A program made the position numbers and the translations under genes. A DNA stretch of 64,000 nucleotides from a phage, in sequence record PZ212788.1. One strand, 5' to 3'. The notes below the pieces were generated by a model. The model did no database searches. It saw only the letters and a program-made list of their open reading frames with translations, and was not told the origin of the DNA. Of this stretch, positions 1 to 64,000 are shown one piece after another. Positions within the stretch are counted from its first letter, which is position 1. Every line of letters begins with the position of its first letter.

Positions 1-89
1 TCTTTATGATACTCTGTAGAGCCAAACCATAAATTAGGCTCAGTAACGCAGCGATCTGCAACAACACCTTTCCAGTTACGGTATTTCAT
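1..89 (-). CDS. hypothetical protein, partial (N-terminal 29 codons; gene continues past window start)
   Basis: Minus-strand ATG at 89 opens a frame (MKYRNWKGVVADRCVTEPNLW...) running off the window edge; abuts stop of the upstream minus gene. Confidence 0.3.
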   Translation of the reverse strand, partial: MKYRNWKGVVADRCVTEPNLWFGSTEYHK

Positions 90-681
90 CCTGATCAGGA
101 CTGAGTCGCAAGGATTGAATACCTTTTTCATCCCCATAGAAATCTCTCTCCTCAGTTTTCTTTATAAACTCCTGCATGTAGAACTCAATAGCCTCATGCT
201 TGGTGCACTCCGGATTAATGACAAGATTGAGATCTGATTCTGCTCGTGCAATGATCGTAGCTTTAGAGCATCTCCTCAAGAACTTTGTCATATCATCTCT
301 GTAGTTTTTGTGGAGCGGGAAGTCGCTGTAGTCTTTCTCCAGATAGTCAGCCATCCGGCGCAACGCCTCTGATAAACTGCAATCTGTATACTCGTTACAG
401 TATTTCATCCAGTATTTAAGCACATACCCCTCAAAGGTATTAGTGCATTGAGACAAAACACCCCTGCAACGACCAGTCAGATGATCATGATCTAAACAAG
501 GCTTACGAAGTGGCTCGCACAAGATTGGATCAAGACCATCCTGCTCCTCTGACAATTCTTTTCGAAAGTTGGCTATGTCCTTAGAATCTTTTAACCACCC
601 GTTATGAACGGGAGCTTTGACAGCTTTCTTTCTTATTTTACGCTTTGCGATAATCCCTCCAGATGCGCCCTGCCTATCCAA
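76..681 (-). CDS. Endonuclease VII-like (HNH-type) junction-resolving nuclease
   Basis: Motif CLDHDHLTGRCRGVLSQCTN matches the C..DHDH.TG..RG.L...CN zinc/HNH signature of T4 endo VII family; start overlaps upstream gene by 49 nt so true start uncertain. Confidence 0.55.
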   Translation of the reverse strand: MDRQGASGGIIAKRKIRKKAVKAPVHNGWLKDSKDIANFRKELSEEQDGLDPILCEPLRKPCLDHDHLTGRCRGVLSQCTNTFEGYVLKYWMKYCNEYTDCSLSEALRRMADYLEKDYSDFPLHKNYRDDMTKFLRRCSKATIIARAESDLNLVINPECTKHEAIEFYMQEFIKKTEERDFYGDEKGIQSLRLSPDQDEIP

Positions 682-1262
682 TAAGCATCTGCAAGATCGG
701 CCTTACCTTGTACCAAATTGATCCCATCTAGGAACCCAGGTTCAGATACTTCGCAGGCCTTAACCATCAACTTTTTATCCATCGTAACAGGTTTCTTCAC
801 AGTATGCTCTTTACCTGTCCTTTTGTCAAGCTTTTTCTTCTCCTCAAAAGCAAGTTCCTCAGGAAGATGACTACGAGCAAACTTTTTGGCAGTTGTTGGT
901 GTCACTGTGTGAACCTTAAACAGGCCGTCATTTTCACAATCAGCTAAAGCATCCCAAAGCATAACTTCGAGACCGTAAAACAACCCAGCCAGTTCACGTG
1001 TGGCATCCCCGCGTGATCCAAAGGAAAGCCCTTCCATAACCACGGTGTCAACGTGGTGCGTGTGGATATAATATCTGACCTGTTTGCAGATCCAGTCAAT
1101 ACGCTCAGCAGCTGTTGCAAAAGAAACCGTCCCTGGTTTCTTCTCTTTTGCAGATGAGCTTTGAGTTCGTAACACAACCTTGTGAACAGGCTTTCCATCG
1201 TCCCATACAACGCAAGCTGTGTGTGTCAACGACTGGTCTATGGATAATAGACGCTCTCTCAT
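633..1262 (-). CDS. putative RuvC-like Holliday junction resolvase
   Basis: RNase H-fold-like spacing of acidic residues (LSIDQS..., VVMEGLSFG, ADLADAYWIG); assignment from motif pattern only. Confidence 0.4.
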   Translation of the reverse strand: MRERLLSIDQSLTHTACVVWDDGKPVHKVVLRTQSSSAKEKKPGTVSFATAAERIDWICKQVRYYIHTHHVDTVVMEGLSFGSRGDATRELAGLFYGLEVMLWDALADCENDGLFKVHTVTPTTAKKFARSHLPEELAFEEKKKLDKRTGKEHTVKKPVTMDKKLMVKACEVSEPGFLDGINLVQGKADLADAYWIGRAHLEGLSQSVK

Positions 1263-1594
1263 GCTTCCTCATCCTCCTCTCCTTCATCAGGAGCATAAGC
1301 CTTATCTTTGAACAGGACGAGAGAGCAAAGCTTAACATCTGTTTCCACACTGGTGAACATGCATAACCGCTCGCCCTCAATCAGCTCACAATCCTCTTTT
1401 AAAACAGCAGACCATACACGGTCATCTGCGTAATCATCCGTGTACAGGATGTATGAAATGGTGTCATCTTCATACAACCGCCACATACCTGTGGCAACAA
1501 TAAATGTATTTTTTGTTTTAATGGCCCCTGTTGTATGATCATCCTCAAAAACAGCTTCCATGATTGCATTATCTACAGAATTTTTAGTCATCAA
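1259..1594 (-). CDS. hypothetical protein (acidic C-terminus)
   Basis: ORF in co-directional early operon, stop overlaps next start. Confidence 0.4.
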   Translation of the reverse strand: MMTKNSVDNAIMEAVFEDDHTTGAIKTKNTFIVATGMWRLYEDDTISYILYTDDYADDRVWSAVLKEDCELIEGERLCMFTSVETDVKLCSLVLFKDKAYAPDEGEEDEEA

Positions 1595-2730
1595 ATTGCT
1601 CCAACATTTCTAAGAACGTTAACAAGTTTTGTTTGATCATTGAATGTTCGCTTCATATACAAACAGTCAAAAATTATACTCATCCATTGACCTACGGAAA
1701 TTCTACGATCAACACCATTGAAGTCAGTATACTTAACAACACCTTTCGGGAACCACTTCTTGTACTGATCAATAATAGCCACCCACATCTCCTTTGGAGT
1801 GCTGCACTGAGACAGTAGGTAGAATGCTGAGGCATCCCCGAACTTACCCTTACCGATAAGTCCTTGATACGGCTTGATATTGTCAGCAGAGTCACCACAC
1901 AGCATTTGGTATCCGAAGAACAGCATTCCGTAACCACCAACCTCTCCATTAGGCTTCATGAAGATGTTCCCCATACCGTTATCGATCAGCATAGGGGTTT
2001 CCCTTACAAAATCTCCCTTATCGTTTCGCATGGGATCGAACACAAGCCCCGGTAGTGTTCTTTGGTCCTTATCAATAGAGATAATAAACTTGTTGAACTT
2101 ACCTGTTTTTTGGTAGTGGTTCCAACCTTCAAATTGCTGAATAGCTAACCAGTCGTCAGCCTCGATACCGTTGATCACTTGAGCATTATACTGCTTTTGG
2201 AGATACTGTCTTGCATCTCCAAGCAGCAGTGGTCGAAGAGTATTGTTACGGTTGGCCTTGTATCTTTCCGGCATTGGAAGATCTAGTCTGAAGTTACCTG
2301 TGCCTCCCAACACCCCGACACATCGCTCTTCCGGAATACCCAGATAGTTAAGAACTGCATTAGCTTTACACTTAATTGTGTGTAAGCAGTTCTCTACAGG
2401 ATCAGGGGTTTGGATATCCAAGACATCGAAATCTTCTCGTGTCCACGGAATAAACTCCTTGCCAGCCTTTTTACATGCAGCTTCACGGTTGGTATTCTCA
2501 GCTTTTAACCAACCTCCAACGGTGTTCTTCTGCCGCCCCCAGAACTCTGTTCGTGTTTTAAACATCTTCTTACGTCCGGAGGCTTTGTGTGTTACCTCAA
2601 TTGTCCTTTTTTCACAACTTGCTGCAGCTTGATATGCAACCTGATCGAAGTCATAATAAACTATAGCGTCAGGTTCAAGAAGATCAGCCAGACAATCTAT
2701 GGACTCAATAAGTGGATATTCTCTACTCAA
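1591..2730 (-). CDS. 5'-3' exonuclease / flap endonuclease (FEN, T5 D15-like)
   Basis: FEN motifs ERYKANR, NGIEADDWLA and H3TH-like GDSADNIKPYQGLIGKGK, comparable to T5 D15 EYKGNR / GVEADD / GDLGDNIRGVEGIGAK. Confidence 0.65.
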   Translation of the reverse strand: MSREYPLIESIDCLADLLEPDAIVYYDFDQVAYQAAASCEKRTIEVTHKASGRKKMFKTRTEFWGRQKNTVGGWLKAENTNREAACKKAGKEFIPWTREDFDVLDIQTPDPVENCLHTIKCKANAVLNYLGIPEERCVGVLGGTGNFRLDLPMPERYKANRNNTLRPLLLGDARQYLQKQYNAQVINGIEADDWLAIQQFEGWNHYQKTGKFNKFIISIDKDQRTLPGLVFDPMRNDKGDFVRETPMLIDNGMGNIFMKPNGEVGGYGMLFFGYQMLCGDSADNIKPYQGLIGKGKFGDASAFYLLSQCSTPKEMWVAIIDQYKKWFPKGVVKYTDFNGVDRRISVGQWMSIIFDCLYMKRTFNDQTKLVNVLRNVGAI

Positions 2731-3031
2731 AGACCCTCCTGTTAGTTATTCTGCAAGATGGTTGGATGCTGTAATGGAATGCATCATCACTCTCTGCAAT
2801 AAGTGACTCAACATCCCAATACTTTTCAAAAAGGAACGGATTAGACCCCCAGTGGTGGGTTATTTTCATCAAGGAGTCTGGTATCATATAACCACAGATC
2901 TTAATTACATCGCCAGGTTGAATTGTGTTTTCATGAAGGTTGCTTGCCTTCTTCAGAATCATACCTTTATGATTCTCGTTTGCATACAACTGGACAATAT
3001 CTTTATCTTCAACAATAAAAATTTTAAGCAT
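2723..3031 (-). CDS. hypothetical protein
   Basis: ORF in operon context. Confidence 0.4.
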   Translation of the reverse strand: MLKIFIVEDKDIVQLYANENHKGMILKKASNLHENTIQPGDVIKICGYMIPDSLMKITHHWGSNPFLFEKYWDVESLIAESDDAFHYSIQPSCRITNRRVFE

Positions 3032-3090
3032 ATCTAGTTCTCCTAGTTTATAGATATCTGACCGATAATATCAGATTAATAACACTTTTG

Positions 3091-3384
3091 TCAAGACTTT
3101 TTAGTCTTTCTTGGAGAGCTTTTTGTTGATCTTTTCCTTTTGTGGTAGATTCCAAGTGCAGCGTTTTCTTGGGCGCACGTTTTAACAGTTCTCAGAGAAG
3201 AACTTTCAGCTTTAGGCAGGTTTAACTCCCACCAACCGAGCCAGTAAAGTTCTGATTCCGACAGCTGCTCAGATTCAGCCTTCCGATACAATGATTGCAT
3301 ACCTCTAATGATGTCGTCCAGAGGTGTATCGAATACAAAAGCTGTCTTATCGAATTTCTCTTTTACAGGTCTCTTAGCCATCAA
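3091..3384 (-). CDS. hypothetical protein (basic C-terminal tail)
   Basis: ORF in operon context. Confidence 0.4.
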   Translation of the reverse strand: MMAKRPVKEKFDKTAFVFDTPLDDIIRGMQSLYRKAESEQLSESELYWLGWWELNLPKAESSSLRTVKTCAQENAALGIYHKRKRSTKSSPRKTKKS

Positions 3385-3889
3385 GGTAACCCTCTATCCA
3401 CGAAAAGTCAGTCTTCCATTCTGGAACTTTACTAAGCTCACGCCACTCTGCAAAGCAGTCTCGGTAATACGCCTCTGCCATACTCTTGGTGATCTTATTC
3501 ACCTTAGCCAACTGATTAACTGCCTGAGCATACTTTCCACGGATATTTGCTAACCCAGGATGCACCGATGTGTGACAATCTGGGCACAACGCTATCAGTC
3601 CGACAAGCCGGATCACTCCCTCTTCGAAAGTGTAAAGTTCATGACACTCCACTGGGTGTTTGCTGCCTTTACCGCCGCACACCTCACAAGTGTAGTTGGC
3701 TTCTCTATAGCACTTCTTACGTATCTTATCCCACTCACTCTTCGTCACAGAGTTTCGGAGGTTATTATACCAAGCTGTTTCTGGGATCAGTTGCACAATA
3801 AGCCTGCGTTCAGACTTCATTAAACGTCCGTCTTCCACGTGTTCTCCCTCATTCAAAGAAATGGGTGCGAGGGCAGGAACCTGCCTCAC
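3374..3889 (-). CDS. zinc-finger protein, HNH-like
   Basis: CEVCGG...ECHELY...LCPDCH cysteine/histidine cluster. Confidence 0.35.
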   Translation of the reverse strand: MRQVPALAPISLNEGEHVEDGRLMKSERRLIVQLIPETAWYNNLRNSVTKSEWDKIRKKCYREANYTCEVCGGKGSKHPVECHELYTFEEGVIRLVGLIALCPDCHTSVHPGLANIRGKYAQAVNQLAKVNKITKSMAEAYYRDCFAEWRELSKVPEWKTDFSWIEGYLDG

Positions 3890-4055
3890 CTTGTTTCACA
3901 AGCTCGTAGAGCTCACCTTGACTTGTCTCATAAAGGCAAATACGTTTACCATTGTCCCGATATACATCGACAAGATACGCTGTTTCACCTGCAAACACGA
4001 CACCACAGGACAGACATGCTACCATGAACAAAATTGCCAACAGAAAATCTTTCAT
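3849..4055 (-). CDS. small lipoprotein
   Basis: N-terminal signal MKDFLLAILFMVACLSCG with lipobox L-S-C; AGGAGGG RBS 7 nt upstream; immediately downstream of endolysin; overlaps 3374..3889 by 41 nt. Confidence 0.45.
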   Translation of the reverse strand: MKDFLLAILFMVACLSCGVVFAGETAYLVDVYRDNGKRICLYETSQGELYELVKQGEAGSCPRTHFFE

Positions 4056-4086
4056 GGTTAAGCCCTCCTAAACATTTTATGAGGTA

Positions 4087-4115
4087 ACAATACCACGTCC
4101 GTGTGGTTATGTCAA
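4087..4115 (-). promoter_or_regulatory. sigma70-like promoter (TTGACA-N17-TATTGT) for lipoprotein gene
   Basis: Minus-strand reading TTGACA taaccacacggacgtgg TATTGT just upstream of RBS/ATG at 4055. Confidence 0.4.
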
Positions 4116-4118
4116 TGA

Positions 4119-4589
4119 TCAATCAAGGACAACACCGCCTGCCTTTTTAAACACCTCGATCAACTTCTCGATCTTCTGTTCATGCTGACCATATCCAGCA
4201 CCAGGTAACGAAGCCCAGCGGGAACGGCATTTATGGATAGCCTCGTGGATACGCCCTTCGTCAATGTCGGCGAGAGCCTTGCACTCACGGATCAGTTGCA
4301 ACGCAATCTTGTCCTGACTGGCGGGGCCAAAATCTGGCAATCCTAACTGTTCCATGTAGTGTTTAGCAAACTTCTCCAAAACCTGGTAACGACCAGCAGC
4401 GGAGGAGGTAAGTTTAGCATTTAGCTTAACGTACACACCTGGATGCTTGCTGTAATCGCTAAACAGCTTGCCACCAACTATGACATCGTATCCCCGATCC
4501 TTAGTGGGTTGCCTACCATTATCTGTGCCTTCCGAATATGCGATCATGTCCAAGAAAGCTTTTCGTTGAACATTTTTATCAAGTTTCAT
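4119..4589 (-). CDS. R: endolysin, lambda R-like lytic transglycosylase
   Basis: Near-colinear with lambda R: QRKAFLDM, YSEGTDNGRQPT, GYDVIVGG, ASLPGAGYGQHE, FKKAGG. Confidence 0.85.
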   Translation of the reverse strand: MKLDKNVQRKAFLDMIAYSEGTDNGRQPTKDRGYDVIVGGKLFSDYSKHPGVYVKLNAKLTSSAAGRYQVLEKFAKHYMEQLGLPDFGPASQDKIALQLIRECKALADIDEGRIHEAIHKCRSRWASLPGAGYGQHEQKIEKLIEVFKKAGGVVLD

Positions 4590-4712
4590 TTTTCATACTC
4601 TCCAGTTTACTCATAACTAACACGATCAACAACACTACACAGTGTGGTTATGTAGGTGCCGATTGAAAACCATCATTCAATTGGCTACCGTTACCTACTG
4701 AACCTTCCTACA

Positions 4713-5996
4713 TCATTCAAGCACCTCCCAAGTGTCTGGGTTAACATTTCGGACGCAGATACCGACAGGGAATTGGTAGTTGTTGTCTTCTGTCCTTGCT
4801 TGGTATTTGAAGGTGACAAACTTGCCGATCATTTCCTGCATCCTGTCATAGCTACGCTCCTCGTGCGTGCCTTTCATCTTCATTTTAACAACAACACCTT
4901 CCTTGTCAACACAGATAAGAACACCTTCATCATTCTTATCTTTCTCAACGTCAATAACTTTCACCTCTGCGTCGTTGAACTTTTTCCATTTCAATGCTTC
5001 AGATGTTCGCTGACCATACTCATATTTACCGCAGAAATTACGCATGATAGTACCTTCATATCCTTCGGACATGAATATACCAACAGATTCTTCGCAATGA
5101 TCAACTGTGTACGCAAGCTCTGCGTCAACAACCTTGATATGATCAAGCATCAGAGTGGTAACGGTATCCTCTGCATCCATAAGATCCTTGCAGCGTCCAG
5201 ACTCTGTTTCTGGATCCCACCACACCTTGTCGCTAGGAATATCAAAAATGTGATACTCCAGATCGTAGCTACAGTATCCACCGTAACGCAAATCATCACG
5301 AACAGGCTCAACATCGACAGGAATATCTACCTTGTTGAAGTTTTTGTATGTTGATAAGCCTGCCTTAATTGCTGCATGACGGCGTTTTTTATCTGCCTCA
5401 TAGTCTTTATCGATCTCGGCCTGAATCTCTTCCTGTGTGCGCCACCGTTTAGCAAGAGACACTATTTTCTGCAAAGGAAGACCATGAATGTATAGTTCCC
5501 CATCAAGTTGTTTAATCCCAGTGGTAGAATGGAAAGAACGAAGTTGCTCTAAAAGCTTTCCTTGAATAGGGTAGGACTTATTACCACGGGAAATAAATTT
5601 AGGCTCACCATTTTGGAAAACAACAAGCAGACGAAGGCCATCTAACTTACGCAAGATCCAGCAAGGTAATTTAAGTGCCTTGCCACGCTTCAGGTAGTCA
5701 TGCACCAGCATAGGTAAAAGATCAACACCCTGCTCGCAATCTTCCATGTTTTCAACATACCCCAGACGGACTTGTTTTTCCCACTTGCTGATAGCCTCAA
5801 GCTCGGCCTGTTGCTCAGCTGTAGTCTCGTTGGCACGACCTACGTTTTTAGGTGTACATACCGTCTCTTTGTACTGCAATTTACCGTCAAGCTTGCCAAA
5901 CTCTACGATAACCTTTTCGCCATCAGTGAATACTTTCCACTGTTGGTAGCTGCCATCTTTGTTCAGTGCGTACAGTGTTGTTTTGATTTGATGCAT
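4713..5996 (-). CDS. ATP-dependent DNA ligase
   Basis: Adenylation motif I KLDGLR, motif IV-like EGTIMR, motif V-like KWKKF; 427 aa. Confidence 0.8.
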   Translation of the reverse strand: MHQIKTTLYALNKDGSYQQWKVFTDGEKVIVEFGKLDGKLQYKETVCTPKNVGRANETTAEQQAELEAISKWEKQVRLGYVENMEDCEQGVDLLPMLVHDYLKRGKALKLPCWILRKLDGLRLLVVFQNGEPKFISRGNKSYPIQGKLLEQLRSFHSTTGIKQLDGELYIHGLPLQKIVSLAKRWRTQEEIQAEIDKDYEADKKRRHAAIKAGLSTYKNFNKVDIPVDVEPVRDDLRYGGYCSYDLEYHIFDIPSDKVWWDPETESGRCKDLMDAEDTVTTLMLDHIKVVDAELAYTVDHCEESVGIFMSEGYEGTIMRNFCGKYEYGQRTSEALKWKKFNDAEVKVIDVEKDKNDEGVLICVDKEGVVVKMKMKGTHEERSYDRMQEMIGKFVTFKYQARTEDNNYQFPVGICVRNVNPDTWEVLE

Positions 5997-6265
5997 TACT
6001 CGGCCTCTTCCTTAAAAATTTTAAACATCTCTTCTTTACTCATTACCAACCAGTCTCCCATAAAGTCAACTAACCAATCTCCCTGGTACAAAACCAAGTT
6101 GCCAAACGGCTCAACAAGCTCACACATGCGACGAATATCTCTGGTCCGAACAGGTGACGATGTAAACACACCTGTATCAATCCACCGTTGCAGATCAGAT
6201 ACTGATGAAGAGCTTCCATCAAACTGGTGTGCTTCTACAGGTTTAGCAAGATTAAATAACGGCAT
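5996..6265 (-). CDS. hypothetical protein
   Basis: ORF, start overlaps stop of upstream gene. Confidence 0.4.
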   Translation of the reverse strand: MPLFNLAKPVEAHQFDGSSSSVSDLQRWIDTGVFTSSPVRTRDIRRMCELVEPFGNLVLYQGDWLVDFMGDWLVMSKEEMFKIFKEEAE

Positions 6266-6560
6266 TGCAGTCCTCCTTCTGTAGTAGGTCTTTTATAGGA
6301 TAAACAAGTAAGTGTGGATCGGAATAACGTATAGTCCTATTCTGCCACACTATGAACTTTATTACAACCAAATTTACAATATCTTTATCACCATGTAGCC
6401 CAACACACACATTTGTCCATATTTTGTGGTTGAAGATCTTGCTATCGATGTAGATTTTAGTGTCAAACTTATCTTCCATTCTACCTATAAGTTTGATCAG
6501 CTCCTTCATCTGGTCGCCAAACACAGCATCTTTTTCAAGATCTCTGGAATGCTTGTACAT
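6252..6560 (-). CDS. hypothetical protein
   Basis: ORF in operon context. Confidence 0.4.
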   Translation of the reverse strand: MYKHSRDLEKDAVFGDQMKELIKLIGRMEDKFDTKIYIDSKIFNHKIWTNVCVGLHGDKDIVNLVVIKFIVWQNRTIRYSDPHLLVYPIKDLLQKEDCNAVI

Positions 6561-6598
6561 AACTAACTACCTCACTGCATACTTTCCATAATAAGTAA

Positions 6599-6616
6599 AG
6601 CCGGGTAATCCCGGCT
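6599..6616 (-). terminator. hairpin terminator after gene 6623..7336
   Basis: AGCCGGG-TAAT-CCCGGCT stem-loop followed on minus strand by U-rich tract. Confidence 0.45.
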
Positions 6617-6622
6617 ATGTTG

Positions 6623-7336
6623 TTAAATATACTCTGTTACATCCTTGAAGCTCGAAGGCTTCATAATCTTACCTTTACTGTCAAGGAATATAATAACTTT
6701 ATTACCGTTGTAGAACTCCTCTTTAGCAACGAAACCTTCGTAGCGACCACCAAAACGACGCTCAAGATCTTCAATCTCTAACTCTATGAGCAATTCAGTA
6801 GACATATCTGCACTGGCACCGTGAGAATATCGTAGATGGTTGATCCGTGCAAACTTGCTGTCATTAGATTTGAGAACCTTCCGCATCATCCCACACACAT
6901 CGCCGCGAAGCTGGAACAGCAAAGCTGTTGACAACTCCGCTAAGCGGTAAGCTGACGCTCTTTGCTTGGATGTGTTTTTCGCAGCGATCAGTGTATCATA
7001 GAACTCACCGATCTTGAACTTAAGACCTCGTGGATTATCAAACAGGTTTGACCACTTTTCGTGATTATCATTAACAAGATAAGCGGCATAACTTGTGACA
7101 ACGTGAAGATCGCAGGCCTCTTTTAGCAGGTGATCTCCACCATCACCTTTCTCCAGCTCTTCCAAAACCTCATTGAACTCTTCCTCAATGAAGCTAAGCT
7201 GTAATTCGAATGGTGTGTATGATTTTTTCACTTTAGCTGCCACACGGTTCCAGTTTTCCACCCAGTTGGCAGACCAAAGGTAGTTTTCAGGCTGAGACAG
7301 TTTTTCCAGGTTGTCGATCAGTTTAGTATTCAGCAT
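6623..7336 (-). CDS. hypothetical protein; possible all-alpha NTP pyrophosphohydrolase (MazG/dimeric dUTPase-like)
   Basis: EExxE-rich helix FIEEEFNEVLEELEKGDGGDHLLKEACD resembles MazG-type metal-binding helix; weak. Confidence 0.3.
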   Translation of the reverse strand: MLNTKLIDNLEKLSQPENYLWSANWVENWNRVAAKVKKSYTPFELQLSFIEEEFNEVLEELEKGDGGDHLLKEACDLHVVTSYAAYLVNDNHEKWSNLFDNPRGLKFKIGEFYDTLIAAKNTSKQRASAYRLAELSTALLFQLRGDVCGMMRKVLKSNDSKFARINHLRYSHGASADMSTELLIELEIEDLERRFGGRYEGFVAKEEFYNGNKVIIFLDSKGKIMKPSSFKDVTEYI

Positions 7337-7349
7337 TAAAGGTCTCCTT

Positions 7350-8111
7350 TTAAAGTTCCATAAAGTTTTCTACAGTTTCAATAAATGCTTTATCAGAGAA
7401 AGCGTCAACAGCACCGTTAAACCATACAGGGATCCCGCGATCCTCATATTGATAAAGGTCGCTACGTGAAATGCCACTTCCATCTGCACTCTGCGAATCA
7501 TACTTGTTTACAATCAGCAGTTTTGTGCCTTTACAAGTAGCAGGAAACAATTCCCAGTTAAAATTAATAACTGTGTTAGAACAACCTACCAGGATCACCA
7601 TATCATTGCTTGTGAGAGATGTCAACAGGTCATACATGTCTGTATACTTAGGAGCAACCTCACCGAAGAACACTACATTGGGCTTAACCCAGGTATACTT
7701 GCCTGTATCTACCTCCGTGTATCCGATATTTTTAATTACATCATTACCTTCAGCATCTTCGTAGGTGATTTCAGGCAAATACCCGTGGACATGTAAAATA
7801 TCTTCATGTTTTACACCAGCACGCTCCAGCAAATCATCTACATTGGTAGTAAGGTTGATCACACGACCAGACCAGCGGGAATACCACTCAGCGATCCGAA
7901 GATGTGCAAGGTTAGGATCAACACTGCCCAGAGCTACACGACGTGCATTGTAAAAGTCATGCACCTTATAGTAGTTCTTGGCAAAGGTGTGGATGTTGCA
8001 CACCTCATCGATGCTGAAATTCTCCCACATTGCAGTGCTACCAGATCGGAAAGTGGGAATACCAGATTCAGCGCTCAAACCAGCACCGGAGATAATAATC
8101 AGTCGTCGCAT
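7350..8111 (-). CDS. Sir2 (sirtuin) family NAD-dependent protein
   Basis: Sirtuin motifs ISGAGLSAESGIPTFRS, TTNVDDLLERAG, HVHG, PNVVFFGE; no four-cysteine zinc ribbon. Confidence 0.75.
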   Translation of the reverse strand: MRRLIIISGAGLSAESGIPTFRSGSTAMWENFSIDEVCNIHTFAKNYYKVHDFYNARRVALGSVDPNLAHLRIAEWYSRWSGRVINLTTNVDDLLERAGVKHEDILHVHGYLPEITYEDAEGNDVIKNIGYTEVDTGKYTWVKPNVVFFGEVAPKYTDMYDLLTSLTSNDMVILVGCSNTVINFNWELFPATCKGTKLLIVNKYDSQSADGSGISRSDLYQYEDRGIPVWFNGAVDAFSDKAFIETVENFMEL

Positions 8112-8119
8112 AAGTGTCC

Positions 8120-8470
8120 TCAGTAGATGTTTTGTTTAATCTCTATTCCAAACTTCTTGAATGAGTCAGCAGCAAGCATAAATTTACGAGCTGCCGATGG
8201 ATTAGAAGTATGCACGAAAATAATCACGTTGTCAATAAGTGGTGGCTTTCCGAATACAAGTTTCTCCTCTAGCGCAGAGAAGCAGTCGTACCCTTCAAGC
8301 ACTTCACCTAGATCATTGTCAAAATGCCACTCAGAAACGCGCCTGTAGAGCTTTCTATTATCGTTAATAAAATCCATGAACTCAGAAGAGTTCTTCAGCC
8401 AAAGAGCATCTTGGATTCCGTAATTTGACGGATCTCTCAAGTCATCTAGCCACACAATCAACTTCTTCAT
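8120..8470 (-). CDS. REC/flavodoxin-like small protein, translationally coupled to RNA ligase
   Basis: ATGA start/stop overlap with RNA ligase; KLIVWLDD, HFDNDLG, IFVHTSNP resemble receiver-like fold; function inferred from context. Confidence 0.4.
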   Translation of the reverse strand: MKKLIVWLDDLRDPSNYGIQDALWLKNSSEFMDFINDNRKLYRRVSEWHFDNDLGEVLEGYDCFSALEEKLVFGKPPLIDNVIIFVHTSNPSAARKFMLAADSFKKFGIEIKQNIY

Positions 8471-9402
8471 TGCATATAGTCCTCGTTGTGAAAATAGCAA
8501 TCAAGTATCTCACGGCGTTCCTGCTCCAGGAGGCAGTTCCACACATCTTCTGTGTAATTGCTACGAATGAAGTTTACCATGCCATAAAACTCTTCGTCAA
8601 TACGTTTAAAGATATCATCATCCCAAATCTTCCAAGCTTTACCCCTCATTACGGCCTTCCGTGCCAAATAGTATGGAGACTTGATCTTCAGCTGCAGGTC
8701 ATAAGGGTAGTAAGGCTTACGGATCATATACCCTTCGCCCCTTGTTTCTGCAGCTAATTCTTTTGCATAGCTGAACGGGATTTCACGCACAGTGTGAGGA
8801 CGTTTTGCACCAAGGTATTTGGCAATCCCATCTAAAGCTGCTTCTGGTAGCATTATTCCAGAATCATTATATCTGCAACCTATCAAATATGCGCCATGGT
8901 CTTCTTGAACAATATGCGGATCTGAAGGGTGACAAATTTCAAACATGAATGTCATGTTTTCATTGCCCATAACCTTCTTGATAAGATCTAAATTACCACA
9001 TTGCTCTTGGATGGTTTCCTTTGCAAGGTTACAATATGGAGAATCAAGAGACCCGGTTGTTGAGAACAATAGGTCACCTTTATGAGATGATACCACACCA
9101 AGGAATCCGTTCTTTTTCTCTACCGCAGTCACAAGCTTATTGTCAGGCAGGTTGGTGGAGTTTTCTCCCAAGTTAAACACTTTTGTGAAGGGCCATGCCA
9201 CAACATTTCCTTCATTACCTACAACAATGCCTCGGCACTCCAGTAAACGAGGGGACAAATGCCATAAATTGTTGTAAAATACTTTTCTAGCATATTTATA
9301 GATCTTTAACCCGAGATCTGGGTAATACCTACTGGTTACAAGACCTTTATCAACTAGGTCGTCTGCATTAAAATACTTCATCATACGTTCCTCATTTGTC
9401 AT
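8467..9402 (-). CDS. rnlA: RNA ligase, T4 Rnl1 (RnlA)-like
   Basis: PRLLECRGIVVG and VFNLGEN align with T4 Rnl1 PDALECRGIMFE / FFNLNEN; nucleotidyltransferase motif I KKNGF, motif IV EGYMIRK, motif V LKIK. Confidence 0.75.
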   Translation of the reverse strand: MTNEERMMKYFNADDLVDKGLVTSRYYPDLGLKIYKYARKVFYNNLWHLSPRLLECRGIVVGNEGNVVAWPFTKVFNLGENSTNLPDNKLVTAVEKKNGFLGVVSSHKGDLLFSTTGSLDSPYCNLAKETIQEQCGNLDLIKKVMGNENMTFMFEICHPSDPHIVQEDHGAYLIGCRYNDSGIMLPEAALDGIAKYLGAKRPHTVREIPFSYAKELAAETRGEGYMIRKPYYPYDLQLKIKSPYYLARKAVMRGKAWKIWDDDIFKRIDEEFYGMVNFIRSNYTEDVWNCLLEQERREILDCYFHNEDYMQ

Positions 9403-9413
9403 TTTGTCAGTCT

Positions 9414-9442
9414 ATCCTGTCACACAAATAACCTAGTGTCAA
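9414..9442 (-). promoter_or_regulatory. candidate sigma70-like promoter for RNA ligase operon
   Basis: Minus-strand TTGACA-N17-CAGGAT; weak -10. Confidence 0.3.
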
Positions 9443-9445
9443 CAC

Positions 9446-9474
9446 TTGAAATTAACAAAACAGTTAGATATACT
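9446..9474 (+). promoter_or_regulatory. sigma70-like promoter TTGAAA-N17-TATACT
   Basis: Good -35/-10 with 17-nt spacer, back-to-back with minus promoter; lies upstream of GGGGG RBS and ATG 9503. Confidence 0.55.
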
Positions 9475-9502
9475 ATCGTTGAAATTAAAACGGGGGGTCA
9501 CT

Positions 9503-9913
9503 ATGTCTAAAATGCTATATATCGTGCGTGGTCTACCAGGGTCTGGCAAATCAACACTGGCAAATGCGCTATCTTTAGAGGGTCTGTATCCACATTTTGA
9601 GAACGACATGTTCTGGTATGACGATGACGGCAATTACAACTGGGATGCAAGTAAAGTAACACTCGCAGCGAAATGGTGCAAAGATAACGTAGAAGATATG
9701 ATGCGTATGGGATACGACCGTATCGTGGTAAGTAATACGTTTACAAAAGAAAAACATGTGCAGGAATATGTTGACATGGCAATCAGTCATGGGTATAGTT
9801 ATACCGTGATCGTGGTTGAAAACCGCCACGGTAATAAAAGCATTCATGATGTTCCAGACAAGGTTGTGGATCGTATGGAACGCCAGCTTAAAAACTGCAT
9901 TAAACTTAAATGA
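9503..9913 (+). CDS. P-loop polynucleotide kinase-like protein
   Basis: Walker A GLPGSGKST directly after start, size and layout like T4 Pnk kinase domain; start set at 9503 because ORF-track Met at 9446 lies upstream of the promoter -10. Confidence 0.6.
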   Translation: MSKMLYIVRGLPGSGKSTLANALSLEGLYPHFENDMFWYDDDGNYNWDASKVTLAAKWCKDNVEDMMRMGYDRIVVSNTFTKEKHVQEYVDMAISHGYSYTVIVVENRHGNKSIHDVPDKVVDRMERQLKNCIKLK

Positions 9914-9920
9914 GGAATGT

Positions 9921-10475
9921 ATGAAATACTTTGTAACAAGCGACACACACTTTCTCCACCAGCGGGTCATGGAGTTTGATTCATGTCAAAAACACAGATC
10001 TCAGTATGATCACAATCTTGACAGTATGAATGCGGGAATCATCGCCGAATGGAACTCTGTTGTGTCACCTGCAGACACTGTGTTCCACTTGGGAGATATT
10101 GCGTGCACTAATGATAAGAATATCAACAACTTACTTCCAGATATTCTAAATATGTTGAACGGACATATTATTCTTGTTCGTGGCAACCATGACACAAGGA
10201 CGACTGTCAGAATTATGAAAGAGTTCGGTCATGAGGTTGTAGATTATTACGAGCTTCGCCACAACAAGAATTTGATCTGTATGAGCCATTACCAATTTGC
10301 AAAGTGGAACAGAAAGCCTCACGGATCAGTCCAACTGTTCGGTCATGCTCACGGAACCACACAACAGTTGTTTGGCAGGCAGCTTGATGTCGGTTGGGAT
10401 GTGTGGGGGAGACTCTTACCATTAGAAGAGGCATACCGTATTGCAATGAGTTTTGCTATTGACAGCGGGGAGTAA
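9921..10475 (+). CDS. calcineurin-like metallophosphoesterase (candidate polynucleotide 3'-phosphatase)
   Basis: Motifs SDTHF, HLGDI, RGNHD, GHAH; GAGG RBS; start 9921 eight nt after kinase stop. Confidence 0.6.
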   Translation: MKYFVTSDTHFLHQRVMEFDSCQKHRSQYDHNLDSMNAGIIAEWNSVVSPADTVFHLGDIACTNDKNINNLLPDILNMLNGHIILVRGNHDTRTTVRIMKEFGHEVVDYYELRHNKNLICMSHYQFAKWNRKPHGSVQLFGHAHGTTQQLFGRQLDVGWDVWGRLLPLEEAYRIAMSFAIDSGE

Positions 10476-10522
10476 TCCCTGCTATTTTAAAGAAAATTGC
10501 CACACAAGGAGAATCAGGAGAT

Positions 10523-10873
10523 ATGAAAGATGGGGATAAGCTGCTATATCTTAAAGTCCCCCTTGAAATACTGTCTATGTCAAAAGTTTTGAATGACACA
10601 ACTGGAGAGGTTGTTGTTCTTGACTTGTATGACAAGATCGTATACTGCTACCTGCACAACTGGTATAAGCTTGGAGGAAATTCACGCTTCACACCCAGCA
10701 CAAGGAAAATTGCAGCAGATGTTGGGATAAAGAAAACAAAAGCAGCAGCGTGCGTTAAAACTTTAGAGTGTGCAGGGGTGGTTGAAACATCCACACAAGG
10801 GAGAGGTAAAAGATGCACATTTTCCAAAGTTTTGCCACCAGAAGAAGTTATTCGGATGTCAACAACTGGTTAG
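10523..10873 (+). CDS. winged-helix/HTH DNA-binding protein (candidate iteron-binding protein)
   Basis: HTH-like segment STRKIAADVGIKKTKAAACVKTLECAGVVE; gene directly precedes iteron array. Confidence 0.4.
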   Translation: MKDGDKLLYLKVPLEILSMSKVLNDTTGEVVVLDLYDKIVYCYLHNWYKLGGNSRFTPSTRKIAADVGIKKTKAAACVKTLECAGVVETSTQGRGKRCTFSKVLPPEEVIRMSTTG

Positions 10874-10947
10874 ACCAGTAAAAACTTAAATATCTGTACT
10901 ATAAGGATTCGTATGTTTTATGTTCGCTCTAGAATAGAGGTCAGTAA

Positions 10948-11030
10948 CTGTCCGTGATACGGACACTACTGTCCGTCACGCGGACACATCTGCCCGTAAT
11001 ACGGACACTAACTGTCCGTGATACGGACAC
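10948..11030. repeat. iteron array: four direct copies of 19-bp palindromic site CTGTCCGTGATACGGACAC at 21-22 bp spacing
   Basis: Copies at 10948-10966, 10969-10987, 10990-11008, 11012-11030; copies 1 and 4 identical; each has TGTCCG/CGGACA arms around a 5-nt spacer. Confidence 0.8.
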
Positions 11031-11534
11031 ATAAAGAATATAACTAAAATAACTAAATAATAAAAAATAAAAGATCTAGTACTTATGGTACTAAAGTACA
11101 TATACTTAACTTATGTAGAATATACTAGATCCTAAGTACCATGTTTTAAATTTATTACTTACTATAGGTAGTGTCGGCCCTTCATTGGCACTCGCCTACG
11201 AGGGGCGAGATGCCGGGCCTCCATAGTGCACACAATAACAGAAGTGCATACATGCAGGTCTGTTAACATGTGTGGGAGCGAAGCGATAGCGCAGGCCAAA
11301 GGCCGAGCACTAATGTGGACCACCGACGAAAGCTTGCCAGCGCCGTAAGGAGTCGGTTGAGAGCCTCCCGCGCGAGTTTGGATAAAGTTTATGTGTGGAA
11401 ACTGACAAGAAGGCCCCTAAATCGCTCCACAGCTATATAAACTATACCAAGTAAGGCAATCGCACCAGTTTGATAGAAAAGCTCGTTACAAAGCGATACA
11501 GTGAGTTTTTCTATAACTTGAAGAGGAGTCTGCT

Positions 11535-12113
11535 ATGAGTTCACGCAAAGATGCCAGTGAAAAGATTGCAAAACGTTATCAGAATGAAGAACAGATGGAG
11601 AAAACTTTCAAGTGGAAGCCAGGTTTCCAGCGTAATCATTCTAACGCTCGTGATCGTAAGCATCCTGATAAGTGGCTAACACCGCCAAATGATGGCATGC
11701 AGGTTGGTGATGAGAAGGAGCTATCACCTGGAAAAGATGGCAACTACATTCGCACTAAGGACGCTAGTCCAAAGGATGACAGCTATCTTGTAGATAAGGT
11801 TCTTAATGGTATTGATGTAGATGTTGACACTACACGGAACTTTTTTCTTGGGTGGTATCGCACAGGTTTTTTCGACATCAAGGCCATTCGTCGTGTTTGT
11901 GATATTAAAAAGTCTGCATATGATGACGACTCGTTACATCGCACACTGAGACAATATTCAGAAAGATATGGTCATCCGGTTATCACTCTTGACGATGTTA
12001 ACGAAGTGATGTATCATGCAGAGGTTGTTGCAGGCAGATTTGGTGATGCATATCTTGATATCCTTTCTGCAAACGATGAGGTAATGTTGAATAAGATTTA
12101 CTACGAACGTTGA
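11535..12113 (+). CDS. hypothetical protein
   Basis: ORF with GAGGAG RBS. Confidence 0.45.
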   Translation: MSSRKDASEKIAKRYQNEEQMEKTFKWKPGFQRNHSNARDRKHPDKWLTPPNDGMQVGDEKELSPGKDGNYIRTKDASPKDDSYLVDKVLNGIDVDVDTTRNFFLGWYRTGFFDIKAIRRVCDIKKSAYDDDSLHRTLRQYSERYGHPVITLDDVNEVMYHAEVVAGRFGDAYLDILSANDEVMLNKIYYER

Positions 12114-12123
12114 GGAGAGCTTA

Positions 12124-12312
12124 ATGAACAATCCGGTAGCAAAGAATTGTAATAAGTTCAACAAGTCTGCAATTCACACTGACAGGAAAAAGAGCTGGTC
12201 ACCGGACATTGACGAGGAGCTTGAGAATTACTTTGAAGATCTGGTTACCAATGCAGGTGAGGTTGCGATTAAAGAATACGCAGACAGGAGGGATAAGGCC
12301 GGAATCTGTTGA
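12124..12312 (+). CDS. hypothetical small protein
   Basis: ORF with GAGGAG RBS. Confidence 0.35.
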   Translation: MNNPVAKNCNKFNKSAIHTDRKKSWSPDIDEELENYFEDLVTNAGEVAIKEYADRRDKAGIC

Positions 12313-12337
12313 CAAAAATAATGTTACCTGATAAGAT
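12309..12337 (+). promoter_or_regulatory. sigma70-like promoter TTGACA-N17-TAAGAT
   Basis: Consensus -35, 17-nt spacer. Confidence 0.45.
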
Positions 12338-12388
12338 CTGCAATATGATGTGATACAATTTTAACTTACGAGGTCTACAGGTAATGCT

Positions 12389-12631
12389 ATGTTTAAGGTT
12401 AAGCTCGTTTTCCGTTCCATGAATGAGGATTATTTAGAAGATGAAGGTGAATTTCGTGCACTAGATGATGCAATAGATTTTGCCAACGACTTAGCTTGTA
12501 TGAATACGGGTTATGGGTTATGCTGTTGGGATGGTGGTGTTCAGATCGGTGATAGCAAGATCTTCTACTTCTACCCTGAGCCTGATAACAAACAAATTAA
12601 GTATGTTTTATTTATTTGTGCTTTACAATGA
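12389..12631 (+). CDS. hypothetical protein
   Basis: ORF downstream of promoter 12309-12337. Confidence 0.4.
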   Translation: MFKVKLVFRSMNEDYLEDEGEFRALDDAIDFANDLACMNTGYGLCCWDGGVQIGDSKIFYFYPEPDNKQIKYVLFICALQ

Positions 12632-12919
12632 GGTTGTTTTCGTGTATCATGATGAATATCCAATTTAAAGATGAGTTTGATGGCTTTATCTCCGGATGCT
12701 TTGAAACAGGGTTCGGAGAAGGCTGAGTTCCCCTTAGAGGGCTTGATAGTGCACCACACTTAAAATGGTAGGGGCAGCCAGCACATGACGATGTGACCCC
12801 AGCCAACCTGTAATAAGGTCGAGCCAGAGCGCGGTAATGGGTATCTGGTAACCCACTTGTTGGGTCTTGCTGGTCCAGGACGCTGGGCAAGTCGCAGGGA
12901 ATACCACCCTGCGGCGAAC

Positions 12920-12948
12920 TTGACAATCAGTATTTGCCGTGATAAAAT
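12920..12948 (+). promoter_or_regulatory. sigma70-like promoter TTGACA-N17-TAAAAT with extended -10 (TGa)
   Basis: Consensus -35, 17-nt spacer, TG at -15/-14. Confidence 0.5.
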
Positions 12949-12965
12949 CCACCTATCACGTGATA
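12938..12965. promoter_or_regulatory. operator-like palindrome: CGTGATA half-site plus perfect 12-bp palindrome TATCACGTGATA
   Basis: Overlaps the -10 and extends toward the RBS of CDS 12977; GTGATA core also present in the iterons. Confidence 0.45.
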
Positions 12966-12976
12966 ATGGAGGAAAC

Positions 12977-13315
12977 ATGGCGGATACAACTAAAAAGCGT
13001 CGCCGTAGAGGCAGACCTCTGAAAGAGGAGTCCAACGCCATTCAGCTAGAGAAGAACATTCTTGATATGAAGGAATCTTTTATAGCGATGGTTCCAGAAG
13101 CTCACAAAGTTTTAAGAGAGCTGATGTTGGACCCGAAAACCAAACAAAATATTCGTCAAAGCATTGCAGAGTATGTTCTTGATAAGGCAGACCGAATGCA
13201 GGAAGAATATGATGAGATGTTTGGTGAAGAGGAAGAGGTGGTAGTGGAAGAGGCTGAAAAACCAGCACCTTTTATGCCATTTACCACAGAAATACAGCCT
13301 GTTGGCAATAGTTAA
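12977..13315 (+). CDS. hypothetical protein with basic N-terminus (KKRRRRGRP) and acidic C-terminus
   Basis: GGAGG RBS 4 nt upstream of ATG 12977; ORF-track Met at 12857 lies upstream of promoter. Confidence 0.4.
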   Translation: MADTTKKRRRRGRPLKEESNAIQLEKNILDMKESFIAMVPEAHKVLRELMLDPKTKQNIRQSIAEYVLDKADRMQEEYDEMFGEEEEVVVEEAEKPAPFMPFTTEIQPVGNS

Positions 13316-13324
13316 AATATTTTC

Positions 13325-13353
13325 TTGACAAACTTTGCCTAACAGTGTAATAT
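13325..13353 (+). promoter_or_regulatory. sigma70-like promoter TTGACA-N17-TAATAT upstream of tRNA cluster
   Basis: Consensus -35 and near-consensus -10 about 60 nt before first tRNA. Confidence 0.55.
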
Positions 13354-13411
13354 TATAAACATGGTCTCCCACCTTTTCTGGCGGCTCAGGTGTAAAAGAA
13401 AGCCACCCAGT

Positions 13412-13486
13412 GCCCTGTTAGCTTAGTGGATAAAGCAGCGGCCTTCTAAGCCGTTGACACTGGTTCGAGTCCAGTACGGGGTGCCA
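13412..13486 (+). tRNA. tRNA-Arg (anticodon TCT)
   Basis: Hand-folded cloverleaf: acceptor GCCCTGT/ACGGGGT, D arm GCTT/AAGC, anticodon stem GCGGC/GCCGT with loop CTTCTAA, T arm ACTGG-TTCGAGT-CCAGT, discriminator G, encoded CCA. Confidence 0.8.
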
Positions 13487-13490
13487 AATT

Positions 13491-13577
13491 GGGGAGTTAT
13501 CCCGTAGGGGTAGCGGTGTAGACTGTAAATCTATTGTCATTGCGACTCGGGTGGTTCGACTCCACCACTCCCCACCA
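13491..13577 (+). tRNA. tRNA-Tyr (anticodon GTA), type II
   Basis: Acceptor GGGGAGT/ACTCCCC, anticodon loop CTGTAAA, long variable arm, T arm GGTGG-TTCGACT-CCACC, CCA encoded. Confidence 0.8.
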
Positions 13578-13692
13578 AATTTATAGTTTTAAATGCATAA
13601 ATCATACAGATAATGGCATTGATATTTATCGTCGTTTATACTAGTCACTAACTGCTCGAAAATCAGTGTCATTATCAGTATTGTTTATAAAT

Positions 13693-13778
13693 GAGGGTAG
13701 GGAGCAATGGTGCTCAAGCGGTCTTGAAAACCGTCCCGTTGAGGATGACTTGATGATGGTTCGATTCCATTACCCTCA
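13693..13778 (+). tRNA. tRNA-Ser (anticodon TGA), type II
   Basis: Acceptor GAGGGTA/TACCCTC, anticodon stem GCGGT/ACCGT with loop CTTGAAA, long variable arm, T arm ATGG-TTCGATT-CCAT. Confidence 0.75.
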
Positions 13779-13879
13779 GCCATATTGTTGACCTTGTAAT
13801 TAATCGAAAGCCGGAAGCAGAACCGGATTATCAAATGTTACAGTCGTCATCGCCGACTAGCAACATGGTCAACATACTG

Positions 13880-13976
13880 AGCTAGGTAAGCCCTTTGGCA
13901 AGGGCGAGGATTTTTAATCCTGAAAATAGACGAGGTAGTCGTTGAATACATAGGTGGTTCGATTCCATCACCTAGC
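13880..13976 (+). tRNA. atypical tRNA-like element (97 nt), anticodon hairpin presenting TTT (Lys-like), with about 30-nt variable-region insertion
   Basis: Acceptor GCTAGGT/ACCTAGC, D arm GCCC-TTTGGCAA-GGGC, hairpin AGGA-TTTTTAA-TCCT, T arm GGTGG-TTCGATT-CCATC; too long for canonical tRNA. Confidence 0.4.
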
Positions 13977-13985
13977 ACCTTTTTT

Positions 13986-14061
13986 GCTGATGTAGCACAA
14001 TTGGTAGTGCAATTGATTTGTAATCAATAGGTTGCAGGTTCAAGTCCTGCCATCAGCACCA
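13986..14061 (+). tRNA. tRNA-Thr (anticodon TGT)
   Basis: Acceptor GCTGATG/CATCAGC, D arm GCAC-AATTGGTA-GTGC, anticodon stem ATTGA/TCAAT with loop TTTGTAA, T arm GCAGG-TTCAAGT-CCTGC, CCA encoded. Confidence 0.8.
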
Positions 14062-14062
14062 T

Positions 14063-14137
14063 GGCCCTGTAGCTGGAAGGTTCAAGCAAGCGACTCATAA
14101 TCGCCAGACGGTGGTTCAATTCCACCCAGGGCCACCA
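14063..14137 (+). tRNA. tRNA-Met or tRNA-Ile2 (anticodon CAT)
   Basis: Acceptor GGCCCTG/CAGGGCC, anticodon loop CTCATAA, T arm GTGG-TTCAATT-CCAC, CCA encoded. Confidence 0.7.
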
Positions 14138-14148
14138 AATAATAAATA

Positions 14149-14225
14149 CTCCGCGTAGCTCAGCTTGGTAGAGCGCCTGATTTGGGATCAGGAGGTCGAG
14201 TGTTCGAATCACTCCGTGGAGACCA
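14149..14225 (+). tRNA. tRNA-Pro (anticodon TGG)
   Basis: Acceptor CTCCGCG/CGTGGAG, D arm GCTC-AGCTTGGTA-GAGC, anticodon stem CCTGA/TCAGG with loop TTTGGGA, T arm GAGTG-TTCGAAT-CACTC, CCA encoded. Confidence 0.8.
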
Positions 14226-14271
14226 CTTTCAGTTATACTTTAAACATATACAAACAAAAGGAACCTTTAAA

Positions 14272-14541
14272 ATGTATACACTTAAAATTGTAGAGCGTGT
14301 AAATCCAACCCATACCGTAGATTTTCGTGACGATTTCAATCCTCTGGCTGTAAATCTTCGAGAGTCATATCATGAACTCAGCTGCGATGCAGTGGTGGTC
14401 TTTTTTGAAGACAACTCTGAAGGGGCGGTAGCTTGTGTTGTTGATAGTGAGCAGAAGTTTTATATTTACAGAGATGTAGATGCATACTTGATGAATGAAA
14501 ATGCAGTTACTGTTAGAATCATCCACCGAGTGCCTCGATAA
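14272..14541 (+). CDS. hypothetical protein
   Basis: ATG 14272 preceded by AAAAGGAA; ORF-track start at 14182 would overlap tRNA-Pro. Confidence 0.4.
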   Translation: MYTLKIVERVNPTHTVDFRDDFNPLAVNLRESYHELSCDAVVVFFEDNSEGAVACVVDSEQKFYIYRDVDAYLMNENAVTVRIIHRVPR

Positions 14542-14597
14542 GTATTAGTCTCCTTTTAGTTAGTTTCGATCTATTTAGGTTACTCAATTTTAACCCG

Positions 14598-14628
14598 CCC
14601 CGTTAGCTGTATAGCTGCGGGGTTTTTT
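14598..14628 (+). terminator. rho-independent terminator
   Basis: GC-rich hairpin CCCCG..AGCT/AGCT..CGGGG followed by TTTTTT. Confidence 0.6.
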
Positions 14629-14646
14629 CGTTTCTGGAGCCTTAAA

Positions 14647-15045
14647 ATGATTTCAGTTTTAACATGGCTGAGCAGGTATAGAGGGATCATAAAAGGTTTA
14701 GTTTTTGCAGCTGCGATAGGTACAGCTTATCTTGGGGCCGTGTATTGGTTTAACTCTAAGCTTAATGATGCCTACCAAGAAGGTGTGTCAGCAACAGAGT
14801 TAAAGTGGGAACGGATCCTTGATCAGCAACAAAAGCAGGCCGACAAAATTAAAATGGGCCACGCAGAGGAGGTTAAAAACCTTGAAAAATCCCTTTCTGA
14901 TCTACAGGATAAATTAAATATGGCTGAGAAGGCAGGTAAAGAAAAGCAGATTATCTACCTCCAATCACCTGAAGGTAAGAAGTCAACACTTCCTGATCAG
15001 CTTATAGATATTTATAATGAGAGTATCAATCAGGAGGATCGATGA
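14647..15045 (+). CDS. i-spanin (Rz-like)
   Basis: N-terminal TM helix followed by coiled-coil periplasmic domain; stop overlaps lipoprotein gene. Confidence 0.5.
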   Translation: MISVLTWLSRYRGIIKGLVFAAAIGTAYLGAVYWFNSKLNDAYQEGVSATELKWERILDQQQKQADKIKMGHAEEVKNLEKSLSDLQDKLNMAEKAGKEKQIIYLQSPEGKKSTLPDQLIDIYNESINQEDR

Positions 15046-15329
15046 GAGTTGCTACACTGTTTATTGCGTGCTTGTTATTATGTGGGTGTGCAACCAGTGT
15101 TGAGAAAGAATACAAGATTGACCCTCCAGATGTAGGAAGGTTGATTGTTAAACCCCCAGAAGGTGCCATGAAACCACCTGCTAAAGCTATGCCTTTGAAG
15201 AAAGGTGCGCCAGATGCAGTGAACTCTGGCATTATGAGGGATAATAATTTGTCTTGTAGCAATGATAGAGCTAAATTGATCATTTTGCAAGACTATATTA
15301 GAACACTGTTTCCAAAGGAGAGAGGTTAA
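15042..15329 (+). CDS. o-spanin (Rz1-like outer-membrane lipoprotein)
   Basis: Signal peptide with lipobox LLCGCA, proline-rich mature part, AGGAGG RBS. Confidence 0.55.
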   Translation: MRVATLFIACLLLCGCATSVEKEYKIDPPDVGRLIVKPPEGAMKPPAKAMPLKKGAPDAVNSGIMRDNNLSCSNDRAKLIILQDYIRTLFPKERG

Positions 15330-16876
15330 TGTCTAAGATTTACGGACCGTGTTCTGAAAAGCAGAAGATGATCCTCGAAAACGATGCAGATATTTTGGTA
15401 ATCGGCGGTGCCGCAGGGTCTGGCAAGTCGTTCCTCTTGCAGTTGATGCCGCTTAAAATTATTGATGACCCCCACAGCTCTGTAGTTATGTTCCGAAGAA
15501 CAACTCCCCAGTTGGAAGGTGAGGGTGGGCTATGGCCTAAAGCAGTAGCTATTTATAGTGATCTGCCTGAAAACATTAAGCCAAAGTTCAGAGAGAAGGA
15601 TCATAAGTTCATTTTTCCACGGTTTGATCCGAATACTGGTAAGTGGGATAGAAGCAAAAAGGGAGCTGTTGTAAAATACTGCCATATGGAGTATGTACAA
15701 GATAAGCTTAACCATCAGGGGCTTGAGTACACCATGGTTTGCTTCGATGAGGGCACGCAGTTCGAATGGGAGCAGATAGACTACCTGATGTCTCGTCTGC
15801 GATCTCAGTCAAAGTATCCATCAAGGATGGTTATCAGCTGTAACCCTGATTCAGAACACATGCTTGCCAAACTGGTTAGATGGTGGTTGGACGATGAAGG
15901 GTATCCAGATCCGGAGAAATGCGGTAAGAAAAGATATTTTATCCGACGCGACGGTGAATTTATTTGGGGAGACTCTAAGGAAGAGTTGATAGAGAAATAC
16001 ACCACGGTTAACGGACTGGGTGTAGAGATCAAGCCAAGACCGTTGTCATTCTCGTTCATAGGCGCAACAATATTCGATAATCCTGTCTGTTTGAGAGACA
16101 ACCCAGAATACCTTGCTTTCCTAGAAGGTCTACCAGAGCTGGAAAAAGCTCAGCTTCTCCATGGTAACTGGTTTGCAAAGCCTGAGGGTGCAAACTATTT
16201 TCAAAGATCTTTCCTTCGTGATGCCGATAGAGTACCACTTGGATCAGTATCTTGTAGGGCATGGGATAAGGCAGGAACCGAGAGAACTTCCGGTAATAAA
16301 TTTCCTGACTTTACTGCCAGTATTAAGGTAAGTAAAGATAGCGACGGCTTTTATTACCTGTCCGGTGATTATTGTCCTGAGAACGTGGATGACGGGAGGT
16401 ATTCCACAGGTCTGGAAGGCAAGTTCTGTAAAAAGGCTGGTGAACGAGATGTGATCATCAGGAAACAGGCGCAGTTCGATGGTGATGATTGCATAATCGT
16501 CTTCTCTGTGGACCCAGGACAGGCAGGTAAGAGTGAGTTCTTAACCTCCTCCAGATCCTTGCTCGCCGAAGGGTTTAGGGTTGAAGAAGACCCAATGCCT
16601 TCCAACAAATCTAAACTGACAAGGTTCTCACCTTTTGCCAATCTTGCCCAACAAGGGATGGTGAGGATTGTAAAATCCAGTTTCCATCCTGATACTCTGG
16701 AAGCATTTCTGACTGAACTTGAAAAATTCAACGGGGAAAGATCAACATTTAACAGAAAAGACGACTGGGCCGACTGTGTAGCTTCTGCGATTAATTTCCT
16801 GGAGAAAGAGGAGGTAGCACTTCCTTGTGTGATTCCATCAATCTCATCACCTTCTATGTTCAAGCGTTTTATCTAA
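15329..16876 (+). CDS. terL: terminase large subunit
   Basis: Walker A ILVIGGAAGSGKSF, Walker B-like VCFDEGTQF, 515 aa, position ahead of portal. Confidence 0.85.
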   Translation: MSKIYGPCSEKQKMILENDADILVIGGAAGSGKSFLLQLMPLKIIDDPHSSVVMFRRTTPQLEGEGGLWPKAVAIYSDLPENIKPKFREKDHKFIFPRFDPNTGKWDRSKKGAVVKYCHMEYVQDKLNHQGLEYTMVCFDEGTQFEWEQIDYLMSRLRSQSKYPSRMVISCNPDSEHMLAKLVRWWLDDEGYPDPEKCGKKRYFIRRDGEFIWGDSKEELIEKYTTVNGLGVEIKPRPLSFSFIGATIFDNPVCLRDNPEYLAFLEGLPELEKAQLLHGNWFAKPEGANYFQRSFLRDADRVPLGSVSCRAWDKAGTERTSGNKFPDFTASIKVSKDSDGFYYLSGDYCPENVDDGRYSTGLEGKFCKKAGERDVIIRKQAQFDGDDCIIVFSVDPGQAGKSEFLTSSRSLLAEGFRVEEDPMPSNKSKLTRFSPFANLAQQGMVRIVKSSFHPDTLEAFLTELEKFNGERSTFNRKDDWADCVASAINFLEKEEVALPCVIPSISSPSMFKRFI

Positions 16877-16879
16877 GTG

Positions 16880-16908
16880 TTGCCAATCTTAATTAGATGT
16901 GGTACAAT
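16880..16908 (+). promoter_or_regulatory. candidate promoter TTGCCA-N17-TACAAT (extended -10 TGg)
   Basis: Motif spacing upstream of portal gene. Confidence 0.35.
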
Positions 16909-16925
16909 AAAGTAATTGGAGATAC

Positions 16926-16952
16926 TAGCCCTCTGACGAGGGCTATTTTGTT
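16926..16952 (+). terminator. hairpin terminator/attenuator between terminase and portal
   Basis: TAGCCCTC-TGAC-GAGGGCTA followed by TTTTG. Confidence 0.45.
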
Positions 16953-16976
16953 ATACTGTTTTGAGGGGTAAAGCTT

Positions 16977-18533
16977 GTGGCCAAAAAGAACCGCAGGAAA
17001 CACAACGCCACAGCCAAAACTGTGAATAAATCTGGGAACGCAGGCGCACCAACTCATAATGTTCGTATGAGTGAGATCGGTTCTGGCGCACTTTCCCAAA
17101 TTATGGCAGAATCGCAATCTATGATGGTTGAGGAATTGCGTTGGCCTCAGCTGATTGCTACAGTGGAGACTATGAAATGTGATTCCACAGTTGCTACTGC
17201 CTTAGATACAAAATATGTTTTCATCACGAAAGCATTCAATGATTTTAAGATCCTTTATAATGTTAAAAGTGAAGACTCTAAAAAAGCTGCCGAGCTTATA
17301 GAGTATTCTTTGCGTAATTTGGCAAACCAACAAACTCTTCGAGATATTGCAAGAAGCGCAGCTACCTTTAACGAGTATGGTTTTTCACTGTTTGAGAAAG
17401 TATACCGCAGAGAGAAAGAAGGTAAATATGCCGGGATGCTTCTTATTGATAAAATTGCATTCCGACCTCAGGCCAGCCTGTCCAGATCAGAGCCGTTTGT
17501 TTTTGACAAGAATAGTAGAACACTGACAGGTATTTATCAGTCACCTAATGCATTTCTAAACACTCAGAATGCACGCTGGGCTGGACCTCTTGCTGCAATG
17601 CCTTCAAAAGGCTTTAATGAGCCTGAAATTTTCATCCCTGCTAAAAAGCTTATGCTCATGACCCTGTCAGGAACAGAATCTAACCCTGCAGGTGTGTCAC
17701 CGATGATAGGTTGCTACAGATCTTTCCGTGAGAAAGTTCTGATTGAAAACCTTGAGGTTGTTGGCTGTTCCAAAGACCTTGGTGGTGTGCTTGAGCTGAA
17801 AATTCCTTCCAATATTTTGAACAAGGCCAGCATTGACCCGAATTCAATGGAAGGGAGAATGGTTGCAGATCTTATGCTTGACGCAGCAAACGCCCATAGT
17901 GGTGAGCAAAGTTTCTTTATACTTCCGTCTGATAGAGATAAGTCTGGTAAAGAGCTTTACTCCATGACCCTGAAGGGGGTTGACGGTATGGGTAAGCAGT
18001 ATTCCACTAAAGATTTGATTGATGCCCGTAAGAAGGCGATTCTTGACCGTTTCGGTGCTGGCTTTATTAACCTCGGTAACGATAACGTTGGATCCTTCTC
18101 TCTGTCTGAATCAAAACAGTCTATCCATGGTCATTTTGTTCAGCGTGATATAGATATTATCACTGAAGCCTTCAATAAGGATCTTATTCCACAGCTTTTG
18201 GCATTGAATGGTATCATCCTTGAAGATGATGATATGCCTAAACTGAAACCTGGTCTGATTGAAGAGGTGGACATGGAGAGCTTCTCCAAATTTGTCCAGA
18301 GGATCGGTGCTGTAGGTTACTTGCCAAAAACTCCTGCAGTAATTAATAAGATTCTTGAAGTAGGCGGGTTTGATGAAAGATTTGACGAGGACATGGATCA
18401 GGAAGAGCTGATGAAGCTCTTGGGCCAGGATATCAGCAGGGCTGGTGATGGTATGGCTGCAGGATCCACTGGCAACGGCACTTCTAAGATGTCATCGACC
18501 AGAGATAATTCCATATCTAACATGGAAAATTAA
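16977..18533 (+). CDS. portal protein (putative)
   Basis: 518-aa ORF immediately after terminase; GTG start with GAGGGG RBS; assignment by position and size. Confidence 0.55.
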   Translation: MAKKNRRKHNATAKTVNKSGNAGAPTHNVRMSEIGSGALSQIMAESQSMMVEELRWPQLIATVETMKCDSTVATALDTKYVFITKAFNDFKILYNVKSEDSKKAAELIEYSLRNLANQQTLRDIARSAATFNEYGFSLFEKVYRREKEGKYAGMLLIDKIAFRPQASLSRSEPFVFDKNSRTLTGIYQSPNAFLNTQNARWAGPLAAMPSKGFNEPEIFIPAKKLMLMTLSGTESNPAGVSPMIGCYRSFREKVLIENLEVVGCSKDLGGVLELKIPSNILNKASIDPNSMEGRMVADLMLDAANAHSGEQSFFILPSDRDKSGKELYSMTLKGVDGMGKQYSTKDLIDARKKAILDRFGAGFINLGNDNVGSFSLSESKQSIHGHFVQRDIDIITEAFNKDLIPQLLALNGIILEDDDMPKLKPGLIEEVDMESFSKFVQRIGAVGYLPKTPAVINKILEVGGFDERFDEDMDQEELMKLLGQDISRAGDGMAAGSTGNGTSKMSSTRDNSISNMEN

Positions 18534-18552
18534 AAATTATCAACACAGGGGG

Positions 18553-18581
18553 TTGCAAAACCTCCTTTGGCGTGATAAAAT
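18553..18581 (+). promoter_or_regulatory. candidate promoter TTGCAA-N17-TAAAAT (extended -10 TGa)
   Basis: Shares GTGATAAAAT core with promoter at 12920. Confidence 0.4.
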
Positions 18582-18600
18582 AATCCACATGGGGAATAAA

Positions 18601-19020
18601 ATGCCACAGGAAGAAATGATTTCCTACGAAATCATCTACGAACCTGACACTAAAGATGCTCACGGTGAGTGGATGAGTAAAGACACCATCAAAAAGGCTA
18701 AAGATAACTGGGACGCAGCATACGCCGCAGGCCTAGTTTCTGAAAACCTTTTTCACTTGACCTCTACAGATGCTTTCACCATTGAAAAGACGTGGATTCA
18801 AGAAGAGTTTGATGTTGTAGTGATTGGCACTGAGCAGGTCATCAAGGCTGGCTCTTGGGTTGCTAAAGTTAAATACAATAATCCTGAATTATGGGAAGCT
18901 AAGAAGGCTGGCATTGTTGGTGGCCTAAGCATTCAGGCAACAGGTAATGTTGATGAAGAAACTGGTGAAATTACCAACGTAAACTTCGGGATCAGTGTTG
19001 TAGAAGAGGGCAATGAATAA
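18601..19020 (+). CDS. head morphogenesis protein (possible prohead protease)
   Basis: 139 aa between portal and scaffold; GGGGA RBS; function by position only. Confidence 0.3.
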   Translation: MPQEEMISYEIIYEPDTKDAHGEWMSKDTIKKAKDNWDAAYAAGLVSENLFHLTSTDAFTIEKTWIQEEFDVVVIGTEQVIKAGSWVAKVKYNNPELWEAKKAGIVGGLSIQATGNVDEETGEITNVNFGISVVEEGNE

Positions 19021-19997
19021 TGTCTGAAAAAACGATTACTATTAAAGAGAAGGGGATTGCCCTGTGCCATAAGGCGCAAGGCTATAGCGCTAACAACAGA
19101 CCTGTATCTCTTTTGATGAAGAGTGATCTTAAGCCTGAGCAGTTAACAGACGATATTGTTAAGGCACTTCGCCAAGTTACTGTGGAGCTTAGTTTTGAAG
19201 AATACCTGCGTCGTTTCTTCGATATGTGGTATGATGATGCTAAAGCACTTGCACACATGCTTGGTTTTGAGATTGAAGAGGAGGCTTGGGCTAAAGAGCA
19301 TCCTGATTGGGAATGGGCGCAAGCTGACGCAGAGTCTTGTATTGCATGGCTGGAAGAGCGTTGTGATAACGTGACCATTCATAAAGCTGCAAAAGAAGGT
19401 AAGCAGCTTAGCGTGGCAGATCAGTACAGCCTGTTAAAAACACAACAGATTTTTGAACAAGTAACCGCTGATCTCTTCGATAAAGAAGGGAACCTGATCA
19501 AGGCGGTACAGGAACCCGCTGAGGTGGATAAAACTGCCGAGGTGGATGATGTTGCAAAATCCGCAAATACCGAGGAGAATCCGGTGGACGTAACCAAAAC
19601 TAAAGAGTATCTGGATCTGCTGAAGCAAGTAGAAGAGCTGAAAGCAACCCAGAGTAAAGCTGAAGAAATCATCAAGGCCCAGGTTGAAGTTGAAAAAGCT
19701 AAAATGCTGACTAAGGCTCAAGCTTTAAGCTTTGTTGGTGAAGAAGATCATGCAACCCTGGTTGACTTCATGCTGGAAAAAGCTAACGAACCTATCGTAG
19801 CTATGCTTGAGAAAGCTCAAGCAAAAATTGAAGAGCTGGAAGCAGAGGTGCATAAAACCAAAGAAGAGTTTGCCACCACTGAACATGGTAATGATGGCGA
19901 ACCTGTTGTGGATGATATTGCGAAATCCGCAGAAGAAATTCTTGCTGAAAACGTTGCAAAAGCACTTGCTCGTGCACGTGCAGAATCTACCAAATAA
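19020..19997 (+). CDS. scaffolding protein (putative)
   Basis: Highly acidic, alanine/lysine/glutamate-rich coiled-coil protein upstream of capsid gene. Confidence 0.5.
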   Translation: MSEKTITIKEKGIALCHKAQGYSANNRPVSLLMKSDLKPEQLTDDIVKALRQVTVELSFEEYLRRFFDMWYDDAKALAHMLGFEIEEEAWAKEHPDWEWAQADAESCIAWLEERCDNVTIHKAAKEGKQLSVADQYSLLKTQQIFEQVTADLFDKEGNLIKAVQEPAEVDKTAEVDDVAKSANTEENPVDVTKTKEYLDLLKQVEELKATQSKAEEIIKAQVEVEKAKMLTKAQALSFVGEEDHATLVDFMLEKANEPIVAMLEKAQAKIEELEAEVHKTKEEFATTEHGNDGEPVVDDIAKSAEEILAENVAKALARARAESTK

Positions 19998-20017
19998 GAC
20001 ATTAACGGGGGAAATAA

Positions 20018-20404
20018 ATGATTACCGCTCAATATTCTGATATCGTGCTCGGCAAAGTTGATTCTAGCGATGCTGGCTACAATTTTAAAGAGATCAAGGT
20101 AACACTGACAGAGCATCACCACGCTGGCACTGTTGTAACAAAAACTGGTACCATCGCTAACGCAGATGGTTCTGATGTGTACGGCGTTCTTGTTGACCGT
20201 GCTCTTGTCAAAGATGCTGGTACGGTCCATCTTGCAAAACCGTTAGAAGTAGGACAATCCTATAACCTGGTTGTTGCCGTCCATGGTGTTACCTTTGCAA
20301 AAGACATGCTGTTAGGTGCAGATGGAGCTAAAGCAGACCAAAGAATTCTGGATAAGTTGGAAGCTTTAGGTAACAAAGTTCACGTCCAGACTCTTGGTGA
20401 ATAA
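20018..20404 (+). CDS. head decoration protein (putative)
   Basis: 128-aa ORF directly preceding major capsid gene. Confidence 0.35.
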   Translation: MITAQYSDIVLGKVDSSDAGYNFKEIKVTLTEHHHAGTVVTKTGTIANADGSDVYGVLVDRALVKDAGTVHLAKPLEVGQSYNLVVAVHGVTFAKDMLLGADGAKADQRILDKLEALGNKVHVQTLGE

Positions 20405-20454
20405 TAAGCCCTAAATTGTTCGGGAAATATTTAAGTTTTACTTTGGAGAAATAA

Positions 20455-21465
20455 ATGATTACTCGTAAAGATGAATTTGGCATTGTCGATTTAGGTGCTA
20501 CTCTGGACCTTGTTCCGCGTCAATTCCGCCTGATTACTGGTATGGATCTGTTCGAAACCCGTCTCGGCACCTCAACAATTGCTCAGATTGAGCGTGTTGA
20601 TGAAGTTGTAACCGACATTCCGGCACGCCGTCGTGGTGGTGAGCGTAACTACGTTGGTAGTGAACGTGCTCAGGTTAAAAACCTGAACATCCCGTTCTTC
20701 CCTCTGGACAAAGGCATCACCGCAGCAGATGTTCAGAACTTCCGTCGTTACTTCACCCCTGATGCTCCGAAAACTGTTCAGGACGTAGTAACCCGCGTTG
20801 TTCGCCGTATCCGTGTTTCTCATGAAGCACTGCGTGAGAAAGCGCTGTTCCAGGCTATTCTGGGTAAATCCTATGCACCTGGTGACGCTACCTGCCAGTA
20901 TGATTACTACACTCTGTGGGGTGTGTCCCAGAAGTCTGTTGAGATCGACCCTGCAAAAGCAGATCAGGATCCGATGGAGGTTCTGGAAGAAGCTCGTCTG
21001 CACATCGCGCTGCAAGCTGGCGATAACGCAGCTGGCTATCGTATTGTAGCCCTGTGCTCACCAGAGTTCTTCAGTGCTATTACCCATCACCCTCTGGTAG
21101 AACTGGCATACACCTATTACGGCTCTGCTCAGGAACCTCTGCGTCGCCGTCTTGGTGCTGGCGGTCAAGACAGCGTATACCGTGTGTTTGAGCATAAAGG
21201 TATCACCTTTATCGAAGATATCTCTGGCAATATTCCTAAGAAAGAAGCTCGCATTCTGCCGATGGGTATTGATCAGATGTTCCAGCTGCACTTTGCTCCG
21301 GCAGACGATGTTAACGAAGCAAATACTCCAGCACAGGAACTGTATATGTGGTATAAACACTCTGCATACCTGCGTGAAGAGAAGATTGAATCTGAAACTT
21401 CTATGCTGGCAGTTAACACTCGTCCAGAGCTGGTTGTTAAAGTAACTCTGAAAAACGGTGGCTAA
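20455..21465 (+). CDS. major capsid protein (putative)
   Basis: 336 aa, strongly biased codon usage, follows scaffold/decoration genes, followed by strong terminator. Confidence 0.6.
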   Translation: MITRKDEFGIVDLGATLDLVPRQFRLITGMDLFETRLGTSTIAQIERVDEVVTDIPARRRGGERNYVGSERAQVKNLNIPFFPLDKGITAADVQNFRRYFTPDAPKTVQDVVTRVVRRIRVSHEALREKALFQAILGKSYAPGDATCQYDYYTLWGVSQKSVEIDPAKADQDPMEVLEEARLHIALQAGDNAAGYRIVALCSPEFFSAITHHPLVELAYTYYGSAQEPLRRRLGAGGQDSVYRVFEHKGITFIEDISGNIPKKEARILPMGIDQMFQLHFAPADDVNEANTPAQELYMWYKHSAYLREEKIESETSMLAVNTRPELVVKVTLKNGG

Positions 21466-21489
21466 TCACTAAGGTGATTCATCCCATAT

Positions 21490-21520
21490 GGGGAGGGGGT
21501 TCTCCCCTCCCCTTTTTATT
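21490..21520 (+). terminator. rho-independent terminator after capsid gene
   Basis: GGGGAGGGGG-TTCT-CCCCTCCCC hairpin followed by TTTTT. Confidence 0.7.
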
Positions 21521-21545
21521 TATTAGGGTTTAACAGGAGTGTCCC

Positions 21546-22391
21546 GTGAAGAGAGCCGTATATCCAGTTGAGTATGATCCTCTATTAAGAGTTTTCAACA
21601 ATCAATTAAGTTTTTATCAATTTTTAGCACAATACAATCCAGAAATCAATGTTGGTTTATCAGCTCTTCTGCCACCAACAGAATTCGTTATTGGCAGTGT
21701 TCACTATCCATGTAGAACGATTGTAGACTTCTTCCAGAAGATTGCAAAACACACAGGCCTGCCAATTGATACTGGTATTTCAACTATCCGTATGGGTGTT
21801 ATTCTTCTGTTCTTCACAGAGAACCTTGATGAAAGCACTTTAACACTGCAAAGCGGGGATGTCAATATTACACTCACTCCGTCAGTGTTTAAAGAGGTAG
21901 ATGCTGCTTTCAAAGTTTCCGTGGCAGAGGGTCATCTGTGGGACCCTGAAGGTATGCCTAAAAAAGTGACCATAAACGATGAGCAATGCAACATTGTTTA
22001 TGAAGAAGATACCCAAACTTTCACCATCGAGTGGCCTAAGAAACGTTCTCAGGTTGTAAATCTTGGGCTGGTTTCTACGGTAGCTCCACTGCCTGAACCA
22101 GAGCCGGAGCCACCTGTAGGTCCTACTGAACCAGGTGGTGGCGGTGAAGAATCCCCAGATCCGGCTGCACCGGGAGGCACTGAGCAGGATCCTGAACAGG
22201 CACAAGAATCAAGATCTTCTCGCAGTGATGTTGATGCCATACTGCAGCAGGCCGCAGCTCTTAACAACGAAGATGACAAAAGTGGTTCAAAAGATGCACT
22301 CCAAACCTTCGCCAAAGAGCACGGTGTTACCTTAAGTAAGGCAAAAACTTTCCAAAATATGATGAAAGATTTTGAGGCTGCACTGGCATAA
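21546..22391 (+). CDS. structural protein with Pro/Glu-rich linker (hypothetical)
   Basis: GTG start with AGGAG RBS; internal PLPEPEPEPPVGPTEPGGGGEESPDPAAPGG low-complexity linker. Confidence 0.4.
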   Translation: MKRAVYPVEYDPLLRVFNNQLSFYQFLAQYNPEINVGLSALLPPTEFVIGSVHYPCRTIVDFFQKIAKHTGLPIDTGISTIRMGVILLFFTENLDESTLTLQSGDVNITLTPSVFKEVDAAFKVSVAEGHLWDPEGMPKKVTINDEQCNIVYEEDTQTFTIEWPKKRSQVVNLGLVSTVAPLPEPEPEPPVGPTEPGGGGEESPDPAAPGGTEQDPEQAQESRSSRSDVDAILQQAAALNNEDDKSGSKDALQTFAKEHGVTLSKAKTFQNMMKDFEAALA

Positions 22392-22401
22392 TTTTGTTAA
22401 G

Positions 22402-22440
22402 GCCCCTTCCAAATCAGGAATGGGGCTTTATTTTTACGAG
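22402..22440 (+). terminator. hairpin terminator
   Basis: GCCCCTTCC..GGAATGGGGC stem followed by TTTATTTTT. Confidence 0.45.
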
Positions 22441-22450
22441 GTATTTTCAA

Positions 22451-23071
22451 ATGGCATGGTATGAAGATGAAGAGATTATCCCGTCACCGCCTAACCATGA
22501 TGGTGTAGTCGATACCCCAGAAGAACCACCAAAAGAAGATCCTGTACCTCCGGAACCTGATCCAGACCAACCTCTTATTAATATTATGAGGTTGTTACTT
22601 GGCAATGTTGATGAGGAAACACTCCCTGATGAGGTAATTAAAACATTCCTTGACATGGAGAAGCTGAAACTAAATTATCCGGAAGATCCTGATAAGCTGC
22701 CCCTGCTTAAGTACAATGTGCTTGTGCAGCTTGTGCGGTGGCTGATGATGCAGGAAGTGTCCAGTGGTAATGCAAGTATAACTTCCCGTCTGGAAAAAAT
22801 AGGTGATGAGACCATAGAGATTCGTGGTGGATCTGCCTACGCCCAATGGAAAGATTTCCTTGATTGGCTGCTGGCACACCCAGACTATGTAGATTCTGAG
22901 CTAGATGCTTACAGCAGAATGATTATCATTGGCGGTGTTCGTGTAGACGAAGGAATTCGGGTTAAATTTAATGAAAACAGCAACGGACCGTTCGATGTCC
23001 AGGGGATTACACCTATCAGTGGTCTAAATAACCAACCTCCTAGACACCCAAGACGCAAACGCAGTTTTTAA
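22451..23071 (+). CDS. hypothetical structural protein (proline-rich N-terminus)
   Basis: ATG 22451 downstream of terminator; ORF-track start at 22394 lies inside terminator hairpin. Confidence 0.4.
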   Translation: MAWYEDEEIIPSPPNHDGVVDTPEEPPKEDPVPPEPDPDQPLINIMRLLLGNVDEETLPDEVIKTFLDMEKLKLNYPEDPDKLPLLKYNVLVQLVRWLMMQEVSSGNASITSRLEKIGDETIEIRGGSAYAQWKDFLDWLLAHPDYVDSELDAYSRMIIIGGVRVDEGIRVKFNENSNGPFDVQGITPISGLNNQPPRHPRRKRSF

Positions 23072-23077
23072 AAATTG

Positions 23078-23106
23078 TTGCTTTTGATGTATCTTTGTGG
23101 TAAAAT
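23078..23106 (+). promoter_or_regulatory. candidate promoter TTGCTT-N17-TAAAAT (extended -10 TGg)
   Basis: Contains recurrent TGGTAAAATAC motif. Confidence 0.4.
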
Positions 23107-23124
23107 ACATTAGTGAGGGATATA

Positions 23125-23583
23125 ATGCTAAAGGTTAAATGTCAAACAAGGTTCAACCTAAAGCGTTTAGATCGCTTCTACAAAGAACTTGTGAGACTTG
23201 AAAGCAAAACAATAACCTACGGCTTTTATGACGAACCTCACCCGTCAGGCTTAAATATGGCAACATTGGCAGCCATTCACAACTTCGGTTGGAACGGGCT
23301 GCCTGTTCGCAATTTCATGGAGACAGCCTTCGCATTTCACAGCACTCAACTACAGACCTTGACAGAAAAATTGTTGAGAGCTATGGCTAGAGGATCAAGT
23401 GCAGAGGCTATTCTTAAGCAGATGGGGGACACAGGGGCCAAAGCTATCCAGTTTGTTATTGAGGCTGGTCAATTTAGTAATCCTACTGTTAGTGAGCAGT
23501 GGGCACAAGAAAAGGGCTTCAACGAGGCTATGCGGCATTACGATGTGCTGCTTGAATCTGCAACCTTTAAAATCGGACAGTAA
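23125..23583 (+). CDS. hypothetical protein (head-tail joining region)
   Basis: GAGGGA RBS; position between head and tail modules. Confidence 0.35.
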   Translation: MLKVKCQTRFNLKRLDRFYKELVRLESKTITYGFYDEPHPSGLNMATLAAIHNFGWNGLPVRNFMETAFAFHSTQLQTLTEKLLRAMARGSSAEAILKQMGDTGAKAIQFVIEAGQFSNPTVSEQWAQEKGFNEAMRHYDVLLESATFKIGQ

Positions 23584-23599
23584 AAATAAGGGGGGTTGA

Positions 23600-24025
23600 G
23601 TGGCAGCAGGTTATAAGCTGATAGGAAAGAACAGACTAATACCTCGTAAAACATTCAAAGGTCGCCACAGAGTGTATAACAAAACAGTTGGTGGTCCTTT
23701 TGTCAACGAGGGGTTAGAGCTTGAGTATGAAGAGTTTGATGTCTTAGAGTGTGTTGTGCAGCCGTTGACAGGAAGGGCAGCTAAAGATTACTCCTCTCAA
23801 ATAAACCCTGAAGGTGACAGACAGTACGAGGCTTTTACAGTTTACTCCTCAACCAAGTTGTATAGTCCGGACGAAGGAACATATGCAATGGCTGACCAAA
23901 TTCAGCTGCCTGACATCCGTGGTGACTTGAAATGGTTTACCGTTTTAAAATGCGATGCATATGTTACCTCTGGTGGTGGGAGATATAGATTTTTTGTGGT
24001 AGAAGAGCCTGAAGGAGAAAACTGA
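23600..24025 (+). CDS. hypothetical protein (neck/tail completion region)
   Basis: GTG start with AAGGGGGG RBS. Confidence 0.35.
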   Translation: MAAGYKLIGKNRLIPRKTFKGRHRVYNKTVGGPFVNEGLELEYEEFDVLECVVQPLTGRAAKDYSSQINPEGDRQYEAFTVYSSTKLYSPDEGTYAMADQIQLPDIRGDLKWFTVLKCDAYVTSGGGRYRFFVVEEPEGEN

Positions 24026-24576
24026 TGGAAGCTTTCGAAAAAGTTTTTTCTGATCTTGAAACAACCATTGCTAAGCTTGTCAAGGTTGCCACAGGAAGAA
24101 CTGTAGTTCTGGCAGAAAGCTCTACCATACCGAAGCCGGAAGGTGAGTTTGTACTCTTACAAACCTTGGCGATCAATCCCACCACTTGGGAAGATAATGA
24201 GTTTCAAGATGCTGAGGGTAATGCTTACGTCACCCACAGCTACACTGTTACCTATCTGCTAACAGCTTATCGTGGCAGAGCATATGCTGCACTTAGCAGA
24301 GTATTGCAAGCAATAAACCTTCCAATGTTTTATGACAAGTATTTCCCTCTGGGATCGTGCTTTGCCTACTCTAACAATTCAACAATCTCACCTCAAAGAG
24401 TGCCGTTGAATAAGCAGACGTATGAAAATAGAGCCACTGTGATGCTGACATTTAACGTAAGGTTTGTTGAAACAGACATTGGGGCTTTTGAGGATCTTGA
24501 GGGAATTAAGGCTGAAATAACCACACACTTCCCTTCACCCAATTCTGGTAAAGCGGTTACAGACAGTGGTCAGTAA
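24025..24576 (+). CDS. hypothetical protein (neck/tail completion region)
   Basis: Start overlaps upstream stop (TGATG). Confidence 0.35.
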   Translation: MEAFEKVFSDLETTIAKLVKVATGRTVVLAESSTIPKPEGEFVLLQTLAINPTTWEDNEFQDAEGNAYVTHSYTVTYLLTAYRGRAYAALSRVLQAINLPMFYDKYFPLGSCFAYSNNSTISPQRVPLNKQTYENRATVMLTFNVRFVETDIGAFEDLEGIKAEITTHFPSPNSGKAVTDSGQ

Positions 24577-24648
24577 TCGTTATAGTTGTGTAGTGTAATG
24601 ATTACACTGCGTGTTTGATATCCGTGCACAGATATTAAGAGGAAACAA

Positions 24649-26025
24649 ATGCCATATTTAGATAAAGTGGTAGATGTTACAGTTAACCTCGGAACCCAGC
24701 CTATTGACACTGTAGGTTTCGAAACTCCCCTGTTCATCGCTATCCACAACAACTTTACTGAGCGAGCTCGCGTATATGCAGAGCTGGATCAGATGGTGGA
24801 AGATGGTTTCGCACAAGGCTCTGCAGCGTATGAGTTTGCAGCAAAAGCTTTTGGTGGTGTATTCCCTCCACAATACGTTATGATCGGCAGACAGGCCAAA
24901 GAAAAGACAACTGTAGATTTTAAAGGTATTGCTGCCGCAGCTGATACCGATGTCGTAATGACTATTGCAAAAGGTAGCTACAATACTTCTTTGATAGTGC
25001 CTATCTCTGGTGGAACAGGTGCAACTCAGATTGCAGAGTCAATGAAGACTAAAATTGAAGCAGATGATAGCTTGAACGATATCACTGTAGAGGCTTCTGA
25101 AGGTGTTCTCACCATCACTGGTGACTGTACTGTTGGTTACCATACTGGTAACTATACAATCAAAAATATCGCCAATGCTGAAAAACCTTCTACAGTAGTT
25201 GATAAGATCAATGCTGAGCGTGACAATTGGTACTTCCTGTGCCATGAAGACCACACCGACATTGAAGCATGTGCTAAGTGGGCTCAGGCTAACTACAAGC
25301 TGCATGTCTACTCTACTGCAGAAGATGTGACTGGTAAAGATAATAACATCGCCACCAAACTGAAAGCTGCACAATATGACAGTGTCGGCATGTACGATCC
25401 TCGTGCAGATAAGGACTTCCCGGAGGGTGGTATCATAGGTGCTATGGCATCCAACGATCCGTCTTACGGCGACAGCTTGCACTTAAAACAGATGCCAGGT
25501 GTGATTGCACCATCTCTGACTTTAACTCAGCGTATGGCTATTTGGGAAAACCACGTTAACTTCTACAGAATGATTAACGGTGTTGGCGCTTTCTGGGAAG
25601 GCAAGTGTGCTTCAGGTCAGTATGCAGACGCTATTCGTTTTGCACACTGGATCAAGTTCAGATCTGAAGAATCCATGTTTGGGTACATGCATCGTCGCTC
25701 TAATATGGGTTTAAGCATGAAGATGTCTGATGATGATCTTCCGGTTATCAAGTCTGTTCTGATGAACAACCCGATCAATACTGGCATTAAGAATGGCGCG
25801 ATCCTGACAGGTTTTGACGAAGACAACAATGTGTTCTACGACCCGATCATCACAGTTCCTAAACGTGCAGAGATTCCAACCAATCAGTTGGCTGCTCGTG
25901 TTCTGGAAGGTGTGAAAGTAGAACTGGTGTATAACAACGCCCTGCACTTCGTTCGTATCCGGATCAACGTCCTTCTGGACAAAGTTGGTTCTAAATCTAC
26001 CAATGCTGTTGCAATGACTGAATAA
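24649..26025 (+). CDS. tail sheath protein (putative)
   Basis: 458 aa, biased codon usage, followed by 157-aa tube-like gene, chaperone with frameshift, tape measure and baseplate spike. Confidence 0.5.
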   Translation: MPYLDKVVDVTVNLGTQPIDTVGFETPLFIAIHNNFTERARVYAELDQMVEDGFAQGSAAYEFAAKAFGGVFPPQYVMIGRQAKEKTTVDFKGIAAAADTDVVMTIAKGSYNTSLIVPISGGTGATQIAESMKTKIEADDSLNDITVEASEGVLTITGDCTVGYHTGNYTIKNIANAEKPSTVVDKINAERDNWYFLCHEDHTDIEACAKWAQANYKLHVYSTAEDVTGKDNNIATKLKAAQYDSVGMYDPRADKDFPEGGIIGAMASNDPSYGDSLHLKQMPGVIAPSLTLTQRMAIWENHVNFYRMINGVGAFWEGKCASGQYADAIRFAHWIKFRSEESMFGYMHRRSNMGLSMKMSDDDLPVIKSVLMNNPINTGIKNGAILTGFDEDNNVFYDPIITVPKRAEIPTNQLAARVLEGVKVELVYNNALHFVRIRINVLLDKVGSKSTNAVAMTE

Positions 26026-26035
26026 GGAAGCCTAG

Positions 26036-26509
26036 ATGGAAACTCAAATTTTAACTCCTTATGCGTATGACCCTAAAAAGGTCAAACTGTATCTGATGCA
26101 GCAGCGTGTCACTGGCTTCGCTGCTGACACCAAGATTGTTGTTTCAAGAAACGAAGACAACATTTATCCTCACGTCGGTGTGGATGGTGAAATGTCTGCG
26201 GCTCTGTCCCGTAACCAATCCGGTGTTATGACTGTATCTTTGCAGAACACTTCTGTATGGAACGCTTACCTTTCTGACTGGCAGAAACAGGCATCTATTA
26301 CTGGCCTGGTATTCTTCCCGGTTCTGCTGGAAGGTAGCCAGGGCCCTGGTATTTCCACAATCGGTTGGATCCAGAAACAGCCTGACCTGACTTACGGAAC
26401 CGAAGTAGGTCAACTGGACTGGGATATCGGTATTCTGGATGCATGGCTCAACCGTGATAACATCACTGGTGCTCTTACTGGCCTCGCAGGTCTTGCAGGT
26501 ATTATCTAA
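26036..26509 (+). CDS. tail tube protein (putative)
   Basis: 157 aa immediately after sheath candidate, followed by strong terminator. Confidence 0.5.
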   Translation: METQILTPYAYDPKKVKLYLMQQRVTGFAADTKIVVSRNEDNIYPHVGVDGEMSAALSRNQSGVMTVSLQNTSVWNAYLSDWQKQASITGLVFFPVLLEGSQGPGISTIGWIQKQPDLTYGTEVGQLDWDIGILDAWLNRDNITGALTGLAGLAGII

Positions 26510-26527
26510 GGGCACACTTTAGCATAA

Positions 26528-26556
26528 GCCTCACCTTCGGGTGGGGCTTTTTGCTT
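26528..26556 (+). terminator. rho-independent terminator
   Basis: GCCTCACC-TTCG-GGTGGGGC hairpin followed by TTTTT. Confidence 0.65.
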
Positions 26557-26599
26557 TTATGGTTTTGACACACGTTCTTGAATTGCTTGAAAGGTTAAA

Positions 26600-26628
26600 T
26601 TGACAATGCACCATAATCATGGTAAAAT
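26600..26628 (+). promoter_or_regulatory. sigma70-like promoter TTGACA-N17-TAAAAT (extended -10 TGg), flanked by inverted repeat ATGCACCAT/ATGGTGCA
   Basis: Consensus -35, 17-nt spacer, TGGTAAAATAC motif. Confidence 0.55.
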
Positions 26629-26671
26629 ACACAAATATGGTGCACAACATGACTAATAAGGATGCTATAAA

Positions 26672-27145
26672 ATGGCTATAAACTTTAGACCTACAACAGA
26701 GATTGATTTAGCAGGGCACAACTTTGTGATCACCCACTGGGGACCGATGAAAGCAATGAAAAACATGCCCAAAATCGGTAAGATTGTGGCTGTCCCGCTA
26801 GGTGCTATCGGTGGATCTATTATCTCTGGTGGTCAGAATATGGCAGAGGTCCTTCCTACTGCTCTGGCTTACCTGTTCCAAGAACTTGATGACAGCTCTA
26901 TTGAAGAGTTATTTAAAATCTTGTTCGAAGATATTACCGTAGATGGCGTGGATAAGCTTAACCCGGATGTTGTGTTTGCAGGGCATCTGCTGGAGATGAT
27001 TAAGCTGGCAGGTAAGGTTCTGGAGGTTAACTACGGCTGTTTTTTCACACAAGACGGTTTAGGAAGCCTTCTGGAGATGTTACAGCAGATGGGTATGATT
27101 CAGCAGGTGAACAACCTGGATCAGACTCCGGAAGAGCAGGAATAA
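26672..27145 (+). CDS. tail assembly chaperone
   Basis: Acidic 157-aa protein directly upstream of tape measure; contains slippery heptamer near 3' end. Confidence 0.55.
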   Translation: MAINFRPTTEIDLAGHNFVITHWGPMKAMKNMPKIGKIVAVPLGAIGGSIISGGQNMAEVLPTALAYLFQELDDSSIEELFKILFEDITVDGVDKLNPDVVFAGHLLEMIKLAGKVLEVNYGCFFTQDGLGSLLEMLQQMGMIQQVNNLDQTPEEQE

Positions 27146-27405
27146 GCAAGGTTGTTGTGAGGGCCAGTGAGTGGGCAGCTAAGAACAGTTCACTCAACTG
27201 GTTCGACTTTCTTTGGTGCAGGGTGCTCAAGAATTTCAAAGGGGAAAATTTTGAATCGCTAAATCTTGCAGATATGGCGTATTTCCTGAAGCTCTGTGAG
27301 TATCTTGATATCGAAGAATTCCTAGATACCGTCCAAAACAGGGAAATGGAGCGGGAGCAGAAGGCTGCCGCAGCTGCTGCGAAAGCTAAGCGCAGGAGAG
27401 GATAA
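26672..27405 (+). CDS. tail assembly chaperone, predicted -1 frameshift extension product
   Basis: Zero-frame T_TTT_TTC at 27040-27046; -1 frame is open from 27031 to stop at 27405, ending 55 nt before tape measure start. Confidence 0.45.
27040..27046 (+). other. candidate -1 programmed ribosomal frameshift slippery heptamer T_TTT_TTC
   Basis: X_XXY_YYZ heptamer in zero frame of chaperone ORF; -1 frame continues to 27405. Confidence 0.45.
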
Positions 27406-27459
27406 TCTAAGGGCCGGATTCCTTTTCTGGGATCTGGTCCTTTTTATTATGAGGAAACC

Positions 27460-29796
27460 ATGGCTACAAACAAAATAGTTGCCACAACAGTCAACAAGAT
27501 TGGCTTTGAGATAGAGAACTCCTCCTACAAAAAAGCTGTAGAGAAAATTCGCAGTATTGGGAGGGAGTTCAGGAAACTGGGCGAAGATTTTAACTCAGCC
27601 AACCCCATGAGCAGATGGCAGGCGGTAGCTGTTAAAACCCAGCAGACAATGCAGCGGGTTGCCAGACAGCAATCTCAGGCAAATGCTAAGCTGCACAGGG
27701 AGAGCGTAGCACAGGCCAAGAAAGAGGCTGCAGTAAAGGCTGCAATAGAGCGTAGGGAGAATGCAAGACGTAGGCAAGCTGTAGGCAATCTTACCGCTAA
27801 AAATCCAGAAATGGCTAGGATGCGTAAGTTCTACCAGCAGCAAGCTAAAGAGGCCAAAAAGGCTGCCAAATCTGCACCAGTGTCTTACGGCGGTTATAAG
27901 GCACCTAAGGCAAGAGTTCTGGCTAATGCCAAAGCTTTCAAATATATCCCCGGTAACCCTAATATGGGTGGTGTGGCTTCCGACCCTAACCTTGTAAAAG
28001 CTCAGACAGCTGCTATGAATCGTTATCATAGACAGCTAAGAAGGGACGGTAAAGCTGGTATGGATAATAGACTTATGTCGGATCGTGAGGCAAGAAGAAC
28101 CCACCTCTACAACTCCGCGATAAGACTTTCTGCCAAGTATGGGGCCGGATTCCGTGGAAGCTTGCCAGGATACTCAGAGTTAGAGTCCAGGTTTGCTCGC
28201 GGGGAGATGAAAAAGTCAACCTTTAACGCCCACCTATCAGCGCTGCAGTCCGGATTTAAAAGTGCCACCAGCCAAACGCTTACACTAGGCGATGCCATGA
28301 GAGATTTACGTAGATCTGTTATTAATGCAACAGCTGCGTATACAGCTTTTTCTGGATTTGCTGCGGTTAACAGATCCGGTCACATGATGGAGGGGGCAAG
28401 TGCTGCTCTTACTGCTGTTACTGGAGATCCAAACAAAGCTAACAGTGAGGTTGCGTTTGTCCAGCAAGAGGCTATGCGTCTTGGTTTTGATCTCAAATCT
28501 GGTCTTCAAGGTTACGCCCAGATGTCGGTAAACGCCAAAAACCAGATGACAAATCAGGAAGTGCATGAGCTGTTTTCTGCATACTCCCAGTATGCTGCTG
28601 CTTATGGTGCCGATGAGGTAAAATACCAGCGCGGTATTATGGCAATCCAGCAAATGCTCGGTAAAGGGCAAGTAATGTCCGAAGAACTGAAGCAACAACT
28701 TGCTGAAGCATTGCCTGGTGCATACGAACCTTTTATCAAGGCCACCAAAGAGGCTTTTGGTCTTTCTGAACTCTCCATGGATCAGTTCATGGACATGATG
28801 AAGAAAGGTGAGGTTAAAACAGCCAAGATCATGAAGTATGTGGCTAAGTACATGAACGAGGCATCTGCAGCTGGTTATGAAAGAATGCAGAAGTCTAACG
28901 TGCTGGCAGAAAACAGACTGAAAACCTTCATCGAACTGACTCGTCAGAAACTGTTCACCCGTTGGTCTGACGAACTAACAGAGTTCTATTATACACTGAT
29001 CCGCACGGGTGAGACTCTGCAATTTGTGTGGGATGCCTCTGGTGATTTTGTTAGCGGGTTTGTGAGAGGCCTTAACTGGGTAGTTGGTGAACTAAACAAC
29101 ACTATAGTCAAGATCCGCATGTTTTTCCTTGAATGGGGGATTAAATGGGGGTTCATAACAGCCAAGACGAAGGAATATTCTGAAGAGCTTCATGACACCT
29201 TTAGCTATGCTAAATGGGCAGGGTTTGCTGCTGCCATCATGCTGGTCGTCAACGCCCTAACAAAAGGTTTTGTCATGGCATCTATGCTTGTAAAAACCTT
29301 TAAATTCCTTAACTCTCTAAGGGGTGCAGCTGGAGCAGCGGGTGCCGCTACTACAGAAGGATCTGGTGGTGGAGCTCCGGCAGGAAAAGGTGGAGGTGGC
29401 CTCAAGACACCTGGTGGCAAAGTTGGTCTGCTCGGTAAGCTGGGCATTATCGGTACAATACTAAGCGCCGGGGAATTATTTAATGACCGTTACAACCCAC
29501 TAAGTGAAAGAAATCAGCAGCTGGATACTATCAGCGATATGATTCGCAAAGATATCATATCGGGAGGTAACGGGTTTGTTAATCCTTTGGACACCTTACC
29601 GGGCGGGACTCTTCCGTTGCCGGGTGGCCCTGGTTTTGCTTCTCAATTAAGAACTATGGAAATGCTACCTTTAGAGATCAGTGATGGGAAAATCACGATT
29701 TCAATAGATGAGGGTGAGTTTAACAAAATATTTGATGCAAAACTTGAGTGGGAGAACAATAAAGATATCAACTTCATGTCTACCGACCTTTGGTAA
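27460..29796 (+). CDS. tail tape measure protein
   Basis: 778 aa, alpha-helical with Gly-rich segment, directly after chaperone pair. Confidence 0.7.
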   Translation: MATNKIVATTVNKIGFEIENSSYKKAVEKIRSIGREFRKLGEDFNSANPMSRWQAVAVKTQQTMQRVARQQSQANAKLHRESVAQAKKEAAVKAAIERRENARRRQAVGNLTAKNPEMARMRKFYQQQAKEAKKAAKSAPVSYGGYKAPKARVLANAKAFKYIPGNPNMGGVASDPNLVKAQTAAMNRYHRQLRRDGKAGMDNRLMSDREARRTHLYNSAIRLSAKYGAGFRGSLPGYSELESRFARGEMKKSTFNAHLSALQSGFKSATSQTLTLGDAMRDLRRSVINATAAYTAFSGFAAVNRSGHMMEGASAALTAVTGDPNKANSEVAFVQQEAMRLGFDLKSGLQGYAQMSVNAKNQMTNQEVHELFSAYSQYAAAYGADEVKYQRGIMAIQQMLGKGQVMSEELKQQLAEALPGAYEPFIKATKEAFGLSELSMDQFMDMMKKGEVKTAKIMKYVAKYMNEASAAGYERMQKSNVLAENRLKTFIELTRQKLFTRWSDELTEFYYTLIRTGETLQFVWDASGDFVSGFVRGLNWVVGELNNTIVKIRMFFLEWGIKWGFITAKTKEYSEELHDTFSYAKWAGFAAAIMLVVNALTKGFVMASMLVKTFKFLNSLRGAAGAAGAATTEGSGGGAPAGKGGGGLKTPGGKVGLLGKLGIIGTILSAGELFNDRYNPLSERNQQLDTISDMIRKDIISGGNGFVNPLDTLPGGTLPLPGGPGFASQLRTMEMLPLEISDGKITISIDEGEFNKIFDAKLEWENNKDINFMSTDLW

Positions 29797-29807
29797 TAAA
29801 CTGTGCA

Positions 29808-29832
29808 GGGGGCTCCGGCCCCCTTTATTTTA
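29808..29832 (+). terminator. rho-independent terminator
   Basis: GGGGGC-TCCG-GCCCCC hairpin followed by TTTATTTT. Confidence 0.65.
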
Positions 29833-29838
29833 TCGGTG

Positions 29839-29867
29839 TTGTAAAAACGGCTATTTTATGATACAAT
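29839..29867 (+). promoter_or_regulatory. candidate promoter TTGTAA-N17-TACAAT
   Basis: Motif spacing downstream of terminator. Confidence 0.35.
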
Positions 29868-29900
29868 ATCTAGATGGTATCGGAGTGTCCTGGAGAGGTT

Positions 29901-30785
29901 ATGCCAAGCAATATAGTTGATGAAAAAGACCTGTACAAGCCTCAAGAGGTTAAATCTCCAAAGGCTGAAAAGGCAGAACAGCAAACTGAAAGCGATGTAA
30001 AGTACACTATGTTTGTCAGCGGTCTTAACTATGGTGGTCGCAATACGGAGATGAAGGGTAAAAACTTTACTAACGATCTTGCCATCATCTTCGATCAGGT
30101 TGAGAATTACTCTTTCAAACATTCTGTTGATAAGACTGGGTTTGCGGTGGAAGATAAATCTACCCTGTCAGACCACGCTGTAATTAAAGATGGTGTATTT
30201 TCTTTTACTGGTAGGGTAAATACATCACCACATATAATCTATGAGCAAAACTACATTGACAGGAATACTGACTCTAAAAACCCTGCAGCGTCTATGCGAC
30301 CAGGCGCTGCACTGGAGGCTTTGACTGAGATCATTAATAAGCGCCAGTTGGTTTCTTTGGTTACCGAGGAGAGACTCCTTGAGAACTACATCATAACCAG
30401 CCTTTCTGCCAACAAGTCTGTTGGTGAAGGTGCTGCGATGGTGTTTGATGTAGAACTTACAGAGTTCCGCACATTCTACTTGAACAAGGTTGTTAATGCA
30501 ACTGTATACAGCAACCCTAAGAAAGTAGGCAAGACCCAGCAAAAAGGTGCTGTCAACGACTGTAAGAATGGCAGTAACGTAGGTAACAAGAGGGACACAG
30601 GGGCATTTGCAGACACTGCATCCACAAATGCCGCAGAAGAGTGGCAGCCCTACAAATCTATGATGTGGACGGATGAAAACGGTGTTACTCAATCTGCTGC
30701 GGATTGGTATTATCAGGAATATGGAAGACCTTCTACCATAGTCCCATCTGAGCAGGGAAACTACAACAAAGTTAACGGAAAATAA
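29901..30785 (+). CDS. tail/baseplate protein (hypothetical)
   Basis: GGAGAGG RBS; position after tape measure. Confidence 0.35.
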   Translation: MPSNIVDEKDLYKPQEVKSPKAEKAEQQTESDVKYTMFVSGLNYGGRNTEMKGKNFTNDLAIIFDQVENYSFKHSVDKTGFAVEDKSTLSDHAVIKDGVFSFTGRVNTSPHIIYEQNYIDRNTDSKNPAASMRPGAALEALTEIINKRQLVSLVTEERLLENYIITSLSANKSVGEGAAMVFDVELTEFRTFYLNKVVNATVYSNPKKVGKTQQKGAVNDCKNGSNVGNKRDTGAFADTASTNAAEEWQPYKSMMWTDENGVTQSAADWYYQEYGRPSTIVPSEQGNYNKVNGK

Positions 30786-30797
30786 GGGGAGCGTGTA

Positions 30798-31178
30798 ATG
30801 GAACTTAAAGATTGGTGCATAATCACCTTTGTGTGGGACATTGACGGCTTTCCTGATCAAACCATGCGTGTTGTTTTAGACAATGAGACGTATGAAATGC
30901 GTATGCAATGGAATGAGAGGGATGAGTCCTGGTGGTTATCTCTTGGTCCGGTAGGTGACAGCCCTTTAGTAACCAGAAAAGTAACAGCTTGTCAAGATAT
31001 TTTAGACGGACTGCATTACAGAGACGATTTACCGAAAGGTAGATTGATGGCGCTGTCGTTTAAAGACGATCAATATTGGGGCAGGGTTGGAAGATATAAC
31101 CTTGGGGCGAGATCTGAGCTACAACTTGTATACGGCACCCCGGTTGATCTTTACAAGGAACAGCAAGGGTTAGAATAA
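30798..31178 (+). CDS. hypothetical protein (tail module)
   Basis: ORF with AAGGGGAG RBS. Confidence 0.35.
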   Translation: MELKDWCIITFVWDIDGFPDQTMRVVLDNETYEMRMQWNERDESWWLSLGPVGDSPLVTRKVTACQDILDGLHYRDDLPKGRLMALSFKDDQYWGRVGRYNLGARSELQLVYGTPVDLYKEQQGLE

Positions 31179-32182
31179 TGGCAGAGTACAGACGTAGAAC
31201 ATGGCGATTATTGTTTGGTCGTCCTGTAGAACATGGCGGTAAATCAAAAACCAATATCCCAAAATCTGTTGAAAAGAAAGGGGAGAGTGATTCCGGAGTT
31301 TATGAAGTTAGCTCAGACACTGGTGCTGCCAATATAGAGTTTGACATACAAAAGGACAATACCAAAGAGCCAAACAAAGGTTATGTGACAGTTTACAACC
31401 TGTCTGACGATACAGTTAACTATCTGGATATGCATCAGGCTGATGCCCTTGCAGTTATGTTTGAAGCTGGCTATGATAATGAGAACCAGTTGATATTCTC
31501 CGGAACTGTGGAGTTTGTTGAAGACAGGTGGGAAGGTCCGACCAGAAAAACTAAGTTCATCTTTGGGGATGGCACTGAGAACATCATTAAGTGCCAAAGC
31601 ACAAGATCTTATCAGAAAGGTACACCTCTGAACTCTGTGCTTAATGACCTACTGAAGGATATGAACTTGCCAAAAGGTAGGGTTGTTGGTTTTGGAAACC
31701 AGACTTTGCAATACTCTATGGCTTTCTCTGGAAACACTGCAGAGAACCTCCGCAGGTTTGCAAGGCTGACCAACTCAACATTTAGCGTTCAGGATGGGGC
31801 TTTGTATTGGACCAAGGTTGGAAAAAGGTTCAAAGACTCTGTGTTTGAAATAAGTGCAGAGTCTGGGATGCACGGATCTCCTACCCCTAAAAACCCAGAA
31901 CCTGCTAAAAAACGAAAAGCTAAAGCTGCTGCCAAAGGTGGTTCGACATCTAAAAAGAAAAAGAAAAACCCGAGAGAGGATGTTGGCCTTACTGTAACCA
32001 CATGCCTTAACGGAGCTATCCTCCCAGAGTCCACTATTTATCTTAAAAGCAAGCAATATACAGGCTTCTATAAGGTGATCACGGTGCATCATAAGGGCAC
32101 CATAGAAGGTGGTGATTACACTACAGAGCTTGGCCTTGGGGAAACAGTGGGTGGAGTTGTTGACAAAACTGAGGAGGTATGA
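31178..32182 (+). CDS. baseplate hub-like protein with lysine-rich insertion (putative)
   Basis: 334 aa after tape measure; internal PAKKRKAKAAAKGGSTSKKKKKNPRE tract. Confidence 0.35.
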   Translation: MAEYRRRTWRLLFGRPVEHGGKSKTNIPKSVEKKGESDSGVYEVSSDTGAANIEFDIQKDNTKEPNKGYVTVYNLSDDTVNYLDMHQADALAVMFEAGYDNENQLIFSGTVEFVEDRWEGPTRKTKFIFGDGTENIIKCQSTRSYQKGTPLNSVLNDLLKDMNLPKGRVVGFGNQTLQYSMAFSGNTAENLRRFARLTNSTFSVQDGALYWTKVGKRFKDSVFEISAESGMHGSPTPKNPEPAKKRKAKAAAKGGSTSKKKKKNPREDVGLTVTTCLNGAILPESTIYLKSKQYTGFYKVITVHHKGTIEGGDYTTELGLGETVGGVVDKTEEV

Positions 32183-32859
32183 TGGCAATAAATAGGAAAG
32201 ATGCTGCTGTAAGATCTTTTATAGAAAAAATAATGAGGGACTACCACACCAGTATCAGGGCCAGAGTTGTCAGTGTAGACTACAGTATACCTTCTGCAGC
32301 CGTGCAGCCAATAGCTGAAACTACGTTTGATGACGGAGATGTGGAGAGATACCCTCTTATCTATGACGTTCCAATTCAGGTGATGTCTGCAAACAGCGGA
32401 AAGGCAAGGTTAACACTCCCTATTAAGGCTGGAGATGTTGTAGGATTGCAGTTTTCAGAGAGAAATGAAAACAATAACGACGATCAACAAACTCACGGCC
32501 TGTTTCCAGGGTGGGCAATCACCTCTGTTCATTCAGACTCAAACGCCTTACAGATCGATCCTGATAACGTAGAGTTATGGAATGATAGGGTTTATTTTAA
32601 ACTGACACCTTCTGGCGATTTTGAGCTTCAAACACCTGGTGGGACATTACGGTGCGACAGCAGCGGGGAGTTTTCTTTCACTAACGGGGCTGCCAATTTG
32701 CGAGCTGCTGTGGATGGGAATATCAGAATGAATGGTGCTACAATAGACCCATCTGGTAGAATTATAACTGCTGCTGGCGTGGATTTGGATTCATTCTATG
32801 CAGAATATAAAGGTCATACCCACTCTTGCCCTGATGGCGAGACAAGTGGACCGCACTAA
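32179..32859 (+). CDS. baseplate central spike protein (gpV/gp5-like, putative)
   Basis: Size and position; C-terminal HTH-S-C (HxH) motif like spike-tip metal site. Confidence 0.45.
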   Translation: MMAINRKDAAVRSFIEKIMRDYHTSIRARVVSVDYSIPSAAVQPIAETTFDDGDVERYPLIYDVPIQVMSANSGKARLTLPIKAGDVVGLQFSERNENNNDDQQTHGLFPGWAITSVHSDSNALQIDPDNVELWNDRVYFKLTPSGDFELQTPGGTLRCDSSGEFSFTNGAANLRAAVDGNIRMNGATIDPSGRIITAAGVDLDSFYAEYKGHTHSCPDGETSGPH

Positions 32860-32871
32860 TAGAGGGCTTTC

Positions 32872-33588
32872 ATGGCTACGCTTTATAGTGATATATTGAT
32901 GGACCCGCAGACAGGCGATTTGGCGATAGACAAAGGTCTTGAGTTGATAGATTCAAACCAGGTAAGTCTGCGCCAGCGCTTGTGGATGAGGTTTAATACG
33001 TGGAAGGGGAGCTGGTACTTTGACGAGCTGTTTGGCTTCCCTTATATGGACTTTCTCAGCAAGAAGGTCATGAAGACTGTTCTTGATAACAAGATCATGG
33101 AAGTGGCAAGACAAGAGCCGGATGTGCTAAACATCATAAACTTCCAGTCTACCATGGACCGAAGATCGAGAACATACCAAGCGTTCTTCGAGGTTGTTAC
33201 CAAAGAGAACGAGATTGTAAGGCTGGCTTTCGTAGGTCTTGATCAGTTCACCTACCCACAGCCTGATTCTGGGACAACCTCTCTCTGTGATGATGAGGGT
33301 TGGATTAAGTGGGCTAATAAACTGTACTATCTGATCAACTTCAGATTGCCTAGAACAGGAGATGCCACATGGTGGAACCAGTATGCTGGCCCTGAGATGG
33401 AAAACCCGATCCCTGTAGGCTCTCTGTTGACTCAGGATAAAGATCTGCTGATGACTGAGGCAGAACAAACCATTAACCGCAATACCTGGACGCTTGCTCC
33501 AGATGAGCGCGAATACTCTGGTGTTATTGCTACCTCCAATGATGAGGCTATTGCCAACCAGTCTGGTCGTGCTATTGATGTTAACTAA
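32872..33588 (+). CDS. baseplate wedge protein (putative)
   Basis: N-terminal DPQTGDLAIDKG-type segment and position after spike. Confidence 0.35.
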   Translation: MATLYSDILMDPQTGDLAIDKGLELIDSNQVSLRQRLWMRFNTWKGSWYFDELFGFPYMDFLSKKVMKTVLDNKIMEVARQEPDVLNIINFQSTMDRRSRTYQAFFEVVTKENEIVRLAFVGLDQFTYPQPDSGTTSLCDDEGWIKWANKLYYLINFRLPRTGDATWWNQYAGPEMENPIPVGSLLTQDKDLLMTEAEQTINRNTWTLAPDEREYSGVIATSNDEAIANQSGRAIDVN

Positions 33589-33597
33589 GGAGAAATC

Positions 33598-34266
33598 ATG
33601 GCTGTAGCTTATCCTACAATACCAATTCCAGATCTTGAAGATGCAGAAACAGTCCTGAGTGATGACTTCTTGGTTGTCAACCAGACTGATGGGACAAGAA
33701 AGGCTAAGATTGACGATGTTGTCAACGATCTTAGTATTACTAAGATAGTCTATTTCACAGAGGGTGGTTATCTTAAGAGCAAGAAGGACTTTGCTTATGA
33801 CCCAGAGACTAAGCGCTACTACACGTGGAACGGGGATTATCCTAAAATAATCCTCCCAGACTCCACCGTAGAGGGTGCTGGGGGCGTGTCTGCAAATGCC
33901 TGGTCTGTTTTTGGTGAGCTTGCTGCAACTTCTTCTGGCAGAATAGTTGATTACGGATCTATCGGTGGTCAGCTTGATATGGATCTTGAAGTTGCGGATA
34001 CCTTTAAGGTTCGACTAACTTCAAATACCACAATCTCTTTTGAAAATCAAACAGAAGGTCTTGAAGGGGTGGCGAGAACTATAACCGTATGCATTACTCA
34101 GACCTCTGGCGGCAACAAAGTCTATTGGCCTGGTAATGTTAAATGGTCCTACGGAAGAGATCCTATCCTAACATTTACAGCTGGTGCAACAGATATTTTC
34201 AAGTTGGAAACCTACGACAACGGGTTAACTTGGTACGGGGCACTGATTATCGCAGGAGCTATCTAA
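33598..34266 (+). CDS. fibre-anchor domain protein (shares N-terminal domain with fibre 36901..40713)
   Basis: LVVNQTDGTRKAKIDDVV...FTEGGYL...DFAYD paralogous to N-terminus of 36901 gene. Confidence 0.4.
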   Translation: MAVAYPTIPIPDLEDAETVLSDDFLVVNQTDGTRKAKIDDVVNDLSITKIVYFTEGGYLKSKKDFAYDPETKRYYTWNGDYPKIILPDSTVEGAGGVSANAWSVFGELAATSSGRIVDYGSIGGQLDMDLEVADTFKVRLTSNTTISFENQTEGLEGVARTITVCITQTSGGNKVYWPGNVKWSYGRDPILTFTAGATDIFKLETYDNGLTWYGALIIAGAI

Positions 34267-34267
34267 G

Positions 34268-36865
34268 ATGCGTATTCAACATAACATTGATAACGTATTT
34301 CAGATGATTGAGGGGCACAGGAAGTGCCTCGATAACAACACAGGTATTACCAACACCTCTACACAAAATAAGCTAGTAAACCCTGATGGTCTTATAGCTG
34401 CAGGGTGGGCAGGTAATAAGATAAATAATGATTGGGCAATGCATGAGTCCCAAGCTGTGTTGATTCTGGGATACATTGAAGCATACAGGGCATCGAAAAG
34501 CGATTTCTATCTGGATAGGGCAAAAGATGCTTGGGAAGCTTACAATAGCCATCTTCTGGGTGCATATGCAGTAGAAAGTAAAATGCAAAGATTGTCCCAC
34601 TACCCTCTATCCACAGATGGGGTTCCATCACATGGTGGGTTTAAAGATGTGGTGGTGTCTTTTACCAACGGTAGAGGAAAAATCCCAGCTGGATCTCCGA
34701 CATGGGGGGAATACCTTGACAAGGCATTCCAAGCGTATAACGGTGTGTTAGGAAGAAACACTGTAGACTCTGATGTTTACGGTGGCACAGATGCTAACCC
34801 AGATTGGACAACATCCGGATTAAGTTGGTGGGTTGAGTGGTACATAGCATGGGATGGTAACCGCTATTGGGCTAACGGTAGCATAGCCGACAGTGGTCAT
34901 ACGTCTGTAGAGTTCGGCACAATCCAATTACAAGATAAGGGTGTTACAGGCAGCCACAAGGTGACCTATTGTGTAAGATTACCTCAAGAGCAGGGCGGAT
35001 CGGTGATACCTGCAGGATCCCCTGTAATTGTAAATCCTATAAACGTGGTTGCAGATAATCAGGCCCCAGAGTTGGACGGGGAAGAAATGTGGTGTGACGC
35101 TTGTTATCAACTCTACACCTTGACAGGTGAGGAAAAGTATTACACCGCGTTTAAACAGTCTTACAACAAATTGCTTAATTTCAGTGATATAAACGCCTAC
35201 GACAAACTGTTTAGGAAGACCACGTTGATTAAGGCACCGTTTACAGATGGTACTTGCCTTGTTGCAGGAACAGTTCCTGCCATGAGCAGGGACAGTGACG
35301 GGTATATCAATTTTAGAATGAACGCACGCCAGCCTTGCGAAATAATTCAAAAAGGGACTACATACAAAATAGGCAGAGATGCTGAAATTGTTATGAATTT
35401 CGGAGGAGAAGGGGTTCTGTTCCAGCCACATTTCATCCTTAATGATGGCAACAATAACAAAAAACAGTACAGGATAGGGGTTCCTTTTGGAGGGGCAGAG
35501 GTAACAGAAATAGTTGCCAAGGTTACTGATTTCGTAGAGGTAGTTGGTAAAGACGGTAATCCGTATCTCTTACCTAAAGAGGAAAACATTGTCGTAAGCG
35601 GTGGCGCTAGTGTTAGTATGCAGTATGATACCGACATTTACAACCACTCTGACAACTTCACCCGTTGTAATATAGCAAGAGGTAAAGTAACTTTCAATTT
35701 TGGGAGAGAGATTTCTTTAAACTCAGTAACTTATCGATCAGATGATGAGATGGTAAGGGTCAAATTTCTTGACAAAGATAGGTGGTTATGGTATGCTGAT
35801 CTATATGCCACTAATGGACAATGGATAACAGAAACTCTTACTCTAGGAGATTTCAAACTAGATCCGACACAACCTCATCACACCGAAGAAGAGATTAAAC
35901 CTTTCTTTGCTAATCCTAAGGGGCTCACCTCTGTAGATTTCAGCCTAAGCGACAGGCAGATAGGTAATGGCTTGTTTGATCTGTACTGCGTAAACACGCT
36001 GCCGCAGTTCTATATTGCAGATAGGGATGCTTATCTGATCTGGTTTAGCGTATGGATGGCAAGCAAGACAGAATCAACCGCTAAGGTTGGTGATTGCTAT
36101 GTCAGAAACTACAAGCAAGGTGCATACAGGCACACACCAGGTGTGTTCCCTGCCGGAAAGGTGATAGATAAGGAAAACTATCTCTTAGAGGAAAGGCCAA
36201 ATTGGCCCTACCCTGGCATGCAATACCCAGCAGTCTACTGCATGGGTGCAGAAAACATAGATCGCCATAGATTGTCAAATACAATAGGCTTTCTGTATGA
36301 CTCTCAAGTCTGGTATAATAATACGTTTAAGACAGAGGGTCCAGTTGCCTCACGTTATGTATGGCAGAGAGGCAATGAAGGGTTGACTGGTTGGTGGGAG
36401 ATGGTAGATAACTCTAAGCTCCAGTCAAGATCTTTTGTTGCTGCGTGCCGCACAATATATGAGCTCAAGAAACATAAAGAACCTGTTGATGAAAGACTAT
36501 TCCTGTTCTGCCAGAAATGGGCATGGTTCCTCAACAGATTCCAGTCATCTCATTCAGGAAATCTGCCTACAGACTTTAACACCTCTGGGGGATATTCTTA
36601 TCAGGACAGAGGAGACAGGATGTGGGTGGTAGGTGAATGGCTTGCAGGTTGCTGCTGGCTAGGTCTGTGCGGGTATTCAGAGACAATACCTCAAATAGAT
36701 ATTGTTGTGGAAGCCTGTGTGAAGCTACTGCAAAAGCACCACTTCATTAATGGGGATAATATTTTAAACGGCTGCTGGGCAGTTTCTGATCCGGTAGGCT
36801 ATCACTCTGGCGAAATCCTTCGCGGTCTGGGCCTTTATGCTCAATACCGTGGATTGTACCTTTAA
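34268..36865 (+). CDS. large tail/baseplate structural protein (hypothetical)
   Basis: 865-aa Trp/Tyr-rich ORF in tail module. Confidence 0.4.
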   Translation: MRIQHNIDNVFQMIEGHRKCLDNNTGITNTSTQNKLVNPDGLIAAGWAGNKINNDWAMHESQAVLILGYIEAYRASKSDFYLDRAKDAWEAYNSHLLGAYAVESKMQRLSHYPLSTDGVPSHGGFKDVVVSFTNGRGKIPAGSPTWGEYLDKAFQAYNGVLGRNTVDSDVYGGTDANPDWTTSGLSWWVEWYIAWDGNRYWANGSIADSGHTSVEFGTIQLQDKGVTGSHKVTYCVRLPQEQGGSVIPAGSPVIVNPINVVADNQAPELDGEEMWCDACYQLYTLTGEEKYYTAFKQSYNKLLNFSDINAYDKLFRKTTLIKAPFTDGTCLVAGTVPAMSRDSDGYINFRMNARQPCEIIQKGTTYKIGRDAEIVMNFGGEGVLFQPHFILNDGNNNKKQYRIGVPFGGAEVTEIVAKVTDFVEVVGKDGNPYLLPKEENIVVSGGASVSMQYDTDIYNHSDNFTRCNIARGKVTFNFGREISLNSVTYRSDDEMVRVKFLDKDRWLWYADLYATNGQWITETLTLGDFKLDPTQPHHTEEEIKPFFANPKGLTSVDFSLSDRQIGNGLFDLYCVNTLPQFYIADRDAYLIWFSVWMASKTESTAKVGDCYVRNYKQGAYRHTPGVFPAGKVIDKENYLLEERPNWPYPGMQYPAVYCMGAENIDRHRLSNTIGFLYDSQVWYNNTFKTEGPVASRYVWQRGNEGLTGWWEMVDNSKLQSRSFVAACRTIYELKKHKEPVDERLFLFCQKWAWFLNRFQSSHSGNLPTDFNTSGGYSYQDRGDRMWVVGEWLAGCCWLGLCGYSETIPQIDIVVEACVKLLQKHHFINGDNILNGCWAVSDPVGYHSGEILRGLGLYAQYRGLYL

Positions 36866-36900
36866 CATAGGGGGCTGTTTGCCCCCTTTCAGGAGAAAGA

Positions 36901-39900
36901 ATGGCTGATATTAAAGTTGTCAGAATTGAATCTCTTCCTGCCACTACCGCAGTGACAGAGGATGATTACCTGGTTGTTCAACAACCAGACCTGACTCGTC
37001 GTGTAAAAATTGGCGATGTTGTCCATGTGGATGGGACTGTTTCTCATGTAATCTCCTTTAAGGAAGGTGGTAAGTTAAACGGCCCAATGGATTTTGCCTA
37101 CTTCGAAGAGGAAGACCTCTACCTGCGTTGGAAAGGCGAATTTCCACACACTGTTCCTGCACTGTCTTCACCGTACTCCGATGGTGGGATTACTGACGCT
37201 GCATGGATGGTATATACAGATCCGTCCTTAAGGGAGGAGCTGGAATCTACTATTGGCGCATCTATGATCATGACAGCCGAAGGGCAGTCTGTCCAGGATG
37301 TGATGGATGTTACGGTTCAGACAGCTAACGATGCTAAAGCACTTGCACAGCGGGTAGATTTTGGTACAGTACATACTGTAGGCGATGTTATTCACCTTGT
37401 CAACTTTGTGGGTCCTGCAGTTATTGAGGAGGGAAGAACCACCAACTACCCTTCCGTAGCAGCTGGTGAAAGATTTCTGAACGGTGTGGTATCTCGTCGT
37501 GATACTACAACTGTTGATGGTATTTTCCGTGGCGCTACCACCGGAGCCATGTACACCATTGCAGTAACCAACGGTGTAGCAACAACGAAAAGAATAGCAC
37601 TTCGTGATGAATTTAAACGCCTAGAGGCAAACAACCCAACAAGAACAGTTATCCGTGCTGGAGATGATTTAAATACGGCAGGGTACTTGCAGCTTGATGC
37701 AACAGGCCGTTGGGGTATGTGGAACCAACAAACAGCTTCGTGGCAACCTCTTGCTATAGAGCAAGGCGGCACAGGGGCTAGAGATGCCGCTGGAGTCCGT
37801 ATCAATATCGGTGCTTTCTATAAGCAACGTGCAGCCCTTGAGCCAAATTTCAATATCAATAACTTGACTGGTAATCAGGATGGTGTATACTATCAGCCAA
37901 TGACTGCTTATGCAACTGAGGCGAATGGTTACCCTGCAGGTTCTGGTGCGGGTCACTTGATTGTTTGGCAGAACAATGCTAACGGCGGTACAGGTTGTCG
38001 TCAGGAATACTATCCATTCTCTAACGTAGATGTTTGGTATTTGAGAACCTATCAGGCCAACACAAATCAGTGGACTGCATGGCAGCCGATGGTCAGACCT
38101 CGTAACGATGATACCTTCAGATCTCATATTGGCCTTGGTAAAAACAACTCGCCAGCCTTCGGGCACCTTTACTTAGCTCAATACTCGGGAGATGTTAAAT
38201 CGGCCTCAGGTATTCTCCATGGAGATAAATATAATACTGACGGTGTCCTTGAGCATGGATATAGGATCTATTCTGAGGTAAGAAACGACAATAAGGCTTG
38301 GTTGACAATCCACCTGCACAAAGGCGCAAAAGGATCTGAAACTCATAGATATTTAGGCTTCCGTGAGGATGGGGTCTTAGATTGTCCTAAATATATGCAG
38401 GTTGGTGATCTGAACGGTCAGATGGCAAACTGGGGACTTGGAGAATGGATCCGCAGTTCAGGAGCAGAAAGAGGTTTCTGGGGATCTAAGAAAGCCGCCA
38501 AGATGGTCATCTGGGATGGCGGTATGGACGAGCAAGGTGAAGGAACGCTTGAGTGGGGTGTTTATAACAACCGGAAAGCCAAATGGGAACCACTACCGAT
38601 AGCTTGTGGTGGTACCAGTGCCAGGACTGTAGGGGATGCTCAAGCACAATTCAGAATCCCTCTGGCAGCAGGTGCTAGACCATATGTAAACCTGCCTAGA
38701 ACTGCAGCTATGCAGGACGGTAAGTATTATCCTATTATCGTCAGAACTGACCCCAACTTTGCAGCAACTATCGGGACAGATTTAACCATTGTCACCAGAT
38801 CTTCTTCTGGCGGCGACCCAATGAACTGTGCTACACTACAGTGTCACTACAGAACTGGTGGCTGGACAGACAGAGGTGATTCTTTCCAAGGGGTTATTAA
38901 TTTCTACCAAAACGAGAAAGCAATCCTCGGATGTGTATCTCCAACCAGAGGTAAGCAGGAGTATGTTGCATTCTATGTAGAGGCACGTGCATTCCCTGTT
39001 ACAGTATATGCTGGCGCTACTGTAATAGAAGTGTCAACCAGGGAGGCTGATTGGCAGGTAGGCAACGTGACAGGTAACCAAGATGGTGTCAAGTTCTGTG
39101 CTCCTCTGGAATCTGCAGATTTGAGTCTTGCAATCAAAGGTGATGATGTAACAAACACCAGACCTCTGGTTGAGTTCAAAGGAACATCAGGTTTCTACAC
39201 TGGTGGTGGAACTATGTGGCACTACCTGGGGACTCCTGAACGCTATGCAGTGATGAGCAAAATGAACATGCCTAAAGTCGAGCTTTGGGCAGACGGTATT
39301 GACTACATTTGTCCTGGTAGTCAGACCACTAGAAAAGCACTGTTCTCTAACGCAGGGTTCCAAGCTGCATCGGAAGGAACAGAGGATCTGATCAACAACA
39401 CCTTTACCTCTAAATGTGGTAATGGTGCAAGACTGCAAGGCCAGGCAGAGTTCAGATCTACTCCGGAAGCTGGTCAAGTTATCGTTCGCGATGTTGTAGG
39501 TACAGCTCATAAGTTCTACAATTTCAACAAAGACGGCACATTTTTCCCTCCTGGAGGCTATGTTTGCCAGACAGGTGCTGACTGGAACAATCAGTTTGGT
39601 AATACAAACCCCTCCAAGATAATGGCTGGCAATGTCAACGGGCCGGAAGGTTCGATGGTTGTTGGTGGACTGTCTGTGGCGTTTTCTGGAAACTATGCTT
39701 TCCAAATGGCTGGTCGCCTTGATCAGTTATACACTAGGTCTATCGAAGGTGGTAACCATAGGGCATGGAACAAGGTTATTCAGCACCGTGGTCAAGGTCT
39801 GGGGACAGAAGACCTTAATGCCTACGATGGTAGCCGTGAAGGTTTCTATCACCAGGGTTCAAACGCTGACGCACTTGTAACAGATCGTCACTACCCTGCT

Positions 39901-40713
39901 CCGTACGCTGGTACACTGCTTGTTTACAAAAACACAGCTAACAGACCTCAAGGTTGTGTGCAGGAATATATCACCTATTTTGGTGACAGATATACTCGTG
40001 CTGGTAACTACGTTGGCGATGTCTTTACTTGGGAAGAATGGAGACACGATGCTGGTAAGGGCATCCAGTTAAGACCTAATTACACTTTTGGTGAAACCAG
40101 TAATCAACTGGAAATTCATATCGGTGCTAATGGTCTTCCCTCCAACGCAGATGGCTTACCTAAGGATGATGCTGTACTCCATTATTGGGGTAACGGCAGC
40201 ACAGGGGATCGTCCAAACGTGTTAGAGTTTAAGGTTCGTGACGAGTCTCAAGCAAATTGGGTATGGCATTGCGGTACCTTGCCGGATAAATCAAGATATC
40301 TTTCTGTAAACGGTGCTGTGAATTGCACATCTGTCAATCAGAGTTCTGACAGAGACCTGAAAGATAACATAGCTGTTATTCCTGATGCGTTAGAAGCTAT
40401 CCGGAAGATGAAGGGTTATACTTACACTCTTAAAGAGAACGGTATGCCTTATGCAGGTGTTATAGCACAAGAGGTGCTTGAAGCGCTGCCGGAAGCAGTT
40501 AGCTCTTTCGTGCAAAGAAAGGAAATCCCAAACCCTGATCAGGATGGAACTCCTTTAGTAACAGAGGAAAGATTCTACAGCGTGGATTACGCAGCCGTAA
40601 CAGGCTTGCTTGTCCAGGTTTGCAGGGAACAGGACGATAAAATAACCGCCCTTGAGGAGCAGGTTAAAAAATTGACAGAGGTTGTTACTGGGTTGCAAGA
40701 GAAACTTAAGTAA
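36901..40713 (+). CDS. tail fibre protein with C-terminal intramolecular chaperone domain
   Basis: 1270 aa; C-terminus SDRDLKDNIAV...GVIAQEVLEALPEAV...EERFYSVDYAAVTGLL matches auto-cleaving chaperone domain of endosialidase/long tail fibres. Confidence 0.7.
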   Translation: MADIKVVRIESLPATTAVTEDDYLVVQQPDLTRRVKIGDVVHVDGTVSHVISFKEGGKLNGPMDFAYFEEEDLYLRWKGEFPHTVPALSSPYSDGGITDAAWMVYTDPSLREELESTIGASMIMTAEGQSVQDVMDVTVQTANDAKALAQRVDFGTVHTVGDVIHLVNFVGPAVIEEGRTTNYPSVAAGERFLNGVVSRRDTTTVDGIFRGATTGAMYTIAVTNGVATTKRIALRDEFKRLEANNPTRTVIRAGDDLNTAGYLQLDATGRWGMWNQQTASWQPLAIEQGGTGARDAAGVRINIGAFYKQRAALEPNFNINNLTGNQDGVYYQPMTAYATEANGYPAGSGAGHLIVWQNNANGGTGCRQEYYPFSNVDVWYLRTYQANTNQWTAWQPMVRPRNDDTFRSHIGLGKNNSPAFGHLYLAQYSGDVKSASGILHGDKYNTDGVLEHGYRIYSEVRNDNKAWLTIHLHKGAKGSETHRYLGFREDGVLDCPKYMQVGDLNGQMANWGLGEWIRSSGAERGFWGSKKAAKMVIWDGGMDEQGEGTLEWGVYNNRKAKWEPLPIACGGTSARTVGDAQAQFRIPLAAGARPYVNLPRTAAMQDGKYYPIIVRTDPNFAATIGTDLTIVTRSSSGGDPMNCATLQCHYRTGGWTDRGDSFQGVINFYQNEKAILGCVSPTRGKQEYVAFYVEARAFPVTVYAGATVIEVSTREADWQVGNVTGNQDGVKFCAPLESADLSLAIKGDDVTNTRPLVEFKGTSGFYTGGGTMWHYLGTPERYAVMSKMNMPKVELWADGIDYICPGSQTTRKALFSNAGFQAASEGTEDLINNTFTSKCGNGARLQGQAEFRSTPEAGQVIVRDVVGTAHKFYNFNKDGTFFPPGGYVCQTGADWNNQFGNTNPSKIMAGNVNGPEGSMVVGGLSVAFSGNYAFQMAGRLDQLYTRSIEGGNHRAWNKVIQHRGQGLGTEDLNAYDGSREGFYHQGSNADALVTDRHYPAPYAGTLLVYKNTANRPQGCVQEYITYFGDRYTRAGNYVGDVFTWEEWRHDAGKGIQLRPNYTFGETSNQLEIHIGANGLPSNADGLPKDDAVLHYWGNGSTGDRPNVLEFKVRDESQANWVWHCGTLPDKSRYLSVNGAVNCTSVNQSSDRDLKDNIAVIPDALEAIRKMKGYTYTLKENGMPYAGVIAQEVLEALPEAVSSFVQRKEIPNPDQDGTPLVTEERFYSVDYAAVTGLLVQVCREQDDKITALEEQVKKLTEVVTGLQEKLK

Positions 40714-40720
40714 CTGTTTT

Positions 40721-40747
40721 GCCCTCGCTTCGGCGGGGGCTTTTTGT
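40721..40747 (+). terminator. rho-independent terminator
   Basis: GCCCTCGC-TTCG-GCGGGGGC hairpin followed by TTTTTG. Confidence 0.65.
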
Positions 40748-40752
40748 TTGTA

Positions 40753-40781
40753 TTGCGTATTAACTCAAAATCTGGTAAAAT
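40753..40781 (+). promoter_or_regulatory. candidate promoter TTGCGT-N17-TAAAAT (extended -10 TGg)
   Basis: TGGTAAAATAG motif. Confidence 0.4.
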
Positions 40782-40812
40782 AGCTATCATGATTGTTTAA
40801 CCTGGAGGCACA

Positions 40813-41403
40813 ATGTTTTTATGGGAAAGGCCTAGATACCTTCCAGATATTAGATTAGAGCTGCTGGCAGATATTGTTACGTTTAAAAGTCCGTTTACAG
40901 GTAAAACGCAAAAAGTAACCTATGCCACACCTAACTGGAAAGGCACTTTGACGGTCTCCAATATCAGCGAATCCCAGTTGCTAGAGCTTAAGAGCTTTGT
41001 TGATCAGGTGTATAAAGATGGGAACATCTTTCTCATTAAAACTTACGGTCACTCAGTAACAGCTAATGAGCCAATCGCCCTTGGGCCTACTGGTAACGAC
41101 GATTTTTTGAAGACGGTCGGGTGGGAGCCAAACAGAGACATAGCCAGAGCTGGAGATAAAATATCTGTCAATGATGAATTGAAAGTGGTAACAGCTCCAG
41201 TGCGTAGTGATGGTGTTGGGTCTGCTGTTATAGGCATATCTCCAAGACTTAGAAAACCTATTGCCGCAGGGGACACCATGAAGATAATAACTCAATCTCC
41301 GAAGGGTAGGTTTCATATCAGAGATATTTATAAAATTAAGCAAAAAGTCGATGCTATGCAAAAAGGTGATAATATAGTTATCAACTTCTTTGAGGATTTC
41401 TAA
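40813..41403 (+). CDS. baseplate/distal tail protein (hypothetical)
   Basis: 196-aa ORF with GGAGG RBS. Confidence 0.35.
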   Translation: MFLWERPRYLPDIRLELLADIVTFKSPFTGKTQKVTYATPNWKGTLTVSNISESQLLELKSFVDQVYKDGNIFLIKTYGHSVTANEPIALGPTGNDDFLKTVGWEPNRDIARAGDKISVNDELKVVTAPVRSDGVGSAVIGISPRLRKPIAAGDTMKIITQSPKGRFHIRDIYKIKQKVDAMQKGDNIVINFFEDF

Positions 41404-41404
41404 G

Positions 41405-41956
41405 ATGATCAGAGCGCCATTAGATAATTTATTTCTTGAAAAGCTGGAGCTTGATGGTGTTGAGATCTTAATTGCTGCAAAGCTGGAGCTACCGACAGGA
41501 ACTGTCAGGGTGTGCTCAGGCACTGGTGTTGTAGTAATTGAGGGGCAACATTTTATAGGGATAGGTGGATCAGCAACATTGACCGCTGTGTCTGAGAAAG
41601 ATGCCACCAACTTCGGATCTGTGGTAGCAACATTGAACGGGTTTGATCCTAAGTATGTAGGTGATCTGCTGAAGACGGAGTATTCTGGTTGTCGTGCCAC
41701 GTTGTACATTACCGCTATGGAGAATGGTTTGCCTGTTACAACTAATGGCTTGTTTGACGGACTTATAACAGATATGGCTATTCAGACAGGCGAGAATAGT
41801 GCTTTGTCCATATCCATCTCTTCCATCTTCAACAGCTGGTTAAGAGGTTTTCCTTATCGGTACACGGAGGAAAGCCACAGCTCAAGAAACGATAACGACA
41901 GATTTTTTAAATATGTGGATCAGGTGGCGAGCCGCCCGATCATTTGGGAGGTTTAA
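41405..41956 (+). CDS. baseplate/tail-tip protein (hypothetical)
   Basis: GAGGA RBS before ATG 41405. Confidence 0.35.
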   Translation: MIRAPLDNLFLEKLELDGVEILIAAKLELPTGTVRVCSGTGVVVIEGQHFIGIGGSATLTAVSEKDATNFGSVVATLNGFDPKYVGDLLKTEYSGCRATLYITAMENGLPVTTNGLFDGLITDMAIQTGENSALSISISSIFNSWLRGFPYRYTEESHSSRNDNDRFFKYVDQVASRPIIWEV

Positions 41957-42381
41957 TGAGCACACACCCTCGTTTAGTGGATTGGCAAGAAAGATTGTGG
42001 AAAGTGTTTGACGAAGAGGCCACCATACCTTTTGAATGGGGATTCCACGATTGTTGCACCTTTGCAGCTAAGTGTGTTGATGCCCAATACGGAACAGATT
42101 TTCTTTCTAACTTTGAAGGAACGTATAAAACAGAGTTGGAAAGCAAGAGATGGTGCATGCTTCATTTCAAAACCACACATCTGCCCACTATTTTTGATTT
42201 CTTTATGACTCGACTGGACACTCCTAAACAGGTTCAGCGTGGTGATATTGTTATTTTCGAAGGCCTGAACGGGCTCACCGCTGGTGTGTTCTGGAACAAC
42301 CAGATTTGGGCGAAAGGGGATAAAGGGGTCTTTATGTTCGACATGAAAGATTCTATCGTTGTTGATGTCTGGAGGTATTAA
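41956..42381 (+). CDS. tail-associated protein with cysteine-peptidase-like motif (putative cell-wall hydrolase)
   Basis: FHDCCTF and GDIVIFEG segments resemble NlpC/P60/CHAP-type motifs; weak. Confidence 0.3.
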   Translation: MSTHPRLVDWQERLWKVFDEEATIPFEWGFHDCCTFAAKCVDAQYGTDFLSNFEGTYKTELESKRWCMLHFKTTHLPTIFDFFMTRLDTPKQVQRGDIVIFEGLNGLTAGVFWNNQIWAKGDKGVFMFDMKDSIVVDVWRY

Positions 42382-45300
42382 TGCCAATTGCAATGATTGA
42401 TAACATCGTTGCTTCTGCAAGATCTTCAAGTTATGACTGGAACGCATCCAAGGCAGCTCTGGCTGACAGCCTGAACACTGTTACCACCAGAACTCTGGAT
42501 AAGATTTTTGAGGGCAACAAATCTTACAGAAGTCAGCAAGATAGACAAAAGCTTCTCAGATCTTCTGCTGCACCTTGCTCTGTAGTGTATGGGAAGACAC
42601 GCACATCTGGATTACTTGCGTTTTTGGAGCAGGACAGGGACAGGACCCTCCATTGTGCTATTGTTCTTGCCAATCATCCCCTGGAAGGTATAGAAGATAT
42701 ACTCATCGACGGTAATCCTATTTCCTCGTATGGAGATTTGATATCGTGGGAGCTACATAACGACAGAAAAACATCTGATCCTTTCATGGGTACACACTGC
42801 CCGTCGTGGTCACCAGACATGATAGGTAGAGGGATCAGTTGGCTACGTGCCAGCTTCAGGTTTGACCCTAACAAGTTCCCTTTTGGGTTGCCAAACGTTA
42901 CACTCGTCAAGGTTGGTAAAAAATGCTATGATCCTCGTATCAGTAAAGAGGTGTATACCAATAACGCGGCCTTGGTGATTCTAGACTATTTAAGAACGTA
43001 CCTTAAATGTCCTGACGAAACCATCAACTGGGAGTCCTTCAAGGAGGCTGCTAACATATGCGATGAGGCGGTAAGAAACGCGGACGGAACTAGTGAGCGC
43101 CGTTACACCATTAATGGTGAGTTCGATATGGATGAGGCCCCAGCAAGTATTATGGCAGAAATGCTGAAAGCTTGTGGTGCAGATCTCAGCTATGTAGCTG
43201 GTAAGTATGGACTGCTGGTAGGTGCATATTATGGTCCGGCAACAATGACACTGAGTGAGGACTGTGTCTGTGGTGAGGTTAAGATCTATCCGGAAGCCTC
43301 GTTTGACAAAAGATCCAACACAATAACTGGCAGATTCACCAGTCCGACTAAAGGGTATTCTGAAACAGATTTTCCATCAGTATTTGTCCCAGAGTGGATA
43401 GAGAAGGATGGAGAAAGAAAGATAATCGATATAGACTACCGCTTTGTTACCAGTCCTTACCAAGCTCAGCGTGTTTCTGCAATCTTCTTAAGACGTGCTA
43501 GAGCTGGCAGGATTATTGAAGTCACCTGCAATATGCGAGGTTTTAAATTTAAGCCTGGTAGTTACGTTACAATGGACCTTCCAAGTATTGGTATAGTGGG
43601 CCAAGAAATGAGGGTTCTTGAGTGGGAGTTCACTAAAAAGGGTGGTGTTAAGGTAAAACTTCGCCAAGATGCTAAAGAGTGGAATGATGCCACAGGGCAA
43701 CTTCCTGATTCCGGCGATGTAGATATTCCGATATCCCCGTCCGGTGTAGCTCAACCGCAAAACTTCAGATACTCCGTTCTCCAAGCTGGGGAAGTAACTC
43801 ACGGTGTTTTGGCTTGGGACAACGTTGGAACTTACGCTCAAAATATTGTGCAGGTAAGAAAGAACGGAGAGATTGTTTGGACAGCACAGACAGTTGAGCA
43901 GTTTGTCCGAGTAGAAGGCTTGACCAAAGGGTCATACACAGCAACCGTGGTTGCAACATCTTATAAAGGTGGTGTATCTCCAGAAGCCTACTGCGAGTTC
44001 AACATTCAAGCACCTGAAGCTCCTGTTTCTGTAGAAGTTAAGCAGGGATACTTTGCTATCACCTTGATTCCGCATAGTAGGGATTTAGCAAGTGTTAGCA
44101 CCCAGTATGACTTTTGGACATCCGGTATGACAAGGTTGCCAGACACCAGTGATGCAACCGTTACTTCAAAAGCCACCCGTATGGGTGTTGGTTCAACTTG
44201 GACATCTGAAGGTCTGCAGAACGATAAGATTTATTATTGGTATATTAGAACCACAAACGCTTTTGGTAGTTCTCAGTTTGTAGAATGCGCTGCACGCTGC
44301 TACACCTCTATTGAGGATTTGATGCCTCAGATAGATGCTGAATTCAAAAAGACAGAAACTTATAAAGAGTTGATGAGTACTTTGGATTCCTCTATTGAAG
44401 AGGTTGAAAATCGTGTCACAGAACTTAACAGGTACATGGATGGTAGGGTAGATGAAGCGTTCCAGCAACTTGGGGACAGAATAGGTGCGGTAGTTACAGA
44501 AACAACTCAGAAGTTTGAAGATGTCAATGGTAACATTACAGCGCTGGATAGGAAACTTGTTGCTGCACAGAACAAATTCACCAACGATCTGAACACTGAA
44601 AGTGGCAGACTGGCATCTCTGATCGAGACAACCAATAAAGCAACTACTGATCTTCTGAACAAAAAGACAGAGGCTTTAGATGAGAAATTGGTTGCCGCCA
44701 AAGGTGAGCTGGTAGAGCAGATAGAGGGAGTTGAGAGCGGGTATTTAGCCGGAGATAAAACTCTGGATGGTAAGATCAATACTCAGAGAACAGAACTTGA
44801 CGCAAGCATCTTGAGCACTAACCAGGCAACTGTGGATCTTTTGAACAGGACATCTGAAACTCTGGATCAAAAGATCAGTCAGACAAACGCGACGGTATCT
44901 AAAAACTATACCACCCTGGATGGCAAGATAACCACCGCAAAAACTGACCTCAACACCTTGATTGCCAATACCAACAAGGCCACCACTGACTTGTTGAATC
45001 AGAAAACATCTGCACTGTCAGAGCAGATAACTTCTGCACGTGGGGAGATTTCTACCAACAAGCAGGCGATTGATGCTTTGGATGGAAAACTGACTTCCAC
45101 AAAAACAGCGCTGGATGCTACAATTTCCGATACCAACAAAGCTACTGTGGACCTTATCAACGGCACAGCGTCAGCTATTCGTCAAGAACTTGCTGTTGCT
45201 AAGCAGGAGATCATTGATGATGTTGGGGATGTGTCCGAAATCAGGGCTGCAGTAGCTACAACATCTAAGGCTGTAACCGACTTAGAGGGTAAAGTAAATG

Positions 45301-46220
45301 CTCAATGGGGCACAAAAATACAGGTAGACTCCGCAGGGAATAAATATGTTGCAGGTATCCAGTTGGGGATGGAAGGGTCTGGAGGCCAAGTTCAATCCTA
45401 CTTCATGGTTAGTGCAAACAATTTTGCGGTATACAACCCTGGAAATGGAACAGCAACCCTTGCTTTCGCAATCAAGAACAACCAAGCGTTCTTGAAAGAT
45501 GCTTTTATAGAGAACGGGACGATTTCATCTGCCAAGATCGCACAAGAAATTTCGTCAAACAACTACGATGGCAACGGGTACCATAAATACGGTTGGTATA
45601 TTAACAAGAACGGGCACGCCCAATTTATGGATGTATGGGTGAAAGGCAACATCAACGCCAGTTCTGGTAACTTCACAGGGGCAGTTAACGCCACTAGTGG
45701 TACCTTCCGTGGGGATGTTTATGCCAATAATGGTAGCTTTAGGGGCACCATAGATGCAACTGGAGGTACCTTCCGTGGACGTGTAGAAGCTTCCGTTATC
45801 CGTGCTAACCAGTTCGAAGGTGCAATCGTTGCACATAGGACCTACGGTGACTGTTCTCCAGTGTACAACTCGCAGCAAAGGGTTTGCCGTTGGAGGTGGA
45901 GATATGTGGACAACGTGCAAGGCCAAGGTAAGAACGTAACATTCTTCTTTAAACTGAATGGTACTCTTGCCAGCTCACAACTGAATGCATGGATAGCTGG
46001 TCATCAGATCCTTGCTGGCAAGAAGTATTTTAACGACAACAACGGCATGTGTGCGGTAGGGATAACAGGTCTGGGTGAACAAACTATAGACATTGTTATC
46101 GAGATTTACACACCGTGGTCAACGTCTAGCGTGACAGGTGTCACAATCTCCTGTCCTACTGTGATCGTTAGTCGTTCTAACTCAAGCTTCCAGGGACCTT
46201 GGAACGAGTCTCACGACTAA
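42381..46220 (+). CDS. large tail fibre/baseplate protein with FN3-like region, tandem coiled-coil repeats and Gly-rich C-terminal repeats
   Basis: 1279 aa; repeated NKATTDLLNKKTEALDEKL-type units; C-terminal repeated G(T/S)FRG. Confidence 0.5.
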   Translation: MPIAMIDNIVASARSSSYDWNASKAALADSLNTVTTRTLDKIFEGNKSYRSQQDRQKLLRSSAAPCSVVYGKTRTSGLLAFLEQDRDRTLHCAIVLANHPLEGIEDILIDGNPISSYGDLISWELHNDRKTSDPFMGTHCPSWSPDMIGRGISWLRASFRFDPNKFPFGLPNVTLVKVGKKCYDPRISKEVYTNNAALVILDYLRTYLKCPDETINWESFKEAANICDEAVRNADGTSERRYTINGEFDMDEAPASIMAEMLKACGADLSYVAGKYGLLVGAYYGPATMTLSEDCVCGEVKIYPEASFDKRSNTITGRFTSPTKGYSETDFPSVFVPEWIEKDGERKIIDIDYRFVTSPYQAQRVSAIFLRRARAGRIIEVTCNMRGFKFKPGSYVTMDLPSIGIVGQEMRVLEWEFTKKGGVKVKLRQDAKEWNDATGQLPDSGDVDIPISPSGVAQPQNFRYSVLQAGEVTHGVLAWDNVGTYAQNIVQVRKNGEIVWTAQTVEQFVRVEGLTKGSYTATVVATSYKGGVSPEAYCEFNIQAPEAPVSVEVKQGYFAITLIPHSRDLASVSTQYDFWTSGMTRLPDTSDATVTSKATRMGVGSTWTSEGLQNDKIYYWYIRTTNAFGSSQFVECAARCYTSIEDLMPQIDAEFKKTETYKELMSTLDSSIEEVENRVTELNRYMDGRVDEAFQQLGDRIGAVVTETTQKFEDVNGNITALDRKLVAAQNKFTNDLNTESGRLASLIETTNKATTDLLNKKTEALDEKLVAAKGELVEQIEGVESGYLAGDKTLDGKINTQRTELDASILSTNQATVDLLNRTSETLDQKISQTNATVSKNYTTLDGKITTAKTDLNTLIANTNKATTDLLNQKTSALSEQITSARGEISTNKQAIDALDGKLTSTKTALDATISDTNKATVDLINGTASAIRQELAVAKQEIIDDVGDVSEIRAAVATTSKAVTDLEGKVNAQWGTKIQVDSAGNKYVAGIQLGMEGSGGQVQSYFMVSANNFAVYNPGNGTATLAFAIKNNQAFLKDAFIENGTISSAKIAQEISSNNYDGNGYHKYGWYINKNGHAQFMDVWVKGNINASSGNFTGAVNATSGTFRGDVYANNGSFRGTIDATGGTFRGRVEASVIRANQFEGAIVAHRTYGDCSPVYNSQQRVCRWRWRYVDNVQGQGKNVTFFFKLNGTLASSQLNAWIAGHQILAGKKYFNDNNGMCAVGITGLGEQTIDIVIEIYTPWSTSSVTGVTISCPTVIVSRSNSSFQGPWNESHD
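44570..45200 (+). repeat. in-frame tandem repeats encoding coiled-coil heptad units
   Basis: At least four imperfect copies of about 120 nt (TNKATTDLLN.KT..L...). Confidence 0.5.
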
Positions 46221-46228
46221 CCTTTAAA

Positions 46229-46254
46229 GCCCCGCTTCGGCGGGGTTTATTTTT
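46229..46254 (+). terminator. rho-independent terminator
   Basis: GCCCCGC-TTCG-GCGGGG hairpin followed by TTTATTTTT. Confidence 0.65.
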
Positions 46255-46263
46255 ATGCTCAGA

Positions 46264-46292
46264 TTGACTATTGTTACAAAATTTGGTAAAAT
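46264..46292 (+). promoter_or_regulatory. sigma70-like promoter TTGACT-N17-TAAAAT (extended -10 TGg)
   Basis: TGGTAAAATACC motif. Confidence 0.5.
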
Positions 46293-46325
46293 ACCTTGTA
46301 GAGATTTTCATACCGGAGGAGTGAC

Positions 46326-47816
46326 GTGGCTAAGTATGGATTGACAGAGGCTGGTTTCGTTATACCAACCCTAAATGACCTAATCGTTGAAACTAAGCAA
46401 AGCCTGATCCGTGCTTTTGGCGAAAACTTCAACGTACAGAGTAACTCCGTTGCAGATAAGCTGACCACTATCTTCAACGAGCGAGAGTATCAACTTATTC
46501 TTATGGCAGCATCTGTATACGCATCACAGACGCTGTATGGGGCAGAAGGTATCTACCTAGATGAGCTTCTTGGAAGACAGGGTATTTACCGAAGAGGCCG
46601 TTCTAAATCATCAGGTACCTGCCAGTTGACAATCAACACAACTGTGCCGTACAATATGATTTATGATTCCAAAACTTATACGCTGGACAGTGGCAACTTT
46701 GTTCTTAGCAACGATGTGCAAGTAGCAGGGAATCTTATTGCTCACAGAATAAATGCTCCAGACCTAAGGATTGGGAAATACAACTTCCAAATTACCAACC
46801 AGACAGATGGAAGTATCAAAACAAAAAGTCTGGTTTTAACAGATAAGTCTCTGGACTCTTCTGATTTGCCAAGCTTTTACGGAGAGATTAAGCAATTCAT
46901 TGTCGATAATACAACCCTGTTGAACGACGATTTGATTCAGGTCGATATGTTGACAGGAACGTTGTGGATAGGGTACAATTCGAATCTTGATCAAGTTGGA
47001 CTTAATAGTAGAGTAGATTTCAGAGTATCCCCGATTGTAGGGGAAAGAACTATCACCCTGGATGTTATCGCTAACGAGGCTGGTGAGCTGTCAAGAGAGG
47101 CAGAAACCGTGACAACAATGTCACCTACTCCCAGTGGATTTATCAAGCTTACCAACCGAGAAAGATTCAACGAGGGCAGGGATGTTGAGAAAGATTCCGA
47201 GTATCGCTTAAGAGCTTCCAGCACAAAACAGTTAACATCGAAGGCTACCCGTCCTGCAATCCTTAGCGCTGTAAGCGAGGTGAAAGGTGTTGAGAAAGTG
47301 AGAGTGTTCTCCAACAACACTGATAAAACTGATGCTAAAGGTATACCTCCTTACAAGTTCCAAGTGGTTGTGTTTGGTGGTGCAACGGAGGACATTTGCC
47401 AAGCACTTTACCAAACTATAGCCTGTACGAACAGGACTTATGGTAATATTTTCTACGATGTCACTACATCTGACGGTCAAACTGAAAGAATTTATTACTC
47501 CAAGGCAAATACCTACCGCCTAGATGTAAGAATTACCTATTCCGGCGCTGCGCTTTCCACAACCGAAAAAGATGCCATTGTAGAGGCTCTTTTGCAGGTT
47601 GTTAACGGACTGGATGTTGCAGATACGTTGTACAATATCCAATTGGTCGGTGCTGCATCCGCTGCTGTGTCGATAGGTAGATTTAATAGACTGGTAATTC
47701 AAGTTAAACCAGTAGGAGCTTCTGATGAAGCTTACACTACAAACGATATTGTTGCGAACATGACCGAGGTGTTTGACCTCGACGAAAGTAATATAACTTT
47801 CCAACAAACTATTTAA
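46326..47816 (+). CDS. baseplate J-like protein (putative)
   Basis: GTG start with GGAGGAG RBS; N-terminus YGLTEAGFVIPTLNDLIVETKQSLIRAFGENF resembles baseplate J/gp6 family. Confidence 0.5.
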   Translation: MAKYGLTEAGFVIPTLNDLIVETKQSLIRAFGENFNVQSNSVADKLTTIFNEREYQLILMAASVYASQTLYGAEGIYLDELLGRQGIYRRGRSKSSGTCQLTINTTVPYNMIYDSKTYTLDSGNFVLSNDVQVAGNLIAHRINAPDLRIGKYNFQITNQTDGSIKTKSLVLTDKSLDSSDLPSFYGEIKQFIVDNTTLLNDDLIQVDMLTGTLWIGYNSNLDQVGLNSRVDFRVSPIVGERTITLDVIANEAGELSREAETVTTMSPTPSGFIKLTNRERFNEGRDVEKDSEYRLRASSTKQLTSKATRPAILSAVSEVKGVEKVRVFSNNTDKTDAKGIPPYKFQVVVFGGATEDICQALYQTIACTNRTYGNIFYDVTTSDGQTERIYYSKANTYRLDVRITYSGAALSTTEKDAIVEALLQVVNGLDVADTLYNIQLVGAASAAVSIGRFNRLVIQVKPVGASDEAYTTNDIVANMTEVFDLDESNITFQQTI

Positions 47817-47827
47817 GGCGGCGAGAT

Positions 47828-48514
47828 ATGGCAGAGATTAAGTCGGATGTTAACCACATCCACACTCTGCCAGATTTTGTTCAGGGAGGTCTTGACTACC
47901 TGCCTGGAGATTTTCTGGCTGAGAAGGTTAATTTAGTCACATTCTTAACCGTATACCTTAAAAGGTTGGAGGATGTTGATAAGATGCTGGTAGGTTTGGC
48001 TGAAGGAAGATTGCTTAACAATGCCAGCGGAAGATACCTTGACGAAGTTGGTAATCAACTTGGTATTCTTAGGAATGGACTTTCAGATGCTGATTTTCGT
48101 GCCACACTAATTATTCAGCAGGCCGCAGCATCAAGGGGCGGGACTCGCGAAGATGTCATCTCCACCTTGCGACAATTGTTCGGAAGAGACAATTTCGATA
48201 CGTGGAAAGGAGACAACTTCAGGTTTGACATAAATATTAGAAAAACTTGCTTTGACATATTGCAGTCTATCGATCAGATCTTAGATATGCTACCATTGCC
48301 TTGTCATTTGCGTCTTACAGAATCGCAAGGGCAAGCTTTTGGTTTTGAAGGGGACTCTACAGCTCTTGGCTTCGGATCAGTATGGGAAGAAAACCAGTTT
48401 GGAGTTGGTGGGCTGGCTACTTTGCTGTATGTTCCTGACGTAAGACCTGATTGGGACACCACAACCATTTATTGTGAAAGTATTACAGTAAACGCAACTA
48501 GACAGGAGGGTTAA
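47828..48514 (+). CDS. baseplate/tail protein I-like (putative)
   Basis: Follows J-like gene; LDYLPGDF motif. Confidence 0.4.
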   Translation: MAEIKSDVNHIHTLPDFVQGGLDYLPGDFLAEKVNLVTFLTVYLKRLEDVDKMLVGLAEGRLLNNASGRYLDEVGNQLGILRNGLSDADFRATLIIQQAAASRGGTREDVISTLRQLFGRDNFDTWKGDNFRFDINIRKTCFDILQSIDQILDMLPLPCHLRLTESQGQAFGFEGDSTALGFGSVWEENQFGVGGLATLLYVPDVRPDWDTTTIYCESITVNATRQEG

Positions 48515-50586
48515 TGGCAACAGCTGTTTTTAAACCTTACCGTGATTACTCTACAATGGCTGCACGGTTTCATTACCGAACAGTTCAGGATACTGCCGTT
48601 CCTGGTAGGGATTATGATCATGTTGAGGGCGATGTAACTATCCCAGTTGGGGCAACCAGTATTGAGATCCCCGTGGAAATTGTTGACAAATTACCCAACA
48701 GGTTGCCAAGAAGCTTCTTTATGGAGTTTTCATCAAAATCTCAAGGGGTGATGATTGGAACACAAAGGGCGAAATGTACAATAGTTTCAGATGAGAATCT
48801 TGACAGGATATCTTGGGATACTGTTGAGGAGAGAATGTTTCACCCAAGATATTGGGTTACAACCACTCAGCAGACTGAAAGTACCTGTATTGTTGCAGAT
48901 AACAACTGTTGTATTAACCGTTTAGTGTCAAGAACATATGGAGGTATGGCTGGGTGCATTTGGGAAACAGTTGACAAGTATGACCATTTCGGTATTGGGT
49001 TTGATGATCACTATGAGATGAGAAACACCAAGCTTTGGTTCAGAATGTCAATAACCAATGCCAGCAACTTCTCCACCCCTGAAAAGATGATTATGACTGT
49101 AGACCTTGTTGATGGCACAATCATCTATGTTCCTTTAGCTCAATATGCTGTCAGCATCTCAGAGGATAAGAATGTTGCAGAGATTCATATTGATTTCGAG
49201 GACTGCGTCGGGATGGATCAGAACAACAACATGATGGGTGTTGATCCTCGACAGGTGAGAAGGATTTTAATACCGCTTATGCCTAAAGACTGGGTAAGTA
49301 ATAGCACAGACCCGAGAACGGAAAATGTAGAGTGTGAGTTGCGCCTAGATCTGCTCCAGCCAGACACAGGCTGGAAAATGATGCAACTTAACAATATTCA
49401 GGTTAAAGAGCACGACGTTGGGATCTGCACCGCATATGACGATATGTGGAACGTATCTCCTTTAAGGGTGTTGAACAATATCAAGCGTCTGGGCTATACC
49501 GGAACCATAAACCATTATGTTGGTATGAGTCATTATTATGACTACACATGGTCAGGAACCCAATGGTCTATAAACAGAACAGGGGCGCTAAACGCTGCAG
49601 CTTATAAATGGCATGATGATTTTATGTACAATGCCAAACGACATAACTTCGACGTTATGCAATCTGTAAGTTTTGAGCTTTTCAGCGATGCCTGCCCGTT
49701 GGAATGGACCCAAAGAGACTGGAACGATAACTACGCTAAAACAGGGTATACACCCTGTAGCTACCTCCTGTCTCCAACCATTGAAGAGGGTATGAATTTC
49801 CTTACTGCAGTATTTAAGAATTTTGCATCAGCCGCTATGAGAAACAACCTGCCAGTGATTATGCAGGTTGGTGAACCGTGGTGGTGGTACAATACCGATA
49901 CTCGTAGACCTTGTATTTATGATTACCCTACAAAGCAGGCGTTTTATGATGAGACAGGTGAGTATGCATTAGATATTGGGACTATTGACGATCCTAAAAC
50001 TGGCGGTGTTTACGACAAGTATGTAGCATTTTGTCGTGGTAAGCTTGGCGCTCGTATTGCGGCTATTTCAAAGGCAATAAAGGCACACGCTGCATCAGCT
50101 CAGATGACAGCTTTGCTGTTTTTCCCAACCATCATGGAAACCGAGCTTACGCAAAAGCTGAACCTTGCTGACCAATATAAAAAGGAAGCAGGTGCTCTTG
50201 ATTTCTTCTGCACCGAGTGCTACGATTGGGTGATGCAGGGAGGTATTGAAAAGGCAAAAGAGTCTGTAAACATACCTATCGTTAAGTTAGGTTGGCAACC
50301 GTCTGAAATACAATACCTTGCAGGGTTCGTTCCTAGTAAAGAGCTTGCTCCGGTATATGGCTACGACCCAACCAGGAATTACCAAGAATTTTTATGGAGA
50401 TGTATCTGCGGAAACATGGCAACCATAGAGTATAGATACCCTGAGGTAAAACAGTATGTGTGGGCATACCCGCAAGTAATGTCTGACAGCATCACTGTTA
50501 CAGCCAGAGATTCTACCGTGCTTCATATGGGGCAGGTTGCTCTGAAAGGGTATGTAGAAGATGTTGTCCCTCCAGACTTCTCATAA
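48514..50586 (+). CDS. tail fibre/receptor-binding protein with Calx-beta-like N-terminal segment
   Basis: DYDHVEGDVTIPVGATSIEIPVEIVD resembles Calx-beta motif; Trp-rich C-terminal domain. Confidence 0.4.
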   Translation: MATAVFKPYRDYSTMAARFHYRTVQDTAVPGRDYDHVEGDVTIPVGATSIEIPVEIVDKLPNRLPRSFFMEFSSKSQGVMIGTQRAKCTIVSDENLDRISWDTVEERMFHPRYWVTTTQQTESTCIVADNNCCINRLVSRTYGGMAGCIWETVDKYDHFGIGFDDHYEMRNTKLWFRMSITNASNFSTPEKMIMTVDLVDGTIIYVPLAQYAVSISEDKNVAEIHIDFEDCVGMDQNNNMMGVDPRQVRRILIPLMPKDWVSNSTDPRTENVECELRLDLLQPDTGWKMMQLNNIQVKEHDVGICTAYDDMWNVSPLRVLNNIKRLGYTGTINHYVGMSHYYDYTWSGTQWSINRTGALNAAAYKWHDDFMYNAKRHNFDVMQSVSFELFSDACPLEWTQRDWNDNYAKTGYTPCSYLLSPTIEEGMNFLTAVFKNFASAAMRNNLPVIMQVGEPWWWYNTDTRRPCIYDYPTKQAFYDETGEYALDIGTIDDPKTGGVYDKYVAFCRGKLGARIAAISKAIKAHAASAQMTALLFFPTIMETELTQKLNLADQYKKEAGALDFFCTECYDWVMQGGIEKAKESVNIPIVKLGWQPSEIQYLAGFVPSKELAPVYGYDPTRNYQEFLWRCICGNMATIEYRYPEVKQYVWAYPQVMSDSITVTARDSTVLHMGQVALKGYVEDVVPPDFS

Positions 50587-50598
50587 TCAGGAGATAAA

Positions 50599-51639
50599 AT
50601 GTCAAAACCTAGTTTTCCATTAGAGATTTGGGCAGAGGAGGATCAGGTTCTGCCTAACACCCACAGACAGAACAGGCTACGCCCGATTGATGATTTGTGG
50701 AGAAAAGGTTGGGATCTTGGTCAAAAGCCATCCTGTGAAGAACTTAACTATATTTTCAATATGCTCGGAACTTGGGCAAAATACATTGCTGACGAGCAGA
50801 TCCCCGCTCAAGAAGGCCGTTATCTGGTACGTGATAATAACTTGAGCGATCTTTTGAACATCCCTGTTGCCCGTAGAAACCTTGGGATTATCACTAAGGA
50901 AGAGGCAGACGCCAGGTATGTAAAAGTTACAGGTGATACAATGACAGGCCCCTTGGGGTTGCAACGTATCAACTTTAAAGCTGCCGAGACAGATAAGGCT
51001 TGGATAGAGACAACTATTGGCCCAGATAAGACAACTCTCGACTTTGGGTTAAGTGATAATACCGGGTCGTTTGATGATGGTGGTACATCTACAGTAGATG
51101 CGTTTCGTTGGAGATTCCAGCCAACTCAGCCGGATATTAATCCAGAGTTCACTTTGATGTACCTTAACGCGATCACGGCTAATCGTGCGCTGTTGAAAGT
51201 GGTAGGCAATGTTGAAGTTGTCGATAACATGAGGTGCAATAACCTTACTATCAGCAATACAGCAACATTCACCAACTGTAATGTGGCTAGTCAGTTGACG
51301 GCTGGGTCAGTATATGTTAATGGTGGTGCAAGTTGTGACAGTATGGTTGTAAGAAGCCAGCACTGTGTTGTCGGTAACAGAAATGTGGTGCGCTCCGTGA
51401 ATGGAGTGACGGCTAACGGTAACGGTGATGTAACGATCACTATCCCGCAGACAGGTGTGCAAGACATCAGAATCGGTGCAAGACTTGTGGACGGCGTTTC
51501 TGAATCTCCAATCCGCAACGGCTACGTTGTCACAGGCTGGCATTTCGGTGACAAAAAAGAGATGCGTGGTTCAACCTACTGGGCAGGACCTTTACAAAAA
51601 CTTGTAAATGGTCAATGGATCACTGTTAATTATGCATAG
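50599..51639 (+). CDS. tail fibre protein, paralog A
   Basis: Shares N-terminus and C-terminus QKLVNGQWIT with 52654..53697. Confidence 0.55.
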   Translation: MSKPSFPLEIWAEEDQVLPNTHRQNRLRPIDDLWRKGWDLGQKPSCEELNYIFNMLGTWAKYIADEQIPAQEGRYLVRDNNLSDLLNIPVARRNLGIITKEEADARYVKVTGDTMTGPLGLQRINFKAAETDKAWIETTIGPDKTTLDFGLSDNTGSFDDGGTSTVDAFRWRFQPTQPDINPEFTLMYLNAITANRALLKVVGNVEVVDNMRCNNLTISNTATFTNCNVASQLTAGSVYVNGGASCDSMVVRSQHCVVGNRNVVRSVNGVTANGNGDVTITIPQTGVQDIRIGARLVDGVSESPIRNGYVVTGWHFGDKKEMRGSTYWAGPLQKLVNGQWITVNYA

Positions 51640-51653
51640 ATCGGAGGACTAGC

Positions 51654-52238
51654 ATGAAAATACTTCAAGAGTTTAAACTTTACCAACCGGGATCTGGCGA
51701 ATACCACTCCAACAAGGAAACCAAGGAGCTGACCCCTCAAGAGGTCGAGGATTACACCGCATACACTGGGTATTTTTTACGTAATGATGATGGTGATTGG
51801 TATGTGCAGTCACGAACATTACGACAAGAAAATCCAGGGTGTATCTTCCTACTTGTTGACGAGAAGGGAATTCTTAAGACATCTACAGAAGAACCTGATG
51901 CCTTATGGCCTGCTCCAGGTCTTCGTGTGGTTATCGCCAAAAAAGAAGAGGTACCAGAAAACATTATGCTTCACCACGACGCTTTGCGTTTAGTTGGTGA
52001 TGAATTTGTCACAGACAATGAATTCTTTGTTCAACAGGCAGAGGGTGTCATAGAGACAGAACTTGCTTGGGCTACTGCTAGAATTGGTGCCTATCAAGAC
52101 ATGATTGACCTTGAATATGATCTTACTGATGACCAGAAACGTAACATCAGAGATTTGAAAATGTACAGGGTAAAACTTCTTGAAATAGATACATCTAAAG
52201 CCCCTGACATTTTCTTCCCGGAGCGACCTACCCTCTAA
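51654..52238 (+). CDS. tail fibre assembly protein (Tfa-like chaperone)
   Basis: C-terminal YRVKLLEIDTSKAPDIFFPERP matches conserved tail-fibre-assembly C-terminus. Confidence 0.55.
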   Translation: MKILQEFKLYQPGSGEYHSNKETKELTPQEVEDYTAYTGYFLRNDDGDWYVQSRTLRQENPGCIFLLVDEKGILKTSTEEPDALWPAPGLRVVIAKKEEVPENIMLHHDALRLVGDEFVTDNEFFVQQAEGVIETELAWATARIGAYQDMIDLEYDLTDDQKRNIRDLKMYRVKLLEIDTSKAPDIFFPERPTL

Positions 52239-52249
52239 GAGGAGGTGTT

Positions 52250-52564
52250 GTGGAGTTGGATTTGGCGGCATTGTACGGTATCTGCATGGGTACCGTTGTC
52301 CCGATCTGTGTATGGGCTTTCAACCAGTGGCACACCAAATGGAAAGGCATTTCCAAGAGGTTGGATGAGCTGGAGAAAGACCTCATCTTAGTGAAAAACA
52401 GTATGGTTACAAAAGATAGACTTGATTCCGTTATCGAGACTCGGTTAAGCAAGCTAGAGGCCGATATTAACGACCTTAAGCAGGATGTCAGGACAGATGT
52501 CTCCGGCATCCGAGCTGATGTACAAAAGATTTTGCACATGCTCGTAGAGCATAGTAAAAGGTAA
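52250..52564 (+). CDS. membrane-anchored coiled-coil protein
   Basis: GTG start with AAGAGGAGG RBS; N-terminal TM segment then heptad-repeat region. Confidence 0.4.
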   Translation: MELDLAALYGICMGTVVPICVWAFNQWHTKWKGISKRLDELEKDLILVKNSMVTKDRLDSVIETRLSKLEADINDLKQDVRTDVSGIRADVQKILHMLVEHSKR

Positions 52565-52573
52565 ACAAAGGTC

Positions 52574-52606
52574 AGAACGGAAAGGACTCCGTTCTTGCAT
52601 TTTGTT
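52574..52606 (+). terminator. hairpin terminator
   Basis: AGAACGG-loop-CCGTTCT followed by TTTTGTT. Confidence 0.4.
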
Positions 52607-52623
52607 CTCTAAAGTGTTAAAAT
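52595..52623 (+). promoter_or_regulatory. candidate promoter TTGCAT-N17-TAAAAT (extended -10 TGt)
   Basis: Motif spacing upstream of fibre paralog B. Confidence 0.4.
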
Positions 52624-52653
52624 AGTCCTAAGGAATTTTCTCAGGAGAACGTG

Positions 52654-53697
52654 ATGACTAAACCAGTTATCCCTCTTGATATTTGGGCCAATCAGGATGT
52701 TGTGCTTGAAAATACGGGAGAGTTGAATAAGTCTCAACCAAAAAAAGAAGAGAGATTGAAAGGTTGGGATATGACACAAAGAATGGCATGTGAAGTTGTT
52801 AACTTTGAACTTCACATGCTTTCTGCGTGGTTGAAGCATTTAACAGAAGATGTTGTCCCAGGATGGGATAATAGATTCTTAAAGGTCACTAATAATCTAG
52901 CAGACGTTCCAGACAAAGCTGCTGCACGTCAAGTTCTCAATGTATACTCACCTGAAGAAATGGACGATCTATATGTTGACAAGTCTGGAGACATAATGAC
53001 TCAGACTCAAACTTTAGGTCTCCAAAGAATCGAGTTTGCATCTGCGTCAACAGACAGTGCGGCAATATATACCACCATAACGCCAGACAAGACGACGATG
53101 GATTTCTGGATTATGGACAACATCGGTGGTGCTGACGGCACAGACCTTGATGATCCTTCTCACCAAATAGACGGGTTCCGTTGGAGATTTCAACCTTCTG
53201 GTGGGCAGCCTGTGTTTTCGGCTATGAAGCTCAATGCTATAACTGCCAACCGTGCAAGACTGGCTATCCAAGGAAATCTTGAATGCAACGATGCAAAAAG
53301 TTCCTCTGCAAATGCCAATGCGGTCACGATACCAAGAGCCACTGTTAACGGACAACAATCCTGCGGAAGCGCTCAAATAGGTGGAAGAGTTGATTGTAAC
53401 GATGAAACCGTTAGAGGCCAATATGCAACCGTTGGTGGAAGAAACGTGGTCCGCAGGGTAAACGGTAACAGCGCAGACGGTAGTGGTAACCTTACTGTCC
53501 CTATGCCCAGTAGAGGGGTTGACGATGTAAGGATAGCAAACCGTTTCAAAACCACCTACAGAGAGTCAAGAGTCTACCCTGGACATGTGATGTGCTCTGG
53601 TAACTACGCTTATAAACACCCTTATCAAGGTGATTACTGGACAGGTGCTATCCAAAAACTTGTAAACGGTCAATGGATCACTATATCTTATGCTTAA
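52654..53697 (+). CDS. tail fibre protein, paralog B
   Basis: AGGAG RBS; conserved termini with paralog A, divergent central region. Confidence 0.55.
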   Translation: MTKPVIPLDIWANQDVVLENTGELNKSQPKKEERLKGWDMTQRMACEVVNFELHMLSAWLKHLTEDVVPGWDNRFLKVTNNLADVPDKAAARQVLNVYSPEEMDDLYVDKSGDIMTQTQTLGLQRIEFASASTDSAAIYTTITPDKTTMDFWIMDNIGGADGTDLDDPSHQIDGFRWRFQPSGGQPVFSAMKLNAITANRARLAIQGNLECNDAKSSSANANAVTIPRATVNGQQSCGSAQIGGRVDCNDETVRGQYATVGGRNVVRRVNGNSADGSGNLTVPMPSRGVDDVRIANRFKTTYRESRVYPGHVMCSGNYAYKHPYQGDYWTGAIQKLVNGQWITISYA

Positions 53698-53708
53698 AAA
53701 GAGGGTAA

Positions 53709-53975
53709 ATGAAACTAACTCAGTTTTTATGGGGACTGGTTGCGGCATCTGATGACCCTACGAAAGTATCCCAATCTAAGCTATGGTCGAACATAGGCAT
53801 GGCGGTGATGACTGGGGTGTTTATTCATATGGGGTATAATGATACGCTTCCTGAATGGTATGCGTGGATATATGCACCTTCAGTAGCCTGCCCCCAGCTT
53901 ATTAGCAAATTCATCTCGCTCCGGTGGGGTTGCCAGCACCCTGACCACGTTAAAAACGAAGAGCAAAAAGCTTAA
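53709..53975 (+). CDS. small membrane protein, candidate holin
   Basis: 88 aa, two hydrophobic segments, charged C-terminus; no other holin-like ORF found near endolysin. Confidence 0.3.
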   Translation: MKLTQFLWGLVAASDDPTKVSQSKLWSNIGMAVMTGVFIHMGYNDTLPEWYAWIYAPSVACPQLISKFISLRWGCQHPDHVKNEEQKA

Positions 53976-53984
53976 GGAGAAATC

Positions 53985-55730
53985 ATGGCGCAAGACATGA
54001 CAAGCTTCGAGCAGGCGGTAGATCAAGTAATTGTTGATTCTGAACGTTTGCACTTGATTGTCAACGGTAACGCTGTGGATGAAGTTGTCGTAGAGGATGG
54101 GACCACTATCCCTACGGTACGAAAAGCCATGCTTGACACCCTTTATTTTAAAACGCCACCAATCCCTTGGGCGTATGGTGCATCCACAACAGTTTTTAAC
54201 CAGTTGTATGAGTTTAAAGGGGATACAGGCACTCAGTGGTGGTACGCCCCAGCAGCATCAAAATCTAACCCGGTTAGAATGCCAGCAGATCCTTCACAAT
54301 CTCCAAACTGGAGATTATACACCGACTCTGCAGTAATGGCAAAATACTACGCAAAACTTAACAGCCCAAGGTTCGAAGGTGACCCGCGAGTACCTACACC
54401 TCCAATGGACGACAAATCCGAGTCTATAGCAAACACAGAGTTTGTTGTTGACTATGTGGATAGCATATTTGAAGCCATGGAGGGAATGAAAGTTACTGTA
54501 GGGTCTTTGGTGGTAAAAGGTCTTACAGAACTTGCTAACACTATAGTTGGTGGCACACTCACCTTACATGGGCCTGTTAATGGAGCAGATTCTACTGCAC
54601 GCTTCAGGAACCTAATCCTCACGGCAAATACTTCTACACTTACTTTTGCGTGGAGTGATCCTAAGCATGCAGACTGGAGAAGCACAGAGCTGCAACCTCA
54701 TGAAGTGTCCACCCACAGGGTTATAGCTGACACTATAACTTCTGGGAAACCAGTGGCTAATAATAACGATGTGCATTTTGATGGTCTAGGTAATAACTTT
54801 TTTGACTACGTGTACATTCGTGGTAATGCCATGAAGGCAGCAACCGAACCGACATTGCAGGTAGATGGAACCACCAGGGTTAAGAACCTTGAGGTGACAG
54901 GCACTGTTACAGGGATAACCTACTCTGTCGATGGCACCATGATTTACCCTAGCTATATTGAAAGCACGGGGGACGCATTAATAAATGGTGATTTAGAAGT
55001 TGGCGGATCTGTAGTTATTCGAGGTACAGCCTCTATCCAAAACATAGCTCTGAATACCCTAAGAGTCAATGAGCGTGCAACTTTTGAAGGGGAAGGGCTT
55101 ACAGCCAACAAAGGTGTAATTACCGAGCTGACAACCACTACTTTAACTGCAACAACTGCAAACTCTGAAAACTGCAACGTTACCAGAAACTTGCAGGTAA
55201 ATGGAGATGTTAGTTTAAACGCAGCAGGGACGGGCACCACCTACCTTCACAACCTTGAAATATCCGGCACAGTGACTGGGTGGCTGCCAGACTTCTCTAA
55301 TGTCAACTTTGTTTGTAATGGCATTAACTCCAGTGGCAAGATAACCACCTCTCAAGAAATTGAGGCGGGTAAAACCATTACTGCCCCTACTTTCCACGCA
55401 GGAAAGGTAGATTTTGATTTAGAGGAGGTTGACGCGTCCAGTGGGACATGGACACCTAACGGGCAGGCCAGTATGTATGTTGTCCACGCGAAAGGGGATT
55501 TTACAATAGGACAATGGCCTGGTACATCAGCGGAAGATAAACCTTATCCATTCACTGCGGTTATCTATGTCATTCAGGATGCTGTAGGTCACAACGTGAC
55601 TTTGCACGATAAGTATGCTATCCTGTCGGCAACGCCTGTTATTAATAACAAGGCTAATAGTGTTACCTTGCTGCAATTAACATATTGTGGTGTTGGTGAT
55701 ATCGTAGACGTAGTAATTGCACAACGTTAA
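53985..55730 (+). CDS. tail fibre protein
   Basis: N-terminal FEGDPRVPTPP...SIANTEFV resembles conserved fibre collar motif of Stf/gpH-like fibres; beta-repeat middle. Confidence 0.6.
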   Translation: MAQDMTSFEQAVDQVIVDSERLHLIVNGNAVDEVVVEDGTTIPTVRKAMLDTLYFKTPPIPWAYGASTTVFNQLYEFKGDTGTQWWYAPAASKSNPVRMPADPSQSPNWRLYTDSAVMAKYYAKLNSPRFEGDPRVPTPPMDDKSESIANTEFVVDYVDSIFEAMEGMKVTVGSLVVKGLTELANTIVGGTLTLHGPVNGADSTARFRNLILTANTSTLTFAWSDPKHADWRSTELQPHEVSTHRVIADTITSGKPVANNNDVHFDGLGNNFFDYVYIRGNAMKAATEPTLQVDGTTRVKNLEVTGTVTGITYSVDGTMIYPSYIESTGDALINGDLEVGGSVVIRGTASIQNIALNTLRVNERATFEGEGLTANKGVITELTTTTLTATTANSENCNVTRNLQVNGDVSLNAAGTGTTYLHNLEISGTVTGWLPDFSNVNFVCNGINSSGKITTSQEIEAGKTITAPTFHAGKVDFDLEEVDASSGTWTPNGQASMYVVHAKGDFTIGQWPGTSAEDKPYPFTAVIYVIQDAVGHNVTLHDKYAILSATPVINNKANSVTLLQLTYCGVGDIVDVVIAQR

Positions 55731-55738
55731 TATATCTA

Positions 55739-55764
55739 ACCGCTCCTGACGGGGCGGTTTTCTT
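55739..55764 (+). terminator. rho-independent terminator
   Basis: ACCGCTCC-TGAC-GGGGCGGT hairpin followed by TTTCTT. Confidence 0.55.
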
Positions 55765-55778
55765 ATCTGGAGAACACA

Positions 55779-58700
55779 ATGCTTCCAATCCCTTTGCTAA
55801 AACTTGGTCGTCATTTCCTCGATAAGAGGGGTGGAATTAAGGAACTTGCTGTTCTGTCATACCCAATAGACAACAGTGATGGTACAAGCAACACAGTATC
55901 CTATGTAAATAGCTTAGCTATACTTTTTGATGATGGTCAGCTTAATATTACTGGCTATAATAGGTTCGGAGAGTGTCGGACTGGAGATCTTGATACAATA
56001 AACTATCCTAATGAGGCAGCTTGGAACGTAGACCATGTTTGGAGAGCTGACCGTGCATTTGTAATCCGCACATTCGATAATAAATTTTTCTATATTGGTT
56101 GCACAGCTGGTCTTATCGGATCGGAGGCAGCAGGTGGAAACGATGTTTGTGTCAGAGAGTGGACACCTTTGCCGGAACAGATCGTAACAGGGTTGCATTT
56201 GGACACCCATCCTGAGAGACTTGTTGAAGTAATGGGTGGCGTAAACAATACCGTGTGGGTAATTGCTGCACCAGAGGCTGATGGTATGCTTCACCTGTAC
56301 GGCTCTGGCAATAATACTTACGGCTCTCTTCATGTTGACAAAAGTCAACACGCTACTCCAGTTAAGATCGGTGAAACATCTGAAAGTCCAGAGACAGGTC
56401 CTTGGAAAAATCCAAGAATTAATTGTGAAGTTCATGACAACTCGGTTATTTTTGGTGGTCCTAACGGATTCTGGATTGCAGGTTACGACTTTCTGAGAAA
56501 TAACAGTAGAAACGACCTTGTTTGGCCTCCTGTGCAGATTACTCGTAACGATTTGAGGGGCATTCCTGCAGATGAGGAGTGGAAAGGGTTTATGTGTGGT
56601 CCTAACGGGGCAGTAATTGCTACACAGAGGATGCATAGACCCGATGACCAGCAGCTTGTTAACGTATTTTATGGTCAAAACATTTGGGGAGATGATACAT
56701 GGCGGGAACTGAATATCACCTACACCCATGAGGTAATGATGGCTCGTGGGTACGGCACAAGTGGCATTTTCTTCAATAATGGCACCAAGCAGTATCGTGG
56801 ATTCTCTCGCAACTTGTGTAATGATATTGGTGCACAATCTGCAAACAATAGTCCTAGGTCCGATTTTATCCACTATCAAGCTCTTGCTACAGCTAAATAT
56901 GTTGAGCAACGCCTGCCAGTTAGCTGGACAGAGAGTGTTTATTTCCAAGGCATCCATAGAGAAGGTTTCTTAGGGACCTTTACTGTTGTTAATGGTAAAC
57001 TTTGGTGGTCAGGCATCCCAAGGGGAAGTTTTGCAGGCTCTAACAACCTGTTTGGAGGCAGACTTAATAGCCAGGGGTTCACAGAGGTTCCTGAGAATTG
57101 GTATAAAAATGTCCCGGTAGACAGTTGGGGTGTTGAGGATATTTTCGACGTTAACGGTGTTAGCAGCGTTAGCAATATTTACATTGGTGACACGGTCAAG
57201 ATGAAGTTGAAGCCTCAGCCAGAGGGGGCTACGTTCATTATTGACAAGATTGAACTGGTAAATGCTGCAGGTACGGTTGTTACAGATGCAAATTACCAAT
57301 TCTCCACCAACTGGAACCACGGAGGGGCCAATGAAGTTGTTGTCACCCAGTATAACAGAAATGTTAACAGACGTGGCCTGTACTCTGTAAAAATAACCTA
57401 TCATGACAAGCATGGCACAGGCAGAACCCATACGACAAGGACTTTGAACTGGAACACCATAGTTCCTGCGTACCCGTCTGATGGTAAATGGCATACTGTC
57501 GGTAGAAACAAACAGTTCCATGTCAACGATACTGTATACTTTGGGTTGAATGCGGCTCAGCCTGCAGTAGAAGGGGATACATCGTATATGGTCAGACTCC
57601 ATAGAATGGATGCCGGATCAGTAACTTATGATGTTACCCAAGAGATTTATAATCAGCGACGAAATACCTATGATAACTTGGTGCAGACACAGGCCTTATG
57701 GGAGTTCAACCCAAACGGCAGAGGTGGTAAAATGTTGCAGGTCAATGAACAAAACGGGACATCGTTAACTGTTCACGAACACCCAAACCCTTGGCCTGAT
57801 CCTGGAAAACCTAACTCTGGTGCTCGTACACTGAAAATTGTCAGCCATGATGTAGGATATTTCGGAATACGCTGGGAAGCTACAGTAAGATATGCCGACG
57901 GGACAACAAACAACATAGGGATCACTCTTGGTGGCACTAGTGAGGATAACTCACTGAAAATTGCCTACACCCCTAGAGGCATCTCTATTGACAATATGGA
58001 TGTTGTTCGCAACGGTTACGGCGATGTGAATGTCAAAGTTACTCTTGGCGAACATCTTGGTGGGGAAAGGATCATCATGTATGCCTTTGATCATGACCCT
58101 CGCACCAACGGAACCTATGCAGACCAGGCGTGGAGCTACCTGATAAGCGCACCTGAGCCAAATACTAAAGAGTTCTACTACGGTATGAAGCGAGATGTGT
58201 GCAAGAAAACAGGAACACATGACTGGATTGCTATCTGCGTTAAAGATGAGCGCACAGCTTGGGACGAGCCTGTTAACAGATGGTTCATAGGGATTCCTAC
58301 CAGAAGTGATAAATACGTTGAAGACTATATCGTGTGTATGGGCGGCACCAACCTCAACATGTGTTGGAACGAGGATGCTGCAAACAAATACTCTGACTAT
58401 GACTATATGAGGGACTACTCTTGCAATCAATGGTTTAACCAATCCGGATATGCTAATCGACAGTCAAGAGTAAATCCTGCAATCTTTACAGATACGCAGG
58501 TTTTCTTGTTGAAACAGGCAAACGAGGTTCAGACCTTCAAGAATAACTATGACCCTAATAAGTGGTTCTACAACTGTTACGGGGCATACTTTTGGGGACC
58601 TGCTGAACTGCCTGACAGCGGCTCTTGCTTCGAGGCTGCAACCTACGGCAGCGACTATATCATGGGACAGGTCAAGAAGTACAAGATGATCCCAGGGCCT

Positions 58701-61406
58701 GAAACTTTAGGTAACGCTGTTGACCCATACATAAATTTCGCAGCTTTGCATGCGAATATGGATGGTGCAAGGTATCCGTTCAACGTTCCAGTCGCCAATG
58801 GGTACAGACGTGTCGTGATGATTATCAAATGCGATCTGATCGGAAAGCAAGTTCTTGCAGAAAACGGAACATCCACACATCCTTTTGAAGTTGCTCTGCA
58901 CTACCAGTTTGCAGACTCACCATATGCGGGAGATAAAAGAATCTCCGACACAGACTCTAAGCGCTGTAAGAAAGTTTTACTTGGAGCCGGGTGGTGGTGG
59001 TACGAGTTTGATTTAACAGATAAGTTCACAGATGATACCAAAACTCTCACAGGTATCCGTCTGGACCTTGGTGAGAACATGCACAAAGCTGTTTGTGATG
59101 GCACCTACGGTGATCCTACAGTATACTTGAAGTATGTCTCTCTTGAGCATCCAGAGGATGCCGTAATCGGTCCTAAACTGAAATTGTTCGGCTCATGGAT
59201 TGCCAAGGATAGAGTAGGAATGGGTAAGAAAGTGAGAGGATTCCTGATAGACGCAGGGACAGAGGACATGCTGGTTAATGCAGTGTGGCCTACGCTAGAA
59301 GGCACTGCCTACAACAATGCAGCTAGGTCTATAAATTGGTTCAACATTCACAGAGCTATGTGGACCACTAACTGCTACTTGTGGAGAGAGCTTAACGATC
59401 AGGCCTTTGGCTTTAGTGACGGCAGAAGGATGGCGATCATTTGCTGGACAACACTGCAAAGATGTTATGACCATGACTACGAGATTGGCGGTAGAGCATG
59501 GAAAGATATCAGAGATAGAATCATATACAATTTTGCAGATGATAATGGTGGCGGGGCATATAACTTTGGCACAAGCCGACTTATCCACTTGAACGGATCT
59601 TTAGCCTACAAGAAAGAAGGTTACTCTGGGTCCATGATCGAGTGGGGCCTGGTAAAAGATGCTCGTATATTGATGGGCCAGCAACTTGCTGCCGCAATAG
59701 GACCTAGCGCAGTGCAGTCTGTTAAACCAGCGTGGTTCGATATTCCATTGTGGTCACCTGGAACACCAGGAACTGCTGCAATCAACCCTACCACTGGGGA
59801 TCTAGAAATCTCATGGGAGGACTTGAAGCAGGTCGGTGGTTGGGATAAAACAGGGTATCAGGTTCAGTGGTGGAGGCCTGATGGATCTTTAGCCGCTGAT
59901 GAGTTTGTTAAGGACAATTTCTACACTATGTCTTCTGCAAAAGCACAGCAATTGTTCGGTCAGGCCACTCCGTCAACGATCACCATGTCTATGTGCTGTA
60001 AAGACAACAGGACTGGAGCTCTGGGACCGAGGGTTGCTAAGGTTTTCTCAGGTATTAAATGGAATCTTCCTGTTCAAAGTGTTTCATGGAAGCAAATAGG
60101 TGATAACAAGCTGCTGGTTACCCCTGCCTGTCAGTTCAACGCAACTCTTAACGTTGATCCTGCTGTTGCGGCAAACTCAGCTAAAGCTTCTGACTTCTCT
60201 GTGTCTAACACTGCTATGGCAGATGTGAGGAAGATTGACACACTGAACGCCAGAATTACCTGTAAAAACACTTATGGCACATTCCAAATCATCAACAACT
60301 TCACAGATGCTGATTCTAAGGTAGTAAGGACAGCAAGCCAGACTCTGAGTTTAGGGACTCTGGCCTATGCGGCCCTGATCACCGAGCAGTCGGCAACACT
60401 CCAAGGAGGTGGTGTAGGCAAGTCCATTGCAACACCTGTGTGGAAGCCAAATGAGTGGGTTGTGTTTGATTTGACTGTGGACTTCTCCAGCGATAATAAC
60501 TGGACATGGGTAAGGAATTGTTTGTCACAATTGATGGGAGGTCCAAGCTCCGTTAGTGATAGTCACGACTCTACTGACCCGAGTGTGTTCCAGGTAGGTA
60601 AAACTCACCCAGAGACTGGAGAAACGTTGCCTGACAGGAAGTATGCGTTGGTTTGCATCTCTTACGGGAAGGCAGATGTCACCTTCTCGGGGACACACAC
60701 TTATAACGGAACATACAATTTCTCAAGGAAGTATAGTCTCAAAGCAGGGAACATTATAGACGAGGTTGGTGCACTGTATAATCCTGGAAACGGCATAGGG
60801 ATTGTGGGTGGTCAACTGCAGATGCAGGAACCTTCTATTACCCCTTCCAACGTATCTGGGATTAGAAAGACTTGGGAAAGTAGCAATACCAACATTGCAA
60901 CAGTGGATGCTACCACAGGGCTGGTAACATTTAAAGCTACTGGGAATGTCACCATAAAGTTTGTAGTTACAGATGATGCAGGCCGCAAAACGTCCTCAAC
61001 ATCATTCACTGTCAAACAGATGGCACCTCAGTGGTTTATTTGGGAAGGAAATCCTCTTGACGGGGCCTACCCTAGACCTGCAGGAACGTCTAATATGAGG
61101 GTCTTTACCGGTCCGGTAATGAACAATCCGACCACAACCACCAACCCTACATTTTTTGGTGCTTACATACCTGAAATTATTGGCCTACCAAGGAACCAGA
61201 TACAACTGCTTTTCGGAGCAGGTGTTGATGGTCTAGCCACTTTTGGGTACAGTGACAACATTGATGCAGCCAGAAGCTCTGGTTGGATTGGATTTAAGTT
61301 TCAGTGGAACCCTGGTGGTAGAACATTAGGTATTGCAAGCATAGGTGTTATGCTACCTGGTAACCAGCAATACCATCTCGAAGCTTATACAAACTTCCCT
61401 AGTTAA
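55779..61406 (+). CDS. giant structural protein (1875 aa), candidate adhesin/fibre with Ig-like domain
   Basis: Single uninterrupted ORF with GGAGAA RBS; Ig-like (Big_2-type) segment near C-terminus. Confidence 0.5.
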   Translation: MLPIPLLKLGRHFLDKRGGIKELAVLSYPIDNSDGTSNTVSYVNSLAILFDDGQLNITGYNRFGECRTGDLDTINYPNEAAWNVDHVWRADRAFVIRTFDNKFFYIGCTAGLIGSEAAGGNDVCVREWTPLPEQIVTGLHLDTHPERLVEVMGGVNNTVWVIAAPEADGMLHLYGSGNNTYGSLHVDKSQHATPVKIGETSESPETGPWKNPRINCEVHDNSVIFGGPNGFWIAGYDFLRNNSRNDLVWPPVQITRNDLRGIPADEEWKGFMCGPNGAVIATQRMHRPDDQQLVNVFYGQNIWGDDTWRELNITYTHEVMMARGYGTSGIFFNNGTKQYRGFSRNLCNDIGAQSANNSPRSDFIHYQALATAKYVEQRLPVSWTESVYFQGIHREGFLGTFTVVNGKLWWSGIPRGSFAGSNNLFGGRLNSQGFTEVPENWYKNVPVDSWGVEDIFDVNGVSSVSNIYIGDTVKMKLKPQPEGATFIIDKIELVNAAGTVVTDANYQFSTNWNHGGANEVVVTQYNRNVNRRGLYSVKITYHDKHGTGRTHTTRTLNWNTIVPAYPSDGKWHTVGRNKQFHVNDTVYFGLNAAQPAVEGDTSYMVRLHRMDAGSVTYDVTQEIYNQRRNTYDNLVQTQALWEFNPNGRGGKMLQVNEQNGTSLTVHEHPNPWPDPGKPNSGARTLKIVSHDVGYFGIRWEATVRYADGTTNNIGITLGGTSEDNSLKIAYTPRGISIDNMDVVRNGYGDVNVKVTLGEHLGGERIIMYAFDHDPRTNGTYADQAWSYLISAPEPNTKEFYYGMKRDVCKKTGTHDWIAICVKDERTAWDEPVNRWFIGIPTRSDKYVEDYIVCMGGTNLNMCWNEDAANKYSDYDYMRDYSCNQWFNQSGYANRQSRVNPAIFTDTQVFLLKQANEVQTFKNNYDPNKWFYNCYGAYFWGPAELPDSGSCFEAATYGSDYIMGQVKKYKMIPGPETLGNAVDPYINFAALHANMDGARYPFNVPVANGYRRVVMIIKCDLIGKQVLAENGTSTHPFEVALHYQFADSPYAGDKRISDTDSKRCKKVLLGAGWWWYEFDLTDKFTDDTKTLTGIRLDLGENMHKAVCDGTYGDPTVYLKYVSLEHPEDAVIGPKLKLFGSWIAKDRVGMGKKVRGFLIDAGTEDMLVNAVWPTLEGTAYNNAARSINWFNIHRAMWTTNCYLWRELNDQAFGFSDGRRMAIICWTTLQRCYDHDYEIGGRAWKDIRDRIIYNFADDNGGGAYNFGTSRLIHLNGSLAYKKEGYSGSMIEWGLVKDARILMGQQLAAAIGPSAVQSVKPAWFDIPLWSPGTPGTAAINPTTGDLEISWEDLKQVGGWDKTGYQVQWWRPDGSLAADEFVKDNFYTMSSAKAQQLFGQATPSTITMSMCCKDNRTGALGPRVAKVFSGIKWNLPVQSVSWKQIGDNKLLVTPACQFNATLNVDPAVAANSAKASDFSVSNTAMADVRKIDTLNARITCKNTYGTFQIINNFTDADSKVVRTASQTLSLGTLAYAALITEQSATLQGGGVGKSIATPVWKPNEWVVFDLTVDFSSDNNWTWVRNCLSQLMGGPSSVSDSHDSTDPSVFQVGKTHPETGETLPDRKYALVCISYGKADVTFSGTHTYNGTYNFSRKYSLKAGNIIDEVGALYNPGNGIGIVGGQLQMQEPSITPSNVSGIRKTWESSNTNIATVDATTGLVTFKATGNVTIKFVVTDDAGRKTSSTSFTVKQMAPQWFIWEGNPLDGAYPRPAGTSNMRVFTGPVMNNPTTTTNPTFFGAYIPEIIGLPRNQIQLLFGAGVDGLATFGYSDNIDAARSSGWIGFKFQWNPGGRTLGIASIGVMLPGNQQYHLEAYTNFPS

Positions 61407-61423
61407 CAGGAGGAAAATAAAAA

Positions 61424-61448
61424 AGGGGCCAAACGGCCCCTTTCTTTT
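61424..61448. terminator. bidirectional rho-independent terminator
   Basis: AGGGGCC-AAAC-GGCCCCT hairpin flanked by A-run upstream and T-run downstream; sits between convergent genes. Confidence 0.7.
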
Positions 61449-61453
61449 TATAA

Positions 61454-61654
61454 TTAGTAATATTCCCAACATGCCCCATCTTCAGACGGCTTGACGCGCT
61501 TACCTTTATGGTCAACATAGGTATAGCCACAACCTTCACAAATAACAGGTGCTGCATAGCCTTCCTTCCACTGATCCTCAGTGATCAGACCTTCCAAATC
61601 TTTGCAGTCAAAGCCAAACAACTCTTCAGAGCAATCTTTACAAAAATCAGCCAT
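61454..61654 (-). CDS. small zinc-ribbon protein
   Basis: CKDCS ... CEGCG cysteine pairs. Confidence 0.4.
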   Translation of the reverse strand: MADFCKDCSEELFGFDCKDLEGLITEDQWKEGYAAPVICEGCGYTYVDHKGKRVKPSEDGACWEYY

Positions 61655-61657
61655 TTC

Positions 61658-62122
61658 TCAGTCCTCGCATTTAACAAATTTTTCTATAGATCCACCAAGC
61701 ACAGCTTGTTGTTTGATGGCACTTTCTTCATCATAGTGGATAGACTTATGTTCCGTACCTCCAAACTTACCTGTGTGGAAGGTGTGCACCCAAATCTCTT
61801 TAGGAAGGGATTTATTCTCTTCCTCCACCAACTCCCACATACCCCACAAGTGATCTGTGATATCTCTGATGAAATATCCCTCGCCGAGGTTTGTATTCAC
61901 ACTGTAAGCTGATTCGTGATCTCCGCAAATATAACGGAAGGCAGTGTACTCTTTACCTGGTGTGAAGTGAGTATCCATTAGTATGGCTGTTAAAGAATAA
62001 GGGTCTCGAAAGCCCAAGAACTTTAGTTTAACAATTTCGACATTTACATCTGCAAGATTATCCATGACGATCTCCTCTGTTTGGTTGGTGAGAATTATAT
62101 ATAGATCTGGTGGTGGTGTCAA
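61658..62122 (-). CDS. hypothetical protein
   Basis: ORF in minus-strand operon. Confidence 0.4.
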   Translation of the reverse strand: MTPPPDLYIILTNQTEEIVMDNLADVNVEIVKLKFLGFRDPYSLTAILMDTHFTPGKEYTAFRYICGDHESAYSVNTNLGEGYFIRDITDHLWGMWELVEEENKSLPKEIWVHTFHTGKFGGTEHKSIHYDEESAIKQQAVLGGSIEKFVKCED

Positions 62123-62226
62123 GCTTAATTTTAAGAGATCTGAGAGGGTATTTTATTCAGGAAGGCAATCGCACAGGGTGGAGAAATTTATGAAGGCACA
62201 GGCCTCGTTTGAGGCCTTAAATTCTA

Positions 62227-62607
62227 TTATGACACTTTGACATAGCGCTCTGACAAAGCTGGGAAGCCAAAAGTAGTGCCTATACTACCATAGGCTATCC
62301 ACCATTGGAGTTCATCGTGACACCATTTTCCGATCAGGAAGGTGCTGGGATAGCGGGTCAGTATTTTGGCATAAGCTTTAGGATCTGCATCTTCTGGGAT
62401 AATGATGCTTGGAATATCTTTGTTATGACCACAGCAGCAGTTTAGCGTTTTCAAACCTGCTGCCCACAAACTCATGATAGGCTTAGCCATACACTTATCA
62501 AGGCACACACGTTTTTTGCCGTCACGAAGATTTTTAGGCACATCAACGATAACATTTGGATGCTTGGCACCTTTCACTTTCCAATTATAGGATTTACACT
62601 TGCACAT
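62227..62607 (-). CDS. cysteine-rich hypothetical protein
   Basis: CKCK, CLDKC, CCCGH clusters. Confidence 0.4.
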   Translation of the reverse strand: MCKCKSYNWKVKGAKHPNVIVDVPKNLRDGKKRVCLDKCMAKPIMSLWAAGLKTLNCCCGHNKDIPSIIIPEDADPKAYAKILTRYPSTFLIGKWCHDELQWWIAYGSIGTTFGFPALSERYVKVS

Positions 62608-62657
62608 TTAATCAGTCTCCGTCTAGAAAGCCGCACTATACGTTTTTGAGGTATACT

Positions 62658-62828
62658 TTACTTAAAGTCTTTATCACCTGCCACGATTGCATGAATCCAC
62701 TCATTGTGATGCTCAATAGCGGTGAGATGTAACATGATGTAGTGATCGTCATTGCCAAACATGATATGATAGGCTTTGGCAGCATTTTGATATAACTTCC
62801 ACATCAGGTAATGATATCTTCGCCTCAT
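62658..62828 (-). CDS. small hypothetical protein (56 aa)
   Basis: ORF below 60 aa filling the gap between 62607 and 62834, GGAG 9 nt upstream. Confidence 0.25.
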   Translation of the reverse strand: MRRRYHYLMWKLYQNAAKAYHIMFGNDDHYIMLHLTAIEHHNEWIHAIVAGDKDFK

Positions 62829-62833
62829 GGCTC

Positions 62834-63304
62834 TTACTCCGGTGCAGGATCTGGGTAATCTTCAATAATAAAGGGCCATCCGTTCCGCTTAGCCTCAGAC
62901 TTATACTCAATCTCCTTCATTGCAAACTCTAACTGATTCTTAGCCGGAATACATGCCGGAGAATCATCAATCCAGATATCTGGGTAGATATCAAACTGCG
63001 CCAGGTAGGCTGCCTTCTGAACACCACCTGTGTAGAACACACCAACATCGAGCTCCTTGCGCCAATACTCAATGTCTACATTGTCTTGAGTAATGAATCG
63101 GAAAGTCACAAGGTAGACTGTCCACCCCTCCTTCTTCAGATCCCTGATCAGGCGGGAGAAGATGAAAGGGCTCGCATTAAACGTTCCATCAAAGTCGATG
63201 GCAATGATGTGCGTGCCGTGGCGAGTCTCATATGGATTGCTCGTGGTAAGATTGCTGTAATTAAAAGGGACTTCTTCCCCGCAGTAGCTGTAGTCCATAT
63301 TCAC
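62834..63304 (-). CDS. HAD-superfamily phosphatase / nucleotidase (putative)
   Basis: HAD motif I IAIDFDGTF and motif IV-like WIDDSP. Confidence 0.5.
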   Translation of the reverse strand: MNMDYSYCGEEVPFNYSNLTTSNPYETRHGTHIIAIDFDGTFNASPFIFSRLIRDLKKEGWTVYLVTFRFITQDNVDIEYWRKELDVGVFYTGGVQKAAYLAQFDIYPDIWIDDSPACIPAKNQLEFAMKEIEYKSEAKRNGWPFIIEDYPDPAPE

Positions 63305-63576
63305 ACCTTCTCGTTGATAAATTTACGGGCGGTTTGGTGAGTTGTTTCTGCTGTCTTCAGAATGATATTAATTTTATCGTCAAGATCATTCATCTCGGCA
63401 GTTAATTCAGGAATCTCTCCGGCATGCATGGTGAAATCATACATAGACATGCCCAAGATCTCATTGATGCGGCGGTTGCATTCTGCAGCACGCTGGTTCA
63501 TTTTCCAAGCTAACACCAAAGCCTCCTGCGTAGCCTCTAGTGCAAAATCTAATACGTCGGCCTCTTCTTTCGTCAT
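63301..63576 (-). CDS. hypothetical protein
   Basis: ORF, stop overlaps next start. Confidence 0.4.
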   Translation of the reverse strand: MTKEEADVLDFALEATQEALVLAWKMNQRAAECNRRINEILGMSMYDFTMHAGEIPELTAEMNDLDDKINIILKTAETTHQTARKFINEKV

Positions 63577-63633
63577 CTTAGTCTCTCCTGTTGTATTGTT
63601 GGTAGGTGTATGAATACCTTATAACTCACCTTT

Positions 63634-64000
63634 TTATTCAAACTGCAATAGTAAGTCCACCACCGCGCTAGGTCTGTCAACAAATTCCCCAGGTCCACAT
63701 GCCCACAGAGGGTATCCGTCTACATACCGCCAAATCCAACCTGCAGTGTGGAGTTCGAGCAGGGCAGTACCGTCCTTACTGTCAACCACTCTTTCCCACA
63801 GTGTCGGGCAGCGAAGCTTGAGGATCGGATCCCCTCCCTTATACCCATCCATGTAGATACCCATTGCAAAGTTCAGCATCATCTTTTTGTGCACTGATCT
63901 TTTACTGAGGGTACTCATCACTTCCTCTTTGTGAATGTTTGTAAGCTTCTCCTTGGCTACCCGCAGATCGTTGCAACCATTGTTCAGCAGATCTTCCAGA
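63634..64000 (-). CDS. hypothetical protein, partial (frame open to window end)
   Basis: Minus-strand frame has no stop between 63921 and 64000, so the gene probably starts beyond the window. Confidence 0.4.
   Translation of the reverse strand, partial: LEDLLNNGCNDLRVAKEKLTNIHKEEVMSTLSKRSVHKKMMLNFAMGIYMDGYKGGDPILKLRCPTLWERVVDSKDGTALLELHTAGWIWRYVDGYPLWACGPGEFVDRPSAVVDLLLQFE

What the first reader, a model, noticed from the sequence alone, without database searches (positions are those of the whole stretch)
27031..27405. Candidate -1 programmed frameshift in the tail assembly chaperone
The zero frame of 26672-27145 contains T_TTT_TTC at 27040-27046, and the -1 frame is open from 27031 to a stop at 27405, ending 55 nt before the tape measure start. 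This reproduces the conserved two-product chaperone arrangement of tailed phages.
Basis: partly seen in the sequence, partly recalled or inferred. Interest (0 to 1): 0.45.

Follow-up and report, generated by a model that had tools for sequence, protein, structure and literature searches.

The report
Tail chaperone frameshift in rV5-like phage
The window is an rV5-like coliphage whose tail assembly chaperone gene carries a deeply conserved slippery site, so some ribosomes should shift back one base and make a longer second protein; this is the ordinary two-product arrangement of tailed phages, but public records of this phage group do not annotate it.

Summary
In the chaperone ORF 26672-27145, T_TTT_TTC lies in phase at 27040-27046. 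The -1 frame is open from 27031 to the stop at 27403-27405. Slipping would give a 244-aa, 27.1-kDa fusion beside the 157-aa product.

The window is 98.7% identical to Escherichia phage rV5. The gene lies between the tail tube and tape measure genes and matches Pfam Phage_TAC_15.

In 33 diverged relatives the codon before Phe-Phe always ends in T, whichever amino acid it encodes, and the first Phe codon is always TTT. The -1 frame has no stop in 790 codons between the heptamer and the 0-frame stop, against 8.4% upstream. Most lineages have no start codon that could express the downstream part separately. Two relatives use other in-phase heptamers (C_CCT_TTT, G_GGA_AAG), which favours ribosomal over transcriptional slippage.

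No conserved downstream RNA structure exists. Instead, a Shine-Dalgarno-like GGAGG/GAGGT sits 12-13 nt upstream and is kept by synonymous codon choice.

Verdict: a real programmed -1 frameshift of the lambda G/GT kind, a new member of a known kind. None of the 21 records inspected annotates it. Nothing is shown at the protein level.

The parts
26526..26549 (+). Terminator-like hairpin after the tail tube gene (rV5 t052). It closes the upstream transcription unit.
   Evidence: 10-pair stem followed by a T tract. Listed as t052 in rV5 Table S4.
26600..26628 (+). Sigma-70-type promoter, TTGACA-17-TAAAAT with an upstream TG (rV5 P051). It drives the chaperone unit.
   Evidence: 11 of 12 matches. 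Annotated in NC_011041 and in rV5 Table S4.
26672..27145 (+). Tail assembly chaperone, zero-frame product: 157 aa, 17.2 kDa (rV5 gp51). This is the G-like short form.
   Evidence: PF21822, aa 15-129; phrog_3840.
27022..27027 (+). Shine-Dalgarno-like GGAGGT, 12-13 nt 5' of the heptamer. Inferred upstream stimulator of the slip.
   Evidence: Read. GGAGG or GAGGT is present at this spacing in 20 of 33 lineage representatives and GGAG in 4 more. The Glu codon is GAG in 24 of 27 against a 35% background.
27040..27046 (+). Slippery heptamer T_TTT_TTC in the X_XXY_YYZ phase. Site of the -1 shift.
   Evidence: Invariant NNT TTT TTY in 33 of 33 representatives across four codon families.
27047..27145 (+). 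Dual-coding overlap of 33 codons. The zero frame gives the conserved C-terminal tail of the short form. The -1 frame gives a basic motif (HTRRFRKP) and then a Gly/Ser/Asp-rich linker.
   Evidence: (0 stops in 790 -1-frame codons across 28 representatives).
27046..27405 (+). The -1 frame part of the fusion: 119 codons plus a TAA stop. With the first 125 zero-frame codons it gives a 244-aa, 27.1-kDa GT-like long form.
27157..27402 (+). Conserved T-like C-terminal domain. GenBank records annotate it as a separate hypothetical protein, or (rV5 gp050) as an ORF running from 27037.
   Evidence: phrog_10409, unknown function, aa 38-119 of the -1 part, E = 8.5e-51.. Alignment.
27409..27442 (+). Terminator-like hairpin (rV5 t050), starting 4 nt after the -1 frame stop and lying before the tape measure gene.
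   Evidence: 14-pair stem followed by a T tract..
26036..26509 (+). Tail tube protein gene (context).
   Evidence: PF11681. rV5 gp52 was detected in virions.
27460..29796 (+). Tape measure protein gene (context).
   Evidence: PF20155 TMP_3, 67 bits against a cut-off of 41..

Best explanation
This is a programmed -1 ribosomal frameshift in the tail assembly chaperone gene of an rV5-like myovirus. Most ribosomes read 26672-27145 and make a 157-aa chaperone. A minority slip back one base while tRNA-Phe molecules occupy UUU (P site) and UUC (A site) of U_UUU_UUC at 27040-27046, and re-pair with UUU UUU. They then read the -1 frame to 27405. The result is a 244-aa protein with the same N-terminal 125 residues, a basic motif, a flexible Gly/Ser/Asp linker and a conserved C-terminal domain of about 80 aa. 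By analogy with lambda gpG/gpGT, the shared N-domain would coat the tape measure protein and the extra C-domain would recruit the tail tube protein. The slip frequency would fix the ratio of the two forms. The slip is probably helped by pairing of 16S rRNA with an internal Shine-Dalgarno-like GGAGGU 12-13 nt upstream, as in E. coli dnaX, and not by a downstream RNA structure. What is shown: the sequence anatomy, its conservation and the selection on it. What is inferred: that slipping actually occurs, its frequency, the role of the SD-like element, and the binding partners.
For: Identity and context: the window is 98.7% identical to phage rV5. The gene order is sheath, tube, chaperone, tape measure, and all four have family matches above their cut-offs.

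Heptamer: it is in phase. In 33 lineage representatives, drawn from Vequintavirinae, Stephanstirmvirinae, Ounavirinae, Plateaulakevirus, Myoalterovirus and metagenomic contigs of up to 66% GC, the codon before Phe-Phe ends in T in 33 of 33. That codon is Cys TGT, Ser TCT, Ser AGT or Pro CCT. Phe1 is TTT in 33 of 33, and Phe2 is TTC in 31 and TTT in 2. Neighbouring codons vary freely at synonymous sites. For the 29 representatives, the naive codon-usage expectation is 10^-22.7.

Translation of the -1 frame: it has 0 stops in 790 codons between the heptamer and the 0-frame stop, against 280 in 3342 (8.4%) upstream and 5.9% in the +1 frame. The -1 extension is 76-127 codons in all 65 metagenomic loci, and its protein sequence is conserved.

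Against independent initiation: 27 of 33 representatives have no ATG, GTG or TTG in the -1 frame between the last -1 stop and the heptamer. The first start after the heptamer sits at unconserved positions, 14-93% of the way into the -1 part.

Ribosomal rather than transcriptional: relatives use other in-phase heptamers. KLEP7 has C_CCT_TTT. Rheinheimera Barba18A has G_GGA_AAG a few codons downstream, still followed by the FRxPSG motif.

Published efficiency: H_HH.U_UU.Y heptamers are among the most efficient in E. coli, and SD-like elements 6-17 nt upstream are known stimulators (PMC4066793).

SD-like element: GGAGG or GAGGT lies 12-13 nt upstream in 20 of 33 representatives. The Glu codon there is GAG in 22 of 24 of the representatives tested first, against a 35% background (naive P about 1e-8), and in 24 of 27 of the 33.

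Related report: the same GTTTTT frameshift has been argued for the related Vandenendeviridae and Andersonviridae (PMC12846349).

Frames kept apart: all 73 database relatives of the fusion query are 149-159 aa and cover only 50-62% of it.
Against: There is no protein-level evidence. The rV5 virion mass-spectrometry tables contain no peptide of either form. That is expected for a chaperone but proves nothing.

No downstream stimulatory structure was found, so efficiency may be low.

The metagenomic loci were retrieved with a peptide pattern ending in [CPS]FF. The Phe-Phe itself is therefore ascertained; only the codon choices are free.

The P values treat lineages as independent and are inflated by shared ancestry.

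The SD-like element overlaps conserved Leu-Glu-Val codons and is absent or weak in 9 of 33 representatives.

In the window itself, a GTG at 27157 preceded by AAGG could also start an 82-aa protein that contains the conserved domain.
Confidence: 0.85

Rival explanations
1. Transcriptional slippage. RNA polymerase occasionally adds one extra U while copying the T6 run at 27040-27045. Ordinary translation of that minority mRNA then gives exactly the same 244-aa fusion.
For: The conserved element is a homopolymer, T6 in nearly all relatives. The protein product would be identical, so conservation of the -1 frame does not tell the two mechanisms apart. One GenBank record (phage CL1) carries T7 and so a fused ORF, which shows that length changes in this run do occur or are easily mis-read.
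Against: Productive slippage in bacteria is described for runs of about 9 A or T (PMC5009743); this run has 6. Relatives keep the two-frame arrangement with heptamers that are poor polymerase slippage sites but classical ribosomal ones, each in the correct phase: C_CCT_TTT with only 5 T, and G_GGA_AAG. The upstream SD-like element, kept by synonymous choice, makes sense only for a translating ribosome.
Confidence: 0.07
2. Independent gene. The downstream frame is a separate small protein started on its own, either at GTG 27157 (82 aa, as annotated in phage Mangalyan) or at CTG 27037 (as in rV5 gp050). The GGAGG would then act as its ribosome binding site.
For: GenBank records annotate it this way. 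GTG 27157 is preceded by AAGG. GGAGG lies 10 nt before CTG 27037.
Against: Annotated starts differ from phage to phage, and some records annotate nothing there. 27 of 33 lineages lack any canonical start between the last -1 stop and the heptamer; where rV5 has CTG, others have ATC, CAG or CCC. The first start after the heptamer falls at variable positions, often inside or beyond the conserved domain. The -1 frame is free of stops and conserved as protein upstream of those starts, right from the heptamer. That would be unnecessary for a separate gene.
Confidence: 0.05
3. Chance. The heptamer and the open -1 frame have no function.
For: In the window alone, an in-phase heptamer in a 38-codon overlap is expected about 0.1 times.
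Against: The heptamer is invariant at synonymous sites, the -1 frame is depleted of stops, and its protein sequence is conserved across lineages that share only 25-30% protein identity.
Confidence: 0.01

Closest known systems
Phage lambda gpG / gpGT tail assembly chaperones, and the conserved frameshift of tailed phages (Levin 1993; Xu, Hendrix & Duda 2004; summarised in PMC5009743)
   Same: The gene pair lies immediately upstream of the tape measure gene. The downstream ORF is in the -1 frame with no start of its own. An in-phase slippery heptamer lies in the overlap. Two products share an N-terminal domain.
   Different: The heptamer is U_UUU_UUC rather than G_GGA_AAG. The slip lies 33 codons before the 0-frame stop, so the short form has its own conserved 32-aa tail. 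The host virus is a contractile-tailed phage with a tube and sheath. No sequence similarity to gpG or gpT was tested or seen. The product ratio is unknown.
TAC-N / TAC-NC frameshift proposed for Pseudomonas phage Adele and other Vandenendeviridae, and for Andersonviridae (PMC12846349, December 2025)
   Same: [quoted passage not shown] The same uninterrupted -1 frame reaches the tape measure gene. The downstream part is likewise mis-annotated as a hypothetical protein. The virion modules are related; the tube here matches the KPP10_Orf10 family.
   Different: That paper analysed other families and did not treat Vequintavirinae loci. The passages read do not mention an upstream SD-like element, and they report no experimental test either.
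E. coli dnaX gamma/tau -1 frameshift (own knowledge; upstream SD stimulators are described in PMC4066793)
   Same: An internal Shine-Dalgarno-like sequence lies roughly 10-13 nt 5' of an in-phase heptamer.
   Different: dnaX also has a strong downstream stem-loop, which is absent here. dnaX uses A_AAA_AAG, shifts at about 50% and gives a shorter product; here the shifted product is longer.
Phage P2 gpE / gpE+E' (myovirus tail chaperone frameshift; own knowledge, not tested here)
   Same: A contractile-tailed phage with a -1 frameshifted chaperone pair between the tube and tape measure genes.
   Different: No sequence relationship was tested, and the slippery sequence and the genome type are different.

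Membership tests
G/GT-type tail assembly chaperone with programmed -1 frameshift | The gene lies between the major tail (tube) gene and the tape measure gene. | tested here: met
   Tube 26036-26509, chaperone 26672-27145, tape measure 27460-29796, each with Pfam support. The same order holds in all relatives inspected.
G/GT-type tail assembly chaperone with programmed -1 frameshift | The downstream ORF overlaps the 3' end of the chaperone ORF in the -1 frame and has no conserved start of its own. | tested here: met
   The -1 frame is open from 27031 to 27405 with a 115-nt overlap. 27 of 33 lineages lack a canonical start before the heptamer, and later starts are not conserved.
G/GT-type tail assembly chaperone with programmed -1 frameshift | A slippery heptamer X_XXY_YYZ lies in phase inside the overlap. 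| tested here: met
   T_TTT_TTC at 27040-27046, in phase. It belongs to the efficient H_HH.U_UU.Y class in E. coli (PMC4066793).
G/GT-type tail assembly chaperone with programmed -1 frameshift | The arrangement and the slip site are conserved in diverged homologues beyond what coding requires. | tested here: met
   33 of 33 representatives keep NNT TTT TTY at synonymous sites. There are 0 stops in 790 -1-frame codons. Other relatives use alternative in-phase heptamers.
G/GT-type tail assembly chaperone with programmed -1 frameshift | Two proteins are made at a set ratio, both are needed for tail assembly, and neither is in the virion. | not testable with these tools
   The only data are the rV5 virion mass-spectrometry tables, which contain no peptide of either form. 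This is compatible but not informative.
G/GT-type tail assembly chaperone with programmed -1 frameshift | The shared N-domain binds the tape measure protein and the frameshift-added domain binds the tube protein. | not testable with these tools
   Inferred from lambda (PMC5009743). No solved relative was found by sequence.
Pfam PF21822 Phage_TAC_15 / PHROG 3840 tail assembly chaperone | The score exceeds the family's curated threshold. | tested here: met
   83 bits against a cut-off of 22, over aa 15-129, ending at the slip site at aa 125. phrog_3840 E = 6.5e-69. All 73 database relatives carry PF21822.
dnaX-type -1 frameshift signal (5' SD-like element + heptamer + 3' stem-loop) | A Shine-Dalgarno-like sequence lies 6-17 nt upstream of the heptamer and is conserved. 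| tested here: met
   GGAGGT at 27022-27027. GGAGG or GAGGT is present at 12-13 nt in 20 of 33 representatives. The Glu codon is GAG in 24 of 27 against a 35% background.
dnaX-type -1 frameshift signal (5' SD-like element + heptamer + 3' stem-loop) | A stable downstream stem-loop or pseudoknot lies 5-9 nt after the heptamer. | tested here: not met
   Window folds give z = -0.2 and -1.1. RNAalifold on 19 relatives predicts 0 pairs. 11 of 12 single folds have z near 0. There is no Rfam match.
Programmed transcriptional slippage | A homopolymer run long enough for polymerase realignment, about 9 A or T in bacteria. | tested here: not met
   The run is T6 here, T5 in KLEP7 and absent in Barba18A. 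The criterion comes from PMC5009743.

The most novel reading that the evidence does not exclude
The ancestral frameshift signal of this large clade of myovirus chaperone genes (Vequintavirinae, Stephanstirmvirinae, Ounavirinae and many uncultured relatives) has two parts: an internal Shine-Dalgarno-like GGAGGU(G) held 12-13 nt upstream of U_UUU_UUC by synonymous codon choice, with no downstream RNA structure. It would be a widespread natural frameshift signal that uses only a dnaX-like 5' stimulator. The slip also lies unusually far (33 codons) from the 0-frame stop, so both frames of a 99-nt stretch are under selection.
Probability: 0.45. Interest if true: 0.35.

Novelty: new member of a known kind. 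Interest (0 to 1): 0.27.

Why it matters
The practical value is better annotation. In about 125 rV5-like records and several hundred related phage records, many from phages studied for therapy or biocontrol, the region after the chaperone gene is annotated inconsistently. It appears as a hypothetical protein with varying starts, or as nothing at all. None of the 21 annotated regions inspected shows a joined CDS. The region should be annotated as one chaperone gene with two products.

For recoding biology, the locus offers a deeply sampled natural example. The heptamer is held entirely by synonymous choice across four codon families, even in 66% GC genomes. The only detectable stimulator is an upstream SD-like element. 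That makes it a convenient system for testing 5' stimulators without the complication of a 3' structure. It does not change how tail assembly is understood.

Tried and rejected
1. Downstream stimulatory structure. I made single-sequence folds of 27047-27130 and 27010-27160, 12 relatives folded singly, RNAalifold on 19 relatives and an Rfam scan. Nothing was conserved. A small GGUUU...RRRCC hairpin that I saw by eye was not supported by RNAalifold, and its conservation is explained by coding in both frames.

2. Phage CL1 as proof of a natural in-frame fusion. Its 213-aa ORF aligns across the predicted junction. However, about 200 other Felixounavirus records have T6 and two frames. CL1's T7 is therefore probably a homopolymer error or a rare variant, and I dropped it as independent evidence.

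3. Prior description of the frameshift. The rV5 genome paper mentions neither a frameshift nor a chaperone. Full-text searches for Vequintavirus, Vequintavirinae or Felixounavirus together with frameshift gave only irrelevant hits, apart from the Adele paper on sister families.

4. Proteomic support. No peptide of either form appears in the rV5 supplementary mass-spectrometry tables.

5. Solved structures. A profile search of PDB sequences gave only chance hits with E of at least 0.04.

6. Fused homologues in the 5.8-billion-protein collection. None was found; all hits are 149-159 aa.

7. Other candidate sites in the window. The only other in-phase heptamer with a -1 extension is in an antisense ORF (37446-37805, minus strand) inside a 1270-aa + strand gene, and is spurious.

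8. Structure prediction of the fusion was not attempted.

Full report
**What the window is.** The region 26000-29800 is 98.7% identical to Escherichia phage rV5 (Vequintavirus), and about 117 further records are 95-99% identical. The local gene order is:
- tail sheath, 24649-26025 (Pfam DUF3383)
- tail tube, 26036-26509 (KPP10_Orf10)
- a 157-aa ORF, 26672-27145
- an open -1 frame running to 27405
- tape measure protein, 27460-29796 (TMP_3)

The 157-aa protein matches Pfam PF21822 Phage_TAC_15 at 83 bits against a cut-off of 22, over residues 15-129. It also matches PHROG 3840 'tail assembly chaperone' at E = 6.5e-69.

The unit has its own strong promoter (26600-26628). It is bracketed by terminator-like hairpins at 26526-26549 and 27409-27442. 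These are the P051, t052 and t050 elements of the rV5 paper.

**Checking the observation.**
- The zero frame reads TGT TTT TTC from 27038, so T_TTT_TTC at 27040-27046 is in the X_XXY_YYZ phase.
- The -1 frame has a TAA at 27028-27030 and then stays open to the TAA at 27403-27405.
- The +1 frame is closed.
- Slipping gives 125 + 119 = 244 aa, 27.1 kDa, beside the 17.2-kDa short form.

Within the window alone the evidence is modest. In-phase heptamers occur at 0.0026 per codon, so about 0.1 is expected in the 38-codon overlap. Even so, this is the only one of 56 + strand ORFs that combines a long -1 overlap with an in-phase heptamer.

**Comparative evidence.** A tblastn search with the predicted fusion found two-piece matches (zero frame, then -1 frame) in 491 phage records, down to about 28% identity. 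I read representatives of the following groups:

| Group | Representatives |
|---|---|
| Seunavirus | GAP31 |
| Mydovirus | KpS8 |
| Certrevirus | CR3 |
| Unclassified Vequintavirinae | A73 |
| Stephanstirmvirinae | alia, ZCKP1, KP2025 |
| Plateaulakevirus | Aeromonas 4L372D |
| Unclassified Aeromonas phage | PhAER-3 |
| Pseudaeromonas phage | KLEP7 |
| Barbavirus | Rheinheimera Barba18A |
| Felixounavirus | TP1, CL1 |
| Kolesnikvirus | Panisse |
| Myoalterovirus | PT11-V22 |

I also read 65 IMG/VR loci. All of these have the -1 extension, 76-128 codons long, ending just before the tape measure gene.

After clustering, 33 lineage representatives remain. At the slip site they show:
- The codon preceding Phe-Phe ends in T in 33 of 33, although it encodes Cys (TGT), Ser (TCT or AGT) or Pro (CCT).
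- The first Phe codon is TTT in 33 of 33.
- The second Phe codon is TTC in 31 and TTT in 2.

Neighbouring codons vary freely. Leu is CTG 12, CTT 8, CTA 3, TTG 3. Tyr is TAC 20, TAT 10. The pattern holds even in 65-66% GC contigs, where TTT makes up only 6-11% of Phe codons. For the 29 representatives, the naive product of codon-usage probabilities is 10^-22.7. Shared ancestry inflates this figure.

One caveat is ascertainment. The IMG/VR loci were retrieved with a peptide pattern ending in [CPS]FF. The Phe-Phe is therefore ascertained, but the codon choices are not.

**Is the -1 frame translated from the heptamer?** In 28 representatives the -1 frame contains 280 stops in 3342 codons (8.4%) upstream of the heptamer. 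It contains none in the 790 codons between the heptamer and the 0-frame stop. The +1 frame over the same stretch has 5.9% stops.

The -1 protein is conserved from its first residues. It has a basic motif (HTRRFRKP, HERRFRRP, RGRRYW, RSKHFQKP), then a variable Gly/Ser/Asp-rich linker, then a domain of about 60-80 aa. That domain matches PHROG 10409, 'unknown function'.

Independent initiation is not conserved:
- 27 of 33 representatives have no ATG, GTG or TTG in the -1 frame between the last -1 stop and the heptamer.
- The first start after the heptamer lies 14-93% of the way into the -1 part, usually without an SD.

GenBank annotations of the downstream ORF differ accordingly. rV5 gp050 runs from CTG 27037, Mangalyan's ORF starts at GTG 27157, KpS8 has a 44-aa fragment, and alia and nom have nothing. 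In the window itself, GTG 27157 preceded by AAGG cannot be excluded as an additional start.

**Ribosome or RNA polymerase?** An extra U inserted by the polymerase in the T6 run would give the same protein, so this rival cannot be dismissed from the protein frames alone. Three observations favour the ribosome.
- Relatives retain the two-frame arrangement with other heptamers in the correct phase. KLEP7 has C_CCT_TTT with only five T. Barba18A has the lambda-type G_GGA_AAG four codons further on, with no T run, still followed by FRIPSG.
- Runs reported to support productive slippage in bacteria are about 9 nt (PMC5009743).
- A Shine-Dalgarno-like element is conserved upstream, as described next.

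In E. coli, H_HH.U_UU.Y heptamers, which include U_UUU_UUC and C_CCU_UUU, are among the most efficient (PMC4066793).

**Stimulators.**
- Folds of the window have z = -0.2 and -1.1.
- 11 of 12 relatives fold no better than shuffled sequence.
- RNAalifold on 19 relatives predicts no pair.
- Rfam finds nothing.

Upstream, however, GGAGGT lies at 27022-27027, 12-13 nt before the heptamer.
- GGAGG or GAGGT is present at that spacing in 20 of 33 representatives, and GGAG in 4 more.
- The Glu codon inside it is GAG in 22 of 24 representatives tested first, against a 35% background (naive P about 1e-8), and in 24 of 27 of the 33.
- The following Val codon is GTG in 15 of 21, which extends the match to GGAGGUGA.

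SD-like elements 6-17 nt upstream are established stimulators of bacterial -1 frameshifting (PMC4066793). Their role here is an inference. The element overlaps conserved Leu-Glu-Val codons and is weak or absent in 9 of 33 representatives.

**Comparison with what is known.** The arrangement meets every computable criterion of the lambda G/GT paradigm (PMC5009743). The same GTTTTT motif and the same reasoning were published in December 2025 for Vandenendeviridae and Andersonviridae, whose virion modules are related to those of Vequintavirinae (PMC12846349).

I found no description of the frameshift for rV5-like phages. None of the 21 annotated regions inspected has a joined CDS. In a 5.8-billion-protein collection, every relative of the fusion query is 149-159 aa and covers only 50-62% of it, so no fused or slippage-annotated product turned up.

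The locus differs from lambda in four ways:
- the heptamer
- the long 33-codon dual-coding overlap, which gives the short form its own conserved tail
- the apparent reliance on a 5' SD-like element
- a separate promoter and terminator for the unit

**Verdict.** This is a real, strongly conserved programmed -1 frameshift site of a textbook kind. It is a new member of a known kind, whose main value is to correct annotation and to offer a clean natural example of a signal that may rely only on a 5' SD-like stimulator. Nothing is demonstrated at the protein level.

Noticed in passing
L013 (OK040806.1, Escherichia phage CL1) 1230-1236: This Felixounavirus record has T7 instead of T6 at the slip site, so the chaperone is annotated as one fused 213-aa ORF. 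About 200 other Felixounavirus records have T6 and two frames. This is probably a homopolymer sequencing error, or a rare variant that would make only the long form.
   Followed up: partly
window 26526-26628 and 27409-27442: The chaperone gene sits in its own small transcription unit, with a terminator after the tube gene, a near-consensus extended -10 promoter, and a terminator between the -1 frame stop and the tape measure gene. The chaperone could therefore be expressed at a level set independently of the tube and tape measure genes.
   Followed up: partly
(GenBank records MG065635, MG065653, MG065689, GU169904): Records named 'Campylobacter phage C12/C14/A110a' are about 98% identical to rV5-like or phi92-like coliphages. 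'Staphylococcus phage SA1' carries a Felixounavirus chaperone at 96% identity. Their host labels look wrong, or the samples were contaminated.
   Followed up: no
L012 (NC_048189.1, Rheinheimera phage Barba18A) 1526-2136, minus strand: An HNH endonuclease gene on the opposite strand lies immediately after the -1 frame stop of the chaperone, where other relatives have the tape measure gene. It looks like a homing-endonuclease insertion between the chaperone and tape measure genes.
   Followed up: no
L007 (OM654377.1, Pseudaeromonas phage KLEP7) 433-1053: The annotated chaperone is 206 aa, about 50 aa longer at the N-terminus than its relatives, so the start may be mis-called. No gene is annotated over the 112-codon -1 extension.
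   Followed up: no
window 37446-37805, minus strand: A 119-aa antisense ORF with an in-phase T_TTA_AAT and a -1 extension lies inside a 1270-aa + strand gene (36901-40713). I judged it spurious.
   Followed up: yes
window 27047-27145; L017-L019: Among near-identical rV5-like contigs, the -1-frame linker varies (DVTADGYDSAGEQPGSDSG, DVATDGYDSAGEQSRSDSG, DVTADGYDPAGEQSGSGSG). In the overlap the linker frame therefore seems to tolerate change better than the zero-frame tail. I did not examine this with a proper dN/dS analysis.
   Followed up: no

Follow-up and report, generated by a model that had tools for sequence, protein, structure and literature searches.

Two proteins of very different size encoded on one phage genome, one of 222 aa and the other a tail fibre of 1270 aa, begin with similar sequences. 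This locus raises the question of whether such similarity marks a common mode of attachment to the virion, whether the short protein is an appendage or an adaptor, and whether the fibre releases its C-terminal chaperone domain. The window analyzed here is the whole 64,000-nt stretch of PZ212788.1, which belongs to a Vequintavirus (an rV5-like myophage) with 98.4% identity to phage EduardKellenberger/Bas59. The shared module and the chaperone, predicted to be self-cleaving, are real, but they are ordinary and largely published for the rV5-like group: publications of 2013 and 2020 had already described S74 in rV5 gp41, and the P22-tailspike-like N-terminus of rV5 gp43 and its presence in virions are also published. 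An earlier sequence-only reading that drew attention to both features adds nothing new as written. One small addition is made here: a short motif, shared with phi92 gp140 and EndoN92, is the probable attachment signal.

The gp43-gp42-gp41 locus

The region from 33598 to 40713 is the gp43-gp42-gp41 cassette of an rV5-like myophage. Its three open reading frames, of 222, 865, and 1270 aa, are orthologous to gp43, gp42, and gp41 of rV5. The genes and the signals around them are as follows.

33598..34266, + strand: annotated open reading frame of the 222-aa probable short spike protein (orthologue of rV5 gp43 and bas59_0024), with N-terminal motif, head, and C-terminal knob
34268..36865, + strand: 865-aa (alpha/alpha)6-barrel glycosidase-like virion protein (orthologue of rV5 gp42)
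36869..36887, + strand: 7-bp GC-rich hairpin in the gap that separates the 865-aa gene from the 1270-aa gene; UUUC and an AGGAG ribosome-binding site come next
36901..40713, + strand: annotated open reading frame of the 1270-aa lateral (L-shaped-type) tail fibre precursor (orthologue of rV5 gp41 and bas59_0026)
40721..40750, + strand: intrinsic terminator directly 3' of the fibre gene, with an 8-bp stem (7 GC pairs) and then a T-run

The two outer genes lie on the + strand at the positions given in the sequence-only reading, which had passed over the gene between them, whose synteny is conserved. Equal lengths and order are found in rV5 and in Bas59 (bas59_0024-0026), from which the triad here differs only by allelic changes, mostly in two stretches of the fibre, residues 551-750 and 951-1100. 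For the 222-aa protein, identity to its counterparts in both phages is 100%, whereas the 1270-aa protein is 99.1% identical to that of Bas59 and about 87% identical to rV5 gp41. The order of the triad is kept in three genera, represented by the phage here, PVP-SE1, and phi92, and orthologues of all three proteins were found in rV5 virions by mass spectrometry. The intergenic hairpin folds as RNA with -15.1 kcal/mol (z = -2.2).

A shared N-terminal module, probably for attachment

The paralogy of the two N-termini, as proposed from the sequence, is borne out by alignment. BLASTP pairs residues 8-105 of the short protein with 7-105 of the fibre (99 aa aligned, 38% identical and 55% positive, E = 3e-18). 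When either N-terminus was searched by phmmer against the 439 window reading frames of at least 50 aa, the other protein was matched (E 4e-17 and 2e-18); the search found no third carrier in the window, the next matches lying at 0.09-0.5. Both proteins also contain the Pfam domain Tail_spike_N (PF18668), with 41 and 40.6 bits against a gathering score of 25. What had been described as a 110-residue anchor domain is indeed shared, but it is not a single domain; it consists of a terminal motif of about 48 aa followed by a generic tailspike head.

33598..33741, + strand: putative N-terminal docking motif, residues 1-48 of the short protein (alignment and 48-position HMM)
33748..33912, + strand: Tail_spike_N head domain, residues 51-105 of the short protein (PF18668, E 2.1e-10)
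36901..37401, + strand: attachment module, residues 1-167 of the long fibre, comprising motif (1-47), Tail_spike_N (46-103), and neck

Tail_spike_N occurs in many unrelated tailspikes, and the resemblance could reflect only this widespread head and say nothing about shared attachment. This reading is decidedly unlikely. The similarity runs through residues 1-48, outside the Pfam domain, and these residues alone pick out a pair of phi92 proteins that has no head. A 48-position HMM of the motif, built from the window pair and the PVP-SE1 pair, was searched against 1384 open reading frames and retrieved phi92 gp140 (E 1.3e-11) and phi92 gp143 (E 6.3e-9), with the next best match at 0.84. The motif lies at residues 1-50 without exception in 20 other proteins. 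Its carriers range from 110 to 1481 aa and differ in their bodies, which include beta-helix spikes and S74 fibres. Because the motif by itself also marks the equivalent pairs in phi92 (gp140 and the endosialidase gp143) and PVP-SE1 (gp51/gp49), and the phi92 pair keeps it while lacking the Tail_spike_N head, the motif is probably the docking element.

The two proteins show purifying selection. Codons 1-150 of the long fibre carry 10-16 nucleotide changes but 0-1 amino acid changes; relative to rV5, residues 1-150 are 100% identical and the 10-16 nucleotide differences are synonymous, and the short protein is identical at 222/222 aa in rV5, Bas49, and Bas54. With Seunavirus proteins, the long fibre has only residues 1-134 in common. 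AF2 modelling of the short protein's N-terminal half gave a pLDDT below 50.

In the favored reading, two different, presumably trimeric, appendages carry one N-terminal attachment module, in which the motif of about 48 residues probably docks into the baseplate periphery and the generic head follows. Whether they would share one site is a separate matter. The two proteins could compete for one identical socket, so that virions would bear a mix of the two or just one of them, and the homology of motif and head over their whole length, together with the lack of a third carrier in the window, is compatible with this. Such competition is nevertheless unlikely. The N-termini are only 38% identical, yet each is near-invariant among Vequintaviruses, which fits two distinct co-evolved sockets; moreover, both proteins are present in rV5 virions, and phi92 displays three fully occupied six-fold fibre sets. 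It is possible, and is put forward here tentatively, that the baseplates of Vequintavirinae and Stephanstirmvirinae have a conserved socket for which the motif is the dedicated plug. Each phage of these groups would attach two appendages through it, one a short spike with a knob and the other a receptor-binding protein that can be exchanged.

The short protein and its glycosidase-like neighbor

In the short protein, the module leads directly into a knob of a type that fibres and spikes carry distally.

33934..34263, + strand: C-terminal beta-sandwich knob, residues 113-222 of the short protein

Since such knobs are typical of distal ends, the 222-aa protein is most likely a short (mini-)spike. 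Its neighbor, which starts 1 nt past the stop of the short gene, is a glycosidase-like (alpha/alpha)6-barrel virion protein. The 865-aa product has the six-hairpin barrel fold of (alpha/alpha)6 glycoside hydrolases (GH8/GH88/GH105/GH76-like), and no GH family match was obtained at the sequence level. It is plug-less: phmmer and motif HMM searches found no docking motif in it.

The sequence-only reading had also raised an adaptor role for the short protein. As an adaptor it would plug into the baseplate and hold the 865-aa protein with its C-terminal domain, comparable to the K1-5/K1E adaptor or CBA120 TSP4-N. The 865-aa protein is in virions although it has no attachment motif, the two genes are 1 nt apart here and, as annotated, overlap by a single base in PVP-SE1 and phi92, and the order of the triad is conserved in three genera. 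Among the structural neighbors of the knob are CBA120 TSP4-N and a baseplate protein of the T4 gp9 type, and the knob may have the gp10/gp9-like XD1 beta-sandwich fold. However, the matching XD1 module in TSP4 is described as a spacer and not as a binding site. The knob family is distal and C-terminal in phiTE gp215 and the Pa223 capsid spike, marginal knob matches lie at the C-termini of phi92 gp151 and PVP-SE1 gp41, and none of the homologues of the 865-aa protein is fused to a plug or knob. An adaptor is thus somewhat unlikely, and a short spike is the favored assignment.

Modular organization of the long fibre

The long fibre combines the attachment module with a T5-type L-shaped shaft, a hypervariable tip, and a C-terminal S74 chaperone.

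37402..40047, + strand: shaft, residues 168-1049, as in T5-like L-shaped fibres and Queuovirinae-type side fibres
40048..40344, + strand: variable distal tip, residues 1050-1148, presumed to bind the receptor and extending up to the scissile bond predicted at Ser1148|Ser1149
40345..40710, + strand: Peptidase_S74 intramolecular chaperone (PF13884; Ser1149, Lys1154) and C-terminal heptad-repeat helix, residues 1149-1270

In tblastn searches, T5-like Salmonella phages match residues 168-1265 (33%, E 2e-145). These matches begin at 168, and residues 1-167 form a module different from the T5-type N-terminus. In Table S3 of the rV5 study, gp41 is listed as an L-shaped tail fibre protein. Residues 1051-1100 have just 32% identity to rV5 gp41, against 96-100% in the flanks. 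In nomo/Bas49-type Vequintavirus alleles, only residues 1-1049 are common with the long fibre and the region from residue 1050 is replaced. The comparison of these mosaic alleles indicates that the tip is swapped between them.

The chaperone and its predicted cleavage

The C-terminal intramolecular chaperone that had been recognized from the sequence is confirmed by a Peptidase_S74 (PF13884) match to residues 1149-1200 (51.9 bits at a threshold of 22; E 9e-14). Its start, given earlier as about 40340, was accurately placed, residue 1149 corresponding to nucleotide 40345. The chaperone makes up the last 122 residues of the fibre. In the alignment with S16 gp37 (6F45), NVSSDRRIKKDI pairs with NQSSDRDLKDNI. 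In the last 26 residues a heptad pattern can be read, I-L-V-L-V-L-L in DDKITALEEQVKKLTEVVTGLQEKLK, as in a helical coiled-coil segment; for the rV5 orthologue, a PCOILS coiled coil has been reported.

The domain opens with SDRDLKDN at residue 1149, and its catalytic dyad is intact (S1149-D-R-D-L-K1154), with Ser as the first residue and Lys five residues on. The same S-x4-K spacing is found in T5 pb1 (Ser1264/Lys1269), in which the Thr1263-Ser1264 bond is cut, and in phi92 EndoN92 (Ser757/Lys762, SDGTLK), whose record annotates the mature peptide to residue 756 and marks the CTD start at SDGTLK. Together with the cryo-EM map of the Bas54 orthologue, in which the peptidase domain has no density, these spacings support the processing that had been predicted at the serine before DRDLKDN. 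The chaperone would aid trimer folding and then excise itself at Ser1148|Ser1149 via Ser1149 and Lys1154; the full-length protein of 139 kDa is predicted to be split into a mature fibre of 125.8 kDa and a fragment of 13.6 kDa. Self-excision would also expose the receptor-binding tip, as in T5, where the uncleaved domain masks the receptor site and cleavage unmasks it.

The alternative, that S74 is kept uncleaved on the mature fibre in this phage, is highly improbable. Direct proteomic evidence of the cut was not found, and the eight mass-spectrometry peptides of rV5 gp41, all N-terminal to the cut site, would be so placed by chance with a probability of about 45% at 8% coverage. Against retention stand the intact Ser and Lys, the 96-100% conservation of residues 1101-1270 relative to rV5, the empty density in the Bas54 orthologue, and the masking of the T5 receptor site by the uncleaved domain.

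Implications for host range and fibre assignment

Phages of the rV5 group have an unusually large fibre set and are used in typing and biocontrol of pathogenic E. coli. Host-range mapping and engineering are helped by knowing which residues attach the fibre, that the exchangeable tip starts near residue 1050, and that the cut is predicted at Ser1148|Ser1149. The motif common to phi92 gp140 and EndoN92 also bears on the 2026 phi92 structure, in which fibre II and the arm of fibre I could not be assigned by its authors. If the tentative plug proposal is true, rV5 gp41 would correspond in position to fibre I of phi92 (EndoN92), gp140 and gp141 (here gp43 and gp42) would together become candidates for either fibre II or the fibre I arm, and a defined junction for receptor-binding protein swaps would be available.

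Comparison with known systems

The triad logic is equal in phi92, where gp140, gp141, and gp143 (EndoN92) are a short motif-plus-knob protein, a large gp42-like protein, and a motif-bearing S74 receptor-binding protein. phi92 differs in the absence of Tail_spike_N from its pair, in the insertion of an additional gene, gp142, and in its third protein, which is an endosialidase and not a fibre. The relative phiTE lacks the whole triad, and its high-resolution baseplate is therefore not transferable here.

The shaft, tip, and S74 chaperone of the long fibre are homologous to those of T5 pb1 and the fibres of T5-like Salmonella phages. In contrast, its N-terminal module fits a myovirus baseplate, whereas that of T5 pb1 fits a siphovirus tail.

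PDB sequence matches of the two proteins reach down to E 1e-10, and the head of the short protein matches Sf11 gp13 and CBA120 TSP3/TSP4. The Tail_spike_N head is homologous to those of the CBA120 TSP1-4 branched complex and of G7C gp63.1/gp66. In CBA120, several receptor-binding proteins have a common attachment logic, with heads mediating attachment to other trimeric modules; ultracentrifugation has shown binding of TSP4 and TSP2 by the heads of TSP1 and TSP3. Unlike in CBA120 and G7C, no XD2/XD3 docking domains were detected here, and the head is preceded by a shorter motif of another kind. Short trimeric appendages with an N-terminal attachment segment of 40-60 residues are known from the Pa223 capsid spike gp52, which likewise ends in a C-terminal knob, and the Sf11 tailspike gp13. 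Residues 2-41 of gp52 bind the capsid and residues 4-59 of gp13 bind a siphovirus distal tail protein; together with the CBA120 heads, these solved cases favor an attachment role for the N-terminal module here. The Sf11 segment consists of N-terminal helices, whereas the motif here appears beta-rich and contains proline.

A shared N-terminus in two cassette proteins

The N-termini of the 222-aa protein (the short protein) and the 1270-aa protein (the long fibre) are 38% identical in a 99-residue alignment (E 3e-18), confirming the paralogy proposed by the sequence-only reading, which was correct in location and in outline. The window holds 439 open reading frames (ORFs) of 50 aa or more; searched against these, either N-terminus retrieves its counterpart alone (E about 1e-17 to 1e-18), and all remaining ORFs score above 0.09. 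No third carrier of the N-terminal module was found in the window by phmmer or by an HMM of the motif described below. Both proteins match Tail_spike_N (PF18668) above its Pfam gathering threshold. Their genes flank that of an 865-aa glycosidase-like protein, and genes for the baseplate hub, the spike and a sheath-initiator-like protein sit just upstream of this triad cassette.

Features of the cassette and their orthologues
33598-34266, short protein, 222 aa (rV5 gp43, bas59_0024, bas54_0025)
34268-36865, glycosidase-like protein, 865 aa (rV5 gp42, bas59_0025, bas54_0026)
36901-40713, long fibre, 1270 aa (rV5 gp41, bas59_0026, bas54_0027)
40721-40750, strong intrinsic terminator, end of the cassette

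An 8-kb query across the gene triad matched 124 phage records. The closest is Escherichia phage EduardKellenberger (Bas59, Vequintavirus), 98.4% identical at 100% query coverage; rV5 shows ~94%. GenBank records of the MG0656xx series (18-25 of them, e.g., MG065646 and MG065661), named 'Campylobacter phage' with Campylobacter jejuni as host, are 94-100% identical to the coliphage cassette; their host labels look doubtful. Between the genes for the 865-aa and 1270-aa proteins, a GC-rich 7-bp hairpin (36869-36887, -15.1 kcal/mol) precedes UUUC and could damp read-through into the fibre gene.

Anatomy of the N-terminal module

The sequence-only reading had described one anchor domain of about 110 residues. 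The homology stands, whereas the single domain does not: the shared stretch is more than one domain, a motif at residues 1-48 followed by a head. In PDB sequence searches, residues ~50-140 of the long fibre and 52-108 of the short protein align to the head (D2) region of many solved tailspikes, including Sf11 gp13, CBA120 TSP1/3/4, and 4QNL. The matching region begins at residue 67-150 in these tailspikes and therefore comes after a separate attachment segment. The similarity between the short protein and the long fibre also covers residues 1-48, and it is this segment that defines the pair, as the sequences of orthologous cassettes show.

A 48-position HMM of the motif, for which the window and PVP-SE1 pairs were the sole input, retrieved phi92 gp140 (E 1.3e-11) and gp143 (E 6.3e-9) from 1384 ORFs, the next value being 0.84. 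The motif also occupies residues 1-50 in 20 of 20 further database proteins of 110-1481 aa, and the bodies behind it vary, including beta-helix spikes as well as S74 fibres of 617 and 988 aa. Its behaviour appears to be that of a portable attachment peptide. Comparable N-terminal segments or heads provide the attachment in solved structures of other phages: in Sf11, residues 4-59 of gp13 and a helix from the distal tail protein form a bundle; in Pa223, residues 2-41 of gp52 hold the capsid; and in CBA120, the heads of TSP1 and TSP3 bind TSP4 and TSP2. From these parallels we infer that the motif would act as a docking element in this phage as well. An AF2 model of the 222-aa protein is confident for its C-terminal knob alone; pLDDT is below 50 in the N-terminal half because only five sequences cover it, and the model thus supports no conclusion on the structure of the motif.

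The sheath-initiator-like protein (238 aa, 32872-33588) ends in ~34 residues that are specific to Vequintavirus, relatives matching residues 1-204 only. In phiTE, the N-terminal bundle of the long fibre takes in the sheath initiator's C-terminal helix, which makes this Vequintavirus-specific tail a candidate socket, that is, a baseplate docking site for the motif. The phiTE baseplate itself was rejected as a template for the socket, since phiTE lacks the gp43-gp42-gp41 triad and its structural region encodes no protein with the motif.

Possible separate sockets and a probable short spike

The short protein is identical at 222 of 222 residues in the window, rV5, Bas49, and Bas54, and its first 115 residues are at least 99% identical across 118 records. 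In the long fibre, 10-16 nucleotide differences in codons 1-150 lead to just 0-1 amino-acid changes. Two copies of the module occur in every Vequintavirus and Seunavirus record, which points to an old duplication with separate constraint on each copy. Such separate constraint fits a socket for each protein better than a single site used by both.

The C-terminal 110 residues of the short protein form a confident beta-sandwich (pLDDT about 90 in AF2), the knob, for which the Pfam copy used holds no model. An exhaustive search yielded 3413 relatives; most form the last ~100 residues of a small protein, and some occur as repeats within very large ones. The knob profile matches the C-terminal end of phiTE gp215 and, marginally, the C-termini of PVP-SE1 gp41 and phi92 gp151; independently, the authors of the phi92 work likened gp140 and gp151 to the Pa223 spike. 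The usual place of the knob, at the distal end of fibres and spikes, favours a short spike whose tip may bind glycans.

The sequence-only reading had suggested that both proteins dock to the same site or that the short protein is an adaptor. The similarity behind this suggestion holds, and the separate constraint on the two copies fits two sockets better. That the short protein carries the 865-aa protein as its adaptor is less likely than a short spike, given the distal position of the knob family, and no fusion of 865-aa homologues to the motif was found: the longer homologues P0008-P0010, considered as possible fusions, begin with the N-terminus of the 865-aa protein and lack the motif. A general pairing of knob and glycosidase was likewise unsupported, as two distant knob proteins have no adjoining gp42-like gene.

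Modular structure of the long fibre

In tblastn searches the long fibre is a mosaic. Seunaviruses match residues 1-134 only, T5-like Salmonella phages match residues 168-1265 (33%, E 2e-145), and siphophages of the Queuovirinae and Dhillonvirus types share shorter internal or C-terminal pieces. Identity to rV5 gp41 is 100% at residues 1-150, 64-66% in parts of the shaft, 32% at residues 1051-1100, and 96-100% from 1101 to the end. The mosaic and this profile together divide the protein into four parts: the module (1-167), the shaft (168-1049), the exchangeable tip (1050-1148), and the chaperone (1149-1270). Vequintavirus has two long-fibre alleles, one shared over the full length and the other over residues 1-1049 only. 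In the latter (nomo L006 2501-7272; Bas49 L008 4248-9016), ~430 different residues without S74 follow position 1049. This replacement tip weakly matches a ConA-like lectin. An additional ORF of 110 aa lies downstream and may encode a separate chaperone in place of the intramolecular one.

The C-terminal chaperone domain recognized by the sequence-only reading was borne out by a Peptidase_S74 match at residues 1149-1200 (51.9 bits vs a gathering score of 22); no other fibre-locus protein of the window carries S74. The domain starts at S1149-D-R-D-L-K1154. In T5 pb1, the Thr1263-Ser1264 bond is cut, Lys1269 activates Ser1264, and the serine departs with the chaperone; only the processed fibre blocked infection in a competition assay. 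The phi92 record gives EndoN92 a mature peptide at 2-756 and a C-terminal domain (CTD) at 757-918, residue 757 beginning SDGTLK, and S16 gp37 aligns as NVSSDRRIKKDI to NQSSDRDLKDNI. By analogy, the cut is predicted at Ser1148/Ser1149, with computed products of 125.8 kDa (mature fibre, which would end in CTSVNQS) and 13.6 kDa, against 139.4 kDa for the uncut fibre. Pairwise BLAST between the chaperone domain and the EndoN92 CTD was not significant (E 0.22), and the link therefore rests on the common Pfam profile and the SDxxLK motif.

Indirect evidence for the cut is given by RBPseg (2025), which describes the Bas54 S74 fibre RBP_11 without cryo-EM density for the peptidase domain. By gene length and C-terminus, bas54_0027 (1272 aa, S74 type) fits this description, as does bas49_0026 (1478 aa, no SDRDLK, followed by the 110-aa ORF); RBP_11 and RBP_10 were thus assigned to orthologues indirectly, on the size of the genes and the kind of C-terminus that Bas54 and Bas49 have. 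In the rV5 virion mass-spectrometry table, the eight gp41 peptides all fall within residues 434-1073, at 8.1% coverage, too low for the lack of chaperone-domain peptides to bear on the cut.

On E. coli K-12, Bas54 tolerates transposon insertions in bas54_0026 and bas54_0027, and the same study found some lateral fibre genes conditionally essential on clinical isolates. The text of that study does not mention bas54_0025. These results mark the long fibre as an accessory host-range device without structural necessity.

Other features of the window

A siphovirus-type tail-tip module (40813-46220) lies within this myovirus baseplate locus and encodes a Dit-like 196-aa protein, a 188-aa tail protein, a 145-aa protein annotated as cell wall hydrolase, and a 1279-aa lambda-J-like protein with Phage_Tail_Tip and Ig_J domains. 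PVP-SE1 and phi92 have wedge genes directly at the matching position (in the window, wedge proteins are encoded at 46326-47816 and 47828-48514), and phiTE lacks such a module. Bas54 can do without two of the module's genes. A 690-aa protein (48514-50586) matches the TIM-barrel and N-terminal domains of an N4-type 'non-contractile tail sheath' (E 4e-80); the BASEL paper links this deacetylase-type fibre to recognition of the enterobacterial common antigen. The largest fibre-locus gene (55779-61406) encodes a 1875-aa protein with a Big_2 Ig-like domain near its C-terminus and neither the docking motif nor S74. Seven tRNA genes cluster at 13412-14225, including a 99-nt call (13881-13979) with the four-base anticodon 'atcc' and no amino acid assigned.

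Comparison with known systems

The feature is already published, for a well-sampled phage genus. Kropinski et al. (2013) described the gp41 C-terminus as K1F-chaperone-like with a coiled coil and the gp43 N-terminus as P22-tailspike-like, with virion mass-spectrometry evidence; the entry for gp41 in their Table S3 reads 'L-shaped tail fiber protein; PF13884 Peptidase_S74'. Piya et al. (2020) placed pfam13884 at residues 1151-1200 of rV5 gp41 and noted that LL12 gp41 lacks it, and RBPseg (2025) treats this fibre class. In this literature we found no mention of a 48-residue motif as the core of the shared element, nor of the link it makes between phi92 gp140 and EndoN92; these points are a small refinement rather than a discovery.

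Equivalent pairs occur in PVP-SE1 and phi92. The PVP-SE1 cassette comprises gp51 (224 aa), gp50 (929 aa), and gp49 (712 aa), the last annotated in GenBank as 'similar to rV5 gp43 at N-terminus'. That of phi92 comprises gp140 (157 aa), gp141 (958 aa), one inserted gene, and the endosialidase gp143. Unlike the pair in the window, both phi92 proteins lack Tail_spike_N: in gp140 the motif is joined directly to the knob, and in gp143 it is followed by the endosialidase.

Follow-up and report, generated by a model that had tools for sequence, protein, structure and literature searches.

Fixed paralogs or exchangeable cassettes

Why does a phage keep two related tail fiber genes side by side, and are they interchangeable parts of a host-range system or fixed components of the virion? 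This question is raised by sequence record PZ212788.1, a phage DNA of 64,000 nucleotides (hereafter the window). A preliminary description of the locus favored the first answer; it read the two genes as exchangeable host-range cassettes with conserved termini and divergent centers and as a likely hotspot for recombination.

The window shares ~98% identity with phage DrSchubert and with annotated Vequintavirus genomes; by this similarity its source is identified as a Vequintavirus, an rV5-like myovirus of E. coli. Both open reading frames are present as described: fibA (positions 50599..51639; all features given here lie on the + strand) encodes 346 aa and is the ortholog of rV5 gp33, while fibB (52654..53697) encodes 347 aa and is the ortholog of rV5 gp30. 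For fibB the ATG at 52654 was taken as the start codon, since rV5 does not conserve the GTG at 52651. FibA is 100% identical to the 'short tail fiber protein' of DrSchubert, and related genomes annotate the locus as two copies of 'short tail fiber protein' plus a 'tail fiber chaperone'. Furthermore, both proteins match phrog_4465 over their full length (fibA: 1.8e-171, residues 1-346 on profile 1-342; fibB: 7.5e-166).

The chaperone gene that had been described after the first fiber lies immediately downstream of fibA. It encodes Tfa, a tail fiber assembly chaperone of 194 aa (51654..52238; ortholog of rV5 gp32), in which residues 121-192 match Pfam Caudo_TAP (PF02413, 9e-12). Tfa also matches phrog_136 (2e-36), and its counterpart in Bas50 is annotated 'tail fiber chaperone'. 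According to the ORF list and Pfam, no second Tfa gene follows fibB; an 88-aa gene is found there instead.

Two small genes complete the locus. The first, between Tfa and fibB, encodes a 104-aa protein (52250..52564; ortholog of rV5 gp31; phrog_5345 match 1.5e-48) with one N-terminal hydrophobic helix (residues 3-24) and a charged, helical remainder; its Pfam matches are sub-threshold only. Its identity to the 104-aa proteins of Av-05, GAP31 and KPP-1 is 32-33%, and its gene is kept downstream of Tfa across the Vequintavirinae and the phi92-like phages. The second encodes the 88-aa protein after fibB (53709..53975; ortholog of rV5 gp29, which is annotated 'membrane protein'; phrog_1322 match 2.7e-32); here the identity to the homologs in the same three phages is 51%. 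This protein had been described as having two transmembrane segments, but it is only weakly hydrophobic. Its Kyte-Doolittle maxima over 19 residues are 1.05 and 1.0, which is below the usual 1.6, and two transmembrane segments are therefore not established.

The gene order fibA - Tfa - 104-aa gene - fibB - 88-aa gene is as stated before. The lengths of 346, 347 and 194 aa and the gene order are shared with the rV5 orthologs, and the order and lengths of gp33-gp32-gp31-gp30-gp29 were matched in rV5 and 10 other genomes. The amino-acid identity to these rV5 proteins is at least 95%; the window thus represents one more Vequintavirus isolate or assembly and shows no substantive difference from rV5. 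In rV5, gp33 and gp30 are virion proteins with 42.3% identity, and gp30, gp32 and gp33 were found in virions by mass spectrometry (Kropinski 2013, PMC3606486). Two short tail fiber paralogs without allelic variation have been reported for Vequintavirus (Maffei et al. 2021). The paralog pair, its chaperone, their presence in the virion and the lack of allelic variation are hence already published for rV5 and the BASEL Vequintavirus phages. Together with these reports we consider it very probable that fibA and fibB are the fixed paralogous short tail fiber pair of Vequintavirus, i.e. rV5 gp33 and gp30.

Similarity between fibA and fibB

A BLASTP alignment of the two proteins is full length, with 153/356 identities (43%, E=1e-95). 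It confirms that the tail fiber genes are duplicates, and the similarity, well above what chance would give, is not confined to the ends. The N-terminal and C-terminal peptides that had been quoted in support of a duplication were both found in the ORFs. The proposed pattern of conserved termini and divergent centers, however, did not survive the alignment: the most similar block is central (residues 119-200, 59%), and residues 1-70 are only 40% identical. The identity is 38% in residues 71-118, 23% in 201-250, 52% in 251-290 and 44% in 291-346; in a sliding-window analysis it peaks at 70% near residue 130. The resemblance between fibA and fibB hence extends over the full length but is patchy, and it is comparatively weak at the N-terminus.

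The 3' DNA of the two genes had been called nearly identical. This is correct for a 30-nt core with one mismatch, but not for the whole repeat of 62 nt, the two copies of which (51577..51638, encoding YWAGPLQKLVNGQWITVNYA, and 53635..53696, encoding YWTGAIQKLVNGQWITISYA) are only 82% identical. The longest exact DNA match between fibA and fibB is 15 nt, and the DNA beyond the two stop codons is unrelated. Over the last identical degenerate residues the same codon is used at 12/15 positions, compared with 35% gene-wide; the chance of such a run is ~2e-4, a value uncorrected for scanning the gene. Recent gene conversion at the 3' ends was considered and rejected: the Av-05 ortholog has most of the same codons, and the identity is therefore old and constrained. 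The C-terminal motif (QKLVNGQWIT) recurs in fibers of the phi92-like phages, Seunavirus, phiTE and Mu. As judged from these sequences, it belongs to the family as a whole and does not mark a recombination junction.

In a neighbor-joining tree of the fiber family, a sister grouping of fibA and fibB has a bootstrap support of only 48%, and three regions of the proteins conflict in their signal. Because of this low support and the conflicting regional signals we date the duplication no further than to a time before the L020 lineage branched off.

Conservation among related phages

According to the cassette reading, recombination would act on the conserved ends and thereby exchange the centers among phages or between the two loci. 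Comparison with related phages speaks against this. Both genes are present in the same order in ~117/~117 Vequintavirus records, each of which has two fiber places (other genera have one), and among these genomes there was no allelic replacement, chimera, loss or gain, with an identity of at least 90%. In 101 records the identity of fibA is 99% or more, and in another 15 it is 95-99%; for fibB it is 95% or more in 115 records (95-99% in 105) and 90-95% in the other 2. The synteny of the locus is unchanged in 11 annotated or aligned relatives. Both genes are under strong purifying selection, with pN/pS values of 0.024 for fibA and 0.069 for fibB; the value for Tfa is 0.040, and the five genes of the locus span 0.017-0.069. 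Such low values (0.02-0.07) and the published absence of allelic variation (Maffei et al. 2021) also argue against cassettes.

The locus also does not look like a hotspot for recombination. Homologous exchange would not be efficient over shared DNA this short, in which the longest exact run is 15 nt. Flanking near-identical DNA that is long enough for exchange is absent, the longest repeat being the 62-nt one with 82% identity. A search of positions 50000-56000 found no inverted repeats of an invertible segment; it gave only a 19-nt pair at 79% identity, which is at chance level. Furthermore, the center of the proteins (residues 119-200), the part that should be exchanged, is the most similar and not the most divergent one.

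There are observations on the other side. Over deep evolutionary distances N-terminal anchors and distal modules do form mosaics: the tip of fibA (residues 287-344) has 59% identity to fibers of unrelated myoviruses (~52 kb, Salmonella/E. coli), and phiTE, Aeromonas and phAPEC8-type fibers combine the N-terminal joint with other distal parts. In the two paralogs of the uncultured L020 lineage the last 57 residues are 91% identical (52/57) and the rest 33-62%, which fits past gene conversion. However, the L020 tips use the same codon at only 25/48 positions; about half of the synonymous positions differ and any conversion there is therefore not recent. The elevated codon identity over the final 15 residues common to fibA and fibB could be read in favor of cassettes too, but the codons of the 3' motif are in part common to the Av-05 ortholog, meaning that this identity is old. 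Within the genus the cassette reading is largely refuted, and we judge it very unlikely as an explanation of the locus.

The host-range and allelic variation sits in the large lateral fiber genes; the 1279-aa fiber of the window is 83% identical in DrSchubert, compared with 100% for fibA. Host-range engineering of rV5-like therapeutic phages should aim at these variable large lateral fibers and not at the fibA/fibB locus. As a discovery the locus carries little weight; its practical value is negative knowledge.

Domains and predicted function of the fibers

The N-terminal ends of both proteins are homologous to the N-terminal ~110 residues of the phiTE short tail fiber (STF). FibA residues 1-108 align to residues 1-111 of 9cuy_c (E=1.4e-19) and fibB residues 1-79 match 9cuy with E=3.7e-8; a family profile of both paralogs and their orthologs increased the significance to 3.4e-28. 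Residues 3-92 of the phiTE STF are a joint, which is bound to wedge 1 (PMC11972413). The phiTE protein differs in its size of 554 aa, its coiled coil and its distal Ig-like domains, and phiTE is flagellotropic. The single homologous fiber of the phi92-like phages, gp147 of phi92 and its equivalent in PaulScherrer (Bas60), is encoded directly after the wedge genes and ahead of Tfa and a small protein of ~110 aa; it has both the N-terminal joint and the C-terminal motif of the fibers of the window. Gp147 is the wedge-attached fiber III (PMC13450770); it points downward on the wedge, and its proposed role is stable adsorption and triggering. In contrast to the locus studied here the phi92/Bas60 fiber is present in a single copy, is only 25-28% identical overall, has another central shaft and lacks the 88-aa gene.

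The fibA tip resembles the tail fiber protein S of phage Mu (5yvq_A; E=1.7e-6, residues 286-343 on 440-501), and the match improved to E=1e-9 with a profile of both paralogs and orthologs. In Mu, where the fiber and its chaperone are gpS and gpU (TfaMu), the receptor is an LPS core glucose; the Caudo_TAP gene immediately downstream is a feature in common with fibA. Mu differs in having an invertible G segment with alternative S/S' tips, whereas the window contains two complete genes in the same orientation, and the N-terminal parts of its fibers are unrelated to Mu gpS. A profile built from fibB only gave no match to 5yvq at E values up to 10, and the fibB tip is tied to Mu gpS indirectly, through its alignment with fibA (44%, residues 291-346). 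These homologies suggest that fibA residues 1-108 are a baseplate-docking joint and residues 286-343 a Mu gpS-like tip.

T4 gp12, a baseplate-bound fiber with the LPS core as terminal receptor, is a functional analog. HHpred similarity to gp12 has been reported (Kropinski 2013, PMC3606486); PDB searches with fibA, fibB and the family profiles gave no significant sequence match to it. T4 differs in having one gp12 gene, the chaperone gp57A and a fiber that is kept folded under the baseplate.

By analogy with these systems the N-terminal ~90-110 residues of each trimer would form a globular joint that is docked on the wedge, and the distal end of each fiber would bind a terminal receptor in the LPS core. 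The extreme C-terminus (QKLVNGQWIT) may be a structural motif of the Mu gpS-like tip, the folding of which is assisted by Tfa. Binding and movement of the fibers may help to trigger the rearrangement of the baseplate. Both proteins are built into the virion according to the literature on rV5, and the pair is kept by purifying selection. The rV5-like phage LL12 uses the first outer-core glucose of the LPS (Glc I) as terminal receptor. The locus probably recognizes a conserved sugar of the LPS core.

AlphaFold2 monomer models, computed from 10-sequence alignments, had a mean pLDDT of 37.3 for fibA and 32.7 for fibB, too low for use, and the library searched contained no structure of a Vequintavirus baseplate.

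Origin of fibB

In all Vequintavirinae and phi92-like phages the genes of the baseplate wedge are followed by a short-fiber module. In the phi92-like phage PaulScherrer the order right after the wedge genes is STF - chaperone - 113-aa protein, and in Av-05, GAP31, GEC_vB_MG, KPP-1 and NINP13076 it is STF - Tfa - 104 aa - 157 aa - 88 aa - fiber. In these other genera the 157-aa protein is a membrane protein with the 88-aa gene coming next; the window lacks the 157-aa gene. Hence fibA, Tfa and the 104-aa protein are the ancestral short-fiber module, and fibB is an old lineage-specific duplicate in the slot of the 157-aa membrane-protein gene. A role of the 104-aa and 88-aa proteins as fiber-specific accessories was also considered; it was rejected, since elsewhere both lie together downstream of a single fiber.

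FibB is also the faster-evolving copy, in which the N-terminal joint and the tip have diverged. The identity of the joint to that of other genera is 41-47% for fibB, compared with 59-66% for fibA. With such a joint and a tip that has no Mu gpS match, the docking site and the ligand of fibB may differ from the picture drawn above from homology.

Possible roles of a second fiber

The region between the 104-aa gene and fibB contains two candidate regulatory elements. A terminator scan found a terminator-like hairpin with a T-rich tract (52574..52595), the stem of which is kept in 12/12 aligned Vequintavirus genomes; the only changes are in the loop or lengthen the stem. The motif TGTTAAAATA (52615..52624), 30 nt upstream of fibB, is late-promoter-like: it matches the late-promoter motif TggTAaAAtA of rV5 (Kropinski 2013, PMC3606486) and is invariant in 12 genomes. 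In a motif count, TGKTAAAATA was observed 5 times on the + strand with 0.46 expected. The next strong terminator after fibB is at 55738, and fibB is for this reason apparently co-transcribed with the downstream gene for a 581-aa fiber.

One possible reading, which we put forward tentatively, is that fibB is a neofunctionalized old duplicate: it would have replaced the 157-aa gene, acquired its own late promoter and remodeled both ends, and would now occupy a second site on the baseplate and bind a second ligand in the LPS core. The virion would then carry two full sets of short fibers, with the fibB tip still reliant on the single Tfa. The fibB tip may have begun as a copy of the fibA/Mu type, as in both L020 paralogs.

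In a different scheme a single set of six wedge sites would be contested by the two paralogs, or their trimers would be mixed; virions would then be mosaic, or a population would hedge between two LPS-core chemotypes, and not every virion would have both sets in full. The N-termini of both belong to the same docking-joint family, phi92-like phages hold one such set of six gp147 trimers, and recognition of two LPS chemotypes has been suggested (Kropinski 2013, PMC3606486). The promoter-like motif and the hairpin before fibB would, in addition, permit a different dosage of the two proteins. However, the fibB joint is only 40-47% identical to fibA and to all single-copy orthologs, which better fits a different docking surface, and with 40% identity in the trimerizing N-terminal region heterotrimers would be unlikely. 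The presence of both proteins in the virion proteome is equally compatible with either model. We regard such an alternative occupancy as unlikely.

It is also conceivable that fibB is no longer a receptor-binding fiber but a structural adaptor or brace, which joins another (lateral) fiber to the baseplate. FibB has a tip that no longer detectably resembles that of Mu gpS and has no chaperone gene of its own; both would fit such a role, as would the apparent co-transcription with the 581-aa fiber gene and the contact between long and short fiber in phiTE (PMC11972413). The tip, however, is the most conserved part of fibB across lineages, with 94% identity to the L018 lineage compared with 60-82% elsewhere; this is no less in keeping with a tip that binds a ligand or a chaperone. 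FibB also keeps the C-terminal motif of the family, and its tip aligns to that of fibA with a single gap of one residue. An adaptor function is in our judgment highly improbable.

Compared with the published work on rV5-like phages three points are new here and are offered as hypotheses: the position of fibB in the slot of the 157-aa gene, its faster evolution with a diverged joint, and the existence of uncultured lineages with two paralogs. The latter are sister lineages, which retain the two-paralog layout.

Two paralogous short tail fibers

The 12-kb stretch around the two short fiber genes is 97-98% identical in DNA to more than 100 complete genomes of Vequintavirus, the genus of rV5-like E. 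coli myoviruses. In DrSchubert (Bas50), the best-annotated relative, this region encodes in order a baseplate protein, a putative tail terminator, a lateral tail fiber with glycosidase/deacetylase domains, a short tail fiber, a tail fiber chaperone, a hypothetical protein, a second short tail fiber, another hypothetical protein, a lateral tail fiber and a very large lateral fiber with an intimin domain. The rV5 counterparts, in the same order, are gp36, gp35, gp34, gp33, gp32, gp31, gp30, gp29, gp28 and gp27.

Both short fiber ORFs are present in the window: fibA (50599-51639; the gp33 ortholog) and fibB (52654-53697; the gp30 ortholog). Their proteins align over the full length with 153/356 identical residues (43%, E=1e-95), and each matches PHROG 4465 'tail fiber protein' over its whole length. 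The similarity is thus genuine and not confined to short low-complexity stretches. The pair was correctly detected in the preliminary description, but it is already in the literature. The rV5 proteins gp30 and gp33 were reported to be 42.3% identical and both short-tail-fiber-like (Kropinski et al. 2013, PMC3606486). Furthermore, the Vequintavirus paralogs and their chaperone were described as homologous to the single short-fiber locus of phi92-like phages, and ultimately to Mu GpS/GpU (Maffei et al., PMC8594841).

The distribution of the similarity contradicts the proposal that the termini are conserved and the center divergent. Identity between the two proteins is 40% in residues 1-70, 38% in 71-118, 59% in 119-200, 23% in 201-250, 52% in 251-290 and 44% in 291-346; it peaks at 65-70% near residues 119-139 (20-residue windows). 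The C-termini, said to be nearly identical, are so only in QKLVNGQWIT and the final YA. In the 3' DNA this corresponds to a 62-nt repeat of 82% identity with a 30-nt core containing one mismatch; the two genes share no exact run longer than 15 nt. The C-terminal motif also occurs in fibers of Av-05, Seunavirus, phi92-like phages and phiTE, which makes it a structural feature of the family; since its codons are partly common with Av-05, the DNA identity at the 3' ends is old.

Conservation of the locus within Vequintavirus

The two genes had been read as exchangeable host-range cassettes and a likely hotspot for recombination. The population data contradict this view. A tblastn search with fibA in 50,697 phage records found at least 99% identity in 101 records and 95-99% in 15, while the next best match was below 60%. 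For fibB the identity was at least 99% in 10 records, 95-99% in 105 and 90-95% in 2, and then fell below 60%. The match-place counts fit two copies per Vequintavirus record and one per record in every other genus. Gene order and gene lengths were constant across eleven relatives picked to span Vequintavirus. Codon alignments of 12 genomes showed substantial synonymous diversity (pS 0.12-0.21) with very low non-synonymous diversity; pN/pS was 0.024 for fibA, 0.040 for the chaperone gene tfa, 0.034 for the 104-aa gene, 0.069 for fibB and 0.017 for the 88-aa gene. Neither fiber gene was chimeric, lost or replaced in any of the Vequintavirus genomes compared, and no inverted repeats of a Mu-like invertible segment were found around them. 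Homology, conservation and synteny of the locus are direct observations, and they make it a cold spot rather than a hotspot within Vequintavirus.

The allelic variation of the fiber region sits instead in the large fiber genes. The 1279-aa fiber (42381-46220) shares only 83% identity with its DrSchubert counterpart, whereas fibA of that phage is 100% identical, and many relatives give no megablast alignment over the 1279-aa gene or the 3' part of the 1875-aa gene (55779-61406). Variation has been reported to be confined to the three largest lateral fiber genes (Maffei et al., PMC8594841).

Nucleotide diversity in the 12 genomes also has a trough at 51860-52350 (pi 0.006-0.02 versus 0.05-0.09 in the fiber bodies), which spans the 3' two-thirds of tfa and extends into the beginning of the 104-aa gene. 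Unusual invariance, synonymous sites included, is also seen at the 3' ends of both fiber genes and over the first ~90 nt of fibA (pi 0.002).

Neighboring genes and the older arrangement

The flanking genes are as originally described: tfa (51654-52238; Pfam Caudo_TAP, 9e-12) and the 104-aa gene (52250-52564), which encodes a protein with one hydrophobic helix at its N-terminus, follow fibA, and the 88-aa gene (53709-53975) follows fibB. The 88-aa product is annotated as a membrane protein. The two-TM reading of the preliminary description is not established, as its two hydrophobic segments are weak, with Kyte-Doolittle maxima of only ~1.0 (19-residue scan); instead of being a classical two-pass protein, it may be associated with the membrane.

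In a phi92-like phage, one short tail fiber comes directly after the wedge genes, and then a chaperone and a 113-aa protein. The order in Avunavirus, Seunavirus and Mydovirus is one fiber, Tfa, the 104-aa protein, a 157-aa polytopic membrane protein, the ~88-aa protein and a homolog of the 581-aa fiber. In the window, the 104-aa protein is 32-33% and the 88-aa protein 51% identical to its homologs in other genera. Because these homologs occur together downstream of a single fiber elsewhere, the two genes are not partners of their respective fibers; they are neighbors in an older arrangement. The 157-aa protein (phrog_7451, Pfam Phage_phiTE_239) is encoded in Av-05 at positions 6949-7422 of the comparison locus (L013) and lies at the same position, between the 104-aa and ~88-aa genes, in five further comparison loci (L014-L017 and L021). 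The window has no counterpart of it, and fibB occupies the slot that this gene holds in the other Vequintavirinae genera. The trio of 104-, 157- and ~88-aa genes is conserved inside the fiber module of those genera.

The 89-nt spacer before fibB contains a conserved terminator-like hairpin (52574-52595) and a promoter-like motif, TGTTAAAATA (52615-52624), which lies 30 nt upstream of fibB and agrees with the late-promoter motif reported for rV5 in 2013 (Kropinski et al., PMC3606486). TGKTAAAATA occurs five times, always on the + strand, versus 0.46 expected; the further positions are 23098, 26620, 40773 and 46284, and one copy directly follows a strong terminator (46227-46248) ahead of a wedge gene. 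Judged from the hairpin and the motif, fibB probably opens its own late transcription unit together with the 88-aa gene and the 581-aa fiber gene.

Divergence of the two copies

The identity of fibA to the single-copy orthologs of other genera is 46-51%, versus 44% to fibB; fibB is 37-43% identical to the same orthologs. The difference between the copies is concentrated in the N-terminal 70 residues, which are 59-66% (fibA) and 41-47% (fibB) identical to other genera. In residues 119-200 the two proteins are each other's closest relatives. A neighbor-joining tree of the fiber family did not resolve. What these comparisons do show is that fibA is the more conserved copy and that fibB evolves faster.

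A search of a large protein collection revealed two uncultured lineages with the two-paralog layout, so the duplication is older than these splits. The first lineage (L018/L019) has ~76% DNA identity to known Vequintavirus; its identity to the window is 88% for fibA and 78% for fibB, consistent with the 78-91% of the neighboring genes. The more distant one (L020; a 135-kb Logan contig, SRR24653873, with paralogs at 3913-4953 and 6001-7065) had no megablast match in the phage collection, and is 73% identical in fibA, 49% in fibB, 44% in Tfa and 77% in the wedge protein. Across the lineages fibB and Tfa thus change fastest. L020 carries a 118-aa gene in place of the 88-aa gene.

The last 57 residues of the L020 paralogs are identical at 52/57 positions (91%), versus 33-62% in the remainder, and the same codon is used at 25/48 identical degenerate residues. 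This reflects either retention of the original fibA-type tip in both copies or an old conversion that homogenized them. In the lineage of the window the fibB tip has diverged to 42-44% identity with the fibA tip, yet between lineages (94% to L018) no other part of fibB is as well conserved.

Domains and a proposed mechanism

The N-terminus of the phiTE short tail fiber (PDB 9cuy) is matched by residues 1-108 of fibA (E=1.4e-19) and 1-79 of fibB (E=3.7e-8); residues 3-92 of the phiTE protein form a globular trimer joint bound to wedge protein 1 (PMC11972413). The fibA tip (286-343) matches the Mu tail fiber S tip (5yvq, E=1.7e-6), to which a fibB-only profile gave no match. The homologous phi92 gp147 is fiber III, present as six trimers attached under the C-terminal domain of a wedge protein, with proposed roles in stable adsorption and in triggering contraction (PMC13450770). 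No baseplate structure of Vequintavirus sensu stricto was found in the literature searched. In Tfa proteins a variable N-terminal domain binds the fiber tip and a conserved C-terminal helical domain drives trimerization (PMC9608196); the diversity of tfa, in which the 5' third varies and the rest is almost invariant, agrees with this split.

By homology with these systems, including for copy number and docking site, the phage would carry two sets of trimeric short fibers, fibA and fibB, with the N-terminal joints of both docked on the wedge. The single Tfa would help to fold at least fibA. Incorporation into the virion is taken from the rV5 proteome, which includes gp30, gp32 and gp33, and the receptor from the literature as well; recognition of two LPS chemotypes was suggested as possible for rV5 (Kropinski et al. 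2013, PMC3606486). Binding of the fibers to the conserved LPS core would then commit the phage to contraction.

Other observations in the region

About 20 GenBank records (MG065639-MG065674), named 'Campylobacter phage' with Campylobacter jejuni as host, are 94-98% identical to E. coli Vequintavirus here, and these host labels look doubtful. Between the wedge genes and fibA lies a gene for a 690-aa protein (48514-50586). This protein contains the N-terminal and TIM-barrel domains known from the N4-type non-contractile tail sheath protein (Pfam PF23844/PF23845, 4e-80), together with a Calx-beta domain. Its homologs were recently proposed to bind the N4 glycan receptor (NGR) in these myoviruses. 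In phi92-like and Seunavirus genomes, unlike in the window, the homolog is located upstream of the wedge genes.
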